This document shows, piece after piece, positions 1-62,672 of a stretch of DNA of 62,672 nt. Source of the DNA: an uncultured Candidatus Saccharibacteria bacterium (GTDB lineage Bacteria > Patescibacteriota > Minisyncoccia > Phycocordibacterales > UBA9973); contig CAZWBZ010000004.1 of assembly GCA_964632605.1 (NCBI GenBank), positions 1-62,672 on the forward strand, read 5' to 3'. The stretch's first letter is position 1, and every line of letters begins with the position of its first letter. Both the position numbers and the translations under genes were made by a program. The notes beneath the pieces are model-generated. The model was not told where the DNA came from and ran no database searches. It saw only the letters and a program-made list of their open reading frames with translations.

Positions 1-3000
1 GGATCTGGATCTACAACTAATGCTGTTGATCTAGGTACTGCTGAAGTTGCTGGTACTCTAGATATTTCATCAAATACAAATCTTGCCGCTGGACTTGGAC
101 TTGTTCTTTCTGGAGATTCTATTGCTCTTGATGAGTCAGCTGCCTTAACAGGTGACCACACACTGTCTGCTGACACAGAAAAATTCGGAGTATCTGGTTT
201 AATCTTCGAAGGAAGTTCTGCTGATACTATAGAGACATACTTTGCTGTTACAAACCCTACTTCATCTGACAAAACAATTACATTCCCAGACGCAACTATT
301 ACTGTTAACGCTGCTGGAGATATATCAGGAACAACATTGGCATCTAATGTTGTAACATCTTCATTAACAACTGTTGGCGCTCTTAATGCTGGATCTATAA
401 CTTCTGGGTTTGGGGCTATCGATGTTGGAGCTGACTCAATTACAACAACTGGAACTATTGGTACTGCAGCTACTACTACATTTACAGGAGCAGGTGCTAC
501 ATTGTCAGCAGCATTAGCTGCAAATGGGGGAATTACATTTGATGCATCTACTGATACAGTAGGAGCATTTACCGCTGCTGGTACTATTGATATGAATGCT
601 AATATTCTTACAAATATTGGTAACTCTGGTACAGACTTTATCGCTACAACAGGAGCATTAACATTAGCTGGTGTGCTAACTGCAAACGGAGGAATATCTA
701 TTGGTAGTCAGGCATTAACTGGCACAACCGGAAACATCGACTACACAAACTTTGATGTAACAGGTTCAAACGGTAACGTAGATATCGGAGGAACAATTAC
801 AGCTGGTTCAGGAAATGAAATAATTACTCTTTCAACTGGTAAAATCGATGCTGATGCTATTGGTCTAGTTGCTGCAACTAATGGACTAACTGGTACATCT
901 TCTGCTTCTGGTCTTGCTACATATTCAGACACACTATCACTACTACAGGGTTGTACTGATGGTCAAATATTGAAATGGGTAGAATCTACTGACACATGGG
1001 ATTGTAGTGCTGATGCTGTAGGTGGCGGAGGTCTATCTGACGCAGACTACGGAGACATCGTTGTATCAGGATCAGGAACTGTATTTACTATTGATGCTGA
1101 TGTTATTGACTGGGCAGATATGGCAGATGCTACAACACTGGATACATCAACATCTATTGGTTTTGGAGCTTCTACCTTTAATCTTACATTTACAAACAAT
1201 GGATCAGGGGATGAAATACACAATCTTTCTTCTACTGGAGATTTGTTGATACAGGACAACGGTTCTACATTTGCCACATTTAGCGATGGTGGATTCGTTG
1301 GTATCGGAGATGCATCTCCTGCGGCATTGTTTACTGTCGGTAATGGAGATTTATTCCAGGTAGACTCAACCGGTTCTCTTTTAACAACTCTTTCACTTTC
1401 TGGAACAACAGCAGACGAGCTTGGTAAATTTACATTAACTAACGCTACAGCTAGTGGTAATCAATATGGACTAAACGTTATTAACGCAGATTCTACTGGT
1501 GTTACAGAGGCAGGTTTGTTTATTGATAACGCCGACACATCAGCATCATCTCTTACTGATGGAATATTAATTACATCATCAGGGGTTAACGATGGTATCA
1601 CTGACGGTATCGATGTTTCAGCTGCTAATATTACAAATGCTATAAATATTGGTGGTAATGCTATCGCTGGTACAAACTTCTCAGTATCTGCTGCTGGCGC
1701 TGCGTCTGCTTTGACTTATAACGGCCTAGCTATCACTGCTAACGGTACAAATACATTAAGTATCGCTGCTGGAAAGACATTAACTGCATCAAACTCTATA
1801 ACTCTTGCTGGTACTGACTCTACAACAATGACCTTCCCATCAACAAATGCAACTATTGCACGTACTGATGCTGCGCAAACATTCACAGGAGTTCAAACAC
1901 TTTCATCTGCACCAGTTCTAAGTACAGGCACCGTTACTGTATCTGGAAACACAATTACATTCCCATCTGTAGCATCTACTTTGGCTATACTAGGGGCAAA
2001 TACATTTACTGGAGCTCAAACATTTACATCAGCTGCTCCTCAGATTACTCTTGGAGTTAACGCTACAACTCTTGGGTCTATTAAATTATTTGGAAATACA
2101 TCAGGTGACGTAACTCTTCAAGCAACTGCTGCTGCTGGAACTGCAACAACTCAAACATTACCTGCAACAACTGGAACTTTGGTTAACCGAGTTACAACAG
2201 GAAATGGGGTATCAGCATCTAACTCTGATGGTGCGCTATCGTTTACTCTTGGCGCAATTACTCCAACTACAACTAACGGTTTAACTATTACTGCTAACGG
2301 TACAAATACATTAAGTATCGCTGCTGGAAAGACATTAACATCATCAAACACATTAACATTTGCTGGTACTGATGGATCAACACTAAATATTGGAACTGGC
2401 GGTACACTTGGAACTGCAGCGTATACAGCGTCATCTGCATATGAAGTTCCGTTAACATTCTCTACTGGTCTGACACGCAGTGTTAACACTATTACCGTTG
2501 ACCAAGCTACAAACTTCTCTCTAACAGGAAATAATGCGTTTGCTCCATCATCTACAAATGACGTTACATTTACTTTGGATTCTGATTCACTGTTTGCTAT
2601 TAATCAAGCATTCTCTTCAACAACATCTGCTGATTCTTCAACATTAACAATGACTAACGCTTCATCTTCAGGAACACAGCGTGGTCTTAATATTACAAAC
2701 GCAGATTCTACTGGTGTTACAGAAGCAGGTTTGTTTATTAACAATGCCGACACATCAGCATCATCTCTTACTGACGGAATATTGATTACATCATCAGGAG
2801 TTAACGATGGTATTACTGATGCTATTGATGTATCAGACAGCAATATTACAAATGCTATAAACGTAGGAGCAAATACAATATTAGGCACAACCGGAAACAT
2901 CGACTACACAAACTTTGATGTAACAGGTTCAAACGGTAACGTAGATATCGGAGGAACAATTACAGCTGGTTCAGGAAATGAAATAATTACTCTTTCAACT

Positions 3001-4983
3001 GGTAAAATCGATGCTGATGCTATTGGTCTAGTTGCTGCAACTAATGGACTAACTGGTACATCTTCTGCTTCTGGTCTTGCTACATATTCAGACACACTAT
3101 CACTACTACAGGGTTGTACTGATGGTCAAATATTGAAATGGGTAGAATCTACTGACACATGGGATTGTAGTGCTGATGCTGTAGGTGGCGGAGGTCTATC
3201 TGACGCAGACTACGGAGACATCGTTGTATCAGGATCAGGAACTGTATTTACTATTGATGCTGATGTTATTGACTGGGCAGATATGGCAGATGCTACAACA
3301 CTGGATACATCAACATCTATTGGTTTTGGAGCTTCTACCTTTAATCTTACATTTACAAACAATGGATCAGGGGATGAAATACACAATCTTTCTTCTACTG
3401 GAGATTTGTTGATACAGGACAACGGTTCTACATTTGCAAAGTTTGATGACGCTGGACAGTTTATGTTGGGTACTACAACTGCATCTACAGATGCCAATAT
3501 GCTTATTACTGGATCAACTTCAACAAACGGAGCAACTACTGCAATAGCTGGAATTTTTGGAGACTATACTGCAAACCCAAGTGCAGGAGGCGTACAAGTC
3601 GGTAACCGTTTTGTATTAAATAATGCACCAACATCTTCTGCTAATACTGCAGTAAACCAACTAATTCGTATTGTGGATAATACTACTTTGGCAAACACTG
3701 TACGAGGTATAGATATTACTGCGAACGGCGGTACAAATACAGCTGGTACAAATACCGGGCTACGCAGTACTGGCGCAACATTTGGGCTGCAAGGTATTAC
3801 AACAGGTCTTGCTGCTGGCGTATCTGCTCCTGCTGCTATTTATGGAGAAAGCAGTGGTACAACACTGGGTGATGTAATGCGTCTATATTCAACCACATTA
3901 ACATCTGCGCCTTCATTTGCTACTTTCTACCACAACACTTCTACATTTACAGGAACAGGACTTCTTATGGACTTGGCAGAAGGGTCAGGCTCATTTACTG
4001 GTAACTTTATAGATTTACAAAACAATAACGTTTCTAAATTTACTGTTAACGATGACGGTAGTACTGGTATTAACGATGCGACACCTGACTTCCTTCTTGA
4101 TGTTGAAGGTAACGTTGCTTCATCTTACGTTGCTTCATTCTTTAACGATGGAGACAATGCAAACCGTGGAGGTATATTGATTCAATCAGGTCTTGATGAT
4201 AATACCGCTGCAGGGCCTTCTACATTAATTGCATTCCAAGATGGAAATGGTGGAGCTGTTGGGTCTATAACATTTGGATCTTCTGCTACTGCATACAACA
4301 CTACTTCTGACCAAAGACTAAAAGAAAATGTTGTAGATACTGAATTATCTTTAGCTACACTAAATCAAATTAAAATACATGATTATACTTGGATAGCAGA
4401 CACAGAACACAAGATTGCTCATGGTGTACTAGCGCAGGAACTGTATGCAGTTTACCCAGGTGCTGTAACAAAGCCAGTAGACGAAGCAACTGCATTTTGG
4501 ATGGTAGATTATTCTAAGCTAACTCCTTTGATAGTTAAATCTATTCAAGATGTAGATGTAAAGATAAATGATATTGTTACTGAAGATACTTTGGCGGATA
4601 AGTTTAAGACAGCAGTTTCTAGTTGGCTTGGTGACGTAACAAATGGAATAAATTCTATTTATGCCAAAGTTATGAAAAGTGAGACAGTGGAGACAGATAA
4701 GCTGTGTGTCGGTAATACTTGCGTAACCGAGGATCAATTGATACAGTTACTGCAAAATAACGGAGCAGCTTCTGCTGGTTCAGCAGGTGGCAATGGGGGA
4801 GGCAGTCAAGGTGATTCAGGGTCTGACCCAGCGCCAGAGCCATCACCAAGCCCAGACGAAACCCCAGCCCCAGATCCAGAACCTACTCCTGACCCAGCCC
4901 CAGAACCAACCCCTGAAACAGCGCCAGAACCCGCACCAGAGCCAGCTCCAGCCCCTGATCCAGCTCCTAGCCCAGAAGTTTAA
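1..4983 (+). CDS. Giant tail-fibre-like surface protein with its 5' end outside the window. Carries a C-terminal peptidase S74 (intramolecular chaperone auto-processing) domain and a Pro/Glu/Asp-rich tail.
   Basis: Frame 1 is open from base 1; the track's TTG at 337 is only the first start-like codon. Gly/Thr/Ser/Ala-rich fibre repeats. SDQRLKENV...HGVLAQEL...VDYSKLTPLIV (~4306-4560) matches the S74/endosialidase-chaperone signature. PAPEP-type tail at ~4826-4980. TAA stop. Confidence 0.8.
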   Translation, partial: GSGSTTNAVDLGTAEVAGTLDISSNTNLAAGLGLVLSGDSIALDESAALTGDHTLSADTEKFGVSGLIFEGSSADTIETYFAVTNPTSSDKTITFPDATITVNAAGDISGTTLASNVVTSSLTTVGALNAGSITSGFGAIDVGADSITTTGTIGTAATTTFTGAGATLSAALAANGGITFDASTDTVGAFTAAGTIDMNANILTNIGNSGTDFIATTGALTLAGVLTANGGISIGSQALTGTTGNIDYTNFDVTGSNGNVDIGGTITAGSGNEIITLSTGKIDADAIGLVAATNGLTGTSSASGLATYSDTLSLLQGCTDGQILKWVESTDTWDCSADAVGGGGLSDADYGDIVVSGSGTVFTIDADVIDWADMADATTLDTSTSIGFGASTFNLTFTNNGSGDEIHNLSSTGDLLIQDNGSTFATFSDGGFVGIGDASPAALFTVGNGDLFQVDSTGSLLTTLSLSGTTADELGKFTLTNATASGNQYGLNVINADSTGVTEAGLFIDNADTSASSLTDGILITSSGVNDGITDGIDVSAANITNAINIGGNAIAGTNFSVSAAGAASALTYNGLAITANGTNTLSIAAGKTLTASNSITLAGTDSTTMTFPSTNATIARTDAAQTFTGVQTLSSAPVLSTGTVTVSGNTITFPSVASTLAILGANTFTGAQTFTSAAPQITLGVNATTLGSIKLFGNTSGDVTLQATAAAGTATTQTLPATTGTLVNRVTTGNGVSASNSDGALSFTLGAITPTTTNGLTITANGTNTLSIAAGKTLTSSNTLTFAGTDGSTLNIGTGGTLGTAAYTASSAYEVPLTFSTGLTRSVNTITVDQATNFSLTGNNAFAPSSTNDVTFTLDSDSLFAINQAFSSTTSADSSTLTMTNASSSGTQRGLNITNADSTGVTEAGLFINNADTSASSLTDGILITSSGVNDGITDAIDVSDSNITNAINVGANTILGTTGNIDYTNFDVTGSNGNVDIGGTITAGSGNEIITLSTGKIDADAIGLVAATNGLTGTSSASGLATYSDTLSLLQGCTDGQILKWVESTDTWDCSADAVGGGGLSDADYGDIVVSGSGTVFTIDADVIDWADMADATTLDTSTSIGFGASTFNLTFTNNGSGDEIHNLSSTGDLLIQDNGSTFAKFDDAGQFMLGTTTASTDANMLITGSTSTNGATTAIAGIFGDYTANPSAGGVQVGNRFVLNNAPTSSANTAVNQLIRIVDNTTLANTVRGIDITANGGTNTAGTNTGLRSTGATFGLQGITTGLAAGVSAPAAIYGESSGTTLGDVMRLYSTTLTSAPSFATFYHNTSTFTGTGLLMDLAEGSGSFTGNFIDLQNNNVSKFTVNDDGSTGINDATPDFLLDVEGNVASSYVASFFNDGDNANRGGILIQSGLDDNTAAGPSTLIAFQDGNGGAVGSITFGSSATAYNTTSDQRLKENVVDTELSLATLNQIKIHDYTWIADTEHKIAHGVLAQELYAVYPGAVTKPVDEATAFWMVDYSKLTPLIVKSIQDVDVKINDIVTEDTLADKFKTAVSSWLGDVTNGINSIYAKVMKSETVETDKLCVGNTCVTEDQLIQLLQNNGAASAGSAGGNGGGSQGDSGSDPAPEPSPSPDETPAPDPEPTPDPAPEPTPETAPEPAPEPAPAPDPAPSPEV
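721..1274 (+). repeat. Copy 1 of a 554-bp apparently perfect intragenic direct repeat
   Basis: By eye, base-for-base identical to 2884-3437 (offset 2163 bp = 721 codons). The identical antisense and alternate-frame ORFs in the track (741-932 = 2904-3095; 1022-1249 = 3185-3412) confirm it. Confidence 0.9.
1486..1650 (+). repeat. Diverged intragenic repeat, copy 1 (NADSTGVTEAGLFI.NADTSASSLTDGILITSSGVNDGITD module)
   Basis: About nine-tenths identical by eye to 2701-2865. The offset is 1215 bp, different from that of the perfect repeat. Confidence 0.75.
2701..2865 (+). repeat. Diverged intragenic repeat, copy 2
   Basis: Matches 1486-1650 with scattered, mostly synonymous differences. Confidence 0.75.
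2884..3437 (+). repeat. Copy 2 of the 554-bp intragenic direct repeat
   Basis: Identical to 721-1274. Identity breaks at 720/2883 and at 1275/3438. Confidence 0.9.
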
Positions 4984-5007
4984 TTAGTAGTAGTTTAAAT
5001 TAATTTT

Positions 5008-5961
5008 ATGTCCAATCATTCAAACGACATTTTAAATAAAAAGCTAAAAAGATATAAGATTCTTCTTATTACTCTTACAATAGCAACATTTATTATTGGT
5101 GCTGCTGTAAGCTTTTCTTTGCACAAAGACCATGTCCCAGAGTCAAAATACAAGCTTTTAGACCCTATGAGAGAGTTCATGTCTAAAGATTCTTACATTA
5201 TTAACATTCAAAGCTTAAGAACTTATTTACATTCAGTAGAAGAAAAATATCCAGATAATGTTTCAATATATTATGAGACAATTAACTCTGGTGCTAACAT
5301 CTCTGTTGGTAAAGAATTGCGTCTATTCCCAGCATCTCTCTCTAAGCTTGTACAGGCTATTATAATAGTTAAAAAAGTTGAAGATGGTGAACTAGATTGG
5401 GATCAGCAGCTAAAGCCTATAGAAGGAGATACTTCTTCTGATTCTGGAGAACTTTATAAAACTATTGGCAGCAGCAGTATGAGTGTTGAAGATTTGTTAA
5501 AAGAACTTTTGGTAAATTCTGACAACACTGCGCAAAATATTTTCCGTAGACAACTTAATGTTTCGGACTATATATCTTTCCAACAGGAGACTGGTCTTGA
5601 AGATTTATATAATGAAAAAGGTTTTATCTCTGCGAAAGAATATACTCGAATTCTAAGAGTGCTTTATACATCAAGTTATCTAAATCCAGAAAATTCTGAA
5701 AAAATTTTGGAATATATGTCTCAGTCAAAATTTAAAGATTATCTTTCTCAGGGTATACCGGGCGATGTAAAATTTGCCCACAAGTATGGAGAGAATAAAG
5801 AATATAATATTTTTGCTGACTCTGGAATTGTTTATGTAAAAAATCGACCATATCTCTTAACTGTAATTATAAAAGGTAAAGATAATTCTATGGAAACAAG
5901 AAGATGGGCCGTAGGGTTAATGAAAGAAATTTCAGAACAAGCCTACTTCGCTAGCCGTTAA
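5008..5961 (+). CDS. Membrane-anchored serine hydrolase, class A beta-lactamase / PBP-like
   Basis: N-terminal TM helix. SxxK (PASLSKLV), SDN (VNSDNTAQN) and K[ST]G-like (HKYGE) motifs in canonical order. ATG start, TAA stop. Confidence 0.7.
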   Translation: MSNHSNDILNKKLKRYKILLITLTIATFIIGAAVSFSLHKDHVPESKYKLLDPMREFMSKDSYIINIQSLRTYLHSVEEKYPDNVSIYYETINSGANISVGKELRLFPASLSKLVQAIIIVKKVEDGELDWDQQLKPIEGDTSSDSGELYKTIGSSSMSVEDLLKELLVNSDNTAQNIFRRQLNVSDYISFQQETGLEDLYNEKGFISAKEYTRILRVLYTSSYLNPENSEKILEYMSQSKFKDYLSQGIPGDVKFAHKYGENKEYNIFADSGIVYVKNRPYLLTVIIKGKDNSMETRRWAVGLMKEISEQAYFASR

Positions 5962-5964
5962 AAT

Positions 5965-5992
5965 AAAATCACTTGGTTAACCAAGTGATTTT
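5965..5992. terminator. Bidirectional hairpin between convergent genes
   Basis: aaaatcacttgg-ttaa-ccaagtgatttt is a perfect 12-bp stem flanked by A/T runs. It overlaps the last codons of the minus-strand gene. Confidence 0.6.
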
Positions 5993-6765
5993 ATTTTAAC
6001 TATTTTATTTTTTTGCTTGTCTATAATATTTAGTTTGATTGTCAGCATGCCGTCTTTTTCAAAAGCTTCTATTTTTTCAATATCGACTTCGTAAGGTAGG
6101 GGCAATGTCCTGGAAAATGTACCCCATTTTAATTCTGTATTTTTAGAAATAATATTTTCATTTATTTCTTTTTTAACCCGGGTACATTTTATAGTTGCAA
6201 ACTTTGTTGTGATTGATATAAAAACATCATCTATAATTGTTCCGGCAATATCTGCGTTTATTACGAGTTGCTCATTTTTTTTAAAGATATCCACAGGTAT
6301 CATTGAATCAACAGGCAAGGGGGTGTAGGAAGTCTCTTCTTCTCTTTCGTATTGAGCTAGGTGTTTTACATAATTTGTATCGCTGCTTTTCTCATCTTTT
6401 TGGGGTATGTCTATGACATCAAATGCATTTTTAAGCTTAAAATTTTGCAGCCATGCCTGGAATACAGGGGTGTCGGACGGGGAGATGTTGGATACAAGTT
6501 TTAGTATTTTACCCGAGTCCATTACGTCTGTAAGATAGAATTTGCCATCATTAGAGCGCATTTTCAGTTGGTTACAATCTGTAACCAACTCTGGATAACT
6601 ATTTTTTAAACGGTTTTTTAGAACCTTCCAGTAGTTGCGTGGGTCAGAGCTATTTGTAACCAAAGCTATGGTGTCTACCACAGAGAAGTACCATGTGCTG
6701 GAATTTTCATCCCATTGGCGGCGGATACTGCTATTTTCTATGGATTCGATGTCTAACTTCTTCAT
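5977..6765 (-). CDS. Bro-N-like DNA-binding domain fused to an Hsp20/alpha-crystallin domain
   Basis: The N-terminal half (IRRQWDENSSTWYFSVVD...QLKMRSNDGKFYLTDV...ISPSDTPVFQAWL) resembles Bro-N/DinD-type domains. The C-terminal half (PVDIFKKNEQLVINADIAG...WGTFSRTLPLPYEVDIEKIEAFEKDGMLTIKL) has the alpha-crystallin pattern. Confidence 0.65.
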   Translation of the reverse strand: MKKLDIESIENSSIRRQWDENSSTWYFSVVDTIALVTNSSDPRNYWKVLKNRLKNSYPELVTDCNQLKMRSNDGKFYLTDVMDSGKILKLVSNISPSDTPVFQAWLQNFKLKNAFDVIDIPQKDEKSSDTNYVKHLAQYEREEETSYTPLPVDSMIPVDIFKKNEQLVINADIAGTIIDDVFISITTKFATIKCTRVKKEINENIISKNTELKWGTFSRTLPLPYEVDIEKIEAFEKDGMLTIKLNIIDKQKNKIVKIKSLG

Positions 6766-6781
6766 AAGTTTGGTAGCTACA

Positions 6782-6805
6782 TTATATACTATATATAGTA
6801 TATAA
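6782..6805. promoter_or_regulatory. 24-bp perfect palindrome in the divergent promoter region
   Basis: ttatatactatatatagtatataa equals its own reverse complement. It lies 17 bp upstream of the minus-strand start (6765) and contains a TATAAT box reading toward that gene. Confidence 0.4.
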
Positions 6806-6948
6806 ATAACCTCATGCTGGTGGAAATTCTGTTGAGAAGTTTCAATTATGATAAAGATTTTAATCTATAGACAGTAGTAGTTTTGTATTTTATTTTTTGT
6901 TCTTATCTATATAAGTTTATTGCAGTATAAGTTATACTATATGTAGAT

Positions 6949-9900
6949 ATGATTTATTTTTTGAAAGAGTTTGTTATTAATAAGAAAATTGTTACTGTGG
7001 CAAAATTTTCCATTGTTTTTTTAATCTCTGGATTTTTCTTTTTTGGAAATATAAATTCTACTTTTGCAGCCGTTCGAACATGGACTGGTACAACTAGCGG
7101 CTCTTGGTCAGTGGCAAGTAACTGGGGAGGTACCGCACCGGTAACAGGAGACGATCTTGTTTTTCCTGGCGGAGCATCTAATCTCTCTAATACAAATGAC
7201 CTGACTGAAAATACAATTTTTAACTCTATCACTCTTTCTGGTAGCGGTTATACTTTGTCGGGTAATCCAATTATTTTGGGTGCAGGTTTAGCTGGTATTA
7301 CAGACAGCGCATCATCTGGTGGTAATACAATTGCGCTTAATATTCGTCTAGATAACGTTTCTCCTATTTTTCGCAATATCGTCGTTACTAATACTGCTGA
7401 GACTTTGACCATTAGCGGAAAAATTGCTGGTGTAGGAGGTATAGCAAAAGAAGGTACTGGTACACTAGTACTGTCCGGAGGAAATACCTTTGGAGGTATT
7501 TTGAAGATTAATGCGGGTGTTGTTAATGCAAGACATTCAACAGCACTTGGGACTATTGCTACTGGTACAGAAGTTGTTGGCGGCGCAGCTCTTGAATTGC
7601 AAGGGGATATTGATATTAGTTACGAAGCTTTAACTCTTCGCGGCTATGGGGTTGATAGTAATGGGGCGCTTCGTAATATTAGCGGCAGTAATACGTATCG
7701 CGGAGTTATCTCTTTGACATCAGCCGCTGGTACAGAGATATCGTCTGATTCCGGTACTTTAACTATTGCCGGGGGTACATCAGGAAGTGCACCTTTGGTT
7801 TTTGATGGGGCAGGGAATATGGTTTTTTCTACTACGCCGATTACTGGTACTGGAATAATTACAAAAAATGGTTCCGGGACTGTGACTTTTAATTTTCCAA
7901 ATACAAACACGGGGACTTTAACCATAAATGCTGGAACTATTTTATATGGTGTAAATAACGCAATTCTTTCTAGCGCGATTACTGTAACAGGGGGTACTTT
8001 AGATATTGCTAGTTATTCCGATATGGTTGGTACAGTAACACTGGGTACTCTTGACTTAGCAGCGGGTACAATAACTGGTACATCTGGTGTATTAACCAGT
8101 TCTACTTTTACAGTTTACAATGGAACCATCAGTGCTATCATTGCTGGAGACGGAGGAACTTTAACAAAGAGTACTGCTGGTACAGTGGTGTTAACAAGAG
8201 CAAACCAATACACTGGGGCTACAACTGTTAGTTTGGGTATATTGGAAATTCAGGATAGTTATGGTCTAGGAACAATCGACGGTATTACAACTGTTACCGC
8301 TGGGGCAACTTTGCAAATTGATGGGTCAGGTCTTTCTATTCCAGAATATATTACATTTTCTGGTACAGGGCATTTGTATACCGGAGCAATTAGAAATACT
8401 ACAGGAAACAATACGTTAACTGGGCTTCTTACTCTTGGCGCGGCGGCCTTGATTGAATCTGATTCCTCTACAACTTTAACTATTGACAGTAAAGGTATCT
8501 CTGCATCAACTCTTGGTCTTACTATCGGCGGAGCTGGTAATACTACCTTTACTTCATCTGCTCCTATTTATGGAACAAGCGCCACTTTAACAAAAGTTGA
8601 TGCAGGTACTCTTACGCTGCAGGCATTTAATAACTTTACAGGTGCAACAAACTTTACATATGGAGATGTTGTCTTAAGTGGTAGTGGCGCTATGCCATTG
8701 TCTACTGCGATGACTATTAGTGCGGGTGCAAGTTTGACTTTGGACAATACCAGCGCTACTAATATTGTTGACCGTCTTGCGGACGCTTTAGCGATTACGC
8801 TGAACGGGGGAGATTTTACTTTTGTTGGGTCAAACTCTATCGCGGTTGACGAAACTGTCGGCGTCTTAACTGCCGGTATTGCCACGCAGTCGGGGAATAG
8901 CAGGATAACGGTTACCCCCGGGTCTGGTGGGTCGACGACGATGCAGTTTGCATCCCTGACCCGCACTGCCGGAGCCTCTATTTTGTTTAGGGGTACTAAT
9001 TTGGGTTCGGACCCAGGAGCCGGGGTCTCCAATATACTCTTTACAACAGCGCCGACATTAACGGGTGGAACGGGCGCTGCTAATTCTGCAACTATTCCTA
9101 TTATCCAGGGCGCTTTTGGAGATAATTCTCCAACTGGTACCGGGACAGATATGGTTACATATGGTCGTGGAAATTCTAACGGGCTACGTTTACTAAACGG
9201 GGCAGGTTTCTCTGGTGAATATACAACTAACTTTGCTACAACTAACGCAAACATAAAATTAACTACAGCTACGGCGGCAGTTACGTCTTCAATTAACTCA
9301 CTGATTCTAGATGGAACCGCAAGTATTACTAACCCTGGTAGCGCGCAAGTTATCACACTGGCGTCAGGTAATATTTTAAACCTGGTTAGTGGTAATACTG
9401 TTGCTGGCGCTAACACTACTATTGCAGCGGGCGCTGTAGAAATAAATATCTTAGCTCCTGTTGATGTTGATATTTCTGCTTTGATTACAACTACTGGCGG
9501 ACTAACAAAAAGTGGAGCAGGCACATTAACTTTTTCTACTTCAAAAACTTATACAGGTCTTACATCTATTAACGAGGGAACACTTTTAGCAGGAACAAGT
9601 AATTTCGTTTCTTCTGGTAATATTACGGTAAATAACGCAACGCTAGACATCGCCGGTTTTAGTGATACTGTTGGCGCTGTAATATTGCAAACTGGAACTA
9701 TTACTGGGACAACTGGTATCCTTACAGGAACATCTTATTCTTTTAGAGAGGGAACAGTTAGCGCTATTCTTGGCGGCGCTGTTGCGTTAACGCGCGTTGC
9801 TACAAACACCGCCACGGATAGTGTTGTCTTGTTAACAAGAGAAAATACTTATACCGGGGCTACTACTATTACCAGCGGTATTCTAAGAATTGGAGCTGCT

Positions 9901-12900
9901 GGTAACGGTACTAATACACCACTGGGTACTACGGGCGGTATTACCACCGTTGCAAACCAAGGAGCTCTTGATTTAAATGGTTTTACTTTGTCTACGGCTG
10001 AATCTGTTTCTATTGCTAGTATTGGATTTGGACCTGGTACTAGTGTTGCTGCTGGTAACAGTAACATGGGCTCTATTATGAATACATCTGGTACGCCAGT
10101 TAGTTATAGTGGAGCAATTACACTAACTGCAGCTGCTCGTATAAATGCGGATTATGGAGCTCTTACAATAAGTGGCGGAATCTCTGGAGCTTTTGCTTTT
10201 ACCAGTGGAGGTTTTACTAATAGTACTTATACTGGCGTTTTGTCTACTATTACTACTTTGACCAAAGATGGTATCGGTGTTCTTACTTTATCAAACAGTA
10301 ACTCTTTTACTGGGACTACTACTATTAGTGCGGGGACAGTAAAACTTGGAACAGCTGGCGGCGCAACTAATACGCCATTGGGTACTACAGCTGCTGCTAC
10401 TATTGTGTCCGCAGGAGCGAGACTTGATTTAAATGGATTTACGCTGGGTGCTGCGGAGTCATTAACACTAAACGGTGTGGGTTATGGACTGGGGGACTTT
10501 GCAAGTGGAGCATTAATGAATAGCTCTGGATCTTCTGTTACTTATAGTGGGCTAATAACACTCGGTTCATCAGGAACTTTAATCAAGGTAGATTCTGGAA
10601 GTATTAGTTTAACTGCTGCTGGTACAATATCTGGAGCAACATTTGGTTTGATTTTAGGAGGTACTGGTACAGGGTCACTGGCTAGTATTATTGGTACCAC
10701 TACTGGTACTGTTACTAAGATTGGGACAGGGACTTGGACGCTGTCTGGAATTAGTACTTATACTGGAGCAACTGCTGTTAACAACGGAACATTAAAACTG
10801 GGTGCTAACAGTGCTGGCCCTACGAACTCTGTACTTGGTACTACTGGCGGTGCTACTACTGTTTATAGTGGCGGAGCATTGGACTTTAATGGATTTACTT
10901 TGGGTATTGCCGAAGGTGTAACCATAAACGGGCGTGGGGTTAATGACGGCGGAGCATTTATTGGAAGTAGTGGAACTTTCTCTGGAGCAATTACTCAAGC
11001 AACTGATTCTCGTATAGCTAATGCTTCTGGGACATTAACATTGTCTGCGGCAGTTGGCGGAGCATTTTCTTTGTATATTGGCGGCGCAGGGAATATTACA
11101 ACCAGTGCTGTTTTTGCGGCCAGTGCTCTTTCTATTACTAAACAAGGCGCGGGAACACTAACTGTAACAGGAGCAAATCTTTACACTGGTTATACTCGTG
11201 TGGATGCTGGAACTTTTGCTTATGCAGCAACTACTACTCTTGTTGCTACAAACCTTATAATGAACGGAGGTACCTTTAACAGTGGTGCCAACGCCGATGC
11301 TATCGGAACAGTTACTCTTATAGGAGGAACTATTACTAACTCGGCAGCATTAACTGGTACTTCTTATACGTTTGAGAGCGGTACAATTAGCGGAATCTTA
11401 GCCGGCGCAATTGCTGTTACGAAAAACACAAATAACACTGTTACTATGACAGGTGTTAATACTATTAGTAGTACTATTACTATTAATGCCGGAACACTAA
11501 CATTTAGCGGAGCAGGTACTGCTACTGCGGTCACAGGTGTTACTGTAAACTTGGGCGGAACACTAACGCTGGATAACTCTACGACAGCCAGCACCGACCG
11601 TCTTAATGGTACAGCTAACAACGTTACATTGGCGCTAAACGGTGGTAACTTTAACTTTATCGGTAACACTGCAGCAGCGGCTTCTGAAACAATGGGGGCG
11701 ATGACTGCTGCGTCTGGTCACAGCACTGTAACTATTACACCTGGAGCAGGGGGTAGTACTACTATGACATTTGCATCTTTTGCAAGAACTGCGGGGGCTA
11801 CTATTTTATTCCGCGGAACAAGCTTGGGTAGTACTGCTGCTGCCAATGTGTCTACACTTTTGTTTACAGCTGCGCCTACTTTAACTGGAGCTGCGGGTGC
11901 GGCAAACAGCGCAACAATTAGTGTTATCAAGGGTGCGTTTGGAGATAACTCTTTAAGCGGTACTGGAACTGACATGGTTACATATAACGTTGGTAACACT
12001 AACGGTATTAGAAGATTAAATGCTACAGGTTTTACAGGTGAATATTCTGCGGTATTAGCAGCTAACACTAATGTAAAATTAACAGCAGGTACTGCGGCTA
12101 GTACTGTTAGTATTAACTCGCTAATATTGAATGGTTTTGATATTACAAATCCTGGTAGTGCGGCTACTGTTACGATGGCGTCTGCATCTCTCTCTGGAAA
12201 TATTTTGATTAACTCTGCAAACAATATTGCAGGGGCGAATACTACAATTGGTATTACTACATTTGAGCTTGATATCCTGGCAACAGCTAACTCTACTGTT
12301 AGCGCCATAATAGGCACTGCTACTACTGGGTCTGTAGTATTAAGTGGTACGGGTAATGTAACACTGAGCGCTGCAAACTTGTACACTAGTACAACTTTTA
12401 TAAACAGCGCCACTCTTACAGCTGGAGCTAGTAATGTATTATCAAGTGGGGGCGTTACAATAGTAGGGGGTACATATAATCTTAATGGTAATTCTGATAC
12501 TGTTGGCGCTATTTCTATTAACGCTGGTACTATTACAACCGGTGCTGGTACGCTAACTGGTAATGGAACTTTTTCAACTGTTGCTAATAATAACGCGGCT
12601 TCAATAATAACAGGTAACTTGGGTCTTGGTGCTAACGCTACGTTTACTATTAACGACGGGCTAATGGATAATGATGCGCTTATAACTGCGGTCATAAGCG
12701 GCGCGTTTACTTTTGGTAAAGCGGGCGCTGGAGTATTGGAGTTAGCTGGCAGTAATACCTTTTCAGGTGTGACTACTATTAGTGCTGGGATACTAAGACT
12801 TGGGGCTACTGGTGACGCTACTAATACACCTCTTGGTACAGTTGCTGGTAGTACTAACGTTTCTACTGCATCAGCAGCCTTAGACTTAAATGGATTTACA

Positions 12901-15900
12901 TTAGGTACCGCTGAGCCTTTAACTTTAACTGGTAACTTAGCAACAGGAGCATTGCAGAATACATCATCTTCTTCTGTTAACTACAGTGGTCTTATCACTC
13001 TTGGCGCTGCTAGTACTATTATTTCCAACTATGGAGATATAAACATTACTAATACCGGTACTATTTCTGGAGCAACATTTGGTCTTACTATTGGGGGAGC
13101 CGGTAATGGAAGTTTGTCTAGTATACTTGGTACTACTAGTGGGACATTAACTAAAAACGGTTTGGGCGTCTGGACTGCTTCCGGGTTAAGTACTTATACA
13201 GGCGTAACTACTATTAGTGCGGGTACATTTAAATTGGGCGCTGCTGGTAGTGGTACCAATACACCGCTGGGTACAAGTGCGGGGGGTGTATCTATTACAA
13301 GTGGAGCAATTTTTGACCTAAACGGTTTTACATTAGGTACATCAGAAACCGCTACAATTAACGGAACGGGTATTGCATCTATTGGTGCATTTATAAATAG
13401 TTCTAACAATACTATTTCATACAACGGAGCTCTTACAATGGGTGCTGCATCTCGTATTGTAAACTATGGAACCGGAGTTTTGACTTTGACAGGGGCAATT
13501 ACTGGTAACTTTGCTTTAACAACAGTTGCGGTAGGCGGTATTACACAATCTACAGCTAGTGTTTGGTCTGGAACAGGTTCGCTTATAAAAGAAGGTTCGG
13601 GGACTTTAATACTTTCGGGTCAAAACAGTACTACTGGGGCAATGACTGTTTCTACTGGTAAATTACAGCTTGGGGCTAGTGGCGGGGCAGCTAATACACC
13701 GCTTGGTACAAATGCCGGAGGTGTTACTGTTGCTGCTGGAGCTGCGCTTGATTTTTCTACTTTTTCTTTGGGCGGCGCATCTACTTACGAAACATTGAAC
13801 GTCAGTGGTTCTGGTATTAGTAATACTGGGGCTTTAATCTTTGCGGCGTCTACTAACAATAACTTTGGCGCAATGACTGTTGCGGCCAATACCCGAATTA
13901 TAAACTCTGGTAGCGGAACTGTTATATTTGGTGGAGTCATAACTGCTGCTAACGGTATTAACTTGGCTATTAGGGGAACAGGTCCAACAAATATTAATGC
14001 AGCATTTGGCGCTACTGCTACAACTGCTACATTAACAAAATGGGACTCGGGCATACTGTCTATAAATGCGGTAAGCATTACCACGGGGTTAATTCGTGTT
14101 AATGGGGGAACTTTAAAATATGGTATTGCTGACGCACTGGCAACACCGGCTGTTACTGTTGCCGGCGGTACATGGGATTTGAATGGTTTCTCCGAAGGTG
14201 GTACTACTCTTATCGGAGCTGTAACATTAATTGGCGGATCTATTGTGAATACAGGTGGAGCAGCAACAATAACTTCATCAGCAACATATACAGTGGAAAG
14301 TGGAACAATTAGTGCAGTATTAGCAGGAGCTGCTATTGCTATGAACAAAAATACTGGGGGTACTGTAACATTGTCTGCTGCTAATACTTTTGCTGGACTA
14401 ACAACTATTAACGCGGGTACACTGGCTTGGGGGATTAACGATGCTCTTTCTTCCGGGGCTCTTACTGTAACAGGGGGTACTGCTAATTTAGGAACAAGTA
14501 CTGATACAGTCGGCGCTGTTACATTAACAAGCGGATTTATTAGCAGTAGCACTGGAGTATTAACAGGCACAGCTTATACATTTAGTAACAGTGGTACTGT
14601 CAGCGCAATTCTTGCCGGAAGTATAGGTCTAACAAAAACTGGTACAGGTACAGTGTCTTTGCTGGGTAGTAATACATACACCGGTACCACAACTATTACT
14701 GCTGGTGTACTAAGAGCAAATAGTACAACTGCTCTTGGAGATGGTAGTGCTACAAACACACTTGTTTTTAACGGAGGAACGCTAAGAGCTGGAGGAAACA
14801 TTTCTTCACCATCTGGTCGTGCTGTTACGCTAACGTCTACTGGTCTTATTGATACAAATAATTACACCGTAACACTTGCTGGTACAATAGGTTCTGCTTC
14901 TGGTATTACTAAAAATGGTATGGGTACATTAAGTACAACCGGGGCCGTAACATTAGGCGCAGCGTTAACTGTTAACAACGGTACATTTGACCAAGCTAGT
15001 TCTTTAAGTGGTCCAACTGCAGTTACTATTGCAACGTCTGGGGTTTGGTCTAATGTGGGTACAGGGGCGGTTACTCTTGCCGGCGCTGTTGTAAACTCTG
15101 GAGTAATAACTTTGAATTCAAACAATGGAACAACTTGTATCGATGGTCCTAATAGTATATTGGTTAGATCTAGTATTACTAATACACTAAGAGCTTGGTC
15201 TGGGACTGGTATATTTAATATGCAAAACCTGGATGTTGATGATATGACCGGGGCAGGTGTTACTGTATATAATTCTACTTTGTCAGGGGATACTACTTGG
15301 ACTGTAGGGTCTTGCGGAGTTACTGTATCTGGGTCTGCAAACGGTAATAATGCTGCAACTGTAAAACTTGCTATCAACGGTACACTGCAGGGTAGTAGTA
15401 CTACAATTAGTAGTAGTAGTTGGTCTTTGTCTAGTGGTTCAACTGTATCAGCCGGGGACATTATCACTGTTTGGGTGGATGGTGTAGCGGACAACTTGGA
15501 ATCAACCGCTGTCACCAAGTATGCATCAGGTAATATTACTGGAATGGTACTAGATACTAATGTATTAACAATTGGTAGTAACCAAAATACTAGTGTGTCT
15601 ACTACTAACCTTGCTCAATACGAAGCAACTGATGATGAAGATGTAATGCATACTTCTGTATCAGGCGCTCTACTTGTCCAAGGGGGAAGTAATTCTTATA
15701 CAGATGAAACATTATCTATTCTTGCATCTAATACATTAACTGTTAATAGCTCTTCTACTGAATCTATAACAACAGAGAAGATAACTAATGCAGGAACTAT
15801 TACTGCATCGGGGACTCCAACAATTAGTCTTGCTGGAACATCGGGGACACTGTTTACTAATACTGGTACATTTACTGCTGCTTCTAGTACTGTTGATTTA

Positions 15901-18900
15901 ACTGGTAACGGCAGCGCAACAATAGCATCTGGAACACCTACATTTTATAACTTAACTTCTTCAGGAACAGGTACAAAATCTTTGGGTGAAGCCCTAACTG
16001 TAACTAATATTCTTACAGTAGGGAACGGAACTTTGGATACAACAACTGCAAACGATTATACAATCAATGCGGGCAAAATAGACTTTGCTGGAACATCTAG
16101 TTCTGTAATGGGATACAACACTATCGCTGGTTCAAACACCGGAACTTATATTTCTGGTAATATGCTGGCGCAAAGATTTACAGCGTCATCTAGTGGAACA
16201 ATAAGTCAAATCAGTGTTTATCTTGTCGATACAGGACCTAATGTCTTTAAGGTTGCTGTATATTCTGATAATGCTGGTGCGCCAGATACACTGCTGGCAA
16301 CAAGCGCGGGTACAGGTAGCTCTACTACAACTCCGTCTTGGCAAACAGCAGCAATATCTCTTTCTGTCACCAGTGGAGTATCTTACTGGTTTGCTGTGCT
16401 TGGAGCTGGTAATCTAATCATGAATTACGATGTCGTTGGCAGCGGTAATAAAACAGCAGACGACGGTACAAATACTTATCCAACATTTAATGACCCATTT
16501 AATGTTTCTAATTATTACACTGGTACAACTGTTAGTATTTATGCAGATGTTACTGGTTCCAGTGGTGGTACGCTAAAGCTAAATGATTCAACTGTGAATG
16601 TTTCAGGAACAGGTACTGTGTTTGACGCAACAGGGGGGACAATGGACGTTTCTACTGGTACATCTACTATTAAACTAACTGACTCATCAAGTAGTTCTAA
16701 AACTTTTGCTGGAGCGGGTAAGACATATGACAATCTTTGGATTGCCCCAGGTTCTGCTACAGGTTCTTATACTATTTCTGGAGATAATACTTTCCTTGAT
16801 TTTAAAGATGACGGTACGGGGGCGCACGCTATTAACTTTACAGCGGGGTCTACTACTACAATTAGTACACTAACTTTGGATACAAATGCTACGCAGCTTA
16901 TAACACTGCAAAGTACAACTCCAACATCTTATTGGAATTTGGTTGATACTAGTGGTACAAATACTGTTTCTTATGTGTCTATTACAGATAGTTGTGCATC
17001 TGGCGGCGCAACTTGGGATGCTGGTAATGGTACAAATACAAATGGTGGGCATAACTGTGGATGGAGTTTTGTATCGGGTATTACTATTACTGGATCTGCA
17101 AATGGTAACAATACTGCAACTGTAAAGGTTGCTGTAAATGGGACTTTGAATGGTGCTACTACTACAATTGCTAGTAGCGCATGGACATTGTCTGGCGTCT
17201 CTGTAGCAAACAATGACATTATCACTGTTTGGGTGGATAACGTAGCAGACAACTTGGAATCTACTGCTGTAACTAAATACGGGGGATCAGGTAACATCAC
17301 TGGAATGGTCCTAAACACAAACGTATTAACTATTGGTAGTAACCAAAACAATAGCGTATCTACTACTAACCTTGCTCAATACGAAGCAACTGATGATGAA
17401 GATGTAATGCATACTTCTATATCAGGCGCCCTACTTGTACAAGGGGGAAGTAACTCTTACACAGATGAAACATTGTCTGTTCTTGCATCTAACACACTAA
17501 CCGTTAATAGCTCTTCTACTGAATCTATAACAACAGAGAAGATAATTAACGCAGGAACTATAACTGCTTCTGGGACACCATTGATTGAAGTTAATGGTAC
17601 TAGCGGTACTCTTTATACAAACACCGGAACATTTACTCCTGCGTCTTCTACTGTGAACTTTACAGGTAATGGCACCGCTACTTTGAATTCAGGAACTTCA
17701 TCTTTTTATAATCTAAAAGTTTCTGGTTCTGGTACTAAGACATTAGGTGCGGCTGTTACGGCAGCGAACAATCTAGAAGTTCAGACTGGAACATTAGATA
17801 CTAGTTCTGGCAGCAGTTATACTGTTACAGCTGGAAAGATAAATATTACAGGGGGAGCTGGCGGTACATTTGGAGAGACTAGTGTGCTTGGTAGTAGTAA
17901 TACAACAACAAAAATTATTACTACAAGATTCACCGCAACAGCTACTGGTGTTATTAATAAATTAACTGCCAGAGTTTTTGCTAGCAGCGGTACTGTAAAT
18001 ATGCGAGCAGCACTGTATAGCAAGGGAACAATTAACTCGCAAGATGGTCCTGTTAATTTGCTGACTAGTTCTCCTTATAGTGTTTCTTTGAGTATTACTG
18101 ACCAATGGCTGGAGATTCCTTTGAACGATTACACTGTTACAAATGGGGTAGATTATTATTTTGCTATTTGGGGTGATGCTACTTTTGGACTACATTACGA
18201 CTATAATGCAGGTACTTATGCTAATAGAAGCTATGAAGATAACGGTGGAACATTCCCAGCTTGGGTAAACCCAATAACATCTGGAAACGGTACACACTAT
18301 GACACTATTGGATCTTACTATGTAACATATGTTGGTGCTGGAACTTTGGTTGCTAACGGGTCTACTATTAACGTAACAGGTACATCCGGTACGCTGTTTA
18401 CCAAAGATTCATCTGGTACATTTACAGCAGGAACCAGTACTGTAAATCTAACAGGTAATGGTAGTGCTACTATAAATTCAGGAGATCCATCTTTCTATAA
18501 CTTAACTTCTTCAGGAACAGGTACAAAATCTCTTGGTGGCGCATTGACTGCGACAAATACGCTAACTGTGTCTGGCGGCACATTTGAGACAACTGGTAGT
18601 AATCATGCTTTGAACGCCGGTAAAATTGTTTTCAATAGTGGTACATTAAACCTAAACGCTTCAACAGTAAATCTTTCTGGAACTTCTGGCACGCTATTTA
18701 CTAAAACAAACGGTGTGCTTAATGCGGGAACCAGTACTGTAAATCTTAACGGTAACGGCAGCGCTACTGTTGCGTCTGGAGCTCCAAAGTTTTACAACCT
18801 AAATTCTTCAGGAACAGGTACAAAATCTTTAGGAGAGCTACTAGATATCGGAGGAACATTAACTGTGTCTAATGGAACATTTGATACTACGGGTAGTAAC

Positions 18901-20346
18901 TATGGAATAAATGCAGGCAAAATCGCAATGACTGGTACTGCTGGCGTATTGGGTTATCAAACAATAGGTACTGATCCGGGGTCTCCATTTTCTAGAAATT
19001 CGGGTACTTACGATTTCCAAGGAGGTCAATACGTTGCTCCTAATAATGGTACTGTTACTAGTATGAGTGCTTGGGTTAAATCAAATAGTGGATCTTCAAT
19101 GAATTTTAAATTCGGTATTCAGAGATTAGTTGGAACTGATTGGGTAAAGGTTGCTGAATCTAGTAGTGTTAGCGGAGGCGCAGGAGGAAGTCCTTCTTGG
19201 GTAACAGCATCAATATCAGCTTCTCTTATTTCTGGGGAAACCTACTTTATTCAGGTTATTGGAGATGCACCTTTTGGTTTCTATTATGATGGAGGCCTCG
19301 CTGCTTCTTATGTTCAGACAGACGGCGCTTATAGTTCTTTTGCTGTGCCGTCATCACAAACAGATTCTTGGTATTCTAGTAACTGGGGTTGGTATACTAA
19401 TTATGCTAATACTATTTATGCAGATTATGTTTACGGAGGTGGAACTTTGGCTGGTAATTCTTCTGTAATTAATTTAACAGGTACTGGTAATTTGTTTGAC
19501 TATCTTGCCGGTACAGTTTCTCTTTCATCGGCAACGGTTAAGCTTACCGACCAATCTTCTACTGCAAAAACCTTTAATGGTGCTGGTAAGACATTTGGAA
19601 CTCTTTGGATAAATGGATCTGGAACTGGAGAATATACTATCAATGGTTCAAACACATTTACAACATTCAAAGTAGATACTCCTCCTCATACAATTAAATT
19701 TACAGCAGGAACAACAACAACCGTTACAGATTTTGATGTAAATGGTAATGGGGCTGCATCTTTGGTTACACTAAAAAGTACAGTAGATACAAGTAGTTGG
19801 ACTTTGTCTAAAGCTACTGGAACATTGCGTAATTACTATCTTTCAATTAGAGACAGTATTGCCACTGGCGGCGCTACATTCTTGGCGCTAAATAGTACAA
19901 ATGTTTCTGGTAATACTGGATGGCAATTCTTTGAATTCAGTGTTGGCGGCGGCGGTAGCGTGGAATCTAGCGCTAATGTTGGAAGCTGTGCTGATGGTCA
20001 GCAAAACGGTGACGAAACCGGAGTCGACACAGGAGGACGCTGCAGCGGTGGCGGCGGAGCTGGCGGCGATACAACAGGAACTTGCGCTGATGGTATTCAA
20101 AACGGCGATGAGACTGGTACAGACACAGGAGGACGCTGCAGCGGCTATACAGGAACTTGCGCTGATGGTATTCAAAATGGTAACGAGACTGGTACAGACA
20201 CAGGAGGACGCTGCAGCGGCGGCGGCGGAGCTGGCGGCGGAGGAGGAGATCTTGGTTATATAAAAAATAACAGAACTTTTATGATTGCATCTGCCGCGCA
20301 GTTTAACATCTTGAACCTTTTTAAGTATCTATTGGCTTACATTTAG
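6949..20346 (+). CDS. Giant (4465 aa) secreted surface protein made of autotransporter-associated beta-strand (PATR-type) repeats, three beta-sandwich modules and a Cys-repeat C-terminus
   Basis: Single uninterrupted ORF. N-terminal signal-like hydrophobic segment ending TFA-AV. Dozens of G(T/A)GTLxLSGxNTYTGxTTIxxGTL units. No beta-barrel translocator at the C-terminus. TAG stop. Confidence 0.85.
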   Translation: MIYFLKEFVINKKIVTVAKFSIVFLISGFFFFGNINSTFAAVRTWTGTTSGSWSVASNWGGTAPVTGDDLVFPGGASNLSNTNDLTENTIFNSITLSGSGYTLSGNPIILGAGLAGITDSASSGGNTIALNIRLDNVSPIFRNIVVTNTAETLTISGKIAGVGGIAKEGTGTLVLSGGNTFGGILKINAGVVNARHSTALGTIATGTEVVGGAALELQGDIDISYEALTLRGYGVDSNGALRNISGSNTYRGVISLTSAAGTEISSDSGTLTIAGGTSGSAPLVFDGAGNMVFSTTPITGTGIITKNGSGTVTFNFPNTNTGTLTINAGTILYGVNNAILSSAITVTGGTLDIASYSDMVGTVTLGTLDLAAGTITGTSGVLTSSTFTVYNGTISAIIAGDGGTLTKSTAGTVVLTRANQYTGATTVSLGILEIQDSYGLGTIDGITTVTAGATLQIDGSGLSIPEYITFSGTGHLYTGAIRNTTGNNTLTGLLTLGAAALIESDSSTTLTIDSKGISASTLGLTIGGAGNTTFTSSAPIYGTSATLTKVDAGTLTLQAFNNFTGATNFTYGDVVLSGSGAMPLSTAMTISAGASLTLDNTSATNIVDRLADALAITLNGGDFTFVGSNSIAVDETVGVLTAGIATQSGNSRITVTPGSGGSTTMQFASLTRTAGASILFRGTNLGSDPGAGVSNILFTTAPTLTGGTGAANSATIPIIQGAFGDNSPTGTGTDMVTYGRGNSNGLRLLNGAGFSGEYTTNFATTNANIKLTTATAAVTSSINSLILDGTASITNPGSAQVITLASGNILNLVSGNTVAGANTTIAAGAVEINILAPVDVDISALITTTGGLTKSGAGTLTFSTSKTYTGLTSINEGTLLAGTSNFVSSGNITVNNATLDIAGFSDTVGAVILQTGTITGTTGILTGTSYSFREGTVSAILGGAVALTRVATNTATDSVVLLTRENTYTGATTITSGILRIGAAGNGTNTPLGTTGGITTVANQGALDLNGFTLSTAESVSIASIGFGPGTSVAAGNSNMGSIMNTSGTPVSYSGAITLTAAARINADYGALTISGGISGAFAFTSGGFTNSTYTGVLSTITTLTKDGIGVLTLSNSNSFTGTTTISAGTVKLGTAGGATNTPLGTTAAATIVSAGARLDLNGFTLGAAESLTLNGVGYGLGDFASGALMNSSGSSVTYSGLITLGSSGTLIKVDSGSISLTAAGTISGATFGLILGGTGTGSLASIIGTTTGTVTKIGTGTWTLSGISTYTGATAVNNGTLKLGANSAGPTNSVLGTTGGATTVYSGGALDFNGFTLGIAEGVTINGRGVNDGGAFIGSSGTFSGAITQATDSRIANASGTLTLSAAVGGAFSLYIGGAGNITTSAVFAASALSITKQGAGTLTVTGANLYTGYTRVDAGTFAYAATTTLVATNLIMNGGTFNSGANADAIGTVTLIGGTITNSAALTGTSYTFESGTISGILAGAIAVTKNTNNTVTMTGVNTISSTITINAGTLTFSGAGTATAVTGVTVNLGGTLTLDNSTTASTDRLNGTANNVTLALNGGNFNFIGNTAAAASETMGAMTAASGHSTVTITPGAGGSTTMTFASFARTAGATILFRGTSLGSTAAANVSTLLFTAAPTLTGAAGAANSATISVIKGAFGDNSLSGTGTDMVTYNVGNTNGIRRLNATGFTGEYSAVLAANTNVKLTAGTAASTVSINSLILNGFDITNPGSAATVTMASASLSGNILINSANNIAGANTTIGITTFELDILATANSTVSAIIGTATTGSVVLSGTGNVTLSAANLYTSTTFINSATLTAGASNVLSSGGVTIVGGTYNLNGNSDTVGAISINAGTITTGAGTLTGNGTFSTVANNNAASIITGNLGLGANATFTINDGLMDNDALITAVISGAFTFGKAGAGVLELAGSNTFSGVTTISAGILRLGATGDATNTPLGTVAGSTNVSTASAALDLNGFTLGTAEPLTLTGNLATGALQNTSSSSVNYSGLITLGAASTIISNYGDINITNTGTISGATFGLTIGGAGNGSLSSILGTTSGTLTKNGLGVWTASGLSTYTGVTTISAGTFKLGAAGSGTNTPLGTSAGGVSITSGAIFDLNGFTLGTSETATINGTGIASIGAFINSSNNTISYNGALTMGAASRIVNYGTGVLTLTGAITGNFALTTVAVGGITQSTASVWSGTGSLIKEGSGTLILSGQNSTTGAMTVSTGKLQLGASGGAANTPLGTNAGGVTVAAGAALDFSTFSLGGASTYETLNVSGSGISNTGALIFAASTNNNFGAMTVAANTRIINSGSGTVIFGGVITAANGINLAIRGTGPTNINAAFGATATTATLTKWDSGILSINAVSITTGLIRVNGGTLKYGIADALATPAVTVAGGTWDLNGFSEGGTTLIGAVTLIGGSIVNTGGAATITSSATYTVESGTISAVLAGAAIAMNKNTGGTVTLSAANTFAGLTTINAGTLAWGINDALSSGALTVTGGTANLGTSTDTVGAVTLTSGFISSSTGVLTGTAYTFSNSGTVSAILAGSIGLTKTGTGTVSLLGSNTYTGTTTITAGVLRANSTTALGDGSATNTLVFNGGTLRAGGNISSPSGRAVTLTSTGLIDTNNYTVTLAGTIGSASGITKNGMGTLSTTGAVTLGAALTVNNGTFDQASSLSGPTAVTIATSGVWSNVGTGAVTLAGAVVNSGVITLNSNNGTTCIDGPNSILVRSSITNTLRAWSGTGIFNMQNLDVDDMTGAGVTVYNSTLSGDTTWTVGSCGVTVSGSANGNNAATVKLAINGTLQGSSTTISSSSWSLSSGSTVSAGDIITVWVDGVADNLESTAVTKYASGNITGMVLDTNVLTIGSNQNTSVSTTNLAQYEATDDEDVMHTSVSGALLVQGGSNSYTDETLSILASNTLTVNSSSTESITTEKITNAGTITASGTPTISLAGTSGTLFTNTGTFTAASSTVDLTGNGSATIASGTPTFYNLTSSGTGTKSLGEALTVTNILTVGNGTLDTTTANDYTINAGKIDFAGTSSSVMGYNTIAGSNTGTYISGNMLAQRFTASSSGTISQISVYLVDTGPNVFKVAVYSDNAGAPDTLLATSAGTGSSTTTPSWQTAAISLSVTSGVSYWFAVLGAGNLIMNYDVVGSGNKTADDGTNTYPTFNDPFNVSNYYTGTTVSIYADVTGSSGGTLKLNDSTVNVSGTGTVFDATGGTMDVSTGTSTIKLTDSSSSSKTFAGAGKTYDNLWIAPGSATGSYTISGDNTFLDFKDDGTGAHAINFTAGSTTTISTLTLDTNATQLITLQSTTPTSYWNLVDTSGTNTVSYVSITDSCASGGATWDAGNGTNTNGGHNCGWSFVSGITITGSANGNNTATVKVAVNGTLNGATTTIASSAWTLSGVSVANNDIITVWVDNVADNLESTAVTKYGGSGNITGMVLNTNVLTIGSNQNNSVSTTNLAQYEATDDEDVMHTSISGALLVQGGSNSYTDETLSVLASNTLTVNSSSTESITTEKIINAGTITASGTPLIEVNGTSGTLYTNTGTFTPASSTVNFTGNGTATLNSGTSSFYNLKVSGSGTKTLGAAVTAANNLEVQTGTLDTSSGSSYTVTAGKINITGGAGGTFGETSVLGSSNTTTKIITTRFTATATGVINKLTARVFASSGTVNMRAALYSKGTINSQDGPVNLLTSSPYSVSLSITDQWLEIPLNDYTVTNGVDYYFAIWGDATFGLHYDYNAGTYANRSYEDNGGTFPAWVNPITSGNGTHYDTIGSYYVTYVGAGTLVANGSTINVTGTSGTLFTKDSSGTFTAGTSTVNLTGNGSATINSGDPSFYNLTSSGTGTKSLGGALTATNTLTVSGGTFETTGSNHALNAGKIVFNSGTLNLNASTVNLSGTSGTLFTKTNGVLNAGTSTVNLNGNGSATVASGAPKFYNLNSSGTGTKSLGELLDIGGTLTVSNGTFDTTGSNYGINAGKIAMTGTAGVLGYQTIGTDPGSPFSRNSGTYDFQGGQYVAPNNGTVTSMSAWVKSNSGSSMNFKFGIQRLVGTDWVKVAESSSVSGGAGGSPSWVTASISASLISGETYFIQVIGDAPFGFYYDGGLAASYVQTDGAYSSFAVPSSQTDSWYSSNWGWYTNYANTIYADYVYGGGTLAGNSSVINLTGTGNLFDYLAGTVSLSSATVKLTDQSSTAKTFNGAGKTFGTLWINGSGTGEYTINGSNTFTTFKVDTPPHTIKFTAGTTTTVTDFDVNGNGAASLVTLKSTVDTSSWTLSKATGTLRNYYLSIRDSIATGGATFLALNSTNVSGNTGWQFFEFSVGGGGSVESSANVGSCADGQQNGDETGVDTGGRCSGGGGAGGDTTGTCADGIQNGDETGTDTGGRCSGYTGTCADGIQNGNETGTDTGGRCSGGGGAGGGGGDLGYIKNNRTFMIASAAQFNILNLFKYLLAYI
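19987..20214 (+). repeat. Three 57-nt Cys-bracketed coding repeats (C-A-D-G-x-Q-N-G-x-E-T-G-x-D-T-G-G-R-C) with Gly-rich spacers
   Basis: Units at 19987-20043, 20083-20139 and 20158-20214; the last two are nearly identical in DNA. This is a locally GC-rich patch, which also opens the spurious overlapping ORFs at 19888-20263. Confidence 0.8.
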
Positions 20347-20367
20347 AATAAAGAACATTTTTTATTC

Positions 20368-20397
20368 TTGTCAATGGATTTTTGGGCAAAATATAAT
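20368..20397 (+). promoter_or_regulatory. Candidate sigma70-type promoter
   Basis: TTGTCA (20368-20373), 18-nt spacer, TATAAT (20392-20397), downstream of the giant gene's stop. Confidence 0.35.
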
Positions 20398-20473
20398 TGA
20401 TATTAAGGCTTATCTTATATATAATTAACAGACAAGAGTTAGGAGCTCTAGTTTTATAAGATATATATTTATT

Positions 20474-20878
20474 ATGGAAGAAACAAACGCACCAAAAAAG
20501 GGAATGAGTTCTAAGATTGCAATCGTTATAGCTGTATTGGCTATAGCTGCAGCAGGGTATTTTTACTACCAGCTTTACAAAATGAAGCAAGACCCTAATG
20601 CTCAGGCAAGAAAAGAAGTTGCAGAATTAGTAACAAAAGTTTCAAAACTAGCAGTTTTGCCAGAAGGTGAAACACCAACTGTAGCTACAGTATCTGATAC
20701 TGAAGCTTTGAAAGAACAAGCTTTCTTTAAAAATGCAAAACAAGGCGATAAGGTTTTGATTTATGCAGAAGCTAAAAAAGCTTTTCTTTACAGTGTAGAA
20801 CTAAACAAAATTCTTGAAGTAGCACCATTAAATATTGGTTCTCAAAATAGTACAACTACTACAACAAAAACTAACTAG
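20474..20878 (+). CDS. Small N-terminally membrane-anchored protein, function unknown
   Basis: ATG start, one TM helix (IAIVIAVLAIAAAGYFYY), Thr-rich tail, TAG stop. Confidence 0.5.
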   Translation: MEETNAPKKGMSSKIAIVIAVLAIAAAGYFYYQLYKMKQDPNAQARKEVAELVTKVSKLAVLPEGETPTVATVSDTEALKEQAFFKNAKQGDKVLIYAEAKKAFLYSVELNKILEVAPLNIGSQNSTTTTTKTN

Positions 20879-20910
20879 TACGTTAGCGTAAGCACGCACT
20901 TAATCCCATT

Positions 20911-22266
20911 ATGAGAAGATTTGCAAAAAGTATTTTAAGTATTTCAGCATCTCTAATTGTGATGGGGTTTTTGTTTTCTTATGCTTATGCTCAGTACACT
21001 ACTAGTACAAATTTCCAAATAGAAAATCCTATTGTTGGAACAATGGAAGGAGGTATTTCTACTTCATCTAGCTTTCAATATGTTTCTAGCTCCGGACAGC
21101 TTGAAAGTGGTCAGTCTAGTTCTAGCTCTTTTATGAAGAATGCTGGATTTCTTTATTTTCCAATTGCGACAACTCCAGTAGTTGCAACCACTGCTGGTAA
21201 TGGGGCAGTGCTTGTATCATGGTCTGCATCAGTTGGAACGCTGGGTAACGTAACTAGCTATGAAGTAGGCGTCGGGACTAACGCTTTAGGACCATTTACA
21301 TATACTAATGTTAGTAACGTATTATCAAGCAATGTTACATCTTTGACTAACGGGACAACTTACTACTTCAAAGTACGTTCTTATGTTTCAGGATTAATTG
21401 TTAGTGAATCTGCAGCTGTTAGTGGTACACCTACGGCTGGTACTGGTACTACTACTGGCGGCGGCGGAGGTGGTGGAGGAGGCGGAGGCGTAACTGCTGG
21501 CGCTGTAACTGGAACAACTACAAGTGGAGATACAGGAACCGGAGACGGGCGTATAACTTTTTCTGGTAGAGCTTATCCTAATTCCAAAGTTTCTATTTTA
21601 AAAGATGGTGTTTTAGTTGTAAGTACTATTGCTGACCCCAAGGCTGATTTCTCTGTCAGTATTGGAACTCTTGCTAGCGGTAACTATAATTTCTCTGTTT
21701 ATGGACAAGACAGTAATGAAAGAAAGTCCAACTCATTTTCTTTCCCGGTATTTATATCTCAAGGTTCTACTATAAATATCGGAGGAATATTTCTTTCTCC
21801 TACAATTGATGTAGATAAGAGCGAAGTTAAACAAGGAGAAAACGTTGTTATTTTTGGCCAAAGTGTACCAAGTAGTGATATTACTATTTCTGTTCATTCA
21901 GAAAAAGAAATTTTTAATAAAGTAAAAACAGATAGTTCTGGTGTTTATTTATTAAACTTTGATACAGCTCAGCTTGAGATTGGATCCCACCTTGCAAAGT
22001 CTAAATCTGCCGTAGAGACAGAAGTTAGTCCTTTTGGTAACACTGTTGCTTTCAAGGTAGGTAATGAATCCAAAAAGAAAGAGGTAAATACTTGTTCGTC
22101 TCTTCGTGGAGACCTTAACTGTGACAAGAAAGTAAACCTGGTAGACTTTTCTATAATGGCTTATTGGTATAAGAAAAATAATCCTCCATCAAATGTGGAT
22201 TTAAATAAAGATGGAATTATTAGTTTGGTAGACTTTTCTATAATGGCATTTAATTGGACTGGATAA
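20911..22266 (+). CDS. Secreted protein with an FN3 domain, poly-Gly linker, Ig-like region and a C-terminal dockerin-type repeat pair
   Basis: Signal peptide. FN3-like SWSA...YEV...YYFKVRS. An 11-Gly run at ~21463-21495. The C-terminus GDLNCDKKVNLVDFSIMAYW...DLNKDGIISLVDFSIMAFNW is a duplicated dockerin Ca-binding motif. Confidence 0.7.
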   Translation: MRRFAKSILSISASLIVMGFLFSYAYAQYTTSTNFQIENPIVGTMEGGISTSSSFQYVSSSGQLESGQSSSSSFMKNAGFLYFPIATTPVVATTAGNGAVLVSWSASVGTLGNVTSYEVGVGTNALGPFTYTNVSNVLSSNVTSLTNGTTYYFKVRSYVSGLIVSESAAVSGTPTAGTGTTTGGGGGGGGGGGVTAGAVTGTTTSGDTGTGDGRITFSGRAYPNSKVSILKDGVLVVSTIADPKADFSVSIGTLASGNYNFSVYGQDSNERKSNSFSFPVFISQGSTINIGGIFLSPTIDVDKSEVKQGENVVIFGQSVPSSDITISVHSEKEIFNKVKTDSSGVYLLNFDTAQLEIGSHLAKSKSAVETEVSPFGNTVAFKVGNESKKKEVNTCSSLRGDLNCDKKVNLVDFSIMAYWYKKNNPPSNVDLNKDGIISLVDFSIMAFNWTG

Positions 22267-22269
22267 TAT

Positions 22270-23145
22270 ATGTATAAAAAAATAATCATAACTACAATTT
22301 TCTTTATTGCTTTTGCATTTAATGCTAATGCTTCAGAAATAAAGATATATCCAAGCAATACTAGCCCTGCTATTAACCAGGAATTTTTTGTTGATCTGGT
22401 TTTAGATACTGCAGGGGAAAGTATTAATGGTATCGAGGGTAATATTTCTTTTGACCCTAAAACACTTGTGTTTGTTAGATCAGAGAATTCTAAATCATTT
22501 ATAACCCATTGGATCGTTAGCCCAAGCGTCTCTTCTTCGGGATTAATAAAATTTTCCGGGATTGTGCCTAATGGGTTTATTGGGTTTTTTAATAGTGGTA
22601 CCGATGATACCAGTAAGGGTAATATAATGCGTCTTGTTTTTAAGCCTATTAAATCAGGTAATGCTATTATTTCTGTTTCAGATAGTTTTACTACTTTAAA
22701 TAATGGGGAAGGTACTGTGTCTACTAATATAGTTGTTAGTAGTTTAATAAATATTAGCTCTGATATAAAAGAAGAATCATATAATACTTTTGATGTTATC
22801 TCTCCACAGCTAAATGCCGAGATTGTGTCAGACCCAAATTTATATGACAATAAAAAAACTTTAGTCTTTAATGCTGTAGACAAAGAATCTGGCATCGAGG
22901 GGGTTTATTTGAAAAAAAATAAAGAATGGGTTTTTATTTCTAATCCATTTTTGTTGGAAGAGAGTGAATTGCAAGGTATACTAACTATAAAGGCTGTAGA
23001 CTTTGCAGGTAATAGCACTGTAAAAAGATTTTTGATACCAGGATATAGTAAGAATTTTCTTTATGGCTTAATTTTGGTACTAATAATTTTAACTGCTTTG
23101 TCTATCAGGTTTTTGTATAAGGTATATGCAAAAAATAAAATTTAA
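22270..23145 (+). CDS. Cohesin-like domain protein with signal peptide and C-terminal TM anchor
   Basis: IKIYPSNTSPAINQEFFVDLVLDTAGESINGIEGNISFDPKTLVFV resembles the cohesin-domain proteins annotated in CPR genomes. TM helix FLYGLILVLIILTALSI lies near the C-terminus. Confidence 0.6.
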   Translation: MYKKIIITTIFFIAFAFNANASEIKIYPSNTSPAINQEFFVDLVLDTAGESINGIEGNISFDPKTLVFVRSENSKSFITHWIVSPSVSSSGLIKFSGIVPNGFIGFFNSGTDDTSKGNIMRLVFKPIKSGNAIISVSDSFTTLNNGEGTVSTNIVVSSLINISSDIKEESYNTFDVISPQLNAEIVSDPNLYDNKKTLVFNAVDKESGIEGVYLKKNKEWVFISNPFLLEESELQGILTIKAVDFAGNSTVKRFLIPGYSKNFLYGLILVLIILTALSIRFLYKVYAKNKI

Positions 23146-24022
23146 AAAAATATTAATTTTTATTTGCGCGCTTATATTTATTTTAAGCAGTTCTTTTTCT
23201 GTTGTTAATGCTTCGACTTTAAGAATTTCGCCAGAAGCCGGTAGTTACAGTGTAGGCGATACTATTTATGTAAAGGTAATGGTGTCTAGCCCTAATGAGT
23301 CTATCAACGCTGTCTCTTCTAGGTTAAATTTTTCTCAAGAGAATCTTTCTTTAATATCTATCTCTAAATCTGGGTCTATTATTAGTATTTGGGCTCAGGA
23401 GCCTACATTTTCTAATGCTGCGGGTAGTGCGTCTTTTGAGGGGGTTACACTGGGCGGCTATACTGGCAGTGGCGCTACCGTTGTATCTTTATCTTTTAGA
23501 GCAAGAGCAGAAGGAAGAGCTTCTATCAATTTTACGTCAGGAGCTGTCTTAGCGAACGACGGAGAGGGCACTAATACTTTGACTGGTCAAAATGAGGCTA
23601 CATTTATTATTGGCCCTGCTCCTGTTACGGCTAACACAGAACCTACCAATACAGAGCCTAAAAATACTGTTCAGGAAATAAAAGAAAAAATAAAAGAAGT
23701 TGTTCAGACCAAGCCAGAAAATAAGCCAGGTGAAGTAATAAAGGAAATCCATACAATAGAATACCGTATGGTTAGGTTAGACCCAATGTATGTTTACATG
23801 ATTATTGCTTGGGTAGCGCTGCTTTTCGTTGTTCTTTATCTTTATATTAGATACAAAATCAAAGTTAAAAAAAGAATAAAAGACGTCGAGGGGATTATAG
23901 AGGAAAGCTTTGAAATTTTTAAAGAAGACGAAAAAGAAAAAAGCATAAAGACGCTAGATAGAGACTTTGATGACGCAGAAAAGGTTATAATAGATAAAAT
24001 GAAAGATATCGAAAAAATGTAA
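23126..24022 (+). CDS. Cohesin-like domain protein with signal peptide, C-terminal TM anchor and a charged cytoplasmic tail
   Basis: LRISPEAGSYSVGDTIYVKVMVSS...INAVSSRLNFSQENLSLISISKSGSIISIWAQEPTFSN. TM helix MYVYMIIAWVALLFVVLYLYI. Overlaps the upstream gene by 20 nt. Confidence 0.7.
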   Translation: MQKIKFKKILIFICALIFILSSSFSVVNASTLRISPEAGSYSVGDTIYVKVMVSSPNESINAVSSRLNFSQENLSLISISKSGSIISIWAQEPTFSNAAGSASFEGVTLGGYTGSGATVVSLSFRARAEGRASINFTSGAVLANDGEGTNTLTGQNEATFIIGPAPVTANTEPTNTEPKNTVQEIKEKIKEVVQTKPENKPGEVIKEIHTIEYRMVRLDPMYVYMIIAWVALLFVVLYLYIRYKIKVKKRIKDVEGIIEESFEIFKEDEKEKSIKTLDRDFDDAEKVIIDKMKDIEKM

Positions 24023-25308
24023 TGAATAAAAAAATATTTAAAATTTTCTCTATATTTTTTGCCTTAGTTCTAGCTACGGCGCCTTTGGCTATTTTAGCTG
24101 AAAGCTCTATAAATTTAGATGCTAAAAATCTTTTACCCAAAGTAGATATTTTTATTACACCAAGAAGTAGTACTTTTTTAGTAGGGTCTACTTTTCAGGC
24201 ACCTATTTATATTGATACAAAAGGTAACAATATAAATGCTATTAATCTTAAAATAAATTTTGACCCCAAAAAATTATCCATTGTAAATCCTTCTGGAGGG
24301 AAGTCTATTTTTGGTATTTGGGTTGAATCTCCTCAATACGATAATACTCATGGTACAGCTAGTCTTGCTGGTGTTGTCCCTGGTGGTATTGTTACTAGTT
24401 CTGGTCTTGTAATTACAATGACCTTTAAAGTTCTTTCTTCTGGCAGTACCAGAGTTACGATTAGTGATTCTTCTACCGTAAATGCTAATGATGGTCTGGG
24501 TTCAGAAATTTTAATGAATAAATCTGGGGCTACTTATACGTTGCAAAACAGAGCCCCTAACGGCGCACTTATATATTCTGATACTCATCCTTCTCAGGAT
24601 GATTGGTATAACAACAATAGTCCTTTGCTTGAATGGGGTAGCGACAATGCTAATTTGGGTTATAGTGTTCTTTTTGATAACACTGCTGGGTCTATTCCAG
24701 AGAATAAGATAACAAATAAAGAAGCTTCCCAGTTTTATGAAAATGTAAAAGACGGTATTTGGTATTTCCATGTAAAAACTTTGGCTAAGAATGTATGGGG
24801 CGCAACCAGTCATTTCAAAGTACGTATAGATACTGTGATGCCGGCAGAATTTTCTCCTACGGTAGATTCATTTAAAGATGAGCAGGGTAATAAGAAATAT
24901 ATGATATCGTTCTTTACTACAGATACGATGTCTGGTATTGACCATTACGAAGTTGGTTTAATTAATAAGAAAACCTTGGATACTGCTTCTCCTGTTTTTG
25001 TTGAAGCTCAATCTCCTTATGTTGCGCCGCAAGTTTCTGGTGATACACTGCGCGTAATTATTAGAGCTTACGATGGTGCGGGGAATGTAAGAGAATCTCA
25101 TGTTGATTTGTATCCAGGATTTACACTTGTTCAGGCTCTTAAAAAGACAGGGATATATCTTCTAATATTACTTGTAATAATCTTACTGCTTGAATTATTG
25201 CTGCATTATTTATTTGGACACCATATACTAGACCACCTAAAGAAGGCATACCAAACTTTCAAGACTGTTTCTAAAGACGAGTCAGGAGAAAATATACCAA
25301 GACCTTAA
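24022..25308 (+). CDS. Cohesin-like domain protein with an extra beta-rich domain and a C-terminal TM anchor
   Basis: FLVGSTFQAPIYIDTKGNNINAINLKINFDPKKLSIVNPSGGKSIFGIWVESPQYDN. TM helix IYLLILLVIILLLELLL. Its start overlaps the previous stop by 1 nt. Confidence 0.7.
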   Translation: MNKKIFKIFSIFFALVLATAPLAILAESSINLDAKNLLPKVDIFITPRSSTFLVGSTFQAPIYIDTKGNNINAINLKINFDPKKLSIVNPSGGKSIFGIWVESPQYDNTHGTASLAGVVPGGIVTSSGLVITMTFKVLSSGSTRVTISDSSTVNANDGLGSEILMNKSGATYTLQNRAPNGALIYSDTHPSQDDWYNNNSPLLEWGSDNANLGYSVLFDNTAGSIPENKITNKEASQFYENVKDGIWYFHVKTLAKNVWGATSHFKVRIDTVMPAEFSPTVDSFKDEQGNKKYMISFFTTDTMSGIDHYEVGLINKKTLDTASPVFVEAQSPYVAPQVSGDTLRVIIRAYDGAGNVRESHVDLYPGFTLVQALKKTGIYLLILLVIILLLELLLHYLFGHHILDHLKKAYQTFKTVSKDESGENIPRP

Positions 25309-25312
25309 TCTA

Positions 25313-25321
25313 TGGTATATT
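25313..25321 (+). promoter_or_regulatory. Extended -10 box (tggtatatt) ending 6 nt before the ATG: leaderless-type promoter
   Basis: TGn+TATATT at 25313-25321; ATG at 25328. Confidence 0.45.
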
Positions 25322-25327
25322 TGCCAT

Positions 25328-27061
25328 ATGCAAATACTTTGGCAATACTTAAAACAATATAAATGGTCAATAGCGCTGGCTTTATTTTTGGCCGCAGTTA
25401 ACCAAGTTTTTTCTTTACTTGATCCTTGGATCTTTCAAAAAGTCATAGATAATTACGCTACAAAACCAAGCCTGTATACAACAGAGCAATTTGTTCGTGG
25501 GGTGGGGGTTTTACTGCTTGCTGCTGTTGGGGTGGCTTTTGTTTCAAGAGTTGCTAAAAACTTTCAAGATTATTTTGTAAATAGAATAACTCAAAAAGTT
25601 GGAACAGAAATGTATACCGATGGTATTAAGGAAACTTTGACCATGCCGTATGAAATGTTCGAAGACGAGCAATCAGGGTCGACTTTGTCTAAAATACAAA
25701 AAGTTCGAACTGACGTAGAAAAATTAATTTCTCTTATAATTAATACTTTGTTTGTTAGCCTGGTTGGCTTTATCTTTGTATTTGTTTACGCTGTTAATAT
25801 TTACTGGGTTATTGCGCCTATTTATTTAGCAGCTGTACCTGTAATTGGAGGTGTTAGTTTTCTCTTATCTAAAAAGATTAAAAAAGTCCAAAAAGATATT
25901 ACAGTAGAAAGTAACGCTTTGGCTGGTAACACCACAGAAACACTTCGCAATATTGAACTTGTAAAAGCTCTTGGGCTAGGCGAGAGAGAAGTAGAAAGAC
26001 TAAAAGCCAACTCTGCTGAAATTCTTAAGCTAGAGCTTAAAAAAGTTAAGTACCTAAGAAGTTTATCTTTTGTCCAAGGCAGTATTGTTAACCTGGTTAG
26101 AACACTGCTTTTAGGTAGCATGCTGTATTTTATATTTACAGGAAAAATTTCCTTTGGAGAATTCTTCTCACTTTGGATTTATTCTTTCTTTCTTTTTGCA
26201 CCTTTGCAAAGTATTGGCGATGTTATTACAAGCTGGAGAGAAGCTCAAGTTTCTCTTGAGAACTTTGCAGAAATTAAAAATAAACCTAAAGAATTTTCCC
26301 CAGAGAGCCCTATTATTGTTAGTACTATAAATGGTATAGAAGCAAAAGACGTTTCTTTTAAGCATCGCCATGCGGAACTAGAAGCCATAAAAGGAATTAG
26401 CTTTTCTGCAAATGCTGGGCAAACTATAGCTTTTGTTGGTCCATCTGGGTCAGGTAAATCTACGCTAATAAAGCTCTTAGTAGGTCTTTATAATTCTCAG
26501 GCAGGGTCTATATCTTATAATGGCAATGATATAAATAAATTTAACAAAGATAATTTACGTAGCCGTATTGGTATTGTGACTCAGGATACTCAATTGTTCT
26601 CCGGGACTCTTTTTGAGAACATTTCTTTTGCTAATAAAGACGCAACCAAAGAGGATTGTATTAATGTTTTAGTAGAAGCTGCTGGTCAAAATATTTTAGA
26701 CAGATCTAGTGATGGTATTGATACTAAAATTGGAGAAAACGGTATAAAGCTTTCTGGCGGGGAGAAGCAGCGTATAGCAATAGCTCGTGCTTTGATACGT
26801 AATCCTGATGTTTTGATATTTGACGAAGCAACCAGTGCTCTGGACTCAATTACCGAAGAGTCTATCAGTAGTACTATTAAATCTTTAGGGGGCGGAAGTA
26901 GAATTACTTTTCTTGTTGCTCATAGACTGGGCACTGTTATGCATGCAGATGTGATTTATGTGCTTAAAGATGGAAAAATTTTCGAGCAAGGTGGTCACGA
27001 AAATCTAATAAAAAATAACAGCCTCTACGCTGCATTATGGAAAGAGCAAAGCGGGGAATAG
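25328..27061 (+). CDS. ABC exporter, fused permease + ATPase (MsbA/MdlB-like half transporter)
   Basis: Six-TM N-terminal half. Walker A GPSGSGKST, signature LSGGEKQR, Walker B VLIFDEATS. TAG stop. Confidence 0.9.
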   Translation: MQILWQYLKQYKWSIALALFLAAVNQVFSLLDPWIFQKVIDNYATKPSLYTTEQFVRGVGVLLLAAVGVAFVSRVAKNFQDYFVNRITQKVGTEMYTDGIKETLTMPYEMFEDEQSGSTLSKIQKVRTDVEKLISLIINTLFVSLVGFIFVFVYAVNIYWVIAPIYLAAVPVIGGVSFLLSKKIKKVQKDITVESNALAGNTTETLRNIELVKALGLGEREVERLKANSAEILKLELKKVKYLRSLSFVQGSIVNLVRTLLLGSMLYFIFTGKISFGEFFSLWIYSFFLFAPLQSIGDVITSWREAQVSLENFAEIKNKPKEFSPESPIIVSTINGIEAKDVSFKHRHAELEAIKGISFSANAGQTIAFVGPSGSGKSTLIKLLVGLYNSQAGSISYNGNDINKFNKDNLRSRIGIVTQDTQLFSGTLFENISFANKDATKEDCINVLVEAAGQNILDRSSDGIDTKIGENGIKLSGGEKQRIAIARALIRNPDVLIFDEATSALDSITEESISSTIKSLGGGSRITFLVAHRLGTVMHADVIYVLKDGKIFEQGGHENLIKNNSLYAALWKEQSGE

Positions 27062-27067
27062 TTTTTC

Positions 27068-27096
27068 TTGACATATGTGCTCTTGGTAAGTAGGAT
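27068..27096 (+). promoter_or_regulatory. Candidate sigma70-type promoter
   Basis: TTGACA (27068-27073), 17-nt spacer, TAGGAT (27091-27096). About 75 nt upstream of the ATG at 27171. Confidence 0.35.
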
Positions 27097-27170
27097 AGGG
27101 TTTATAAATTGCTTTTATTAAGATTGCTCGTAACAGTCTAAAAGCATTGTTTTTATTAATTCGTTTCATT

Positions 27171-30100
27171 ATGCAAAAAATCACAAAGATATTCGGATCT
27201 CTTTTGGTGTTAGGAGCTCTTGTTTTAAATACTGTAGCTGTAGTTTCTGCTGCTTCTAGTATCTCTATTAGTAATCCTGGTTTTGAATCTAATCCTGCTT
27301 TTGTTGGCTGGAATGCTGGTTCAAACTGGACAGCGGACTCTAGTGCTAAGCACGGTGGCAGTAAAGCTGCCCGCGTAAAAGGCTCTACTAATTCTAGCAG
27401 TATCTTGAAACAGTCTCCACTATCAACTGCCGGGTATAATAATATCAAAGTTTCTTTTTGGTATTATGCAGGTGAAAGTTTAGAATCAAGTGATTTCGTA
27501 AAAGCGGAATATACAACAGATGGAACAACTTGGAGTACTTTTTATACTATTAACGATGATAATGATTATTCTGGCGGTAGTCATGACGACGATGATGATG
27601 AAGACGATCACCACAACAATAACAATTCAAATAGCGGCTGGTACCAAGCGGTTTCATCTACTTTGCCTGGTGTAGCAAATGATAATCCTAATTTCGGTAT
27701 TCGTTTTGTTGCTAATTTGGATTCTTCTAGTAGAGATTACGTAAACATTGATGACGTTAGTGTTACAGGAGACCAAATACAGTACAAGGTTCTTTCTGTT
27801 AGTGTTGTTGGAGATGGATCTGTTTCTTCAAGTCCAGCTGGTATTAGCTGCGGCGCTGACTGTAGTGAATCTTACGTAAAAGATACTGTTGTTTCTTTAA
27901 CAGCTACCCCAGCTACTGGTTTTGAATTTACTGGATGGTCTGGCGCATGTAGCGGTACTGCTGCTTGTTCTGTAACTATGAGCAATGCTAAAACAGTTAC
28001 AGCAAATTTTGACGCAATAAAGACAACAATTAGTGCAACAAAAATTGTTTGTAATAACGAATCTGATTTGCCTAATTGGGGTTCTGGGGCAGCGGATATA
28101 ACTGCAACTACTGCTAATGATTATGTAGCTTCTCATGCTAATTGTCATTTAGAAAAAGACTGGAATTTTGAATGGGCGCTATATAGTGCTGGAAACCCAG
28201 GAGACAATTCTTTGTCTGGTGGTTCTTCATGGAATGTTTTTGGTCCAACAAATAATTCAGGTATTGCTACTACTGTAGTAGCAGGGCAAGAGCCTTTGTG
28301 GGTTCGTGAACAAATGAAACCAGGATATGTTACTTTTTCTGGAGCAACTAGTGACCTAGATAGTGAAGTTTCTAAAAAATCAGCAGAAATTTACTGTCAA
28401 AGTGACGTTCTAAATTACGATAACTTTGACTATATTAACCAACCTGCTTCTTCAAGTACTGTTTACTGTGTTGCTTTTAATGCACTAGAAAAGCCTGTAG
28501 AAATTGTTAAGCCTGTTATTTCTTTCCTTGGCTTCCGTGATCAAGCTGATGGTTCTTATAATCCTGAAATGCCAATAAATTCTTGCGGCGCTGTTAATAC
28601 AACAGGTGCTATTGCATGGGAATGGAAATTAGATTCTGGAACAGCTCCTATGAGTTATAAATACACTATTACTAGTGGTCCAACAGCTATCGGGTATACA
28701 GCTACAATACCTAATACTTACTACAACGGAACAATTCCAATGGAAGGTACTTATGTTGTAGAAGTAGTCGGCACAGATGCTAATAGTGTAGAAAGTGCGC
28801 CTATTTCTTGCGCTGTTACTTACACAAAGACTCCTGCTACTGTCGACCAATGTCCAAACATAGAAGGAACTCAAGAATCTGTTCCAGAGGGCAAGCACAA
28901 AGATAACGAAGGTAATTGTGTACAAAACGAAGTAGTTCCAGTTTGCAGCGAAAAAACAATGGATGTAGTTTCTGGAACAGATGATCTTTCTGGAAGTTTG
29001 CCTGCTGTTTTGCAAAGCTATATTCATGGCGCTTGGAATACATCTCTTGGTGGTAACTGGATTTGGAATGTTTTAGGCGTGACAAGCCCTACTACTGATG
29101 AAGAAGCAACATTTGCAAAATCTTTTACAATACCGGGTACTCCTTTGTCTGCAACTCTTGATGTTTTGGCTGACAATTCATATTCTGGTTTTGTTAATAG
29201 CTTTACAAGTATCCTAGGTGCTGATGCTGAAAACTTTGGTTCTCCAGATAGTTATAATATTCCAGTAGAAAATCTAGTAAATGGATCAAATAATATTTCA
29301 TTTACTGTTAAAAACTGGGCTCAAGAAGAGGGCAGTGCAGAATCTAACCCAGCTGGTCTAAACTATAAACTACATGTTATTTATAAAGAATGTACTACTC
29401 CTGAAGTTCCAGTTAATACTGCTCCTGTGATAACTCTTAATACTGACACAGATGTTTTGTATGTAGGGGGCGCTTATACAGAAGCCGGTGCAGTAGTTAA
29501 TGATACAGAAGATAATCTTGTTAATTTCCCAGTAACTAGTATTTCAGGGACTGTGGATACAAGTATTGCTGGTAACTACACAATAACTTATACATATACT
29601 GATACTGGCGGTCTTACTGCAACTATAACTAGAACAGTTACTGTAAACCCAGCAGTAGTTATAATTGATGAAGACCCTAAAACTCAGTGTAATGATGGTA
29701 TCGATAATGACGGCGACAACAAAATAGACTTTACTGGCGAAAACGCTGACAGCGGATGCAGTAGCTCTGAAGATAATGATGAAACTAATCCAGTAGTAGT
29801 TGTACCAGAAAATCCTGGTAACCCTGGCGGAGTAGTACCTACAGCATTCTTAGGAGGAGCTCCAGCACCTCAAGGTAGAGTACTGGGCGCTAGTACAACT
29901 TGCGGAATTTATCTAGAAAAATATTTACGTAAGGGTTATAAAAATGATGAAGAATCAGTAAAGAAGGTTCAAAATTTCTTAAATGATTATTTTAAACTAA
30001 ATATCCCCGTAACTGGATTCTTTGGTCCACAAACAGATTCTGGTGTTAAAAAATTCCAAACAAAATTTGCAGATGAAATCTTGAAACCATGGAAATTGAA

Positions 30101-30227
30101 TTCTCCAACAGGAATTGTTTACCTAACTACAACAACAAAGATAAACAAAATAATGTGTCCAGAGCTTGATTTACAAACTCCGACTTTGATCCCAATCGAT
30201 CAAAATCCAGAAGCTCCAAAACTTTAA
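27171..30227 (+). CDS. Large secreted multidomain protein with a C-terminal peptidoglycan-binding (PG_binding_1-like) domain
   Basis: The ATG at 27171 gives a clean signal peptide (MQKITKIFGSLLVLGALVLNTVAVVSA). Contains an acidic/His tract HDDDDDEDDHHNNNN, an InlB-B-repeat-like segment (GWSGACSG...C), an Ig-like DUF5011-type segment and a CNDGIDNDGDNKID motif. The C-terminus VKKVQNFLN...GFFGPQTDSGVKKFQ is PG-binding-like. Confidence 0.75.
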   Translation: MQKITKIFGSLLVLGALVLNTVAVVSAASSISISNPGFESNPAFVGWNAGSNWTADSSAKHGGSKAARVKGSTNSSSILKQSPLSTAGYNNIKVSFWYYAGESLESSDFVKAEYTTDGTTWSTFYTINDDNDYSGGSHDDDDDEDDHHNNNNSNSGWYQAVSSTLPGVANDNPNFGIRFVANLDSSSRDYVNIDDVSVTGDQIQYKVLSVSVVGDGSVSSSPAGISCGADCSESYVKDTVVSLTATPATGFEFTGWSGACSGTAACSVTMSNAKTVTANFDAIKTTISATKIVCNNESDLPNWGSGAADITATTANDYVASHANCHLEKDWNFEWALYSAGNPGDNSLSGGSSWNVFGPTNNSGIATTVVAGQEPLWVREQMKPGYVTFSGATSDLDSEVSKKSAEIYCQSDVLNYDNFDYINQPASSSTVYCVAFNALEKPVEIVKPVISFLGFRDQADGSYNPEMPINSCGAVNTTGAIAWEWKLDSGTAPMSYKYTITSGPTAIGYTATIPNTYYNGTIPMEGTYVVEVVGTDANSVESAPISCAVTYTKTPATVDQCPNIEGTQESVPEGKHKDNEGNCVQNEVVPVCSEKTMDVVSGTDDLSGSLPAVLQSYIHGAWNTSLGGNWIWNVLGVTSPTTDEEATFAKSFTIPGTPLSATLDVLADNSYSGFVNSFTSILGADAENFGSPDSYNIPVENLVNGSNNISFTVKNWAQEEGSAESNPAGLNYKLHVIYKECTTPEVPVNTAPVITLNTDTDVLYVGGAYTEAGAVVNDTEDNLVNFPVTSISGTVDTSIAGNYTITYTYTDTGGLTATITRTVTVNPAVVIIDEDPKTQCNDGIDNDGDNKIDFTGENADSGCSSSEDNDETNPVVVVPENPGNPGGVVPTAFLGGAPAPQGRVLGASTTCGIYLEKYLRKGYKNDEESVKKVQNFLNDYFKLNIPVTGFFGPQTDSGVKKFQTKFADEILKPWKLNSPTGIVYLTTTTKINKIMCPELDLQTPTLIPIDQNPEAPKL

Positions 30228-30240
30228 TTAGTTTTCTAAA

Positions 30241-30273
30241 AAGAGCCCCTTGCCAGACAGGCAGGGGGCTCTT
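30241..30273 (+). terminator. GC-rich 14-bp hairpin after the 27171-30227 gene
   Basis: aagagccccttgcc-agaca-ggcagggggctctt. It lacks a strong downstream T-run, so confidence is moderate. Confidence 0.5.
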
Positions 30274-30292
30274 GCTGTATGTAAATATTATG

Positions 30293-30301
30293 TGTTATAA
30301 T
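30293..30301 (+). promoter_or_regulatory. Extended -10 box (tgttataat) ending 6 nt before an in-frame GTG
   Basis: TGn+TATAAT at 30293-30301; GTG at 30308. The track's TTG (30272) lies inside the terminator hairpin, and the ATG (30290) lies immediately upstream of and abutting this -10 element. Confidence 0.4.
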
Positions 30302-30307
30302 ATTTTT

Positions 30308-31339
30308 GTGAAAAAAATCGCTAATTTCTTTAAACACGTTTTTGTTCCACATGAGGGTAATGACTATACTCCTCATTTTTTACGTGAAGGCTCTATAGTT
30401 TTCCTATGTATTTTAGCGTTGGTGGTGTTTTCTTTTTCTGCTTCAACCAAGTTTTATATAAAAAAGACTAATATGACTGGCGCTGTCTTGCCGGCGGTGT
30501 TAGTTGATCTTACTAACAGCGACAGAGCAAGTAGTGGGCTTAGCGGCCTAACTAGAAATAGTGTCCTAGACGAGGCTGCAAGGCTAAAGGCTGAAGATAT
30601 GGCACAGAATCAATACTTTGCTCACAATAGTCCAAATGGTCTAACACCGTGGCATTTTATGGACAAAGCTGGGTATTCTTTTGCTTATGCTGGAGAGAAT
30701 TTGGCTGTGGATTTTACTGAATCTAATGATGTTGAGAATGCATGGCTTCTTTCTCCAAAGCACCGCGCAAATATTATGGACGCTAGATTTACAGAAATAG
30801 GTATTGCTACAGTAGACGCAGTTTTTGAAGGTAAAAATACTACTTTTGTTGTACAAATGTTTGGTAAGCCTATGGTTAAGAATGATTCTTTGGCTGAAAA
30901 TAAAACTAAAGATCTTGAAGCTAAAAAGGATACTAAAACTGTAGAGCCAGTAAAAATTGCCTTAGCTCCTGAAGTTAAAGGTGAGTCTATTGCAGTAGAG
31001 ACAAAAGTTGAAAAAGTTATAGAAAATAAAGAATTTGCTATGGTTAAAAATGTTGAAGCCATCGAAGAAATTCCTGTTTCTGTTGCTGACGCATCTAGCA
31101 CACCAGTAGAGCAAAACTCTTCTTTTTTCGAGAGATTAATTTTTCGTAGCCCTTATATAACTGATATGGTCTACAGAGTTCTAATTTTAGTTGTTTTAAT
31201 TTCTTTAATTTTAATGGTGTTTATTGAGATTAAAAAACAAAAACCTAAAAACATAGCTTATGGAATAATAGTGCTTTTCTTAATAGTTGGTTTGTCTTAT
31301 ATAAACAAAGCTATTTTTATGAGTACTTTGCTTTTTTAG
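30308..31339 (+). CDS. Membrane-anchored CAP/SCP (cysteine-rich secretory protein family) domain protein
   Basis: CAP-like core LDEAARLKAEDMAQNQYFAHNSPNG...YAGENLA...WLLSPKHRANIMD..FTEIGIA. TM helices near both ends. The start is uncertain (30272 TTG, 30290 ATG or 30308 GTG). Confidence 0.65.
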   Translation: MKKIANFFKHVFVPHEGNDYTPHFLREGSIVFLCILALVVFSFSASTKFYIKKTNMTGAVLPAVLVDLTNSDRASSGLSGLTRNSVLDEAARLKAEDMAQNQYFAHNSPNGLTPWHFMDKAGYSFAYAGENLAVDFTESNDVENAWLLSPKHRANIMDARFTEIGIATVDAVFEGKNTTFVVQMFGKPMVKNDSLAENKTKDLEAKKDTKTVEPVKIALAPEVKGESIAVETKVEKVIENKEFAMVKNVEAIEEIPVSVADASSTPVEQNSSFFERLIFRSPYITDMVYRVLILVVLISLILMVFIEIKKQKPKNIAYGIIVLFLIVGLSYINKAIFMSTLLF

Positions 31340-31353
31340 ATAAAAAATAATTG

Positions 31354-31362
31354 TGCTAGAAT
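31354..31362 (+). promoter_or_regulatory. Extended -10 box (tgctagaat) ending 9 nt before the ATG
   Basis: TGn+TAGAAT at 31354-31362; ATG at 31372. Confidence 0.4.
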
Positions 31363-31371
31363 GCGCTATAC

Positions 31372-33036
31372 ATGACCCAGTCTGACGCATTAACTATTTT
31401 AAAAACAGGAGCAAATGTATTTTTGACTGGAGAGCCAGGCAGTGGCAAAACTCATACCTTGAGAGAATATATTAAATACTTGAAAGAATATGGTGTAGAC
31501 CCAGTGGTTACGGCTTCTACTGGTATTGCCGCTACTCATATTGGCGGCGTAACTATACATTCTTGGAGCGGCATTGGCGCCAAAGAATATATTAGCGAAT
31601 ACGAAATAGACAGAATAGCTAGTACCGAACATGTTGCAAAAAGAATCACTAAAGCCAAGGTCTTAATAATAGACGAAGTCTCGATGCTTTCAGGGCGCAC
31701 AATCTATGCAATAGATAATATTATTAAATCTATAAAGGGTAGTAACGAGCCATTTGGTGGCTTACAGGTTGTTTTCGTCGGGGACTTTTTTCAGTTACCA
31801 CCAATAAAAAGAAACGGAGAAGAAGATGACTTTGCTTTTTCTTCACGCTCCTGGAGAGACGCAAAAGTTGTAGTTTGCTATCTTAGCGAACAACATCGTA
31901 ACCAAAATTCTGAGCTTTTCGAAATACTTTCTGCTGCTAGAAATAATAATTTGAAAGATGTTCATTTTGAAATGTTAAGCTCTAGAATAACAAAGTTAGA
32001 TAATCTAAAAAATGAAACTAAATTATTTACACACAATAAAGATGTAGATATTTTAAATAAAGAAAAACTAGAAGCTTTGCCTGGTAAGAAGCATGTCTTT
32101 AATATGATCCACAAAGGCAACCCCACGATGGCGGCTAGTCTTGCACGGGGATGTCTTTCTCCTGAAATTTTGGATTTAAAAATTGGAGCGCGTGTTATGT
32201 GTACCAAAAACAATGTTGCCAGAGGTTTTGTTAATGGGACTCTTGGAACTATTGTTTCTTTTGGGGCTAGCGGCGGCTACCCAATAATTAAGACATTAGA
32301 TGGCAATGAAATTTTAGTCGAGCCTATGACTTGGCAAGTAGAAGTAGATGGCAAGGTAAAAGCGGAAATATTTCAGGTACCGCTGCGTTTAGCGTGGGCT
32401 ATAACAGTGCATAAAAGCCAGGGTATGACTTTGTCTGGCGCAGCTATTGATTTGTCTCATTCTTTTGAGTATGGCCAAGGTTATGTTGCTTTGTCGCGAC
32501 TAACATCATTATCTGGACTTGAACTAATTGGAATAAATAATAATTCTTTAAAGGTCCACCCAACAGTGCTAGACATGGACGACTATTTCCAAACAGAAAG
32601 TTCTAAAAGTGAAGCATTTTTGTTTTCTTCTTCTAAAGCAGAGCTGGATAAATTAGCAGAGCAATTTGTTATTTTTTGCGATGGAAGTTTAAAAAAAGAA
32701 AAAAAACCTCTTGAGAAAAAAACAACAACTCACGAGGCTACAATGAATTTATTAAAACAAGGTTTAGACGTAGATGCTATTTGTAGGGAAAGAAATTTGA
32801 AGCCAGATACTGTTATAGACCATTTATATGTACTACATGAAAGAGGTGACATTACTAACGGTGAATTAATTTCTGTAGTACCTCCTTTTTTAGCTAAAAA
32901 TTTGAATAAAATTTATAAAGCCTTTGATTCTTGCGGGGAAGAGAAGCTTTCTCCTGTTTTTGAGTACCTAAAGGGCGAGTACCCGTATACAGATTTAAAG
33001 CTTTGCCGTATTTTATACAACGCACTATACAAATAG
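31372..33036 (+). CDS. PIF1/RecD-family SF1 helicase with a C-terminal helix-turn-helix region
   Basis: Walker A GEPGSGKTH, Walker B IIDEVSM, VGDFFQLPPI, and the late motif ITVHKSQGMT...YVALSR. Confidence 0.8.
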   Translation: MTQSDALTILKTGANVFLTGEPGSGKTHTLREYIKYLKEYGVDPVVTASTGIAATHIGGVTIHSWSGIGAKEYISEYEIDRIASTEHVAKRITKAKVLIIDEVSMLSGRTIYAIDNIIKSIKGSNEPFGGLQVVFVGDFFQLPPIKRNGEEDDFAFSSRSWRDAKVVVCYLSEQHRNQNSELFEILSAARNNNLKDVHFEMLSSRITKLDNLKNETKLFTHNKDVDILNKEKLEALPGKKHVFNMIHKGNPTMAASLARGCLSPEILDLKIGARVMCTKNNVARGFVNGTLGTIVSFGASGGYPIIKTLDGNEILVEPMTWQVEVDGKVKAEIFQVPLRLAWAITVHKSQGMTLSGAAIDLSHSFEYGQGYVALSRLTSLSGLELIGINNNSLKVHPTVLDMDDYFQTESSKSEAFLFSSSKAELDKLAEQFVIFCDGSLKKEKKPLEKKTTTHEATMNLLKQGLDVDAICRERNLKPDTVIDHLYVLHERGDITNGELISVVPPFLAKNLNKIYKAFDSCGEEKLSPVFEYLKGEYPYTDLKLCRILYNALYK

Positions 33037-33062
33037 TAAAGTTAGGAATATCTCAAGGACTG

Positions 33063-33071
33063 TGTTATAGT
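33063..33071 (+). promoter_or_regulatory. Extended -10-like box (tgttatagt) ~100 nt upstream of the RRM gene
   Basis: TGn+TATAGT. This would give a long 5' UTR, unlike most neighbouring genes. Confidence 0.3.
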
Positions 33072-33172
33072 AATTTTGTAAAAGTTCCAATTCTTCGCTT
33101 TCTTTGCATTAAGCTTTAGGTACGAGGCATCGGGTGTTTACACATTATCAGGAAATATACATTTCCAATTAT

Positions 33173-33424
33173 ATGGCTACAAAGCTTTTTGTTGGCTCTC
33201 TAGCGTGGGCAACCCGCGATGAGACTCTTATGGATCATTTCGCAGCTATCGGCCCAGTTGCCTCAGCTCGCGTTGTAATGGATAAGATGACTGGTCGCTC
33301 TAAGGGATTCGGTTTCGTAGAATACGATAACGATTCTGACGCGCAGACTGCTGTCGATAAACTAAATGGTAGTGAGCTCGATGGACGTAAAATTACTGTT
33401 CAAGAATCTCGCCCACGCGAATAA
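33173..33424 (+). CDS. RRM-type (RNP-1/RNP-2) RNA-binding protein
   Basis: RNP-2 KLFVGSL and RNP-1 KGFGFVEY. The ATG at 33173 is preferred over the track's GTG at 33134. Codons are visibly richer in G/C third positions than in neighbouring genes. Confidence 0.85.
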   Translation: MATKLFVGSLAWATRDETLMDHFAAIGPVASARVVMDKMTGRSKGFGFVEYDNDSDAQTAVDKLNGSELDGRKITVQESRPRE

Positions 33425-33437
33425 TATCGCATAAAAC

Positions 33438-33466
33438 AAAACCCCACATTTGTGGGGTTTTGTTTT
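33438..33466 (+). terminator. Intrinsic terminator
   Basis: aaaaccccaca-tt-tgtggggtttt followed by a T-run. Confidence 0.75.
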
Positions 33467-33467
33467 A

Positions 33468-33476
33468 TGTTAGAAT
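33468..33476 (+). promoter_or_regulatory. Extended -10 box (tgttagaat) ending 6 nt before the ATG: leaderless-type promoter
   Basis: TGn+TAGAAT at 33468-33476; ATG at 33483. It directly abuts the upstream terminator. Confidence 0.45.
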
Positions 33477-33482
33477 GTCATC

Positions 33483-34673
33483 ATGAATACAGAAGAACTA
33501 AACCAGAAAGCTGTTGAATACCACAAAGAGCATGGCGGTAAAATCGGTACAGAATTATTGGCCCCACTAAAAGATAAGACAGATTTATCTTTGGCTTATA
33601 GTCCCGGTGTTGGGGCTGTGACTATGGCTATATCTAAAGATTTATCTTTGGCGCATTCTTTAACTTTAAAAGGTCATACTGTTGCTATAATTAGTGATGG
33701 CTCTGCAATACTTGGTTTGGGTAACTTAGGTGCAGAACCTGCGATACCAGTAATGGAAGGCAAAGCCGCACTACTAAAGCATTTTGCTGGTGTTGATGCT
33801 TTTCCTATTTGTTTAACTACTCAGGATCCTGATGAAATTATCGAAACAGTAATGAGAATTGCGCCGGTTTTTGGCGCAATAAATTTGGAAGATATTTCCG
33901 CTCCAAGATGTTTTTATGTAGAAGAAGAGTTGAGAAAAAGATTAAATATTCCCGTAATGCATGATGACCAATGGGGTACAGCAACTGTTGTTTTGGCGGG
34001 GTTAATTAATTCTTTGAAATTAACTAATAAAAAAATAGATGAAATTAAAATAGTTATATCTGGGATTGGGGCAGCAGGTGTTGCTGTATCTCGGCTTCTT
34101 TTTACAGCTGGAGTAAAAAATATTTTGTTTATTGATTCCAAGGGTATCATTACAAAAGACCGCAATGATTTAACAAAAGAAAAAATAGAGCTACTTAACA
34201 AAAGTTCCATGGATTCAAAACCTGGAGAACTAAAGGATGCCCTGGTTTCTGCGGATGTTTTTATTGGGCTTTCTAAGCCAGGAGTTTTAACTATAGAGAT
34301 GGTTAAATCTATGTCAGAAAAGCCTGTAATTTTTGCTTTAGCTAATCCTGTTCCTGAAATAATGCCAAATGATGCGAAAGATGCCGGGGCTTATATTGTG
34401 GCTACTGGTAGATCTGATTTTGCTAACCAAGTAAACAATGCTCTTGTTTTTCCGGGTGTACTAAAAGCAGCACTGGAATTCCCAGGGGCACAGTTTGAAA
34501 ACGAGGTATTTTTAGGCGCAGCAAATGCGTTGGCTGATTTAGTGACTGATTTAAACACTGAAAATATTATTCCAAGCCCATTTGATGATGGTGTTGTGCC
34601 CGCAATTTATAGTGCAACTAAAAAAGTTTTTGAAAAACAGGTTGCAACAAGAGATATAAAAACAGTACAATAG
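33483..34673 (+). CDS. NAD(P)-dependent malic enzyme (short form)
   Basis: LSLAYSPGVG, NLEDISAPRCF, Rossmann motif SGIGAAGVA, and FPGV near the C-terminus. About 396 aa. Confidence 0.85.
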   Translation: MNTEELNQKAVEYHKEHGGKIGTELLAPLKDKTDLSLAYSPGVGAVTMAISKDLSLAHSLTLKGHTVAIISDGSAILGLGNLGAEPAIPVMEGKAALLKHFAGVDAFPICLTTQDPDEIIETVMRIAPVFGAINLEDISAPRCFYVEEELRKRLNIPVMHDDQWGTATVVLAGLINSLKLTNKKIDEIKIVISGIGAAGVAVSRLLFTAGVKNILFIDSKGIITKDRNDLTKEKIELLNKSSMDSKPGELKDALVSADVFIGLSKPGVLTIEMVKSMSEKPVIFALANPVPEIMPNDAKDAGAYIVATGRSDFANQVNNALVFPGVLKAALEFPGAQFENEVFLGAANALADLVTDLNTENIIPSPFDDGVVPAIYSATKKVFEKQVATRDIKTVQ

Positions 34674-34697
34674 TAATATCAGTTTTTATAAACAAAT

Positions 34698-35171
34698 ATG
34701 GATAACCAAAAAACAACATTAATTAATTTTTCAACTGAAGAACATACTCACTACAATAGAAGTAACGACTTTTATTGGGGATTAGGTATTGGGACTTTGG
34801 TTGCAGTTGTTTTAGCTTTTATTTTTAAAGATGGGCTTTTTGGGGTTTTGATTTTGATTGGGTCTGTTATGTATGGATATTCTTCTTGGAAGAAACCAGC
34901 TATCATAAATGTTTCTATTAGTGATAAAGATATTATTATTGGGGATGATTTATATTTAATCTCAAACATAGAATCTTTCCATGTATTGGACTTAAAGGGG
35001 GAGAAAGAATTAGTTCTTTCTATTCGCAGAAGTTACCAGCCGATTGTTTCAGTGTGTGTACCCGAAGAAAGCGCTTTTACTGTTAAAGATGTTCTTTCTT
35101 CTATGTTAATAGAAGACGATAAGTTAATGCCTCATATTGGTAGACGCTTTATGGCGCGCTATAAAATATAA
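34698..35171 (+). CDS. Two-TM membrane protein, function unknown
   Basis: ATG to TAA ORF with a hydrophobic hairpin (GLGIGTLVAVVLAFIF / GVLILIGSVMYGY). No recognisable motif. Confidence 0.45.
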   Translation: MDNQKTTLINFSTEEHTHYNRSNDFYWGLGIGTLVAVVLAFIFKDGLFGVLILIGSVMYGYSSWKKPAIINVSISDKDIIIGDDLYLISNIESFHVLDLKGEKELVLSIRRSYQPIVSVCVPEESAFTVKDVLSSMLIEDDKLMPHIGRRFMARYKI

Positions 35172-35210
35172 CTTGAAATAATCAGGTTTTTGTGTTACCG
35201 TAATTCTATT

Positions 35211-35282
35211 GCTCTCATCGTTCAATGGATAGGACATGGGTTTGCGGTACCTAAAATGTAGGTTCGATTCCTACTGAGAGCA
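35211..35282 (+). tRNA. tRNA-Arg, anticodon GCG (manual fold); CCA not encoded
   Basis: Perfect 7-bp acceptor stem (GCTCTCA/TGAGAGC). D arm GTTC/GGAC. Anticodon stem TGGGT/ACCTA with loop TT-GCG-GT. T arm GTAGG-TTCGATT-CCTAC. Discriminator A. Confidence 0.8.
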
Positions 35283-35288
35283 CAATAA

Positions 35289-35312
35289 ATACCCTTAAAG
35301 GGTATTTTTTTT
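35289..35312 (+). terminator. Hairpin + T8 run after the tRNA
   Basis: atacccttaaagggtat followed by tttttttt. Confidence 0.6.
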
Positions 35313-35432
35313 GTGCTCGAAAGCAAACACCTATGTGTTTGCGTGTAGGAATCGAAAGGCTTTTCGATGTGGATGAGAAATTTTATTTCGAATACACCGA
35401 AAAGGCATACTGTTCCTGTAAGGAAAGATTCC
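35313..35432 (+). other. tRNA-derived remnant or possible small structured RNA between two copies of the terminator
   Basis: Contains an anticodon-loop-like gtttgcg, and GTAGG...GATTCCTAC resembling the tRNA T arm split by ~73 nt. A 9-bp long-range helix pairs gtaggaatc (35345-35353) with gattcctac (35427-35435). Local hairpins include gcaaacac-ctat-gtgtttgc. Confidence 0.35.
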
Positions 35433-35455
35433 TACCCTTAAGGGGTATTTTTTTT
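35433..35455 (+). terminator. Second copy of the hairpin + T-run
   Basis: tacccttaaggggta followed by tttttttt. With the flanking gtgct it forms a ~26-nt direct repeat of 35291-35317. Confidence 0.5.
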
Positions 35456-35456
35456 G

Positions 35457-35465
35457 TGCTATAAT
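35457..35465 (+). promoter_or_regulatory. Extended -10 box (tgctataat) ending 7 nt before the ATG: leaderless-type promoter
   Basis: TGn+TATAAT at 35457-35465; ATG at 35473. Confidence 0.5.
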
Positions 35466-35472
35466 TATCTTA

Positions 35473-38400
35473 ATGAAATTAAACAGCAGGGTTAAATTTG
35501 CATTTAAATTAGCGTCTCTGGCGTTTTGTTTTTTGTTTATAATTTTTTACAAAATAATACCTGCTTTTAGTTCGTCTCCTTATATTGCATCTGACGTTAT
35601 TGGCCAAGGGGCTTTTAATCAAAATTTATCAGACAATTTAAACCCTAATCCAAATGGATTCAGTTCTCCTTACGGGGTTGTTTTGGATAATGTTAATCAT
35701 CGTCTTTGGGCTATAGATAAAAGTAATAGCCGTGTATTAGGCTTTAATTTAAATTCGGACAATACTCCACTAGATGATACTGCTGACTATGTCTTCGGGC
35801 AAGGTGGTAATTTAAATACAGGATACAGTAATAACCCTAATACTGGGGACGCTTCTGCTGATACTTTTAGTCAACCAGAAGGCATAACGATGGATGTAGA
35901 CAATCATCGTCTTTGGGTTTCGGATACAAACAATAGCCGTGTCTTGGGGTTTAATTTAAATTCAGACGGTACTCCTGCTGATACAACTGCTGACTATGTC
36001 TTTGGGCAAGCTGGTCTTTTTGATACAGCTTCAGCTTCTATCTCTGCTTCTGGTTTAGCAAATCCTTCTGGATTGGTTTTAGATAGAATTAACCATCGTC
36101 TTTGGGTTTCTGATAATGGTAACGAAAGAATAATTTATTTTAATCTTGATTCCAGCGGGGTACCACTAGATGATACTGCTGACTATGTTTTAGGTCAGGC
36201 TGGAAGTTTTGTGACTCAGGCGGGATGTCCTCCTTTTAATGCAACTAAAGTTTGTCAGTCTCGTGAACTTGCAATTGATTATACTAACCACCGTCTCTTT
36301 GTCTCGAATAGTTATTTAGATAGAGTTATCGCTTTTGATTTAGACAGTAGTAATGTGCCGCTGGATGACACTGCTGATTATGTATTTGGGCAATCGGGCA
36401 TATTTACTACATTTGGATGTCATTCTCCAGCAACGGCGGACAAGCTATGTTTTGCTAATGGTTTGGCTGTAGATGAAATCAATAATCGTCTTTTTGTTTC
36501 TGATACTAATAATAACCGTGTATTAATTTTTAATCTTGGTGTAGGCGGAGCTCCTACTGACACAACTGCTGACTATGTCTTTGGGCAAGGCGGTCTTTTT
36601 ACAGAAGAAGGGTGGACTGGATCAACTAACGAAACGCTAGGTGGCCCTCAGGGTATGGCGCTAGACCCAGTGAATCATTATTTGTATGTTGCCGAACAAA
36701 GCTCTAATAGATTAATAGGTTTTAGTTTAAATAGTTCTAATTTGCCGGACGATACAGTTGGAGATTTTGTCTTTGGTCAAAATTCTGATTTTAATTTAAG
36801 TAACCAAAACAGTAGATCTAGTCCTAATGCTTTTGGATTTAATGGACCCAACGCTAATTTATTAGACAGTGTTAATCATAAGATGTTTGTTGTTGATACT
36901 AACAATAATCGCGTCTTAATTTTTAACTTGGATAGTAATAATAATTTTGTCGATAAGACTGCTGACTATGTAATTGGTCAAGATGATTTTGATTACAATG
37001 ATTTTTGTGGAACTATTTCCGAGTCTTATTTGTGTGAACCTTCTGATTTAGCATTAGATAGTACAAACAACCGTCTTTGGGTTGTTGACCAGGGATACAG
37101 TAGAATACTGCAGTATAATTTAGACAGCTCTAACGCTCCATTGGATTCCATCGCTGACGCTGTTCTGGGTCAAGGAGACGAAGGGGATGTTTTGGACTTT
37201 ATTAGTGCTAATGCTGGACAAGGGAATCATCAACTTAATAACGTATCTAATATTGCGCTAGACTATTTAAACCATCGATTATTTGTTTCGGATACTGGTA
37301 ACAATAGAGTTGTCTTTTTTAACTTAGACAGCACTAATAATATAGTAGACAATGTTATTGATGGGGTTATTGGTCAACCTGATTTAGATGGTCTTAATAC
37401 AAATTGTAATTTAGGTGCATCTACTGACATAAACACATTGTGTACCCCAAAAGGCCTAGCTATAGACCAGATTAATTCAAGATTATTCGTTTCAGATAAT
37501 GATAACAATCGCGTGCTTGTTTTTAATATAAATCCAGATACTTTTACAAATGGAGAAGATGCTAGCTACATTTTAGGTCAACTTGATCAATTTGAGGGCG
37601 GAGGAAACCAAGGGTCTGGATCAATTATTGTTCAAAGTTCACTAAGAGAGCCTAGGGGTTTATCGTATAATCCTAATACAGGTAGACTTTATATCGTAGA
37701 TGAGAGAAACGGTAGAGTTGTTGTTTATAATGTAAATAGTTCTATTATTGCAACAGGTATGAATGCTGAAGCAGTACTTGGAACAGAAGATTTTTCTTCT
37801 TCTAACGAACGTACCAGTAACTATGAATTCGATACACCTTATGGTGTTAGTATTGATACTACTTCAAACAAAGTATATGTTGCTGATAGAAGTAATAACC
37901 GCATAATGCAATTTAATTTAGTAAATATTACTAAAGAAAGTTTGGCTAATGGAACGCAAGGTTCTTCTTACGGTGATACTGTGACTTCTTCTGGATCTCA
38001 AGGGACTGTATCCTACAGTATTATTTCTGGTTCTTTACCTGGTGGTCTAAATATTAATTCTGCTTCGGGGGCAATTTCTGGAACACCTAGTTCTTCCGGA
38101 AGTTATACTTTTGCAGTTGCAGCTGCTGATGATAATGGGGCTGTTGGTAGCTTCGTTGATTATAAGTCTTACACAATAAATATTGCATCTTCTGGTGGCG
38201 GAGGTTCAGTACCTGTCTCTATTTTGCAGTCAATGAGTAATGCTCTTCAAAATAAAATAGAGACCCCAGATACTAAAACAGACAAATCCCCAGAAGAAAT
38301 AAAAAATGTAGACCCAAAAATAGAAAACATACCAACTACTAAGAAATTCTCCGAGTTTTTAAGAATTTCTAATAACAAAACAGACGTAAAAGATTTACAA

Positions 38401-38622
38401 ATATTTTTAAATTCTCAAGGATACTTTGTCTCTAGATCTGGTCCTGGGTCTCCTGGAAATGAAACAAGCTTTTTTGGTAAAAAAACAAAAGCTGCCCTGG
38501 CTTTGTACCAAGAATTATATAGAGATGATATCTTAAAGCCATTAAATCTTAAAAAGGGTACAGGTTTCTTTGGGCCCTATACAATGCGTTTTGTTAATGC
38601 TATCTTAGAGAAGCAAAACTAA
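35473..38622 (+). CDS. Secreted NHL-repeat (double six-bladed propeller) protein with an Ig-like domain and a C-terminal peptidoglycan-binding domain
   Basis: About 12 units of ADYV.GQ...NHRLWVSDxxNxRVLxFNL, visible in DNA as a ~195-bp periodicity. LPGGLNINSASGAISGTPS is a putative-Ig motif. The C-terminus VKDLQIFLNSQGY...FFGKKTKAALALYQ is PG-binding-like. Confidence 0.8.
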   Translation: MKLNSRVKFAFKLASLAFCFLFIIFYKIIPAFSSSPYIASDVIGQGAFNQNLSDNLNPNPNGFSSPYGVVLDNVNHRLWAIDKSNSRVLGFNLNSDNTPLDDTADYVFGQGGNLNTGYSNNPNTGDASADTFSQPEGITMDVDNHRLWVSDTNNSRVLGFNLNSDGTPADTTADYVFGQAGLFDTASASISASGLANPSGLVLDRINHRLWVSDNGNERIIYFNLDSSGVPLDDTADYVLGQAGSFVTQAGCPPFNATKVCQSRELAIDYTNHRLFVSNSYLDRVIAFDLDSSNVPLDDTADYVFGQSGIFTTFGCHSPATADKLCFANGLAVDEINNRLFVSDTNNNRVLIFNLGVGGAPTDTTADYVFGQGGLFTEEGWTGSTNETLGGPQGMALDPVNHYLYVAEQSSNRLIGFSLNSSNLPDDTVGDFVFGQNSDFNLSNQNSRSSPNAFGFNGPNANLLDSVNHKMFVVDTNNNRVLIFNLDSNNNFVDKTADYVIGQDDFDYNDFCGTISESYLCEPSDLALDSTNNRLWVVDQGYSRILQYNLDSSNAPLDSIADAVLGQGDEGDVLDFISANAGQGNHQLNNVSNIALDYLNHRLFVSDTGNNRVVFFNLDSTNNIVDNVIDGVIGQPDLDGLNTNCNLGASTDINTLCTPKGLAIDQINSRLFVSDNDNNRVLVFNINPDTFTNGEDASYILGQLDQFEGGGNQGSGSIIVQSSLREPRGLSYNPNTGRLYIVDERNGRVVVYNVNSSIIATGMNAEAVLGTEDFSSSNERTSNYEFDTPYGVSIDTTSNKVYVADRSNNRIMQFNLVNITKESLANGTQGSSYGDTVTSSGSQGTVSYSIISGSLPGGLNINSASGAISGTPSSSGSYTFAVAAADDNGAVGSFVDYKSYTINIASSGGGGSVPVSILQSMSNALQNKIETPDTKTDKSPEEIKNVDPKIENIPTTKKFSEFLRISNNKTDVKDLQIFLNSQGYFVSRSGPGSPGNETSFFGKKTKAALALYQELYRDDILKPLNLKKGTGFFGPYTMRFVNAILEKQN

Positions 38623-39009
38623 ATGATATATCTAGGAATTGATTATGGTAAAAAATACATTGGACTGGCCTGTTCAGATGAAGGCGGGGTAATGGCTTTT
38701 CCTATGCACGTCTTAAAAAATAACAAAACAGTCATAAATATTATCGAAAAAATCTGCAGAGACAAAAATATTACAGGTATTGTTATAGGAGACTCTGTAG
38801 ACCAAAATGGTGTTAAGAATGACATAGCTCAAGATGCGGAAAAGTTCGGCCGAGATATAAAAGATAAATTAAATTTAGAAATTTATTACGAAAAAGAGCA
38901 GTTCACATCTGCCCATGCCCGCCACGGAGGCAGCGAGCAAAAAGGTAGAATAGACGCATCAGCAGCTGCACTAATATTACAAAGATTTTTAGAAAGAAAT
39001 AATAAATAA
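38623..39009 (+). CDS. ruvX: Holliday-junction resolvase-like nuclease RuvX/YqgF
   Basis: N-terminal LGIDYGKKYIGLA, VIGDS, and C-terminal IDASAAALILQRFL, all typical of YqgF. Confidence 0.8.
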   Translation: MIYLGIDYGKKYIGLACSDEGGVMAFPMHVLKNNKTVINIIEKICRDKNITGIVIGDSVDQNGVKNDIAQDAEKFGRDIKDKLNLEIYYEKEQFTSAHARHGGSEQKGRIDASAAALILQRFLERNNK

Positions 39010-39014
39010 TTTTT

Positions 39015-39341
39015 ATGATAAATATAGATACATTTAAGCAAACAGAAATTCGTATTGGTAAAATTTTATCTGCTGAAAAAGTAGAAGGATTAGACAAGAT
39101 TTTAAAATTGCGAGTAGACTTTGGCGAAACAGGAGAGCGCCAGATACTTTCTGGTATTGCTATGACTTTTACTGACCCAAATGTTTTGGTTGGTAAACTT
39201 TGTCCTTTTGTAACTAATTTAGAACCGCGCACAATTAAAGATTTAGAATCTCAGGGTATGATACTGGCACTAAAAGATGAAAATGGAATTGTTTTGCTTT
39301 CACCTGATCGTGATATTGCTCCGGGTTCTCTTGTAGGTTAA
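39015..39341 (+). CDS. tRNA-binding domain protein (CsaA/Trbp111/EMAP-like)
   Basis: IRIGKILSAEKVEG.DKILKLRVDFGE..RQILSGI...LESQGMILA pattern. Confidence 0.75.
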   Translation: MINIDTFKQTEIRIGKILSAEKVEGLDKILKLRVDFGETGERQILSGIAMTFTDPNVLVGKLCPFVTNLEPRTIKDLESQGMILALKDENGIVLLSPDRDIAPGSLVG

Positions 39342-39351
39342 AACTTTTAGA

Positions 39352-39360
39352 TGGTATACT
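39352..39360 (+). promoter_or_regulatory. Extended -10 box (tggtatact) ending 10 nt before the pilM ATG
   Basis: TGn+TATACT at 39352-39360; ATG at 39371. Confidence 0.4.
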
Positions 39361-39370
39361 AATATCATCT

Positions 39371-40453
39371 ATGGCACGTTCCAAATTATTTCAATTTTTC
39401 CCAATACCTCGGTATATTGTGATGCCATCTTTTGGTCTTGAAATATCAGAGAGAACCGTAAAATATGTCGAAATGCGTGAGACAGGAAATGGTCTTGTTG
39501 TTGGAGATTACGGTCTAGAGCATATTCCTGTTGGAGTAGTTGAAAAAGGTATTGTCGTTGACCCAGAAAAACTAATACCAGTTCTTGAATTAATTCGTAA
39601 AACAAAAAAAATAGAATCTGTGCGTATTTCTATACCAGAAGAACAGGTTTATACTTTCCAGACCGAAGTCGAAATGGTTCCTGGTATCGATTTACGAGAC
39701 ACCATTATGCTTGGTCTCGAAGGTTTTATTCCCGTACCTGCTGATACTGTTGAATTTGATTATGACGTAATAGAGCAAGTTGGCAATAAAGCCAAAGTCC
39801 AAGTATCTGCATCAGAGCAAAAGGTAATCGACGGGTATGTCGATGCTTGCAGCGCTGCTGGAATGGAAGTTGTGTCTTGTGAATACGAATCCCAGGCTTT
39901 AGCACGCGCTATAACTAAACCAAATGAACCCAGTGTTATCTTTGTGGTTGATATCGGGCACGCTTCTACTACAGCTTCTGTTGTTCAGGATGGGATGGTT
40001 GTTTCTTCTAGTACAATAGAGCGAGGCGGGGAAGAAGTCACTACGGCTTTAGCTGCTGTTTTGAATTTAGATAATAAAAAAGCCGAAGAAGTAAAACATA
40101 AGATTGGTATGAACGGCAGCGGCGAATATGCCGAAATGCCAGGCCTACTAAAGACAGCTTATATACCATTGTTTGATGAAATTATAAAACAGTATAATTC
40201 GTGGCTTTTGTATATCAGAGAGAGATCTAGTATGTATCGCCCAATTGATTATATTCAAATAGTTGGGACGGAAGCTTTGACCCCAGGATTCCTTGATCTA
40301 TTCCAAGCATCTTTTCATAAACCTGTATCTCTGGCTGACGTTTGGACAAGAATAGAAGCGGTTAGTGTTAGCGTGCCTAAAATTCATTTCGATGATTCTG
40401 TTATTTATGGTACGGCTATAGGGTTAGCGTTAGGAGCATTTGAAGTATGATAA
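39371..40453 (+). CDS. pilM: Type IV pilus assembly ATPase-like protein PilM; the end is extended by one codon under code 25
   Basis: Actin-like PilM pattern (GLEISERTVKYVEM, VDIGHASTT). The track ends at TGA 40448-40450, which is followed in frame by TAA 40451-40453. Confidence 0.8.
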
Positions 40454-41001
40454 ATTTATTACCTTATAATAAAAGAGCTCTTCTTAAATCTTCTTATAAA
40501 AAAAGATTAACTGTTGTTACTTTTGTTAGTGTTTCTATTGCCTTGATGCCATTAGTTTTGGTCTTACTGCTTTTATCTTACCTGCAAAGAATGGACTATT
40601 CAATTTTAAACACCGAATTTGATAATTTGAAATTGAATAACCAAGATTCAGAAGTAGATAAACTAACTAGCGACATTAAAAATTTTAATGCGGAGATATC
40701 AAATTTCCAGAACAGTTTAAACAAAACCAAAAATATTTCTCAGGATATAGTCTCCGCTGTAAATGTACGTCCGTCAGACGTTATTGTTAATAATTTTTCT
40801 TTTTCTAAGCAAGCAGATAAAACTGTCCTGGTTATAATGGGGGTTTCTGGAACTCGTGATTCTATAATTAAATATGGTTCTTCTTTGGATAAAAAGAATA
40901 ATGGTATTTGTTCTGACGTGTCACTGCCTGTTACTACCTATGCCAAAAAAGTCGATGTGCCATTTAGTATAACTTGTAGTATAAGCAATGAAAACAAATA
41001 A
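40447..41001 (+). CDS. pilN: PilN-like pilus assembly protein
   Basis: Canonical N-terminus MINLLP, a single TM helix, and ATGA-type overlap with pilM. Confidence 0.6.
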   Translation: MINLLPYNKRALLKSSYKKRLTVVTFVSVSIALMPLVLVLLLLSYLQRMDYSILNTEFDNLKLNNQDSEVDKLTSDIKNFNAEISNFQNSLNKTKNISQDIVSAVNVRPSDVIVNNFSFSKQADKTVLVIMGVSGTRDSIIKYGSSLDKKNNGICSDVSLPVTTYAKKVDVPFSITCSISNENK

Positions 41002-41662
41002 TTTTACATCAAGACTTTTAATTGCTGTAGCTATTTTTTTAGCGACTGTTTTTGCTATAGTTGTGGGGTTTTTACTTCTTCGTAGGTACTATTCAAGAGC
41101 TTTTGTGCTAAATGCCTCTATAAAAAATTTAAAAGAAGAAAGACTTAATTCTTCTCGGTCTAAAGAAGTATTCTTACAAAATGAAAAATCTATAGAAGTT
41201 CTTAAGTCTCATGAGGTTAAAAATAGAGATGAGATACCGCTTCTTGTAGAAGCTTTGGAATCCTATGCATTAGATTTGGAAATATCTTTAGACGTAAAAA
41301 CTATTAATTTAGACGAAACAAAAAAAGTTGCAAAAGTACTGCAGCCTACTGATTCACTACCTGATTCAAAAACTGCTCCTGCTGAAGCCGCTAAAAAAGA
41401 GTCAGGTAAAAATTTAACTATTGAAATTTCTTCTGATGGTGATTTTGATAAGCTTTTAAAACTGCTGCAGCTTTTTGAAAACGGGGATTATGTTTTAGCG
41501 ATGGATTCTTATTCTTTGAGACAGGTAGTAGTACTGGAATCTACTCGTCCTGGTGGAGAGCCTATTTATAGAGACGTCCGTAGCAATGACGATACTGATG
41601 CTGATGCTATAAAAACTTGGGCGCTTGATGCAAAATTAATTGTTCCAACTAATATAAAATAA
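40988..41662 (+). CDS. PilO-like bitopic membrane protein
   Basis: Position after pilMN, N-terminal TM helix followed by a coiled region. Assigned by context, not by a strong motif. Confidence 0.4.
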   Translation: MKTNNFTSRLLIAVAIFLATVFAIVVGFLLLRRYYSRAFVLNASIKNLKEERLNSSRSKEVFLQNEKSIEVLKSHEVKNRDEIPLLVEALESYALDLEISLDVKTINLDETKKVAKVLQPTDSLPDSKTAPAEAAKKESGKNLTIEISSDGDFDKLLKLLQLFENGDYVLAMDSYSLRQVVVLESTRPGGEPIYRDVRSNDDTDADAIKTWALDAKLIVPTNIK

Positions 41663-41663
41663 T

Positions 41664-42050
41664 ATGAAATTGTCAGAACTTTTTAAAAAAGATAAAAAAA
41701 AGACGGTAGTACCTCTAAGAAAATCAGTGGAGATTAATCCATTATTTTATTGGAAGAATATTTTAATTCTCATGGGAAGCATTTTAGTAGTAGCAGCTAT
41801 TTTATCTTTTGTTGTTTACTATATGGCAGAGAGGGGGATGATGGTAGATTCTAAAAGTAGAAATGAAGTCCAGGCTTTAGTTCTTACTAATTTTAATGAT
41901 TCTGGTCTTGCTAAAATAATATCTTCTTTTGAAGATAGGGCTACAAAAAGAAAAGAAATAATTAATTCCAAGGTTGAATTTTCAGACCCAAGCAAAAAAC
42001 CAGTTGTAAAATCTGGGGTTTTGCCAGTAGTGCAAAATCCAGCTCGTTAG
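41664..42050 (+). CDS. Bitopic membrane protein at the distal end of the pil operon, function unknown
   Basis: ATG to TAG ORF with one TM helix, tightly coupled to the upstream gene. Confidence 0.4.
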   Translation: MKLSELFKKDKKKTVVPLRKSVEINPLFYWKNILILMGSILVVAAILSFVVYYMAERGMMVDSKSRNEVQALVLTNFNDSGLAKIISSFEDRATKRKEIINSKVEFSDPSKKPVVKSGVLPVVQNPAR

Positions 42051-42067
42051 TGTATAAATATAGCTAT

Positions 42068-42397
42068 ATGGTAGACCTAAAAGAGCTTCAAAAGGAAGTA
42101 ATGCGTAATAAGCTAGAAAAAGGTTTCAATACAACAGATGTTGCTTTGGAATTTTGCCGTGCTCACGAAGAACTATCTGAAGCTTTTTCTAAATTTAATA
42201 AAAACCAAGATGGTGTAGCTGAAGAATTCGCCGATGTGGCAATATTCCTTTTAGGGATGTGCGAAATATTGGGGTATGACTTAGAGTCTGAACTTGTACA
42301 AAAAATCGAAAAAAACAAAAATAGAAAATATACCAAATCTAAATCTCCTGATGGTAAAGATATTTTTATAAGAGAAAAATCAGACATTGATCCGTAA
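42068..42397 (+). CDS. MazG-like (all-alpha) nucleoside triphosphate pyrophosphohydrolase
   Basis: EELSEA...EEFADVAIFLLGMCE...KIEKNKNRKY pattern. The ATG at 42068 is preferred over the track's GTG at 42050. Confidence 0.7.
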   Translation: MVDLKELQKEVMRNKLEKGFNTTDVALEFCRAHEELSEAFSKFNKNQDGVAEEFADVAIFLLGMCEILGYDLESELVQKIEKNKNRKYTKSKSPDGKDIFIREKSDIDP

Positions 42398-42401
42398 AAT
42401 T

Positions 42402-42887
42402 ATGGAAGACGTACATAAGAGACCTACATGGGATGAATATTTTATGACCTTGGCTGACATGGTTGGCACTCGTGGTACTTGTGACCGTGGACGTGCTGGA
42501 TGTGTTATTGCTATAGACAAGAGAATTGTAACTACAGGCTATGTTGGATCCCCAGCGGGTCTTCCTCATTGTGATGAGGTTGGGCATGAAATGCATACTG
42601 TTACTCAAGAAGATGGTACTCAGTCTAGGCACTGTATTAGAACTGCTCATGCTGAACAAAATGCTATAAATAATGCTGCACGTGACGGTGTTTCTGTAAA
42701 AGGAGGAACAATGTATTGCAAAATGCTTCCTTGTTACAAATGCGGTCAGAGTATAATTAATGCAGGAATAGTTCGAGTGGTTGCAATGAAAGATTACCAC
42801 GGCGCTAATCGTACCAAAGAAATTTTTAAAGAAGCAAATATAAATTTTGAAGTCTTGGGTGAAATGGAGACTTATAAAGATATGTAA
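42402..42887 (+). CDS. dCMP deaminase
   Basis: Zinc motifs HAEQNAI and PCYKCGQSI, and N-terminal RPTWDEYFM. The ATG at 42402 is preferred over the TTG at 42387. Confidence 0.85.
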   Translation: MEDVHKRPTWDEYFMTLADMVGTRGTCDRGRAGCVIAIDKRIVTTGYVGSPAGLPHCDEVGHEMHTVTQEDGTQSRHCIRTAHAEQNAINNAARDGVSVKGGTMYCKMLPCYKCGQSIINAGIVRVVAMKDYHGANRTKEIFKEANINFEVLGEMETYKDM

Positions 42888-42890
42888 AAT

Positions 42891-42925
42891 AAAAAGCGTT
42901 TAAGTTTTTAACTTAAACGCTTTTT
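42891..42925. terminator. Bidirectional terminator between convergent genes
   Basis: aaaaagcgtttaagtt-ttt-aacttaaacgcttttt is a perfect 16-bp stem with A/T runs on both sides. Confidence 0.75.
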
Positions 42926-42928
42926 ATT

Positions 42929-43870
42929 TTAGACTGCAATAGGTGCTTTAATACTATCGTGCGGGTTATAGTCTACTAATTCGAAATCATCTATTGTAAA
43001 ATCTTCTATATTCTTAATCTCTTGGTTTATTTTCATTGTCGGCATTGGACGCAAATCATTACGTCTGGATAGCTGAATATCAGCTTGTTCTAGGTGGTTA
43101 TTGTATAGGTGGGTATCACCGCCGGTCCACACAAATTCTCCGGGCTCTAGACCTGTGACCTGGGCTATCATCATAACTAGCAAAGAATAGCTAGCAATAT
43201 TAAAAGGTACCCCTAAAAATGTATCACAACTTCTTTGGTATAGCTGGCAAGATAATTTACCGTTAGCTACATAGAACTGGAATAGACAGTGACATGGTGG
43301 CAATCCTGCTTTTGCCATTTCATCAATATCGGCAACATTCCAAGCTGAAACTATCATTCTACGGTCGTTTGGATTTTTCTTTAGCTGCTCGATAACATTT
43401 TTAAGTTGGTCAATATGTCCGCCATTTGGGGTTGGCCAATTACGCCATTGGTAACCATATATTGGACCAAGATTTCCATAGTCTTTCGCAAAAGTTTCGT
43501 CTGACTTTATTTTTTCAATGAATTCTTTTATACCAGTATTCCATTCTTCATTACCAGTTGCTGGTACAGGTATATTATTTCTTATTAGGTAAGCTTTGTA
43601 TGGCCATTCATCCCAAATATGTACATTATTATCTGCTAAATATTTTAAATTTGAATCTCCTCGAACAAACCAAATTAGTTCGTGGATAATTGCTTTTATG
43701 GGAACTTTTTTTGTAGTTAATAATGGAAAACCTTTTGATAAATCAAATCTCATTTGGTGTCCAAATATTGAGATTGTACCTGTGCCTGTACGGTCGCCCT
43801 TTTGAGAGCCTTCTTCTTTGATTCTTTCGACTAAATCAAGATATATATTATCTACGTGGTATTTATCCAT
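42929..43870 (-). CDS. thyA: Thymidylate synthase ThyA (long form with ~50-aa insertion)
   Basis: DRTGTGT, LPPCH catalytic Cys, [13 protein letters not shown]. The insertion is of the type seen in Lactobacillus casei-type enzymes. Confidence 0.92.
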
Positions 43871-43879
43871 AGCTTTTTA

Positions 43880-44386
43880 TTATTTCTTATAAATTACGAA
43901 ATCAAAATCAAATTCGTGGTCATCATCTTTAGAATTGTGTGTTCGAGAAATTTCCTTAAAAATATTTTTGTCCCATTCTGGAAAGAATGTATCAGCATAA
44001 GGGAAGACTCCGTTAACTTCGGTAATATAAAGCGTGTCTAAATAGGGAAGAGCTTGGCGATAAACTTCGCCGCCGCCTATTACAAAAACTTCGTCTTTGT
44101 AGTCAGAATTTTCTTTTTGGAATTCTGTAGCTTTTTCAATTGCGTCTTCTATATTTTTCGCAACAATTACGTTTTCATATACCCAGTCGTCTTGGCTGGT
44201 TATAACTATAGATTTACGTTTCGGCAAGGGTTTGCCGATAGATTCAAAAGTCTTACGCCCCATTATCATAATAGAGCCAGTTGTGTGGTCTTTAAAATAG
44301 TTAAAATCCTTAGGCAGGTGCCATAGCAATTGACCGGCTTTCCCAAGTTCTCGGTTTTGGCCAATAGCGGCAATAAGTGAAATCAT
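43880..44386 (-). CDS. folA: Dihydrofolate reductase
   Basis: MISLIAAIGQNRELGKAGQLLWHLP..D...F...T.G..IIMGRKTFESIG. The ATG at 44386 is preferred over the track's TTG at 44404. Confidence 0.85.
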   Translation of the reverse strand: MISLIAAIGQNRELGKAGQLLWHLPKDFNYFKDHTTGSIMIMGRKTFESIGKPLPKRKSIVITSQDDWVYENVIVAKNIEDAIEKATEFQKENSDYKDEVFVIGGGEVYRQALPYLDTLYITEVNGVFPYADTFFPEWDKNIFKEISRTHNSKDDDHEFDFDFVIYKK

Positions 44387-44392
44387 GAGCTG

Positions 44393-44398
44393 ATTATA
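44393..44398 (-). promoter_or_regulatory. TATAAT box ending 6 nt before the folA ATG (minus strand): leaderless-type promoter
   Basis: The minus strand reads gcgaTATAATcagctcATG. Confidence 0.4.
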
Positions 44399-44443
44399 TC
44401 GCAAAATAGGGTTATTTTTCTACTATTCTATAAGATTGGTCCA

Positions 44444-44452
44444 TGTTATAAT
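44444..44452 (+). promoter_or_regulatory. Extended -10 box (tgttataat) upstream of glyA
   Basis: TGn+TATAAT about 81 nt before the ATG at 44534, in the divergent folA/glyA intergenic region. Confidence 0.35.
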
Positions 44453-44533
44453 AAGCCTATTAATATAAGGCTAATAATACTATGATTTAACTTTCGTCTT
44501 TTGCCCCTTTATTTAACAGGATAAAAAATACTT

Positions 44534-45733
44534 ATGATAGACAAACAAATAGAAAAGCTTATTCTAGCTGAAGACAAAAGACAAAAGAGCGTTATTAATC
44601 TTATAGCATCTGAGAACATTGTTTCTAAAGATGTACTAGATGCATTAGGGTCAACACTGCAAAATAAATATGCCGAAGGCTACCCGGGCCGTCGCTACTA
44701 CGGTGGAAATGAAATTATCGACCAAATAGAAAACCTATGTATCGAAAGAGCATTAAAACTTTTTGGATTAAAAGAAAAAGATTGGCATGTAAATGTACAA
44801 GGTCTTTCAGGGTCTCCTGCAAACTTTGCAATTTATTCTGCACTGATTCCTCCAGAATTTGGTAGTGACGGTAAGCCCACAAAAAAAATAATGGGAATGA
44901 AGCTAACCAGTGGCGGCCATCTTACACATGGGCACCCTCTTTCTATGACTGGTAAATTATGGAAGCCTATTCAATTTGAGCTGGATCCAAAAACAAAAAT
45001 GATAGATTACAAAGCCTTGGAAGCAATAGCGATAAAAGAAAAACCGGACATAATAGTAGCGGGCTTTACTGCTTATCCAAGATTTGTAGACTTTAAAAAG
45101 TTTCGTCAAATTGCTAATAAATGCGGAGCACTTTTGCATGTAGACATGTCTCATTTTGCAGGTCTTGTAGCTGGCGGGGTTTACCCATCACCATTTCAAT
45201 ATGCTGACAGCGTTATGACTACTACACACAAATCTTTGCGCGGGCCACGTCATGCATTAATGTTTGTAAGAAAAGACAAAAGAGAGCTTGATAAAAAGTT
45301 AGACAAGACAGTAATCCCAGGACTATTTGGCGGACCACATGAAAACACTATTGCAGCGGTTGCTGTAGCATTAAAAGAAGCTGATACACCAAAATTTAAA
45401 ACTTATTCAAAACAAGTTGTAAAAAATGCAGCAGCTCTTTCAAAAGAATTGGGAAATCTTGGCTGGGGTATTATTTCTGGAGGGACTGATTCTCATCTTA
45501 TACTTGTAGACACATGGCTTAATGGTGCGGGCGTATCTGGATCTGACGCTAGTAAAAAATTAGAAAAAGCTGGAATCATCGTAAACATGAACACAATTCC
45601 AGGGGACACTCGTAGCGTTATGGACCCATCTGGAATTCGTCTTGGTACATGCGCAGAAACTACTCGCGGCAAAAAAGAAAAAGATATGATTGCTATTGCT
45701 CGCAAAATCGACAAAGTTCTAAGATCTAAATAA
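44534..45733 (+). CDS. glyA: Serine hydroxymethyltransferase
   Basis: LIASEN, YAEGYPGRRYYGG, and the PLP site TTTHKSLRGPR. Confidence 0.92.
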   Translation: MIDKQIEKLILAEDKRQKSVINLIASENIVSKDVLDALGSTLQNKYAEGYPGRRYYGGNEIIDQIENLCIERALKLFGLKEKDWHVNVQGLSGSPANFAIYSALIPPEFGSDGKPTKKIMGMKLTSGGHLTHGHPLSMTGKLWKPIQFELDPKTKMIDYKALEAIAIKEKPDIIVAGFTAYPRFVDFKKFRQIANKCGALLHVDMSHFAGLVAGGVYPSPFQYADSVMTTTHKSLRGPRHALMFVRKDKRELDKKLDKTVIPGLFGGPHENTIAAVAVALKEADTPKFKTYSKQVVKNAAALSKELGNLGWGIISGGTDSHLILVDTWLNGAGVSGSDASKKLEKAGIIVNMNTIPGDTRSVMDPSGIRLGTCAETTRGKKEKDMIAIARKIDKVLRSK

Positions 45734-45750
45734 CTATATCTAATACGGCT

Positions 45751-45778
45751 AAAGGCGCATCTAGAATGATGCGCCTTT
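45751..45778 (+). terminator. Intrinsic terminator after glyA
   Basis: aaaggcgcatc-tagaat-gatgcgccttt. Confidence 0.7.
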
Positions 45779-45922
45779 CGTAATTAGCCTGTCGAAAAAT
45801 TATGCGTACCTGTGGGTACACTTATTAATACGCAAGATTTTTAATATTATTACAATATAGACACCTATATATCAGGGTATGGTATACTATAACCATATTC
45901 GTTATTAATAATATACAGTACA

Positions 45923-46366
45923 ATGTCACAAAATTTAGCAATCTTTGTTATACCTTTTATTGGTGCAGTTCTTGCAACTGTTATCCAAAGTATTTGGTAT
46001 GGTCCACTATTTAGTAAAGCTTTCATGAAAGCAATGGGTGTTGACCCAATGATCCCTCCAACAGAAGAAATGAAGAAATCAATGATGATTTCAATAGTTC
46101 TTGAACTAATCATGAACTTTATACTATTCTTCGGATTCTTCACACTATTAGGTATTGCAGGTGCAGTTACATACATATCTGCTGCAATATTTGCTGCGAT
46201 CTTCTGGTTCTTTATGGTTATGCCACTAAAAGCTAGTAGTGCTATTTGGGCAGGTAAGGGTACAAAATCTAATTGGGTTTTGTTTGCTCTTGGTGCAGGT
46301 GTGTCACTAATTTCATTTGTAATAGTTGCTCCAGTATTTATCTGGCTAGTTAACTTTATAAAATAG
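45923..46366 (+). CDS. DUF1761-like small membrane protein
   Basis: WYGPLFSKAFMKAMG near the N-terminus and four hydrophobic segments. Confidence 0.55.
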   Translation: MSQNLAIFVIPFIGAVLATVIQSIWYGPLFSKAFMKAMGVDPMIPPTEEMKKSMMISIVLELIMNFILFFGFFTLLGIAGAVTYISAAIFAAIFWFFMVMPLKASSAIWAGKGTKSNWVLFALGAGVSLISFVIVAPVFIWLVNFIK

Positions 46367-46373
46367 TTTATCT

Positions 46374-46757
46374 ATGAAGCGTTATATCTCAGAATTCAAA
46401 TCATTTGCTTTGAAGGGCAACGTAATGGACCTGGCTGTTGGGGTAATCATCGGAGCAGCTTTTGGTAAAATTATTGATTCATTAGTTAAAGATGTTGTTA
46501 CTCCAATACTTGGAATATTCATTGGAGGAGTAGATTTTACAAAATTATCTTTTGGTATCGATAGTACTCAGGTGATGTATGGTAATTTCTTGCAAGCAAT
46601 ATTCAATCTGCTTGTTGTAGCTGCGGCTTTGTTTGTTTTGATTAAAGCATTAAATAGAATGCGTAGAGAAAAAAAGACAGAAAAAGATCCCGACCCTGCA
46701 CAAACTCCAGAAGACATTGCGCTTCTTACAGAAATCAGAGATCTTCTGAAAAAATAA
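46374..46757 (+). CDS. mscL: Large-conductance mechanosensitive channel
   Basis: FKSFALKGNVMDLAVGVIIGAAFGKIIDSLVKDVVTP is the canonical MscL N-terminus. Confidence 0.9.
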   Translation: MKRYISEFKSFALKGNVMDLAVGVIIGAAFGKIIDSLVKDVVTPILGIFIGGVDFTKLSFGIDSTQVMYGNFLQAIFNLLVVAAALFVLIKALNRMRREKKTEKDPDPAQTPEDIALLTEIRDLLKK

Positions 46758-46771
46758 AAAATGTATTTGTT

Positions 46772-46811
46772 AATAAAGACGCTACTATTACACGTAGCGT
46801 CTTTATTTTTG
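46772..46811 (+). terminator. Intrinsic terminator after mscL
   Basis: aataaagacgctac-tattacac-gtagcgtctttatt plus a T-run. Confidence 0.75.
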
Positions 46812-46818
46812 CTATAAT
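46810..46818 (+). promoter_or_regulatory. Extended -10 box (tgctataat) ending 8 nt before the ATG
   Basis: TGn+TATAAT at 46810-46818; ATG at 46827. It abuts the terminator T-run. Confidence 0.45.
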
Positions 46819-46826
46819 ACAAATAT

Positions 46827-48140
46827 ATGAAAAACATACTTCGCACAATGGACAGCAAGGTTGCCACCTTGTTTATTATTGGAATTACAGCTTTTCTCTT
46901 GGCTATGGCACCAATGATTTATGGGCCAATTGTAAGATCTTTTGCCATGCTGGATCAAAACACTTTGTTTGATATTTTTGTACTGGTTGGTGTTCTTGGT
47001 TTAGTTTTTTATGTTGCAATTGAAGCTAAAAAGCATTTACATATTCCATATGCTGTAACATCTATCATATTTGGTATTGCGGGTTATGTTCTTTGGAATA
47101 CTCTGTTTACAATAGATTCTAATTTGTATTTAGTCGTGGGTACTGCAGCTACTGCTTTTGCTGTGTTCCGTCGCGGACTAATGGTAGATAATAACGCCCC
47201 TAGAAAAATATTTTGGAAAAATATATTTTCCGGGATAGTAATAGCTATCGTTTTGTTTGTTGTTACAAACTTTTGCTTAAAAATGTTTTTCCCAGATTTA
47301 TCTGTGGCTATGAATTATTCAGCCAGTGCGATACTTCTACTTTTGGGTGCACATGTCCCTGGAAAATTACTTTCTAATATGGGCACAGTTCGTTTCTCTT
47401 ACGACATGACTTTGCTTGTTATTATTTATAACTTCCTACTATTTAGTTCTCGTGTTTTGCCAGACAGTATTTTAAATATCTCAGCAAACTTGGCTATATA
47501 TAGCTCAGCTATCACTAGTAGTGTGTATGGAGTTTTAGTCGGTCTTCTTGGTGCTTATCTTTTACATAGACATCATAATATGTGGGTAGCAGCTGGGCAG
47601 TCTAATAAAGAAAACCTCTATACTTTGACTTTGCTTTCTATAATCTTAGCCATTTCTTTAATGGTTGGGGCAAATCCATTTATTGCTGCAGGTATCATGG
47701 GTCTACTTGTTACAATTCGTGACTCAAAACAAAACCCAGAAGAACATGTTCTTGCAAAAGCTGAATCTATTTTTGTTATGGTAGCCTTTTTGATTATTGG
47801 GGCAAGTATTCCATTTAGCGCCCTTGTAGCATTACTTCCATTTGGTGGAGTAGTTACTCTTTTTGTAACAATTATTGCAATGGTTTCTATTGCTATGCTT
47901 TTTACTCTTTTTGGGAAAATTGGTTTTCTTCCTCATGCACACATAAGATCTTATATATTGGAAGTTTATAATCGTCACGATAGTGCCATTATGGTGGGGT
48001 CTTTGGCTTTGTTTGCGGCGGCTTATCTAAGAATGGAGTATATTTTAATAATTACTTTAGTAATAGTTTTCTCTATTGCAGTAGAATATCTTTTCCCTTG
48101 GGTTATTAGACTTGTTAAAAGTGATTCTGTACAAGAATAA
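46827..48140 (+). CDS. Polytopic (~12 TM) membrane protein, possibly cation/proton-antiporter-like
   Basis: Long hydrophobic ORF. The family assignment is not secure from sequence inspection alone. Confidence 0.45.
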   Translation: MKNILRTMDSKVATLFIIGITAFLLAMAPMIYGPIVRSFAMLDQNTLFDIFVLVGVLGLVFYVAIEAKKHLHIPYAVTSIIFGIAGYVLWNTLFTIDSNLYLVVGTAATAFAVFRRGLMVDNNAPRKIFWKNIFSGIVIAIVLFVVTNFCLKMFFPDLSVAMNYSASAILLLLGAHVPGKLLSNMGTVRFSYDMTLLVIIYNFLLFSSRVLPDSILNISANLAIYSSAITSSVYGVLVGLLGAYLLHRHHNMWVAAGQSNKENLYTLTLLSIILAISLMVGANPFIAAGIMGLLVTIRDSKQNPEEHVLAKAESIFVMVAFLIIGASIPFSALVALLPFGGVVTLFVTIIAMVSIAMLFTLFGKIGFLPHAHIRSYILEVYNRHDSAIMVGSLALFAAAYLRMEYILIITLVIVFSIAVEYLFPWVIRLVKSDSVQE

Positions 48141-48162
48141 TTTTTTTAGATAATATTTATAT

Positions 48163-48711
48163 ATGCAAACTAAAAAAGACGCACACACTATCATTGGGAT
48201 AATTATTGTATTAATAGTAGTCATTCTTTCTATTATTGGATATAAAAAATTTGGTAAAACAGTTCCTGCTCCTCAGGTAGAAAACGGAATTGTTACAGAA
48301 ACAGATGTAAATGCTGTTCCTACTGGTTCTGAATTATTAGGCAAAAAAGATGTAAATAAAGTGGAAGCAAAACAAGTTATTAAAAAAGACAGTGGTCTTG
48401 TTATCGAAATACAAAAAGAGGGAACAGGCGTTGCTGTAAAATCAGGAGATACTGTAAGCGTTGATTACCGTGGTATGTTCACTAACGGTACAGTCTTTGA
48501 TGAATCATACAAGCGCGGGCAGCAATTCTCTTTTACTGTTGATGGCGGGATGGTTATAAAAGGATGGGACGAGGGCCTGCTGGGTATGAAAGTAGGCGAA
48601 AAAAGACGTCTTACCGTACCATCCAGTCTTGGTTACGGACCGAACGATTATGGCCCAATTCCAGGCGGATCTACCCTTATATTTGATATAGAATTACACA
48701 AAATTAACTAA
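48163..48711 (+). CDS. Membrane-anchored FKBP-type peptidyl-prolyl isomerase
   Basis: [16 protein letters not shown]...F.....[27 protein letters not shown]. Confidence 0.85.
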
Positions 48712-48722
48712 AAATTTGCTAA

Positions 48723-48753
48723 AAATCCCTCTCCTGAATTAGGAGAGGGATTT
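48723..48753 (+). terminator. Intrinsic terminator
   Basis: aaatccctctcct-gaatt-aggagagggattt. Confidence 0.75.
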
Positions 48754-48756
48754 CTC

Positions 48757-48785
48757 TTGCTATTTATGGCTTCTTATGTTACTTT
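48757..48785 (+). promoter_or_regulatory. Candidate promoter of the rpsL-rpsG-fusA operon
   Basis: TTGCTA (48757-48762), 17-nt spacer ending in TG, TACTTT (48780-48785). Confidence 0.3.
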
Positions 48786-48793
48786 GTATTCAC

Positions 48794-48813
48794 AAGCGCG
48801 CATTGCGCGTTTT
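48794..48813 (+). promoter_or_regulatory. GC-rich hairpin + T-run in the rpsL leader (possible attenuator or protein-binding site)
   Basis: aagcgcgc-att-gcgcgttt is an unusually GC-rich element in an AT-rich leader. Confidence 0.3.
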
Positions 48814-48867
48814 AATAGTAGTGTACGGTTATTCGAATATCTGGCGGGTAAAAGTACTTAAGAATAA

Positions 48868-49308
48868 ATGCCAACAGTAAATCAACTAGTTCGAAAAGGT
48901 AGAGTGAAGGTTTCGAGAAAATCGAAAGCCGTGGCTTTAGCGCGCGGATTTAACCAACTTCATAATCGACCTGTATTATACCCATCTCCATTTAAGCGTG
49001 GGGTATGTACAAAAGTTACTACTACAACTCCAAAAAAGCCTAACTCTGCTGTACGTAAGATCGCTCGTGTGCGTCTAACAAACGGTATGGAAGTTACAGC
49101 TTACATTCCTGGTATGGGACACAATTTGCAAGAACACTCTGTGGTTATGATCCGCGGTGGTCGTGTAAAGGACCTTATCGGAGTACGTTACCACATCGTT
49201 CGTGGTCGTCTTGACGCGTCAGGAGTCGACAAGCGTCGCAAAGAGCGTAGTAAATACGGTGCAAAGCGTCCTAAAGCAGGAGCTGACACTGGCGCTAAAA
49301 AGAAATAA
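48868..49308 (+). CDS. rpsL: 30S ribosomal protein S12
   Basis: [12 protein letters not shown]...[32 protein letters not shown]. Confidence 0.95.
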
Positions 49309-49324
49309 TATTTAGATTGAAATT

Positions 49325-49795
49325 ATGCGACGAAAAGTAACAAACAGAAATATAGTCGGTCCAGACCGTAACTATAACTCAGAAAAACTATCTAAATTCA
49401 TAAACGTTATCATGCTTGATGGTAAGAAAAATACTGCAAACACTATCGTTTACGGAGCTTTTGATATAATTAAAGAAAAAACAGGAAACCCAAACCCGTT
49501 GGAAGTTTTTGATCTTGCTATTAAAAATTCTTCACCACTTATCGAAGTTCGTTCTCGCCGTATCGGTGGAGCTAACTACCAAGTTCCTCGTGAAGTAAGA
49601 AAAGAACGTCAGCAAGCTCTTGCTATCCGTTGGATCATCACATCAGCTCGCGCTGTAAAAGGTAAACCAATGGCAGAACGTCTAGCAGACGAACTAATCT
49701 TGGCTTCTAAGAACGAAGGTAACGCTGTAAAGAAACGCAGTGATACACACAAAATGGCTGAATCTAACAAAGCCTTTGCTCACTTTGCTTGGTAA
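49325..49795 (+). CDS. rpsG: 30S ribosomal protein S7
   Basis: Canonical S7 sequence (IEVRSRRIGGANYQVP...AFAHFAW). Confidence 0.95.
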   Translation: MRRKVTNRNIVGPDRNYNSEKLSKFINVIMLDGKKNTANTIVYGAFDIIKEKTGNPNPLEVFDLAIKNSSPLIEVRSRRIGGANYQVPREVRKERQQALAIRWIITSARAVKGKPMAERLADELILASKNEGNAVKKRSDTHKMAESNKAFAHFAW

Positions 49796-49828
49796 TTTTA
49801 TAAAAATAAAACAAAAAGATAATTATAT

Positions 49829-51970
49829 ATGGAGAGAGATTATCCACTAGAAAAGGTTCGTAATTTCGGGATTATTGCACACATTGATGCTGGTAAAACT
49901 ACTACATCAGAACGTGTTCTTTACTATACCGGAGTATCACACAAGATCGGTGAAGTTCACAATGGTGAAACTACAACTGACTGGATGGAACAAGAAAAAG
50001 AACGCGGTATTACAATTACTTCTGCGGCTGTTACTTGTTTCTGGCAACCAACATACGCACCAGGAGACAAAAACAAAAAAGTACGTTTCAACATTATTGA
50101 CACACCTGGGCACATCGACTTCACTGTAGAAGTAAAACGTTCTCTTCGTGTACTCGACGGTGCTGTTGTTGTATTTGATGGTGTAGCAGGAGTAGAACCT
50201 CAAAGTGAGACTAACTGGCGTTACGCTGATGAAGCTAATGTTCCTCGTATTTGTTTCATTAACAAATTAGACCGTACAGGTGCATCATTCGAAAAATCTT
50301 TTGCATCTATTCTTGATCGTCTTTCAAAGAAAGCAGTGCGTGCACAGCTTCCAATTGGACTTGAAGAAAACCATGAAGGAGTAGTAGATCTTTTAACTAA
50401 GACTGCTTACAAATTCGAAGGAGAAATGGGAAACAAAGTTATTGCAACTGAAATCCCAGCTGACATGACTTCCGACGTGGAACTATACCGCGCAGAACTT
50501 ATCGAAAAAATTGCACTTAATGATGAAGCAATGATGAATGATTACCTAGAAGGTAAGGAAATTCCAGTTGATAAATTAAAGACAGTTTTGCGTAAGGCTG
50601 TTATTGCTAACGAAATCTTTCCAGTATTTGCTGGTAGTGCTCTTAAGAACAAAGGTGTCCAACTAGTGCTAGATGCTGTTGTGGACTACCTTCCATCACC
50701 ACTTGATATTCCTCCAATCCCAGGTATTAACCCAGCAGATGATACTCCAATGGTACGTCATGCAGATGACAAAGAACCTTTTGCTGCTCTTGCTTTCAAG
50801 CTAGCTTCTGACCCATACGTTGGACAATTGGTATTCTTCCGTGTTTACTCTGGTTCTTTGGAATCAGGTTCATACGTTTATAATCCACGTACAAGAAACA
50901 AAGAACGTGTTGGCCGAATCTTGCGTATGCATGCTAACGATCGTGAAGAAGTTAAAAAAGTTTTCGCTGGAGAAATCGCAGCTGCTGTAGGTCTTAAAGA
51001 TACTATTACATCTGATACTATTTGTTCTGAATCAAATCCAATCGAACTTGATCGTATCGTATTCCCAGAACCAGTTGTGTCACTTCGTATTGAACCAAAG
51101 ACAAAAGCTGACCAAGAAAAAATGGGTATGGCATTGTCACGTTTGGCTCAAGAAGATCCAACATTCAAGGTTTCTACTGACCAAGAAACAAACGAAACAA
51201 TCATTGCAGGTATGGGAGAACTTCACCTTGAAATCATTGTTGACCGTATGAAGAGAGAATTCGCTGTAGAAGCAAACGTTGGTAAACCAATGGTGGCATA
51301 CAGAGAAACTATCACTAACCCTGCAGAAGCAGAAGGTAAATACATCAAACAATCTGGTGGACGTGGTAACTATGGACACACTCGTATCCGTATTAAACCA
51401 ATGGACATGTCTGTTGATAAAGATGATCTGCCAAAAAATACAAAGCGTGATGATCACTTTGAATTCATCAACACAATCAAATGAGGTGCTATTCCGAATG
51501 AATACATCCCAGCTTGTGAGAAAGGATTTAAAGAAGGTTTGGATCGTGGTGTTGTTGCAGGATTTAAAATGGTTAACGTTTCAGTCGAGCTATATGATGG
51601 TTCTTACCACGATGTTGACTCTAACGAAATGGCTTTCAAAATCGCAGCTTCAATGGCTATCCAAGATGCATGTAAACTGGCTCGTCCTGTAATCCTAGAA
51701 CCTATGATGAAAGTAGAAGTTGTTACTCCTGAGAAATTCATGGGAGACGTAACAGGAAACCTTTCTTCAAAACGTGGACTAGTAGAAGGTATGGAAGATC
51801 GCGGTATGAACAAAGTTGTTCGCGCAATCGTTCCATTGTCTGAAATGTTTGGATACATTAACTCTCTTCGTTCTATGACCGAAGGACGCGCATCATTCAC
51901 TATGGAATTTGCTCGTTATGATATTGTTCCACCAAACGTAGAAAAAGATATTGTTGCAGCTCGCAAATAA
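49829..51970 (+). CDS. fusA: Elongation factor G, continuous only if TGA 51482-51484 is decoded as Gly
   Basis: G1 AHIDAGKTT and DTPGH motifs. The two track ORFs (49829-51484 and 51539-51970) share a frame. Read-through gives FINTIK-[TGA]-GAIPNEYIP, which aligns with the conserved [16 protein letters not shown]. Confidence 0.9.
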
Positions 51971-51980
51971 TATAACTACT

Positions 51981-52020
51981 ATATAGTAAAAACCCGCTGA
52001 AAAGCGGGTTTTTACTATAT
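51981..52020 (+). terminator. Intrinsic terminator after fusA
   Basis: atatagtaaaaacccgct-gaaa-agcgggtttttactatat is a perfect 18-bp stem. Confidence 0.8.
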
Positions 52021-52030
52021 TACCTAAATG

Positions 52031-52039
52031 TGGTAATAT
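52031..52039 (+). promoter_or_regulatory. Extended -10 box (tggtaatat) ending 8 nt before the ATG
   Basis: TGn+TAATAT at 52031-52039; ATG at 52048. Confidence 0.45.
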
Positions 52040-52047
52040 AACAGGGT

Positions 52048-53610
52048 ATGAAAGATAAATTAATCTCTTTTTTTGCCCCTAAACTGGACTTTTTGAAGAA
52101 AAAATGGAAAATGGTAGCTTTAATTGCAGTTGTTCTGCTTATTGTAATCTCTAAAATTATTCCTGATGGTTTTGACCCAAAGACAGAAATTGTTGAAGAA
52201 GTTAAAGTTCAAAATTTACAAAAAACTGTAAAAGCAACAGGGGATGTTACTTCTGTAGTTAACCTGGAATTGTCGTTTAATAATCCTGGACGTGTGCAAA
52301 GTGTTAATGCAACACTTGGTCAAAAAGTTTCAAAAGGTCAAATACTGGCTAGCTTAAATGCTGGTTCAGAACTTGGGCAACTTAATCAAGCTTATGGAGC
52401 ATTAAAATCAGCACAGGCAGCACTAGCAAGAACAATAGAGGGTTCAACATCTGAAGAAGTTAAAGTTGCAGAAGTATCTCTTGAAAATGCAAAACGTTCT
52501 TATACTAATACTGAAAAACTGCAAAATACTTTGGTTAAAAATGCTAAAGCAAATTTGTATTCTAGTGGTCTTACTGCTGTGTCTAGTCTGACAAATTCTA
52601 GTACAACTGCACCTACTATTAGTGGTACTTATTCTGGTGCAAACGAAGATGAATATACTGTGAATACTTATCCAACAGGAGCTGGTAGCTACGCTTCTTA
52701 TACTTCAACATCAGGAGATAGTGGTTCTTTCTCTATTAGTACAAATGGTCCAATTGCTTTAGGTAGCCAGGGCTTGTATATACAATTTGCTACATCTACT
52801 TCAGGCTCTAATGAAACATGGAAAGTAAAAATTCCAAACACTGCAAGCGTATCTTACAGTGCAAACCTAAGTATTTTAAATTCTGCAATGGAAACAAAGT
52901 CTTTAGCGTTAGAGACAGCTCAAGCCGCAGTAGATAGTGCCGAGGCAAACCTGGGTCTTAAGAAAGCAGCAGCTCGTCCGTCTGATATTGCAGCACGTGA
53001 AGCTGATGTTTTAATAGCGCAAGGCCGCGTACAAGCAGCCCAAGGTATTTACGAAGATAAAATAATCCGCGCTCCAATGTCTGGTTATATTACAAAGCTT
53101 GATATTAGTGCTGGAGAGAATGTAGAGTCTAAAAAAATAGCTATCGTTCTTCAAGATAAAGGCAGTCTATTTCTAGAAGCTGACATAAACGAAGCAGATA
53201 TCGGTCTTATTAATATTGGCCAAGTTGTAACATTTACAGTGGATACTTTGGGTTCAAGTGATATCTTTACAGCAGAGGTAACTCATATTGATGGGTCTCC
53301 TACAAAAGACGGCAATATTGTAAACTACAAAATCAAAGCAAAAATCGTAACAGGAATGGATAAGATTAAAAATGGTTCTACTGCAAATCTTTCTATCTTG
53401 ATTCAAGAAAAAGCAAATGTAGTTGTTGTTCCAAATAGAACTGTTTATTCAAACGAAGATGGTTCTCGCTATGTTATGCTTGTAACTAATGAAAAATCAG
53501 CAAAGACTTCAAATACTCCTGTTACTGTTGGTTTCCAAGGGGACGGCGCTTTGACTGAAATTTTAAACGGCCTAACAGGTAGTGAAAAAGTTTTGTTTAA
53601 GACAAAATAA
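52048..53610 (+). CDS. HlyD/MacA-family membrane-fusion (periplasmic adaptor) protein with a Ser/Thr-rich insertion
   Basis: N-terminal TM helix. Lipoyl-like halves (GRVQSVNATLGQKVSKGQILASLN / GYITKLDISAGENV). A coiled-coil region is interrupted by a ~100-aa S/T/G-rich segment. Confidence 0.75.
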   Translation: MKDKLISFFAPKLDFLKKKWKMVALIAVVLLIVISKIIPDGFDPKTEIVEEVKVQNLQKTVKATGDVTSVVNLELSFNNPGRVQSVNATLGQKVSKGQILASLNAGSELGQLNQAYGALKSAQAALARTIEGSTSEEVKVAEVSLENAKRSYTNTEKLQNTLVKNAKANLYSSGLTAVSSLTNSSTTAPTISGTYSGANEDEYTVNTYPTGAGSYASYTSTSGDSGSFSISTNGPIALGSQGLYIQFATSTSGSNETWKVKIPNTASVSYSANLSILNSAMETKSLALETAQAAVDSAEANLGLKKAAARPSDIAAREADVLIAQGRVQAAQGIYEDKIIRAPMSGYITKLDISAGENVESKKIAIVLQDKGSLFLEADINEADIGLINIGQVVTFTVDTLGSSDIFTAEVTHIDGSPTKDGNIVNYKIKAKIVTGMDKIKNGSTANLSILIQEKANVVVVPNRTVYSNEDGSRYVMLVTNEKSAKTSNTPVTVGFQGDGALTEILNGLTGSEKVLFKTK

Positions 53611-53617
53611 AAACTAA

Positions 53618-54895
53618 ATGGATAAAACACAAAAATCTTATTTCATAAAAAACGATATGCGCGTCGGTTGGTTTTTGGCCAAGCGTGATGTTAAGCGTGC
53701 AAACAAATGGACTACAGTGCTTATCGTTTTTGTGATGATTTTTACTTTTCTTAACTTGGTCGTTGTGTCTGGTATTTTGGTTGGTCTTATCCAAGGCTCT
53801 GTAGATGCTAACAAAAAAAGAAACACCGGAGATATCTTCATTAGTTCTTTTATTAACCGAGACTATATTGACCAAAGTATCGAAGTAGAAAAAGTTGTAC
53901 AAAATACTCCGGGGCTCAAAGAATACAGCGCGAGAGTTACTGGGTCAGGTAGAGTTACCGCAGAATTTAGAAAGACTTTACTCAAAGATGAATTACCTAA
54001 CGCTGTTGGCGCGGGACTTGTTGGTATAATTCCAGAACAAGAAGACAAGGTTACAAAACTTTCTACTGCTATTACAAAAGGTACATATTTGTCTTCAAAT
54101 GATCCAGAGGGTGTATTGATAGGTGAAAGTTTACTTTATAACGAAGAAACTCCTATTGAATTTCCTGGGTTTACTGCAATCAAGCGTCTTAAAATTGGAG
54201 ACACCGTTGCTATTAAAGTTGGTGATAGTGAAAAAGAATTTATTGTACGCGGATTCCTAAAGTCCAAAGTTAACGAAGTAGACGCACGTGTATTCATGAA
54301 CCAGTCTGAGCTACGTAAAATGATTGGCTCGTCTCTTCTTACTTATAATGAAATTGCTATTACTTTAAACGACGGAGTAGGGGAAGATTTAGCCAAAAAT
54401 GCCCTAATGTCTTCTGGTATTGGTGAATACGCTCGCATTCAAACTTCTATAGAAGCGCAGCCAAAATTCCTTAAAGATATTCAGCAGACTTTTGCAATAT
54501 TGGGTAATGCTATTTCTTCTATTGGTCTTATCGTGGCATCGATTACAATATTTATTGTTATCTTTGTTAATGCTATTACACGCAGACGTTTTATTGGTAT
54601 CCTAAAAGGTATTGGTGTTACTCGACGCGCTATTATTTTTTCTTATATGTACCAGTCTGTGTTCTATGCAGCACTAGGGTCTCTTGTTGGAGTAATACTT
54701 GTATTTGGTTTTATAAAACCAGGTTTTGCTGCAAACCCGATAGATTTCCCATTCTCTGATGGAATACTTGTGGCTACGGTTCCAGGTACAATGAAACGCG
54801 TACTACTGCTGATGATAACTACAATTATTGCAGGCTATATTCCAGCGCGTATTGTAGCGAAACAAAATACATTAGGAGCAATTCTAGGAAGATAA
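53618..54895 (+). CDS. ABC transporter permease, FtsX/MacB type
   Basis: One TM helix, a large extracytoplasmic domain, then three C-terminal TM helices containing the FtsX-like RRRFIGILKGIGVTR segment. Confidence 0.8.
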   Translation: MDKTQKSYFIKNDMRVGWFLAKRDVKRANKWTTVLIVFVMIFTFLNLVVVSGILVGLIQGSVDANKKRNTGDIFISSFINRDYIDQSIEVEKVVQNTPGLKEYSARVTGSGRVTAEFRKTLLKDELPNAVGAGLVGIIPEQEDKVTKLSTAITKGTYLSSNDPEGVLIGESLLYNEETPIEFPGFTAIKRLKIGDTVAIKVGDSEKEFIVRGFLKSKVNEVDARVFMNQSELRKMIGSSLLTYNEIAITLNDGVGEDLAKNALMSSGIGEYARIQTSIEAQPKFLKDIQQTFAILGNAISSIGLIVASITIFIVIFVNAITRRRFIGILKGIGVTRRAIIFSYMYQSVFYAALGSLVGVILVFGFIKPGFAANPIDFPFSDGILVATVPGTMKRVLLLMITTIIAGYIPARIVAKQNTLGAILGR

Positions 54896-54896
54896 T

Positions 54897-55577
54897 ATGA
54901 TAGAAATAAAAAACTTATATAAAATATTTGAAAATGGGGATTCACCAATAACAGCCCTAAAGGATGTTTCTTTTAGTATTCCCGAAGGTCAGTTTTTAAC
55001 TATTTCTGGTAAATCTGGTTCTGGTAAATCTACACTGCTATACCAACTTGGACTTCTGGATGACCCAACCAAAGGTGAGATAATAATAAACGGTGTTGAC
55101 TCTCATACGTTAAATGAAAAAGAAAAAGGCAACATGCGTCTTAAGACTTTGGGTTATATTTTCCAAGACTATGCAATATTGCCATCTCTTTCTGCTCTTG
55201 AGAATGTAATGGTACCTCTTTTAATGCTCGGCTATGATTATAAAATAGCAACAGAAAAGGCAATGGAAGCTTTAAAGAAAGTTGGGTTAGTAGACAGAAT
55301 GCATAACTTACCATCACAGCTCTCTGGTGGTCAGCAGCAGCGCGTCTCTATTGCTCGGGCTATTGCTCATACTCCAAGCGTACTTTTTGCTGACGAACCG
55401 ACAGCTAACTTGGACTCTGAAACATCTGACCAAATAATAAAAGTATTTTTGGATTTAAATAAAGAAGGTCAAACTATTGTTATGGTTACTCACGAGCCAG
55501 AATACGCAAAATTGGCTGATCGGACCATTTTCTTGACGGATGGGAAGATCTCTTCTGATATAAATAACCACGCTTAG
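54897..55577 (+). CDS. ABC transporter ATP-binding protein (MacB/LolD type)
   Basis: GKSGSGKST, LSGGQQQRV, LFADEPT and H-loop VTHE. Confidence 0.9.
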   Translation: MIEIKNLYKIFENGDSPITALKDVSFSIPEGQFLTISGKSGSGKSTLLYQLGLLDDPTKGEIIINGVDSHTLNEKEKGNMRLKTLGYIFQDYAILPSLSALENVMVPLLMLGYDYKIATEKAMEALKKVGLVDRMHNLPSQLSGGQQQRVSIARAIAHTPSVLFADEPTANLDSETSDQIIKVFLDLNKEGQTIVMVTHEPEYAKLADRTIFLTDGKISSDINNHA

Positions 55578-55582
55578 GCCTG

Positions 55583-55591
55583 TGTTATAAT
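55583..55591 (+). promoter_or_regulatory. Extended -10 box (tgttataat)
   Basis: TGn+TATAAT about 31 nt before the ATG at 55623. Confidence 0.35.
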
Positions 55592-55622
55592 ACAAACATA
55601 CAAGGTAATTATTCAGAAAAGT

Positions 55623-56408
55623 ATGTTTAATATGTTCGAAAATAAAAAAATAAGCCAAGGCTTGGTCATTGTGACTATTGTGTCTCTATGTCTATTCTTT
55701 TTGGCTGGTGCAAAAAATTGGTCTAACGGTTCATCTAAAGATAAAATGCCAGCAACTATTACAGTGTCTGGAACAGGGGAATTTTTTGCCGTACCTGATA
55801 CTGCAACATTTTCTTTCTCTGTAGAAAAAGAAGGTAAGACTCAAAAAGAGGCATCTGATGCTGGAGCTACAGTTATAAATACAATAATCGACGCTCTAAA
55901 GAAAGATTACGGTATGAGTGATACAAAAGATTTAAAAACTACAAATCTTTCTATCTCACCTAAATACGAATACTCAGCTCCATGTTACGGATATAAATGT
56001 CCTGTTTCAAATCCAAAAATCTCTGGATACACATTTAGTCAAAGTGTAACTGTAAAAGTTAAAGATCTTGATAAGGCTGGAGAAATCACTGCAAAATTAG
56101 CAGAATGGGGTGCTAGTAATGTATACGGTCCAGACTTTACACTAGCTGACGAAGACGCAGCAAACGGCAAAGCTCGCCAAGATGCTATCGTAGATGCAAA
56201 GGTAAAAGCTGCAACACTAGCAAAACAACTAGGTGTAAAACTTGGCAGTATCCAAAGCTTTTCTGAAAACGGAGGAGGAGCATATCCTATGGCTTACCGT
56301 GCTGATGCTATGATGGCTAGTGGTATGGAGAAATCTATTGCACCTCAAATGCCAACAGGAGAGAACAAATACCAATCTAACGTAACTATCGTTTACGAAA
56401 TCCGCTAA
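55623..56408 (+). CDS. SIMPL/DUF541-domain secreted protein
   Basis: ITVSGTGE..AVPD.A.FSFSV............A.....VI..L and the terminal YQSNVTIVYEI pattern. Confidence 0.7.
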   Translation: MFNMFENKKISQGLVIVTIVSLCLFFLAGAKNWSNGSSKDKMPATITVSGTGEFFAVPDTATFSFSVEKEGKTQKEASDAGATVINTIIDALKKDYGMSDTKDLKTTNLSISPKYEYSAPCYGYKCPVSNPKISGYTFSQSVTVKVKDLDKAGEITAKLAEWGASNVYGPDFTLADEDAANGKARQDAIVDAKVKAATLAKQLGVKLGSIQSFSENGGGAYPMAYRADAMMASGMEKSIAPQMPTGENKYQSNVTIVYEIR

Positions 56409-56428
56409 TAAATATAAAGTTTTTTTCT

Positions 56429-56453
56429 AAAACCCCCTGATTTAGGGGGTTTT
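56429..56453 (+). terminator. Intrinsic terminator
   Basis: aaaaccccct-gattt-agggggtttt. Confidence 0.8.
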
Positions 56454-56460
56454 AGTTTGT

Positions 56461-56489
56461 TTGACTTTTGGGGTTATTTAGGGTAGTAT
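56461..56489 (+). promoter_or_regulatory. Candidate sigma70 promoter of secE-nusG-rplK
   Basis: TTGACT (56461-56466), 17-nt spacer, TAGTAT (56484-56489). Confidence 0.4.
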
Positions 56490-56545
56490 ATTCACATAAG
56501 GCCCTAGCGGGCTTTTAAAATTGCCCGTTAATTTTTTATACACTT

Positions 56546-56731
56546 ATGCAGAAAATAACCAATTATCTAAAGGAAACTAAAGTCGAACTACAAAATGTTG
56601 TTTGGCCAAAGTGGCCATTGACCTTTACTCACACCGCAATTGTTGTAGTTGTGGCTATTCTTGTTGGGTATCTATCTGGCGTGTTTGATTCTCTTTTTAA
56701 ATTTGGACTTGCTCGCGCTCTAGGCATTTAA
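56546..56731 (+). CDS. secE: Preprotein translocase subunit SecE
   Basis: 61 aa with ETKVELQNVVWP followed by one TM helix. Located immediately upstream of nusG. Confidence 0.75.
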   Translation: MQKITNYLKETKVELQNVVWPKWPLTFTHTAIVVVVAILVGYLSGVFDSLFKFGLARALGI

Positions 56732-56753
56732 TAGTTTTAATTACACTTAATAT

Positions 56754-57299
56754 ATGGCAAAACAAGGTGAAGGAAATCGTAACTGGTATGCAGTACATAC
56801 ATACGCAGGATACGAAAATGCAGTTCTTCGTAATTTAAAACAACGTATTGATTCACTAGGAATGCAGGAAAAGATATTTAACGTTGTTGTTCCTACAGAA
56901 AAGAAGATTAAAATCAAAGGAAGTAAACGTGTCGAAGTAGAAGAAAAAACTTACCCAGGATATGTTCTAGTAGACATGATCGTAACAGATGATTCTTGGT
57001 ACGTAGTTCGAAACACTCCACGAGTTACAGGTTTCGTAGGGGCAGGGGTTAACCCAGTTCCGCTAAGACAAGACGAAGTAGATGTACTATTTAAAACTAT
57101 AAATAAAGACACTGTTGCTGAATATACTTCAATGTACAGCGTAGACGAACCGGTTCGTATTACAGACGGTCCATTTAAAGATTTAGAAGGTATCGTTTCC
57201 GAAGTTGATACAGTTCACGGTAAAGTAAAAGTCTTAGTATCACTGTTCGGTCGCGAGACTCCAGTAGAGCTTGATTTCTTACAAATAAAGAAGATATAG
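56754..57299 (+). CDS. nusG: Transcription termination/antitermination factor NusG
   Basis: NGN domain WYAVHTYAGYEN. KOW domain ITDGPFKDLEGIVSEVD...KVKVLVSLFGRETPVEL. Confidence 0.92.
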   Translation: MAKQGEGNRNWYAVHTYAGYENAVLRNLKQRIDSLGMQEKIFNVVVPTEKKIKIKGSKRVEVEEKTYPGYVLVDMIVTDDSWYVVRNTPRVTGFVGAGVNPVPLRQDEVDVLFKTINKDTVAEYTSMYSVDEPVRITDGPFKDLEGIVSEVDTVHGKVKVLVSLFGRETPVELDFLQIKKI

Positions 57300-57313
57300 T
57301 TACATTAACAGAT

Positions 57314-57366
57314 TCGTTTCCGGGGCTCGAAATATATGTCGCGAGCACGCTTCTCCCGGGGCGACA
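57314..57366 (+). promoter_or_regulatory. GC-rich two-helix element in the nusG-rplK spacer (candidate ribosomal-protein leader)
   Basis: Inner helix ggctcg/cgagc (57325-57329 with 57342-57346). Outer helix ccggg/cccgg (57320-57324 with 57355-57359). Stands out against the AT-rich surroundings. Confidence 0.3.
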
Positions 57367-57385
57367 AAAATAATTAATAAATTTT

Positions 57386-57820
57386 ATGGCAGCACAAGGA
57401 AAAAAAATAATAAAGAATGTAAAATTCTTAGCTCCAGCAGGTAAAGCTACACCTGCGCCTCCACTTGGTCCAGTTCTTGGTCAAGCTGGTGTAAACATCG
57501 CTGAATTTTGTCAAAAATTCAACGCAGCATCTACAGAATACGCAGGAGAAACAGTTGGTGTAAAACTAACAGTTTACGAAGATCGTACTTACGAATTCGT
57601 AATCAAGACTCCTCCTACAACTGGTATGATCCTAAAAGCAGCCGGCCTTGAAAAAGGTGCTGGTAAAACAGGAACAAGTAAAGCAGGTAAAATAACTCGC
57701 GCACAAGCAGAAGAAATTGCAAAGAGAAAAATGCAAGATCTAAACGCTAAAGATCTAGAAGGTGCAGTTAAAATCATTGCTGGTTCAGCTCGCTCTATGG
57801 GAATCCAAATCGTTGACTAA
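57386..57820 (+). CDS. rplK: 50S ribosomal protein L11
   Basis: PAGKATPAPPLGPVLGQAGVNI..FC..FN. Confidence 0.95.
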   Translation: MAAQGKKIIKNVKFLAPAGKATPAPPLGPVLGQAGVNIAEFCQKFNAASTEYAGETVGVKLTVYEDRTYEFVIKTPPTTGMILKAAGLEKGAGKTGTSKAGKITRAQAEEIAKRKMQDLNAKDLEGAVKIIAGSARSMGIQIVD

Positions 57821-57825
57821 CATAT

Positions 57826-57848
57826 AAAACCCTCTTATCGAGGGTTTT
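57826..57848 (+). terminator. Intrinsic terminator after rplK
   Basis: aaaaccctc-ttatc-gagggtttt followed by a T-rich run. Confidence 0.75.
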
Positions 57849-57865
57849 ATTGTTTTTTATTAGCA

Positions 57866-57874
57866 TGGTATAAT
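57866..57874 (+). promoter_or_regulatory. Extended -10 box (tggtataat) ending 7 nt before the ATG
   Basis: TGn+TATAAT at 57866-57874; ATG at 57882. Confidence 0.45.
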
Positions 57875-57881
57875 TGTGTAT

Positions 57882-58664
57882 ATGGAAAATAAAGTAGTTT
57901 TAAATATCAAAGAGATTTTCTCTTATTCTTTTGAAAAGGCAAAGAAGAACTTTCTTCCTTTTGCTGCATCAATTTTTGCTTTTATGGTTGTTGCAATGAT
58001 CGAGCCTAATGAAAAGACTCATTCGTTTAGAACCCTAAGAAGTCTTATTAGCCTCTTTGGGTCTGTTTATCTTTCAATGGCAATGTATAATGCTGTGTTT
58101 AAGATTATAAAAGAAGAAGCTATAACTGTTAAAGATTTCTTTACTTGGCCTGTTAATGGATTTAAAACACTTTGGGCTGAAATTGTTTCAAAGCTAATAA
58201 TAGCACCTGTATTTTTTGCAATGATTATTATTGCGATGACTATTGGTTTTACAGGACTTTCTGGAATAGCTAAAGCCATAGTTGCTGCTGTCTTTATAGG
58301 AGCTTTGTTTGCAGTAATGCTGCATTTAACTTTGCGCCTAATGTTTGCAAAGTATTTTGCTTTAGAAAAAGGTTATGGAGTTAAAGAAAGTATCAAAGCT
58401 TCTTGGTCATCCACAAAAGGGAATACAGGCCGAATTTTATGGGTCTCTATTGTTGGGATGGGTATTGTTATCTTGGGAATATTAGCCCTTTTGGTTGGTC
58501 TTTTCTTGGCTATTCCAATAGTTGTTATCTCTCAAATGGTTATGTATAAAAAGCTAACTAATAGTAGTTTGGTATCTTCAGAAATAGCTGGGGGTTCTAT
58601 TTTACCAGAAGTTCAGCCACTTGAATTAGAAGCTAATCCGTCAGTAATTGACGCACAAAATTAA
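57882..58664 (+). CDS. Polytopic membrane protein, function unknown
   Basis: ORF with ~5 hydrophobic helices. The ATG at 57882 is preferred over the track's GTG at 57876, which sits just downstream of the -10 box in the gap before the ATG. Confidence 0.5.
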   Translation: MENKVVLNIKEIFSYSFEKAKKNFLPFAASIFAFMVVAMIEPNEKTHSFRTLRSLISLFGSVYLSMAMYNAVFKIIKEEAITVKDFFTWPVNGFKTLWAEIVSKLIIAPVFFAMIIIAMTIGFTGLSGIAKAIVAAVFIGALFAVMLHLTLRLMFAKYFALEKGYGVKESIKASWSSTKGNTGRILWVSIVGMGIVILGILALLVGLFLAIPIVVISQMVMYKKLTNSSLVSSEIAGGSILPEVQPLELEANPSVIDAQN

Positions 58665-58665
58665 T

Positions 58666-58821
58666 ATGTTTTTCTCAAAAGTTCTATTTACAATCCAAAG
58701 TATCGGTTATATATACTTTTTGCTTATTATCGTTGCTGATATCATTCTTTGGAAGATTCATCCTGTTCTTGGTGTACTAGGGGTTTTGTTTACATTTGCT
58801 TTTCTTTTGGGCTGGTTCTAA
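58666..58821 (+). CDS. Possible 51-aa two-TM peptide (below the track's length cut-off)
   Basis: The ATG lies 1 nt after the upstream stop. Sequence MFFSKVLFTIQSIGYIYFLLIIVADIILWKIHPVLGVLGVLFTFAFLLGWF. Followed by the terminator at 58862. Confidence 0.3.
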   Translation: MFFSKVLFTIQSIGYIYFLLIIVADIILWKIHPVLGVLGVLFTFAFLLGWF

Positions 58822-58861
58822 ACTTTGTTTCAGTTTTTTGGAAAAAAATAAAAAAATCTCT

Positions 58862-58891
58862 CTAAAATGCTTTCCTTGGAAAGCATTTTAG
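58862..58891 (+). terminator. Intrinsic terminator
   Basis: ctaaaatgctttcc-tt-ggaaagcattttag is a 14-bp stem. Confidence 0.65.
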
Positions 58892-59045
58892 CTTGGTGTA
58901 TTGACGCGTTTAATCTATGGTTTTAGAAACTAAAAATGTGCCAAAATCTTGGTTATCCACTGTTCTTTTTGGGTTCGAATTTTGTTATTATGATAGTCCA
59001 AGCGGACAAGTCCGTATTAGTCGTTAACATAATTTATCAAGCCCC

Positions 59046-61583
59046 ATGTCGATCAATATAACCCATCGTGACGGCACAAAAGAGCCGTTCAATGCCGACC
59101 ATATTAACCGCTCTATAGAAAGAGCAGCTAGTGGTCTTACTGATGTTACTGCAAAAGTAATGCAAATTGCTTCTGAGACTCAACTTACGCTATACGATGG
59201 TATCACGACGGATGAGCTAGATATTGCTACGATTAACGCATCTCTTCAAAATGCTCAAGAAGATATCGAATTTGATAAAATCGCAACACGTCTTCTTTTA
59301 AAGGTTATTTATAAAAGAGTTCTTGGTACTTACGACGAAGAACGCTTTATGGATTTACACCAAGAAGGATTTTCAAAATTCATTCATGACGGCGTAGAAG
59401 CTGGAATGCTCCACGCTGATCTTGGATCTAAATTTGATTTAGAACGTCTTTCAAAAGTTTTGGATACATCTCGCGATGAGCTGTACTACTATTCTGGACT
59501 TTCTTCTATGCAAAACCGTTATCTTACAAAAGGTAAAGATGGTCACGCTGTAGAGACTCCTCAATATTTCTGGATGCGTATTGCTATGGCTATGGCTGTA
59601 GTGGAAAAAGATCCAAACACTTGGGCTGAAAAGTTTTATGAAAAGATGTCAAAACTTGAATATCTTTCTGCTGGTTCTACAAACATTGGAGCTGGTACAA
59701 ATAAATCTAGTTTGTCTAACTGTTATCTAATGGAAGTCCATGATGACATGGAACATATCGGAAAGACTGTTTCTGATGTATTACTACTTTCTAAGGCAAC
59801 CGGAGGTATTGGTCTTTCTGTTACAAAACTTCGCGCCGAAGGTAGTATGCTTTCATCTAATAACACAGCATCCAGTGGTCCAATTCCATTTTTGCATATT
59901 ATCGACTCTGCTGTACGCGCTGTACAACGTGGTGGTAAGAAAAAAGGAGCTTTGTGTTTCTATATGGAAAACTGGCATCTTAATTTCCAAGACTTCTTGG
60001 ACTTGAAGCAAAATGCAGGGGATGACTATAGACGCGCTCGTACTGCTAATACTGCCGTATTTATCTCTGATGAATTTATGCGCCGTGTTAATGCAGGGCT
60101 AGACTGGTATCTTTTCGACCCTAAAGATGTTAAAGATCTTAACGAACTTTATGGAGATGCTTTTGCAAAAAGATATAATGAATACTGCGAAATGGCAGAA
60201 CGTGGCGAGATAAAGCTATGGCAAAAAATGCCAGCATCTCAACAATACAAAAACATTATTGTAATGCTTGAGACTACATCACACCCATGGCTAACATGGA
60301 AAGATACTATTAACGCTCGCGCGCTTAATAACAACACTGGTACAATCCACTGTTCTAATCTTTGTACAGAAATTACTTTGCCTACTGACCGCGACAACGT
60401 TGCAGTTTGTAACTTGATCTCTATTAACCTTTCGAAGCATTTAACTGGCAAAGAAATAAACTGGCCACTACTAGAAGAATCTACTCGCTTGGCTTTGCGT
60501 CAACTAGATAATCTTATCGATGTAAACAAACCACCAATCGAAGAAGCAAAACGTGCTGACAGTGAAAACCGCGCTATCGGTCTTGGTCTTATGGGCTTTA
60601 CTGACACAATAGAACAAATGGGATTTTCTTACGAAGACCAAGAAGCTTACGATGTTGCAGATAAAGTATTTGAATTTATCTCATACTGCGCAATAGATGA
60701 ATCTGCTAACTTGGCACAAGAACGCGGAGCTTATAAAAATTTCCCTGGATCTGGTTGGTCACGAGGTATGGTACCAGTAGATACACTAGCTGTTCTTGAA
60801 TACGAACGCGGCGAAGAACTAACTGTTCCAAAGGTTGCGGCACTTGTTAATCCAATTGTTGATTGGGATAACTTGCGCACTAAAGTAAAAAATGGTGTTC
60901 GTAACGCTACAGTTATGGCTATAGCACCAAATGCAAACATTGGTCTTGTTGCTGGAACTTCTCCTGGTATCGACCCACGTTTTGCTCAAATGTTTTCTCG
61001 TAATAAAATTTCTGGAAAATATTTAGAAGTAAACCCCAACCTTGTACACGATCTTAAGAAGGAAAATCTTTGGGATAAAGTATGCTCGAAAATCTTAGCA
61101 AACCAAGGGGACATTAGTGAAATCCCTGAAATTCCTGACCACATCAAGCACATTTATAAAACATCTTTTTCTGTCTCTCCTTATGCATTCATCGAAGTAG
61201 CTGCTCGCGCTCAAAAATGGGTAGACCAAGCTATCTCTCGAAACATGTATCTTGAGACTCGCGATATTGATGAAGTTACAAAGATTTATAATGTAGCTTG
61301 GCAAAAAGGTCTTAAGACTACTTATTACTTGCACATGAAGCCTCGTCACACAGCAGAACAAAGTACTGTTTCCGTAAACAAATCTCAAAGTATGGGTAAG
61401 ATTGGATTCGGCGCTCTAAAGATGAAAACACTTCCTGCTCAAAATATAGAATCTGTTGATCCACTTGTTGCTACTGATTCTCAATCTGATGTAGTAATTC
61501 CAGCTCATAATGATCAGCCTGTCGTAAAAGTACACGCTCCGGTAGACCCGCAAGATGCTCTTCTTTGTGAAGGATGCCAATAA
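59046..61583 (+). CDS. nrdA: Class I ribonucleotide reductase large subunit with an N-terminal ATP-cone
   Basis: ATP-cone (ITHRDGTKEPFNADHINRSI), active-site region SNLCTEI and C-terminal redox pair CEGC. Confidence 0.92.
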   Translation: MSINITHRDGTKEPFNADHINRSIERAASGLTDVTAKVMQIASETQLTLYDGITTDELDIATINASLQNAQEDIEFDKIATRLLLKVIYKRVLGTYDEERFMDLHQEGFSKFIHDGVEAGMLHADLGSKFDLERLSKVLDTSRDELYYYSGLSSMQNRYLTKGKDGHAVETPQYFWMRIAMAMAVVEKDPNTWAEKFYEKMSKLEYLSAGSTNIGAGTNKSSLSNCYLMEVHDDMEHIGKTVSDVLLLSKATGGIGLSVTKLRAEGSMLSSNNTASSGPIPFLHIIDSAVRAVQRGGKKKGALCFYMENWHLNFQDFLDLKQNAGDDYRRARTANTAVFISDEFMRRVNAGLDWYLFDPKDVKDLNELYGDAFAKRYNEYCEMAERGEIKLWQKMPASQQYKNIIVMLETTSHPWLTWKDTINARALNNNTGTIHCSNLCTEITLPTDRDNVAVCNLISINLSKHLTGKEINWPLLEESTRLALRQLDNLIDVNKPPIEEAKRADSENRAIGLGLMGFTDTIEQMGFSYEDQEAYDVADKVFEFISYCAIDESANLAQERGAYKNFPGSGWSRGMVPVDTLAVLEYERGEELTVPKVAALVNPIVDWDNLRTKVKNGVRNATVMAIAPNANIGLVAGTSPGIDPRFAQMFSRNKISGKYLEVNPNLVHDLKKENLWDKVCSKILANQGDISEIPEIPDHIKHIYKTSFSVSPYAFIEVAARAQKWVDQAISRNMYLETRDIDEVTKIYNVAWQKGLKTTYYLHMKPRHTAEQSTVSVNKSQSMGKIGFGALKMKTLPAQNIESVDPLVATDSQSDVVIPAHNDQPVVKVHAPVDPQDALLCEGCQ

Positions 61584-61601
61584 TATAAATTATTAATATA
61601 C

Positions 61602-61618
61602 TTCACGGACTCCGTGAA
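61602..61618 (+). other. Small intercistronic hairpin between nrdA and nrdB
   Basis: ttcacgga-c-tccgtgaa inverted repeat. Confidence 0.3.
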
Positions 61619-61628
61619 TAAATAAAAT

Positions 61629-62627
61629 ATGCTTTTAGGAAAACCAGCTCCAGCAGATACAACCTTGCACCCAATGCAACACAAATGGGCATATGATTTG
61701 TATCAACAAGCAGTTCGTAATACTTGGTTCCCACATGAAATTGCTCTAGGTGAAGATTTAGCCGATTGGAAAAAAATGACTGATGACGAAAAACACGCAT
61801 TGTCATTTCTTATGGCTTTCTTTAACCCAGCAGAGCTTATTGTAAACCGCTCTTTGGCACTGGGAGTTTATCCTTATGTTAAAGCTCCTTCTGCTCACCT
61901 ATATTTAGCAAAACAAATGTGGGAAGAAGCAAACCACTGCGTAGCTTTTGAATACGTTCTAGAAACATTTCCACTAGACCGCGAAGAAGTATACAAAGTT
62001 CACCTAGAGACTGAAAGTATGAAAGCAAAAGAAGCTTTCATTGAAAAGTATCTAGTTCGCATGACTGAAACAAATCTAGATATAGAAACAGTTGCTGGTA
62101 AAAAAGATTTTATCCGTAACCTTGTAGCTACAAACATAGTTATGGAAGGTGTATGGTTTTACACTGGGTTTATGGTTGCTCTTTCTTTCCGTCAGCGTAA
62201 CTTGCTTCGTAACCTTGGATCTATGATTAACTGGGTTGTACGTGATGAATCTCTTCATTTAAAATTCGGTATTGGTTTAATAATGAATTCACTGGAAGAA
62301 AACCCAGAATTATTAACTGAAGAATTCGCAGAAGAAATTCGCGCTATTGTTATCGAAGGTGTAGATTTGGAGTGTAATTACAACAAAGATTTATTCCCAC
62401 GTGGAATACTTGGACTAAATGCTGATTACGTAAACCAATATGTTCAATTTATTGCAGACCGTCGCCTAGAAGAGTTAGGCTTGCCAGCACACTACAACGT
62501 GTCTAACCCTGCAAAATGGATGTCTACAGCAAATGATGTTTACGAGCTAGTTAATTTCTTTGAAGCTCAAAATACTTCATATGAAGTTGATGCTTCAGGG
62601 CACAATAATACTAAAAAAGAAGAATAA
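61629..62627 (+). CDS. nrdB: Class I ribonucleotide reductase small subunit, with class Ic-like ligand and radical-site substitutions
   Basis: Metal-ligand motifs NPAEL, EEANH, MEGV and RDESLH. Phe occupies the position of the radical Tyr (HCVAF). A C-terminal Tyr is present (SYEVD). Confidence 0.9.
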   Translation: MLLGKPAPADTTLHPMQHKWAYDLYQQAVRNTWFPHEIALGEDLADWKKMTDDEKHALSFLMAFFNPAELIVNRSLALGVYPYVKAPSAHLYLAKQMWEEANHCVAFEYVLETFPLDREEVYKVHLETESMKAKEAFIEKYLVRMTETNLDIETVAGKKDFIRNLVATNIVMEGVWFYTGFMVALSFRQRNLLRNLGSMINWVVRDESLHLKFGIGLIMNSLEENPELLTEEFAEEIRAIVIEGVDLECNYNKDLFPRGILGLNADYVNQYVQFIADRRLEELGLPAHYNVSNPAKWMSTANDVYELVNFFEAQNTSYEVDASGHNNTKKEE

Positions 62628-62647
62628 TATTCTTTATTTAACAAAAC

Positions 62648-62671
62648 AAAACCCCAAATATTTGGGGTTTT
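62648..62671 (+). terminator. Intrinsic terminator after nrdB
   Basis: aaaaccccaaat/atttggggtttt palindrome at the window edge. Confidence 0.7.
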
Positions 62672-62672
62672 G

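Follow-up and report, generated by a model that had tools for sequence, protein, structure and literature searches.

Promoter-like boxes before start codons in the window

The DNA analysed here, a stretch of 62,672 nucleotides referred to as the window, belongs to an uncultured ultra-small bacterium of the Candidate Phyla Radiation (CPR), in the Nomurabacteria group within the Parcubacteria, with a genome of about 0.7 Mb represented by a MAG whose completeness is rated at 100%. At 35433-35475 a terminator-like hairpin, a T-run and an extended -10 element precede the start codon of a long gene. Ten boxes of this kind, nine on the plus strand and that of folA, had been listed in the initial annotation, and their positions and their gaps to the start codons were as given there. 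The features are the following.

35433-35447, plus strand: terminator-like hairpin TACCCTTAAGGGGTA, followed by a run of eight T (35448-35455)
35457-35465, plus strand: extended -10 element TGCTATAAT, 7-nt gap, ATG 35473
35473-38622, plus strand: gene for a 1049-aa NHL-repeat/He_PIG protein
25313-25330, plus strand: TGGTATATT, 6 nt, ATG of an ABC exporter gene
30293-30310, plus strand: TGTTATAAT, 6 nt, GTG of a CAP-domain protein gene
31354-31374, plus strand: TGCTAGAAT, 9 nt, ATG of a PIF1-like helicase gene
33430-33485, plus strand: malic enzyme module, TGTTAGAAT (33468-33476), 6 nt, ATG
39352-39373, plus strand: TGGTATACT, 10 nt, ATG of pilM
44384-44401, minus strand: folA, TATAAT without TG (44393-44398), 6 nt, ATG 44386
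46772-46829, plus strand: terminator hairpin (46772-46807), TGCTATAAT (46810-46818), 8 nt, ATG
51989-52050, plus strand: hairpin AAAAACCCGC-TGAAAA-GCGGGTTTTT, TGGTAATAT (52031-52039), 8 nt, ATG of an HlyD-family gene
57824-57884, plus strand: terminator 3' of rplK (57824-57850), TGGTATAAT (57866-57874), 7 nt, ATG of a membrane protein gene

The hairpin at 35433 with its T-run is a near-copy of the terminator 3' of tRNA-Arg (35287-35315); by itself it is weak in folding analysis (-6.6 kcal/mol, z -0.28), which counts against it. Terminators had been described directly 5' of five of the boxes, and four of these five were recovered by a terminator scanner and the fifth (51989-52012) by folding, which placed a hairpin of -15.9 kcal/mol (z = -5.2) near that position. 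The malic enzyme box overlaps a 19-bp bidirectional terminator hairpin (33429-33470; -29.1 kcal/mol, z -8.3). The box of the ABC exporter gene falls within the 3'-terminal codons of the preceding gene and was therefore regarded as a putative internal promoter.

In orthologues of pilM, the malic enzyme gene and the CAP-domain gene, box and spacing are conserved and the flanks have diverged. The pilM box is conserved genus-wide, and in order-level relatives a box lies 7-14 nt 5' of the ATG. For the CAP-domain gene, box, spacing and GTG (30308) are kept in four related genomes, which back GTG 30308 as the probable real start; the ATG upstream at 30290 is not conserved. The alignment of the Pfam DHFR model to folA begins at residue 1 of the product started at ATG 44386. 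The 437-aa product of the gene behind the box at 46810-46818 had no Pfam match. The long upstream regions that had been pointed out for a few genes, as candidates for leader-based regulation, are present, with gaps of 156 nt for rpsL, 381 nt for nrdA and 136 nt for the RRM gene, and with glyA in a divergent spacer of 147 nt; a search of Rfam with gathering and E-value thresholds found no known leader or riboswitch upstream of these four genes.

Spacing, motif and genomic context across the genome

Genome-wide counts were made on 636 ORFs in the 652-kb main bin, with gene starts set by a crude first-ATG rule, which is a caveat on the start-based counts. The genome-wide motif search proposed in the initial annotation found the spacing between -10 element and start codon to be enriched far above controls. 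TANNNT hexamers starting at -12 occur before 148 of 636 first ATGs (23.3%), compared with about 30 at neighbouring offsets, and with rates of 1.5% for internal in-frame ATGs and 2.9% for all ATGs; the register of the hexamer is exactly -12 to -7 relative to the A of the ATG. When TGNTANAAT sites (n = 262) were used as anchors, with no gene calls, ATG followed at a gap of 6 nt in 48 cases over a background of 2-5 per gap, and in 12, 25, 9 and 9 cases at gaps of 7, 8, 9 and 10 nt, respectively. Neither GTG nor TTG was enriched after TGNTANAAT, and the distribution of ATG after a scrambled control motif was flat. In frames that stay open for at least 80 further codons, the codon at gap 6 was ATG in 58 cases and GTG in one. 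The exact arrangement TGNTATAAT-N6-ATG was found 31 times here, whereas its reversed control gave 0; counts in relatives from the genus were 19-69. These counts refine the earlier range of gaps, in that gaps across the genome peak sharply at 6 nt, with a tail at 7-10 nt that would correspond to leaders of about 1-4 nt.

The sequence logo of the boxes is an extended -10 element, TRTGnTATAAT (T-17 67%, R-16 74%, T-15 65%, G-14 56%, then TAtAaT). Information in the -35 region was at most 0.13 bits, and a classical -35/-10 scan found 70 and 38 sites where 67 and 51 were expected from shuffles; the promoters are without a -35 element. They resemble the extended -10 (TRTGn) sigma-70 promoters, in which TG stands one base 5' of the hexamer and the -35 element is dispensable.

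Occurrence of the box depends on genomic context. Its excess over background was 0.43-0.48 for divergent genes, 0.38 for same-strand genes whose upstream spacer is 35 nt or longer, and only 0.09-0.14 at junctions shorter than 15 nt. As lower bounds, the layout is estimated to be used by about 28-30% of genes overall and by 43-48% of those that come first in a transcription unit. Among 42 divergent pairs with spacers of 20-110 nt, boxes were found on both sides in 23 and on one side in 14. Divergent spacers as short as 22-50 nt carry a box on both sides, and two 22-nt spacers share one palindromic AGTATACT. There are 30 modules of terminator, box and ATG, in which the ATG lies a median of 35 nt beyond the end of the stem. 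A terminator is often placed immediately 5' of the promoter, and terminator, promoter and start codon are then packed into about 20-70 bp.

Operon-internal starts have a U at -1 in 74% of cases; the stretch from -11 to -2 is rich in A and poor in G, and the most frequent spacer between stop and start is 1 nt (UAA-U-AUG). A T at -1 was considered as a transcription-start (Y-1/R+1) signature and rejected, because it is equally common with and without the box (67% of boxed and 70% of unboxed genes); the same T is found at tight junctions.

Shine-Dalgarno sites and the 16S rRNA tail

Most starts in the window had been described as lacking Shine-Dalgarno (SD) sites, and the genome-wide results agree: GGAG was present at -20 to -4 in 6 of 338 upstream regions, compared with 8 of 338 for the control region, and in an SD-anchored test no peak of ATG appeared 3' of GGAG, AGGA or GAGG. 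Inspection of the 16S rRNA 3' end, which had also been suggested, was carried out in relatives; the MAG has no 16S gene, and the anti-SD status of the organism itself was therefore deduced from theirs. In genomes of the same genus (G005 and G008) the 16S 3' end is GGAAUUAAUCAAAUUGAUA, without CCUCC. The 16S gene of G008 is interrupted by an insertion, and its 3' end was read from a separate 3' exon. CCUCC is missing from the 16S 3' end in nine of nine order-level relatives and kept in 28 of 28 other Patescibacteria sampled.

The gene for uL1 normally adjoins rplK on its 3' side. Here a terminator and an unrelated membrane protein gene come next after rplK, with no uL1 gene, and a search for uL1 (PF00687) gave no match in the 100%-complete MAG and a match in 14 of 14 control genomes. 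The absence of uL1 agrees with the published subgroup of anti-SD-less Parcubacteria (PMC9297842).

Relative to background, boxes at -12 were 2.9-7.2 times as frequent in the anti-SD-less order and 0.8-4.0 times as frequent outside it. The exact module is abundant in some genomes outside the order, up to 46 per genome, the 28 CCUCC-keeping 16S ends from outside the order being a sample distinct from these module-rich genomes. A putative link between loss of the anti-SD and the leaderless layout is only partly supported by these comparisons.

Proposed mode of initiation, alternatives and known systems

The best reading of these results is that the extended -10 promoters would give rise to leaderless or near-leaderless mRNAs, combined with reinitiation that does not require SD pairing (probability about 0.8). 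At sigma-70-type TRTGnTATAAT promoters with little or no -35 element, the polymerase would start at the A of the start codon or 1-4 nt before it, and the 5'-terminal AUG would be bound directly by ribosomes carrying initiator tRNA, without SD pairing, as we infer from the leaderless mRNAs of other organisms. SD pairing would be unavailable because the 16S rRNA of the genus and order has lost CCUCC. Judging from the sequence around their starts, operon-internal genes would probably rely on termination-reinitiation or on ribosomes that enter at unstructured RNA. The leaderless reading was already suggested by the initial annotation, and what was found for register, motif, start codon, operon position, available room, conservation and lack of SD sites is as that reading predicts. 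A 4-domain S1 protein and IF3 are both retained, which counts against it, as IF3 discriminates against initiation on leaderless mRNAs in E. coli and an S1 protein of this kind serves leadered ones.

The TATAAT-like element might instead work at the RNA level, enhancing translation through its AU-richness or binding S1, in leadered transcripts begun further upstream. The encoded 4-domain S1 protein, the A/U-rich and G-poor upstream regions of all genes, operon-internal ones included, and the non-SD upstream signals of Bacteroidota-type genomes (group B in PMC6028130) would be consistent with this role. It is nevertheless unlikely, since the TRTG extension and the exact -12 to -7 register are features of promoters and not of ribosome binding, and the box is mostly missing at tight junctions (0.09-0.14 compared with 0.43-0.48), where a translational signal would be most needed; furthermore, the post-terminator modules and the two-box divergent spacers of 22-50 nt leave no room for a second promoter. 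A substitute for SD pairing specific to the lineage, in which the altered 16S tail (…AAUUAAUCAAAUUGA) pairs with a new upstream mRNA motif, appears very improbable. The tail is retained and semi-conserved across the order (UUCAAUUU / AUCAAAUU), and conservation of helix h26, the element in contact with the SD helix, has been reported for Parcubacteria (PMC9297842), but 5-mers and 6-mers able to pair with three variants of the tail were no commoner at -22 to -2 than reversed control k-mers, 5-mers for the family tail were present in 24% of tight-junction genes compared with 35% for the control, and the k-mers enriched upstream were merely AATAA, ATAAT and TAAT.

That the pattern is an artefact of composition or annotation is hardly credible. 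TANNNT is abundant in AT-rich DNA, and a rule that takes the first ATG behind an in-frame stop favours TAA and TAG at in-frame offsets such as -12; TAA or TAG indeed begins about one third of the -12 hexamers, and minor peaks at -6, -4 and -1 follow trivially from conditioning on ATG or stops. Hexamers beginning with TAT or TAC alone, however, number about 93, more than the total at neighbouring in-frame offsets (36-37). The promoter-anchored test, free of gene calls, gave 48 against 2-5 and the reversed-pattern control 0 against 31; the arrangement is conserved in orthologues, and the enrichment survived every control applied.

The leaderless layout proposed here is closest to group C of GeneMarkS-2 (Lomsadze et al. 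2018, PMC6028130), which includes Mycobacterium tuberculosis, Streptomyces, Corynebacterium and Deinococcus deserti; in that group a Pribnow box lies 6-8 nt 5' of operon-first starts, leaderless transcripts are predicted for 25-50% of operons, and in a dual model the remaining genes use SD sites. Shared with group C are the -10 box at a fixed gap before first genes and a predicted 5'-terminal AUG start, rarely GUG. In contrast to the dual model, no SD signal is present here and the anti-SD has been lost in the genus and order, and the low-GC TRTGn extended -10 promoters and the CPR genome of about 0.7 Mb are also unlike group C. The gene layout is already known; here it is unusually pure and SD-free. 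A term search of the text of PMC6028130 found no mention of Parcubacteria or of any candidate phylum.

With Bacteroidota and group B, the present genome shares unused SD motifs and upstream regions that are A-rich and G-poor. Group B has one non-SD motif before first and internal genes, whereas the box here is specific to transcription-unit-first genes and, because of its TG extension, is taken as a probable promoter and not as a group B signal. Bacteroidota keep the anti-SD, unlike the relatives of the present genome.

Loss of the anti-SD in some Parcubacteria, in which SD helices are probably not formed, was reported by Tsurumaki et al. (2022, RNA 28:1041; PMC9297842), without an account of how initiation works and without the word 'leaderless'. 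The present genome is like their anti-SD-less subgroup in its missing uL1 and its Nomurabacteria lineage; among its relatives, the 16S tail is without CCUCC. Beyond that report, the promoter-ATG layout together with the junction pattern would supply the missing initiation half, and it offers a concrete, testable answer to how anti-SD-less Parcubacteria initiate translation. No paper in a literature search coupled 'leaderless' with CPR, Patescibacteria or Parcubacteria, the matches for Saccharibacteria being judged by title and abstract; a paper on TM7x transcription starts (PMID 35975994) is cited in PMC12641261.

A broader proposal, whose chances we place a little short of even, is that in this clade SD pairing has been wholly replaced by leaderless first genes and, in operon-internal genes, by reinitiation at U(-1)AUG (1-4-nt spacer, UAA-U-AUG), with a leaderless component of varying strength in all Patescibacteria. 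A37 of the initiator tRNA may pair with the U at -1 and so lengthen the codon-anticodon duplex. If the proposal is true, this would be a natural bacterial translation system that is fully Shine-Dalgarno-free, and frequent leaderless genes throughout the phylum would be relevant to the question whether leaderless initiation is an ancestral trait or arose through genome reduction. Heterologous expression and genetics in CPR bacteria would have to reckon with promoters that also provide the sole start signal. Start prediction in MAGs of CPR/Patescibacteria usually presumes SD-type signals, and a model of a -10 box at -12 together with UAUG junctions would improve the placement of starts, as in the examples of folA (ATG 44386 instead of TTG 44404) and GTG 30308.

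Spacing and type of the promoter boxes

The MAG (GCA_964632605.1) comprises 757 kb in 47 contigs, and the window is one entire contig (C4). Several short high-GC contigs appear foreign: C8, C17, C23-C26, C28, C30-C34 and others have 48-68% GC vs 33-40% for the remaining MAG, are probably binning contaminants and were left out of all statistics. The main bin (25 contigs at 33-40% GC, 652 kb) yielded 636 ORFs of ≥80 aa, whose starts rest on the first-ATG rule.

The hexamer TANNNT begins exactly at -12 in 148 of the 636 first ATGs (23.3%), with about 30 at each neighbouring offset, and occupies this position at 1.5% of internal in-frame ATGs and 2.9% of all ATGs. About one third of the -12 hexamers start with TAA or TAG, a possible effect of in-frame stops; those starting with TAT or TAC alone exceed the totals of the neighbouring in-frame offsets. 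In a promoter-anchored test without gene calls, ATGs were counted downstream of 262 TGNTANAAT sites on both strands, the gap being the distance between box end and start codon.

ATG codons downstream of TGNTANAAT
gap 6 nt: 48
gap 7 nt: 12
gap 8 nt: 25
gap 9 nt: 9
gap 10 nt: 9
background: 2-5 per gap

Neither GTG nor TTG was enriched downstream of these sites, and the scrambled motif TGNATNAAT gave a flat ATG profile. The genome contains 31 copies of the exact string TGNTATAAT-N6-ATG vs 0 for the reversed control. The enrichment of the -10-to-ATG spacing anticipated by the initial annotation was thus borne out genome-wide over internal-ATG, scrambled and reversed controls. Where at least 80 open codons follow the box, the codon at gap 6 is ATG in 58 cases and GTG in one.

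The logo of the 148 sites (T-17 67%, R-16 74%, T-15 65%, G-14 56%, then TAtAaT at -12 to -7) is that of the TRTGn extended -10 promoter, a form characteristic of low-GC bacteria. With ≤0.13 bits in the -35 region, scanning for classical -35/-10 pairs accordingly showed no enrichment over shuffles. A hexamer at -12 to -7 from the A of ATG is in the canonical register for transcription starting at that A. Sequence-level tests of register, motif, context, conservation and SD absence support the proposal that many genes would be transcribed as leaderless mRNAs, and the boxes abutting starts are confirmed; we put the probability of leaderless transcription as their interpretation at about 0.8.

Gene context and modules in the window

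Box excess (boxes at gaps 6-8, and 5-10, minus background) was calculated per gene class.

Box excess by gene class
all genes: 0.28-0.30
divergently transcribed genes: 0.43-0.48
same-strand genes with ≥35 nt upstream: 0.38-0.40
junctions <15 nt: 0.09-0.14

Among 42 divergent pairs 20-110 nt apart, a box precedes both genes in 23 and a single gene in 14. Two divergent pairs (C14 near 10885 and C7 near 33625 of the MAG) have a 22-nt spacer, too short for any further promoter, in which one shared palindromic AGTATACT can be read as a -10 box either way, 6-8 nt before ATG.

The positions and gaps of the nine plus-strand boxes and the folA box listed in the initial annotation were reproduced, as were its compact terminator/box/start modules, of which the flagged one is as follows.

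Flagged module
35433-47, + strand, hairpin
35448-55, + strand, T-run of eight T
35457-65, + strand, extended -10 box TGCTATAAT, gap 7 nt to ATG
35473, + strand, start codon ATG

Four of the five terminators were detected by the scanner (33430-69, 35433-47, 46772-807 and 57824-50), and the fifth, near 51989-52012, has a folding energy of -15.9 kcal/mol (z = -5.2). Genome-wide, 106 boxed genes have ≥35 nt to a same-strand neighbour upstream; 30 of these also show a hairpin and T-run, with a median of 35 nt from stem end to ATG.

The terminator after tRNA-Arg (35287-35315, then TGTGCT) recurs near-exactly at 35433-35459 (window 35284-35465); the aligned copies are identical but for one base over 28 consecutive columns, and only the second has the TATAAT continuation. 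The ~110 nt separating them form a stable fold (149 nt, -43.5 kcal/mol, z -4.3), match no Rfam family, and may be a small RNA or a module-duplication remnant.

Translation initiation, operon-internal genes and long leaders

GGAG was found at -20 to -4 in 6/338 box-less genes vs 8/338 in the control region, which agrees with the SD absence claimed earlier. G is depleted upstream of starts, and ATGs show no peak downstream of GGAG, AGGA or GAGG genome-wide. No 16S gene was found in the MAG, and the anti-SD was therefore read in relatives. The 16S 3' end of two same-genus genomes reads …GCUGUUCGUGGAAUUAAUCAAAUUGAUA, and CCUCC is missing in 9/9 order-level relatives; ACCUCCUUU is kept in 28/28 other Patescibacteria with readable 16S 3' ends, including one same-class genome. 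Replacement pairing with the altered 16S tail was unsupported, complementary k-mers not being enriched upstream of starts.

The gene for uL1 was found neither in the MAG nor at its canonical place. At the usual position of rplA, downstream of rplK (L11; 57386-57820), come a terminator and then the gene of an unrelated membrane protein (window 57386-57884), and this synteny argues that uL1 is truly missing, not merely unassembled. Genes for a 4-domain S1 protein and for IF3 were found, and bS21 gave a sub-threshold match only. The anti-SD loss (here in relatives) and uL1 absence match the anti-SD-less, uL1-less Parcubacteria subgroup of Tsurumaki et al. 2022 (PMC9297842), where leaderless mRNAs are not mentioned.

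Stop-to-start spacing was counted at 194 tight same-strand junctions. A stop, one T and ATG form the most frequent junction, and the ATGA and TAATG overlaps that are usual in bacteria scarcely occur.

Stop-to-start spacing, of 194 junctions
1 nt (TAA/TAG-T-ATG): 50
2 nt: 10
3 nt: 20
4 nt: 11
ATGA overlap: 4
TAATG overlap: 1

TAA-T-ATG junctions in the window include 41664 and 54897. U is at -1 in 74% of tight-junction starts vs 35% of internal ATGs (70-74% of starts overall), and -11 to -2 at tight junctions is ~50% A and <12% G. Samples of 100 kb gave 75 spacers of 1-4 nt vs 20 -4/-1 overlaps for the anti-SD-less order, and 36 vs 42 for eight other Patescibacteria, a shift explained in part by the rarity of TGA stops. 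Operon-internal genes are probably translated by SD-free reinitiation, or by entry on unstructured RNA, in a UAUG context.

Long upstream regions
58665-59045, upstream of nrdA, 381 nt
48712-48867, upstream of rpsL, 156 nt
56409-56753, before nusG, 345 nt

The region before nusG probably holds secE and a -35/-10 promoter at 56461-89. Rfam searches at E up to 1 gave no match upstream of nrdA, rpsL or nusG, and no family in the upstream regions of rpsL, nrdA, glyA, secE or the RRM gene, the genes proposed in the initial annotation as candidates for leader-based regulation; a regulatory RNA not yet described is most likely to be sought in the nrdA leader, the best candidate. The consensus TGTTATAAT lies 31 nt upstream of the SIMPL/DUF541 gene ATG (window 55592-55625), which would exemplify a leadered transcript, with a predicted leader of ~24 nt and no SD inside it.

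Conservation, distribution and host placement

Upstream of pilM, TGGTATACT is kept 8-11 nt from ATG in eight genus genomes, the window's own included, and most order-level relatives (27-35% protein identity) have TATAAT or TATACT 7-14 nt upstream. The malic enzyme gene has a box at gap 6-8 in 7/11 loci. The CAP-domain gene shows TGTTATAAT or TGGTATAGT, 6 nt and GTG in 5/5 loci (window and four related genomes), and ATG 30290 is not conserved (GTG, TCG or TTA/TTG in related loci), so that the GTG start proposed at 30308 is supported. This GTG (window 30293-30310), exactly 6 nt past TGTTATAAT, is the sole one among 59 gap-6 starts genome-wide. The folA start at ATG 44386 is likewise supported, the Pfam DHFR alignment beginning at residue 1.

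Per genome, counts of the exact module are 19-69 within the genus, 0-24 among other members of the family and order, and 0-46 (median ~5) among 120 other Patescibacteria, with 0-3 for reversed controls, these genomes being kin and hence not independent samples. Boxes at -12, set against background in samples of 100 kb, gave ratios of 2.9-7.2 in the anti-SD-less order vs 0.8-4.0 elsewhere. It is therefore concluded from the module counts and -12 ratios that the layout is phylum-wide and quantitative, strongest in the host genus and not strictly tied to anti-SD loss.

This type of layout is already known, and the host is a further, well-controlled instance, not a first sighting. In genomes of GeneMarkS-2 'group C', a Pribnow box lies 6-8 nt upstream of first operon genes, 25-50% of operons are leaderless, and the other genes use SD sites (PMC6028130); the Pribnow box is found here as well, whereas SD sites for other genes are not. 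In the library searched, 'leaderless' was not linked with CPR, Patescibacteria or Parcubacteria, Saccharibacteria matches being judged by title/abstract; a TM7x transcription-start data set is on record.

The host belongs to the Nomurabacteria (Parcubacteria) group of Patescibacteria/CPR, because its relatives have small genomes (0.5-0.9 Mb) and insertion-bearing 16S genes, and the nearest pilM relatives are Candidatus Nomurabacteria bacterium RIFCSPLOWO2_01_FULL_33_17 or entries labelled uncultured Candidatus Saccharibacteria. Records of the genus-level relatives (L117-L122) carry the name 'uncultured Candidatus Saccharibacteria bacterium' (TPA assemblies), one being named Candidatus Nomurabacteria, and the Saccharibacteria names seem to be errors of automated assignment. 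In the same-genus relative G008, the 16S gene is split after about position 1390 (…CUUGUACUCAC), and an insertion of ~1 kb or more, of a kind typical of CPR rRNA genes, precedes the 3' exon (stretches L011/L176, G008:C3:12500-17400).
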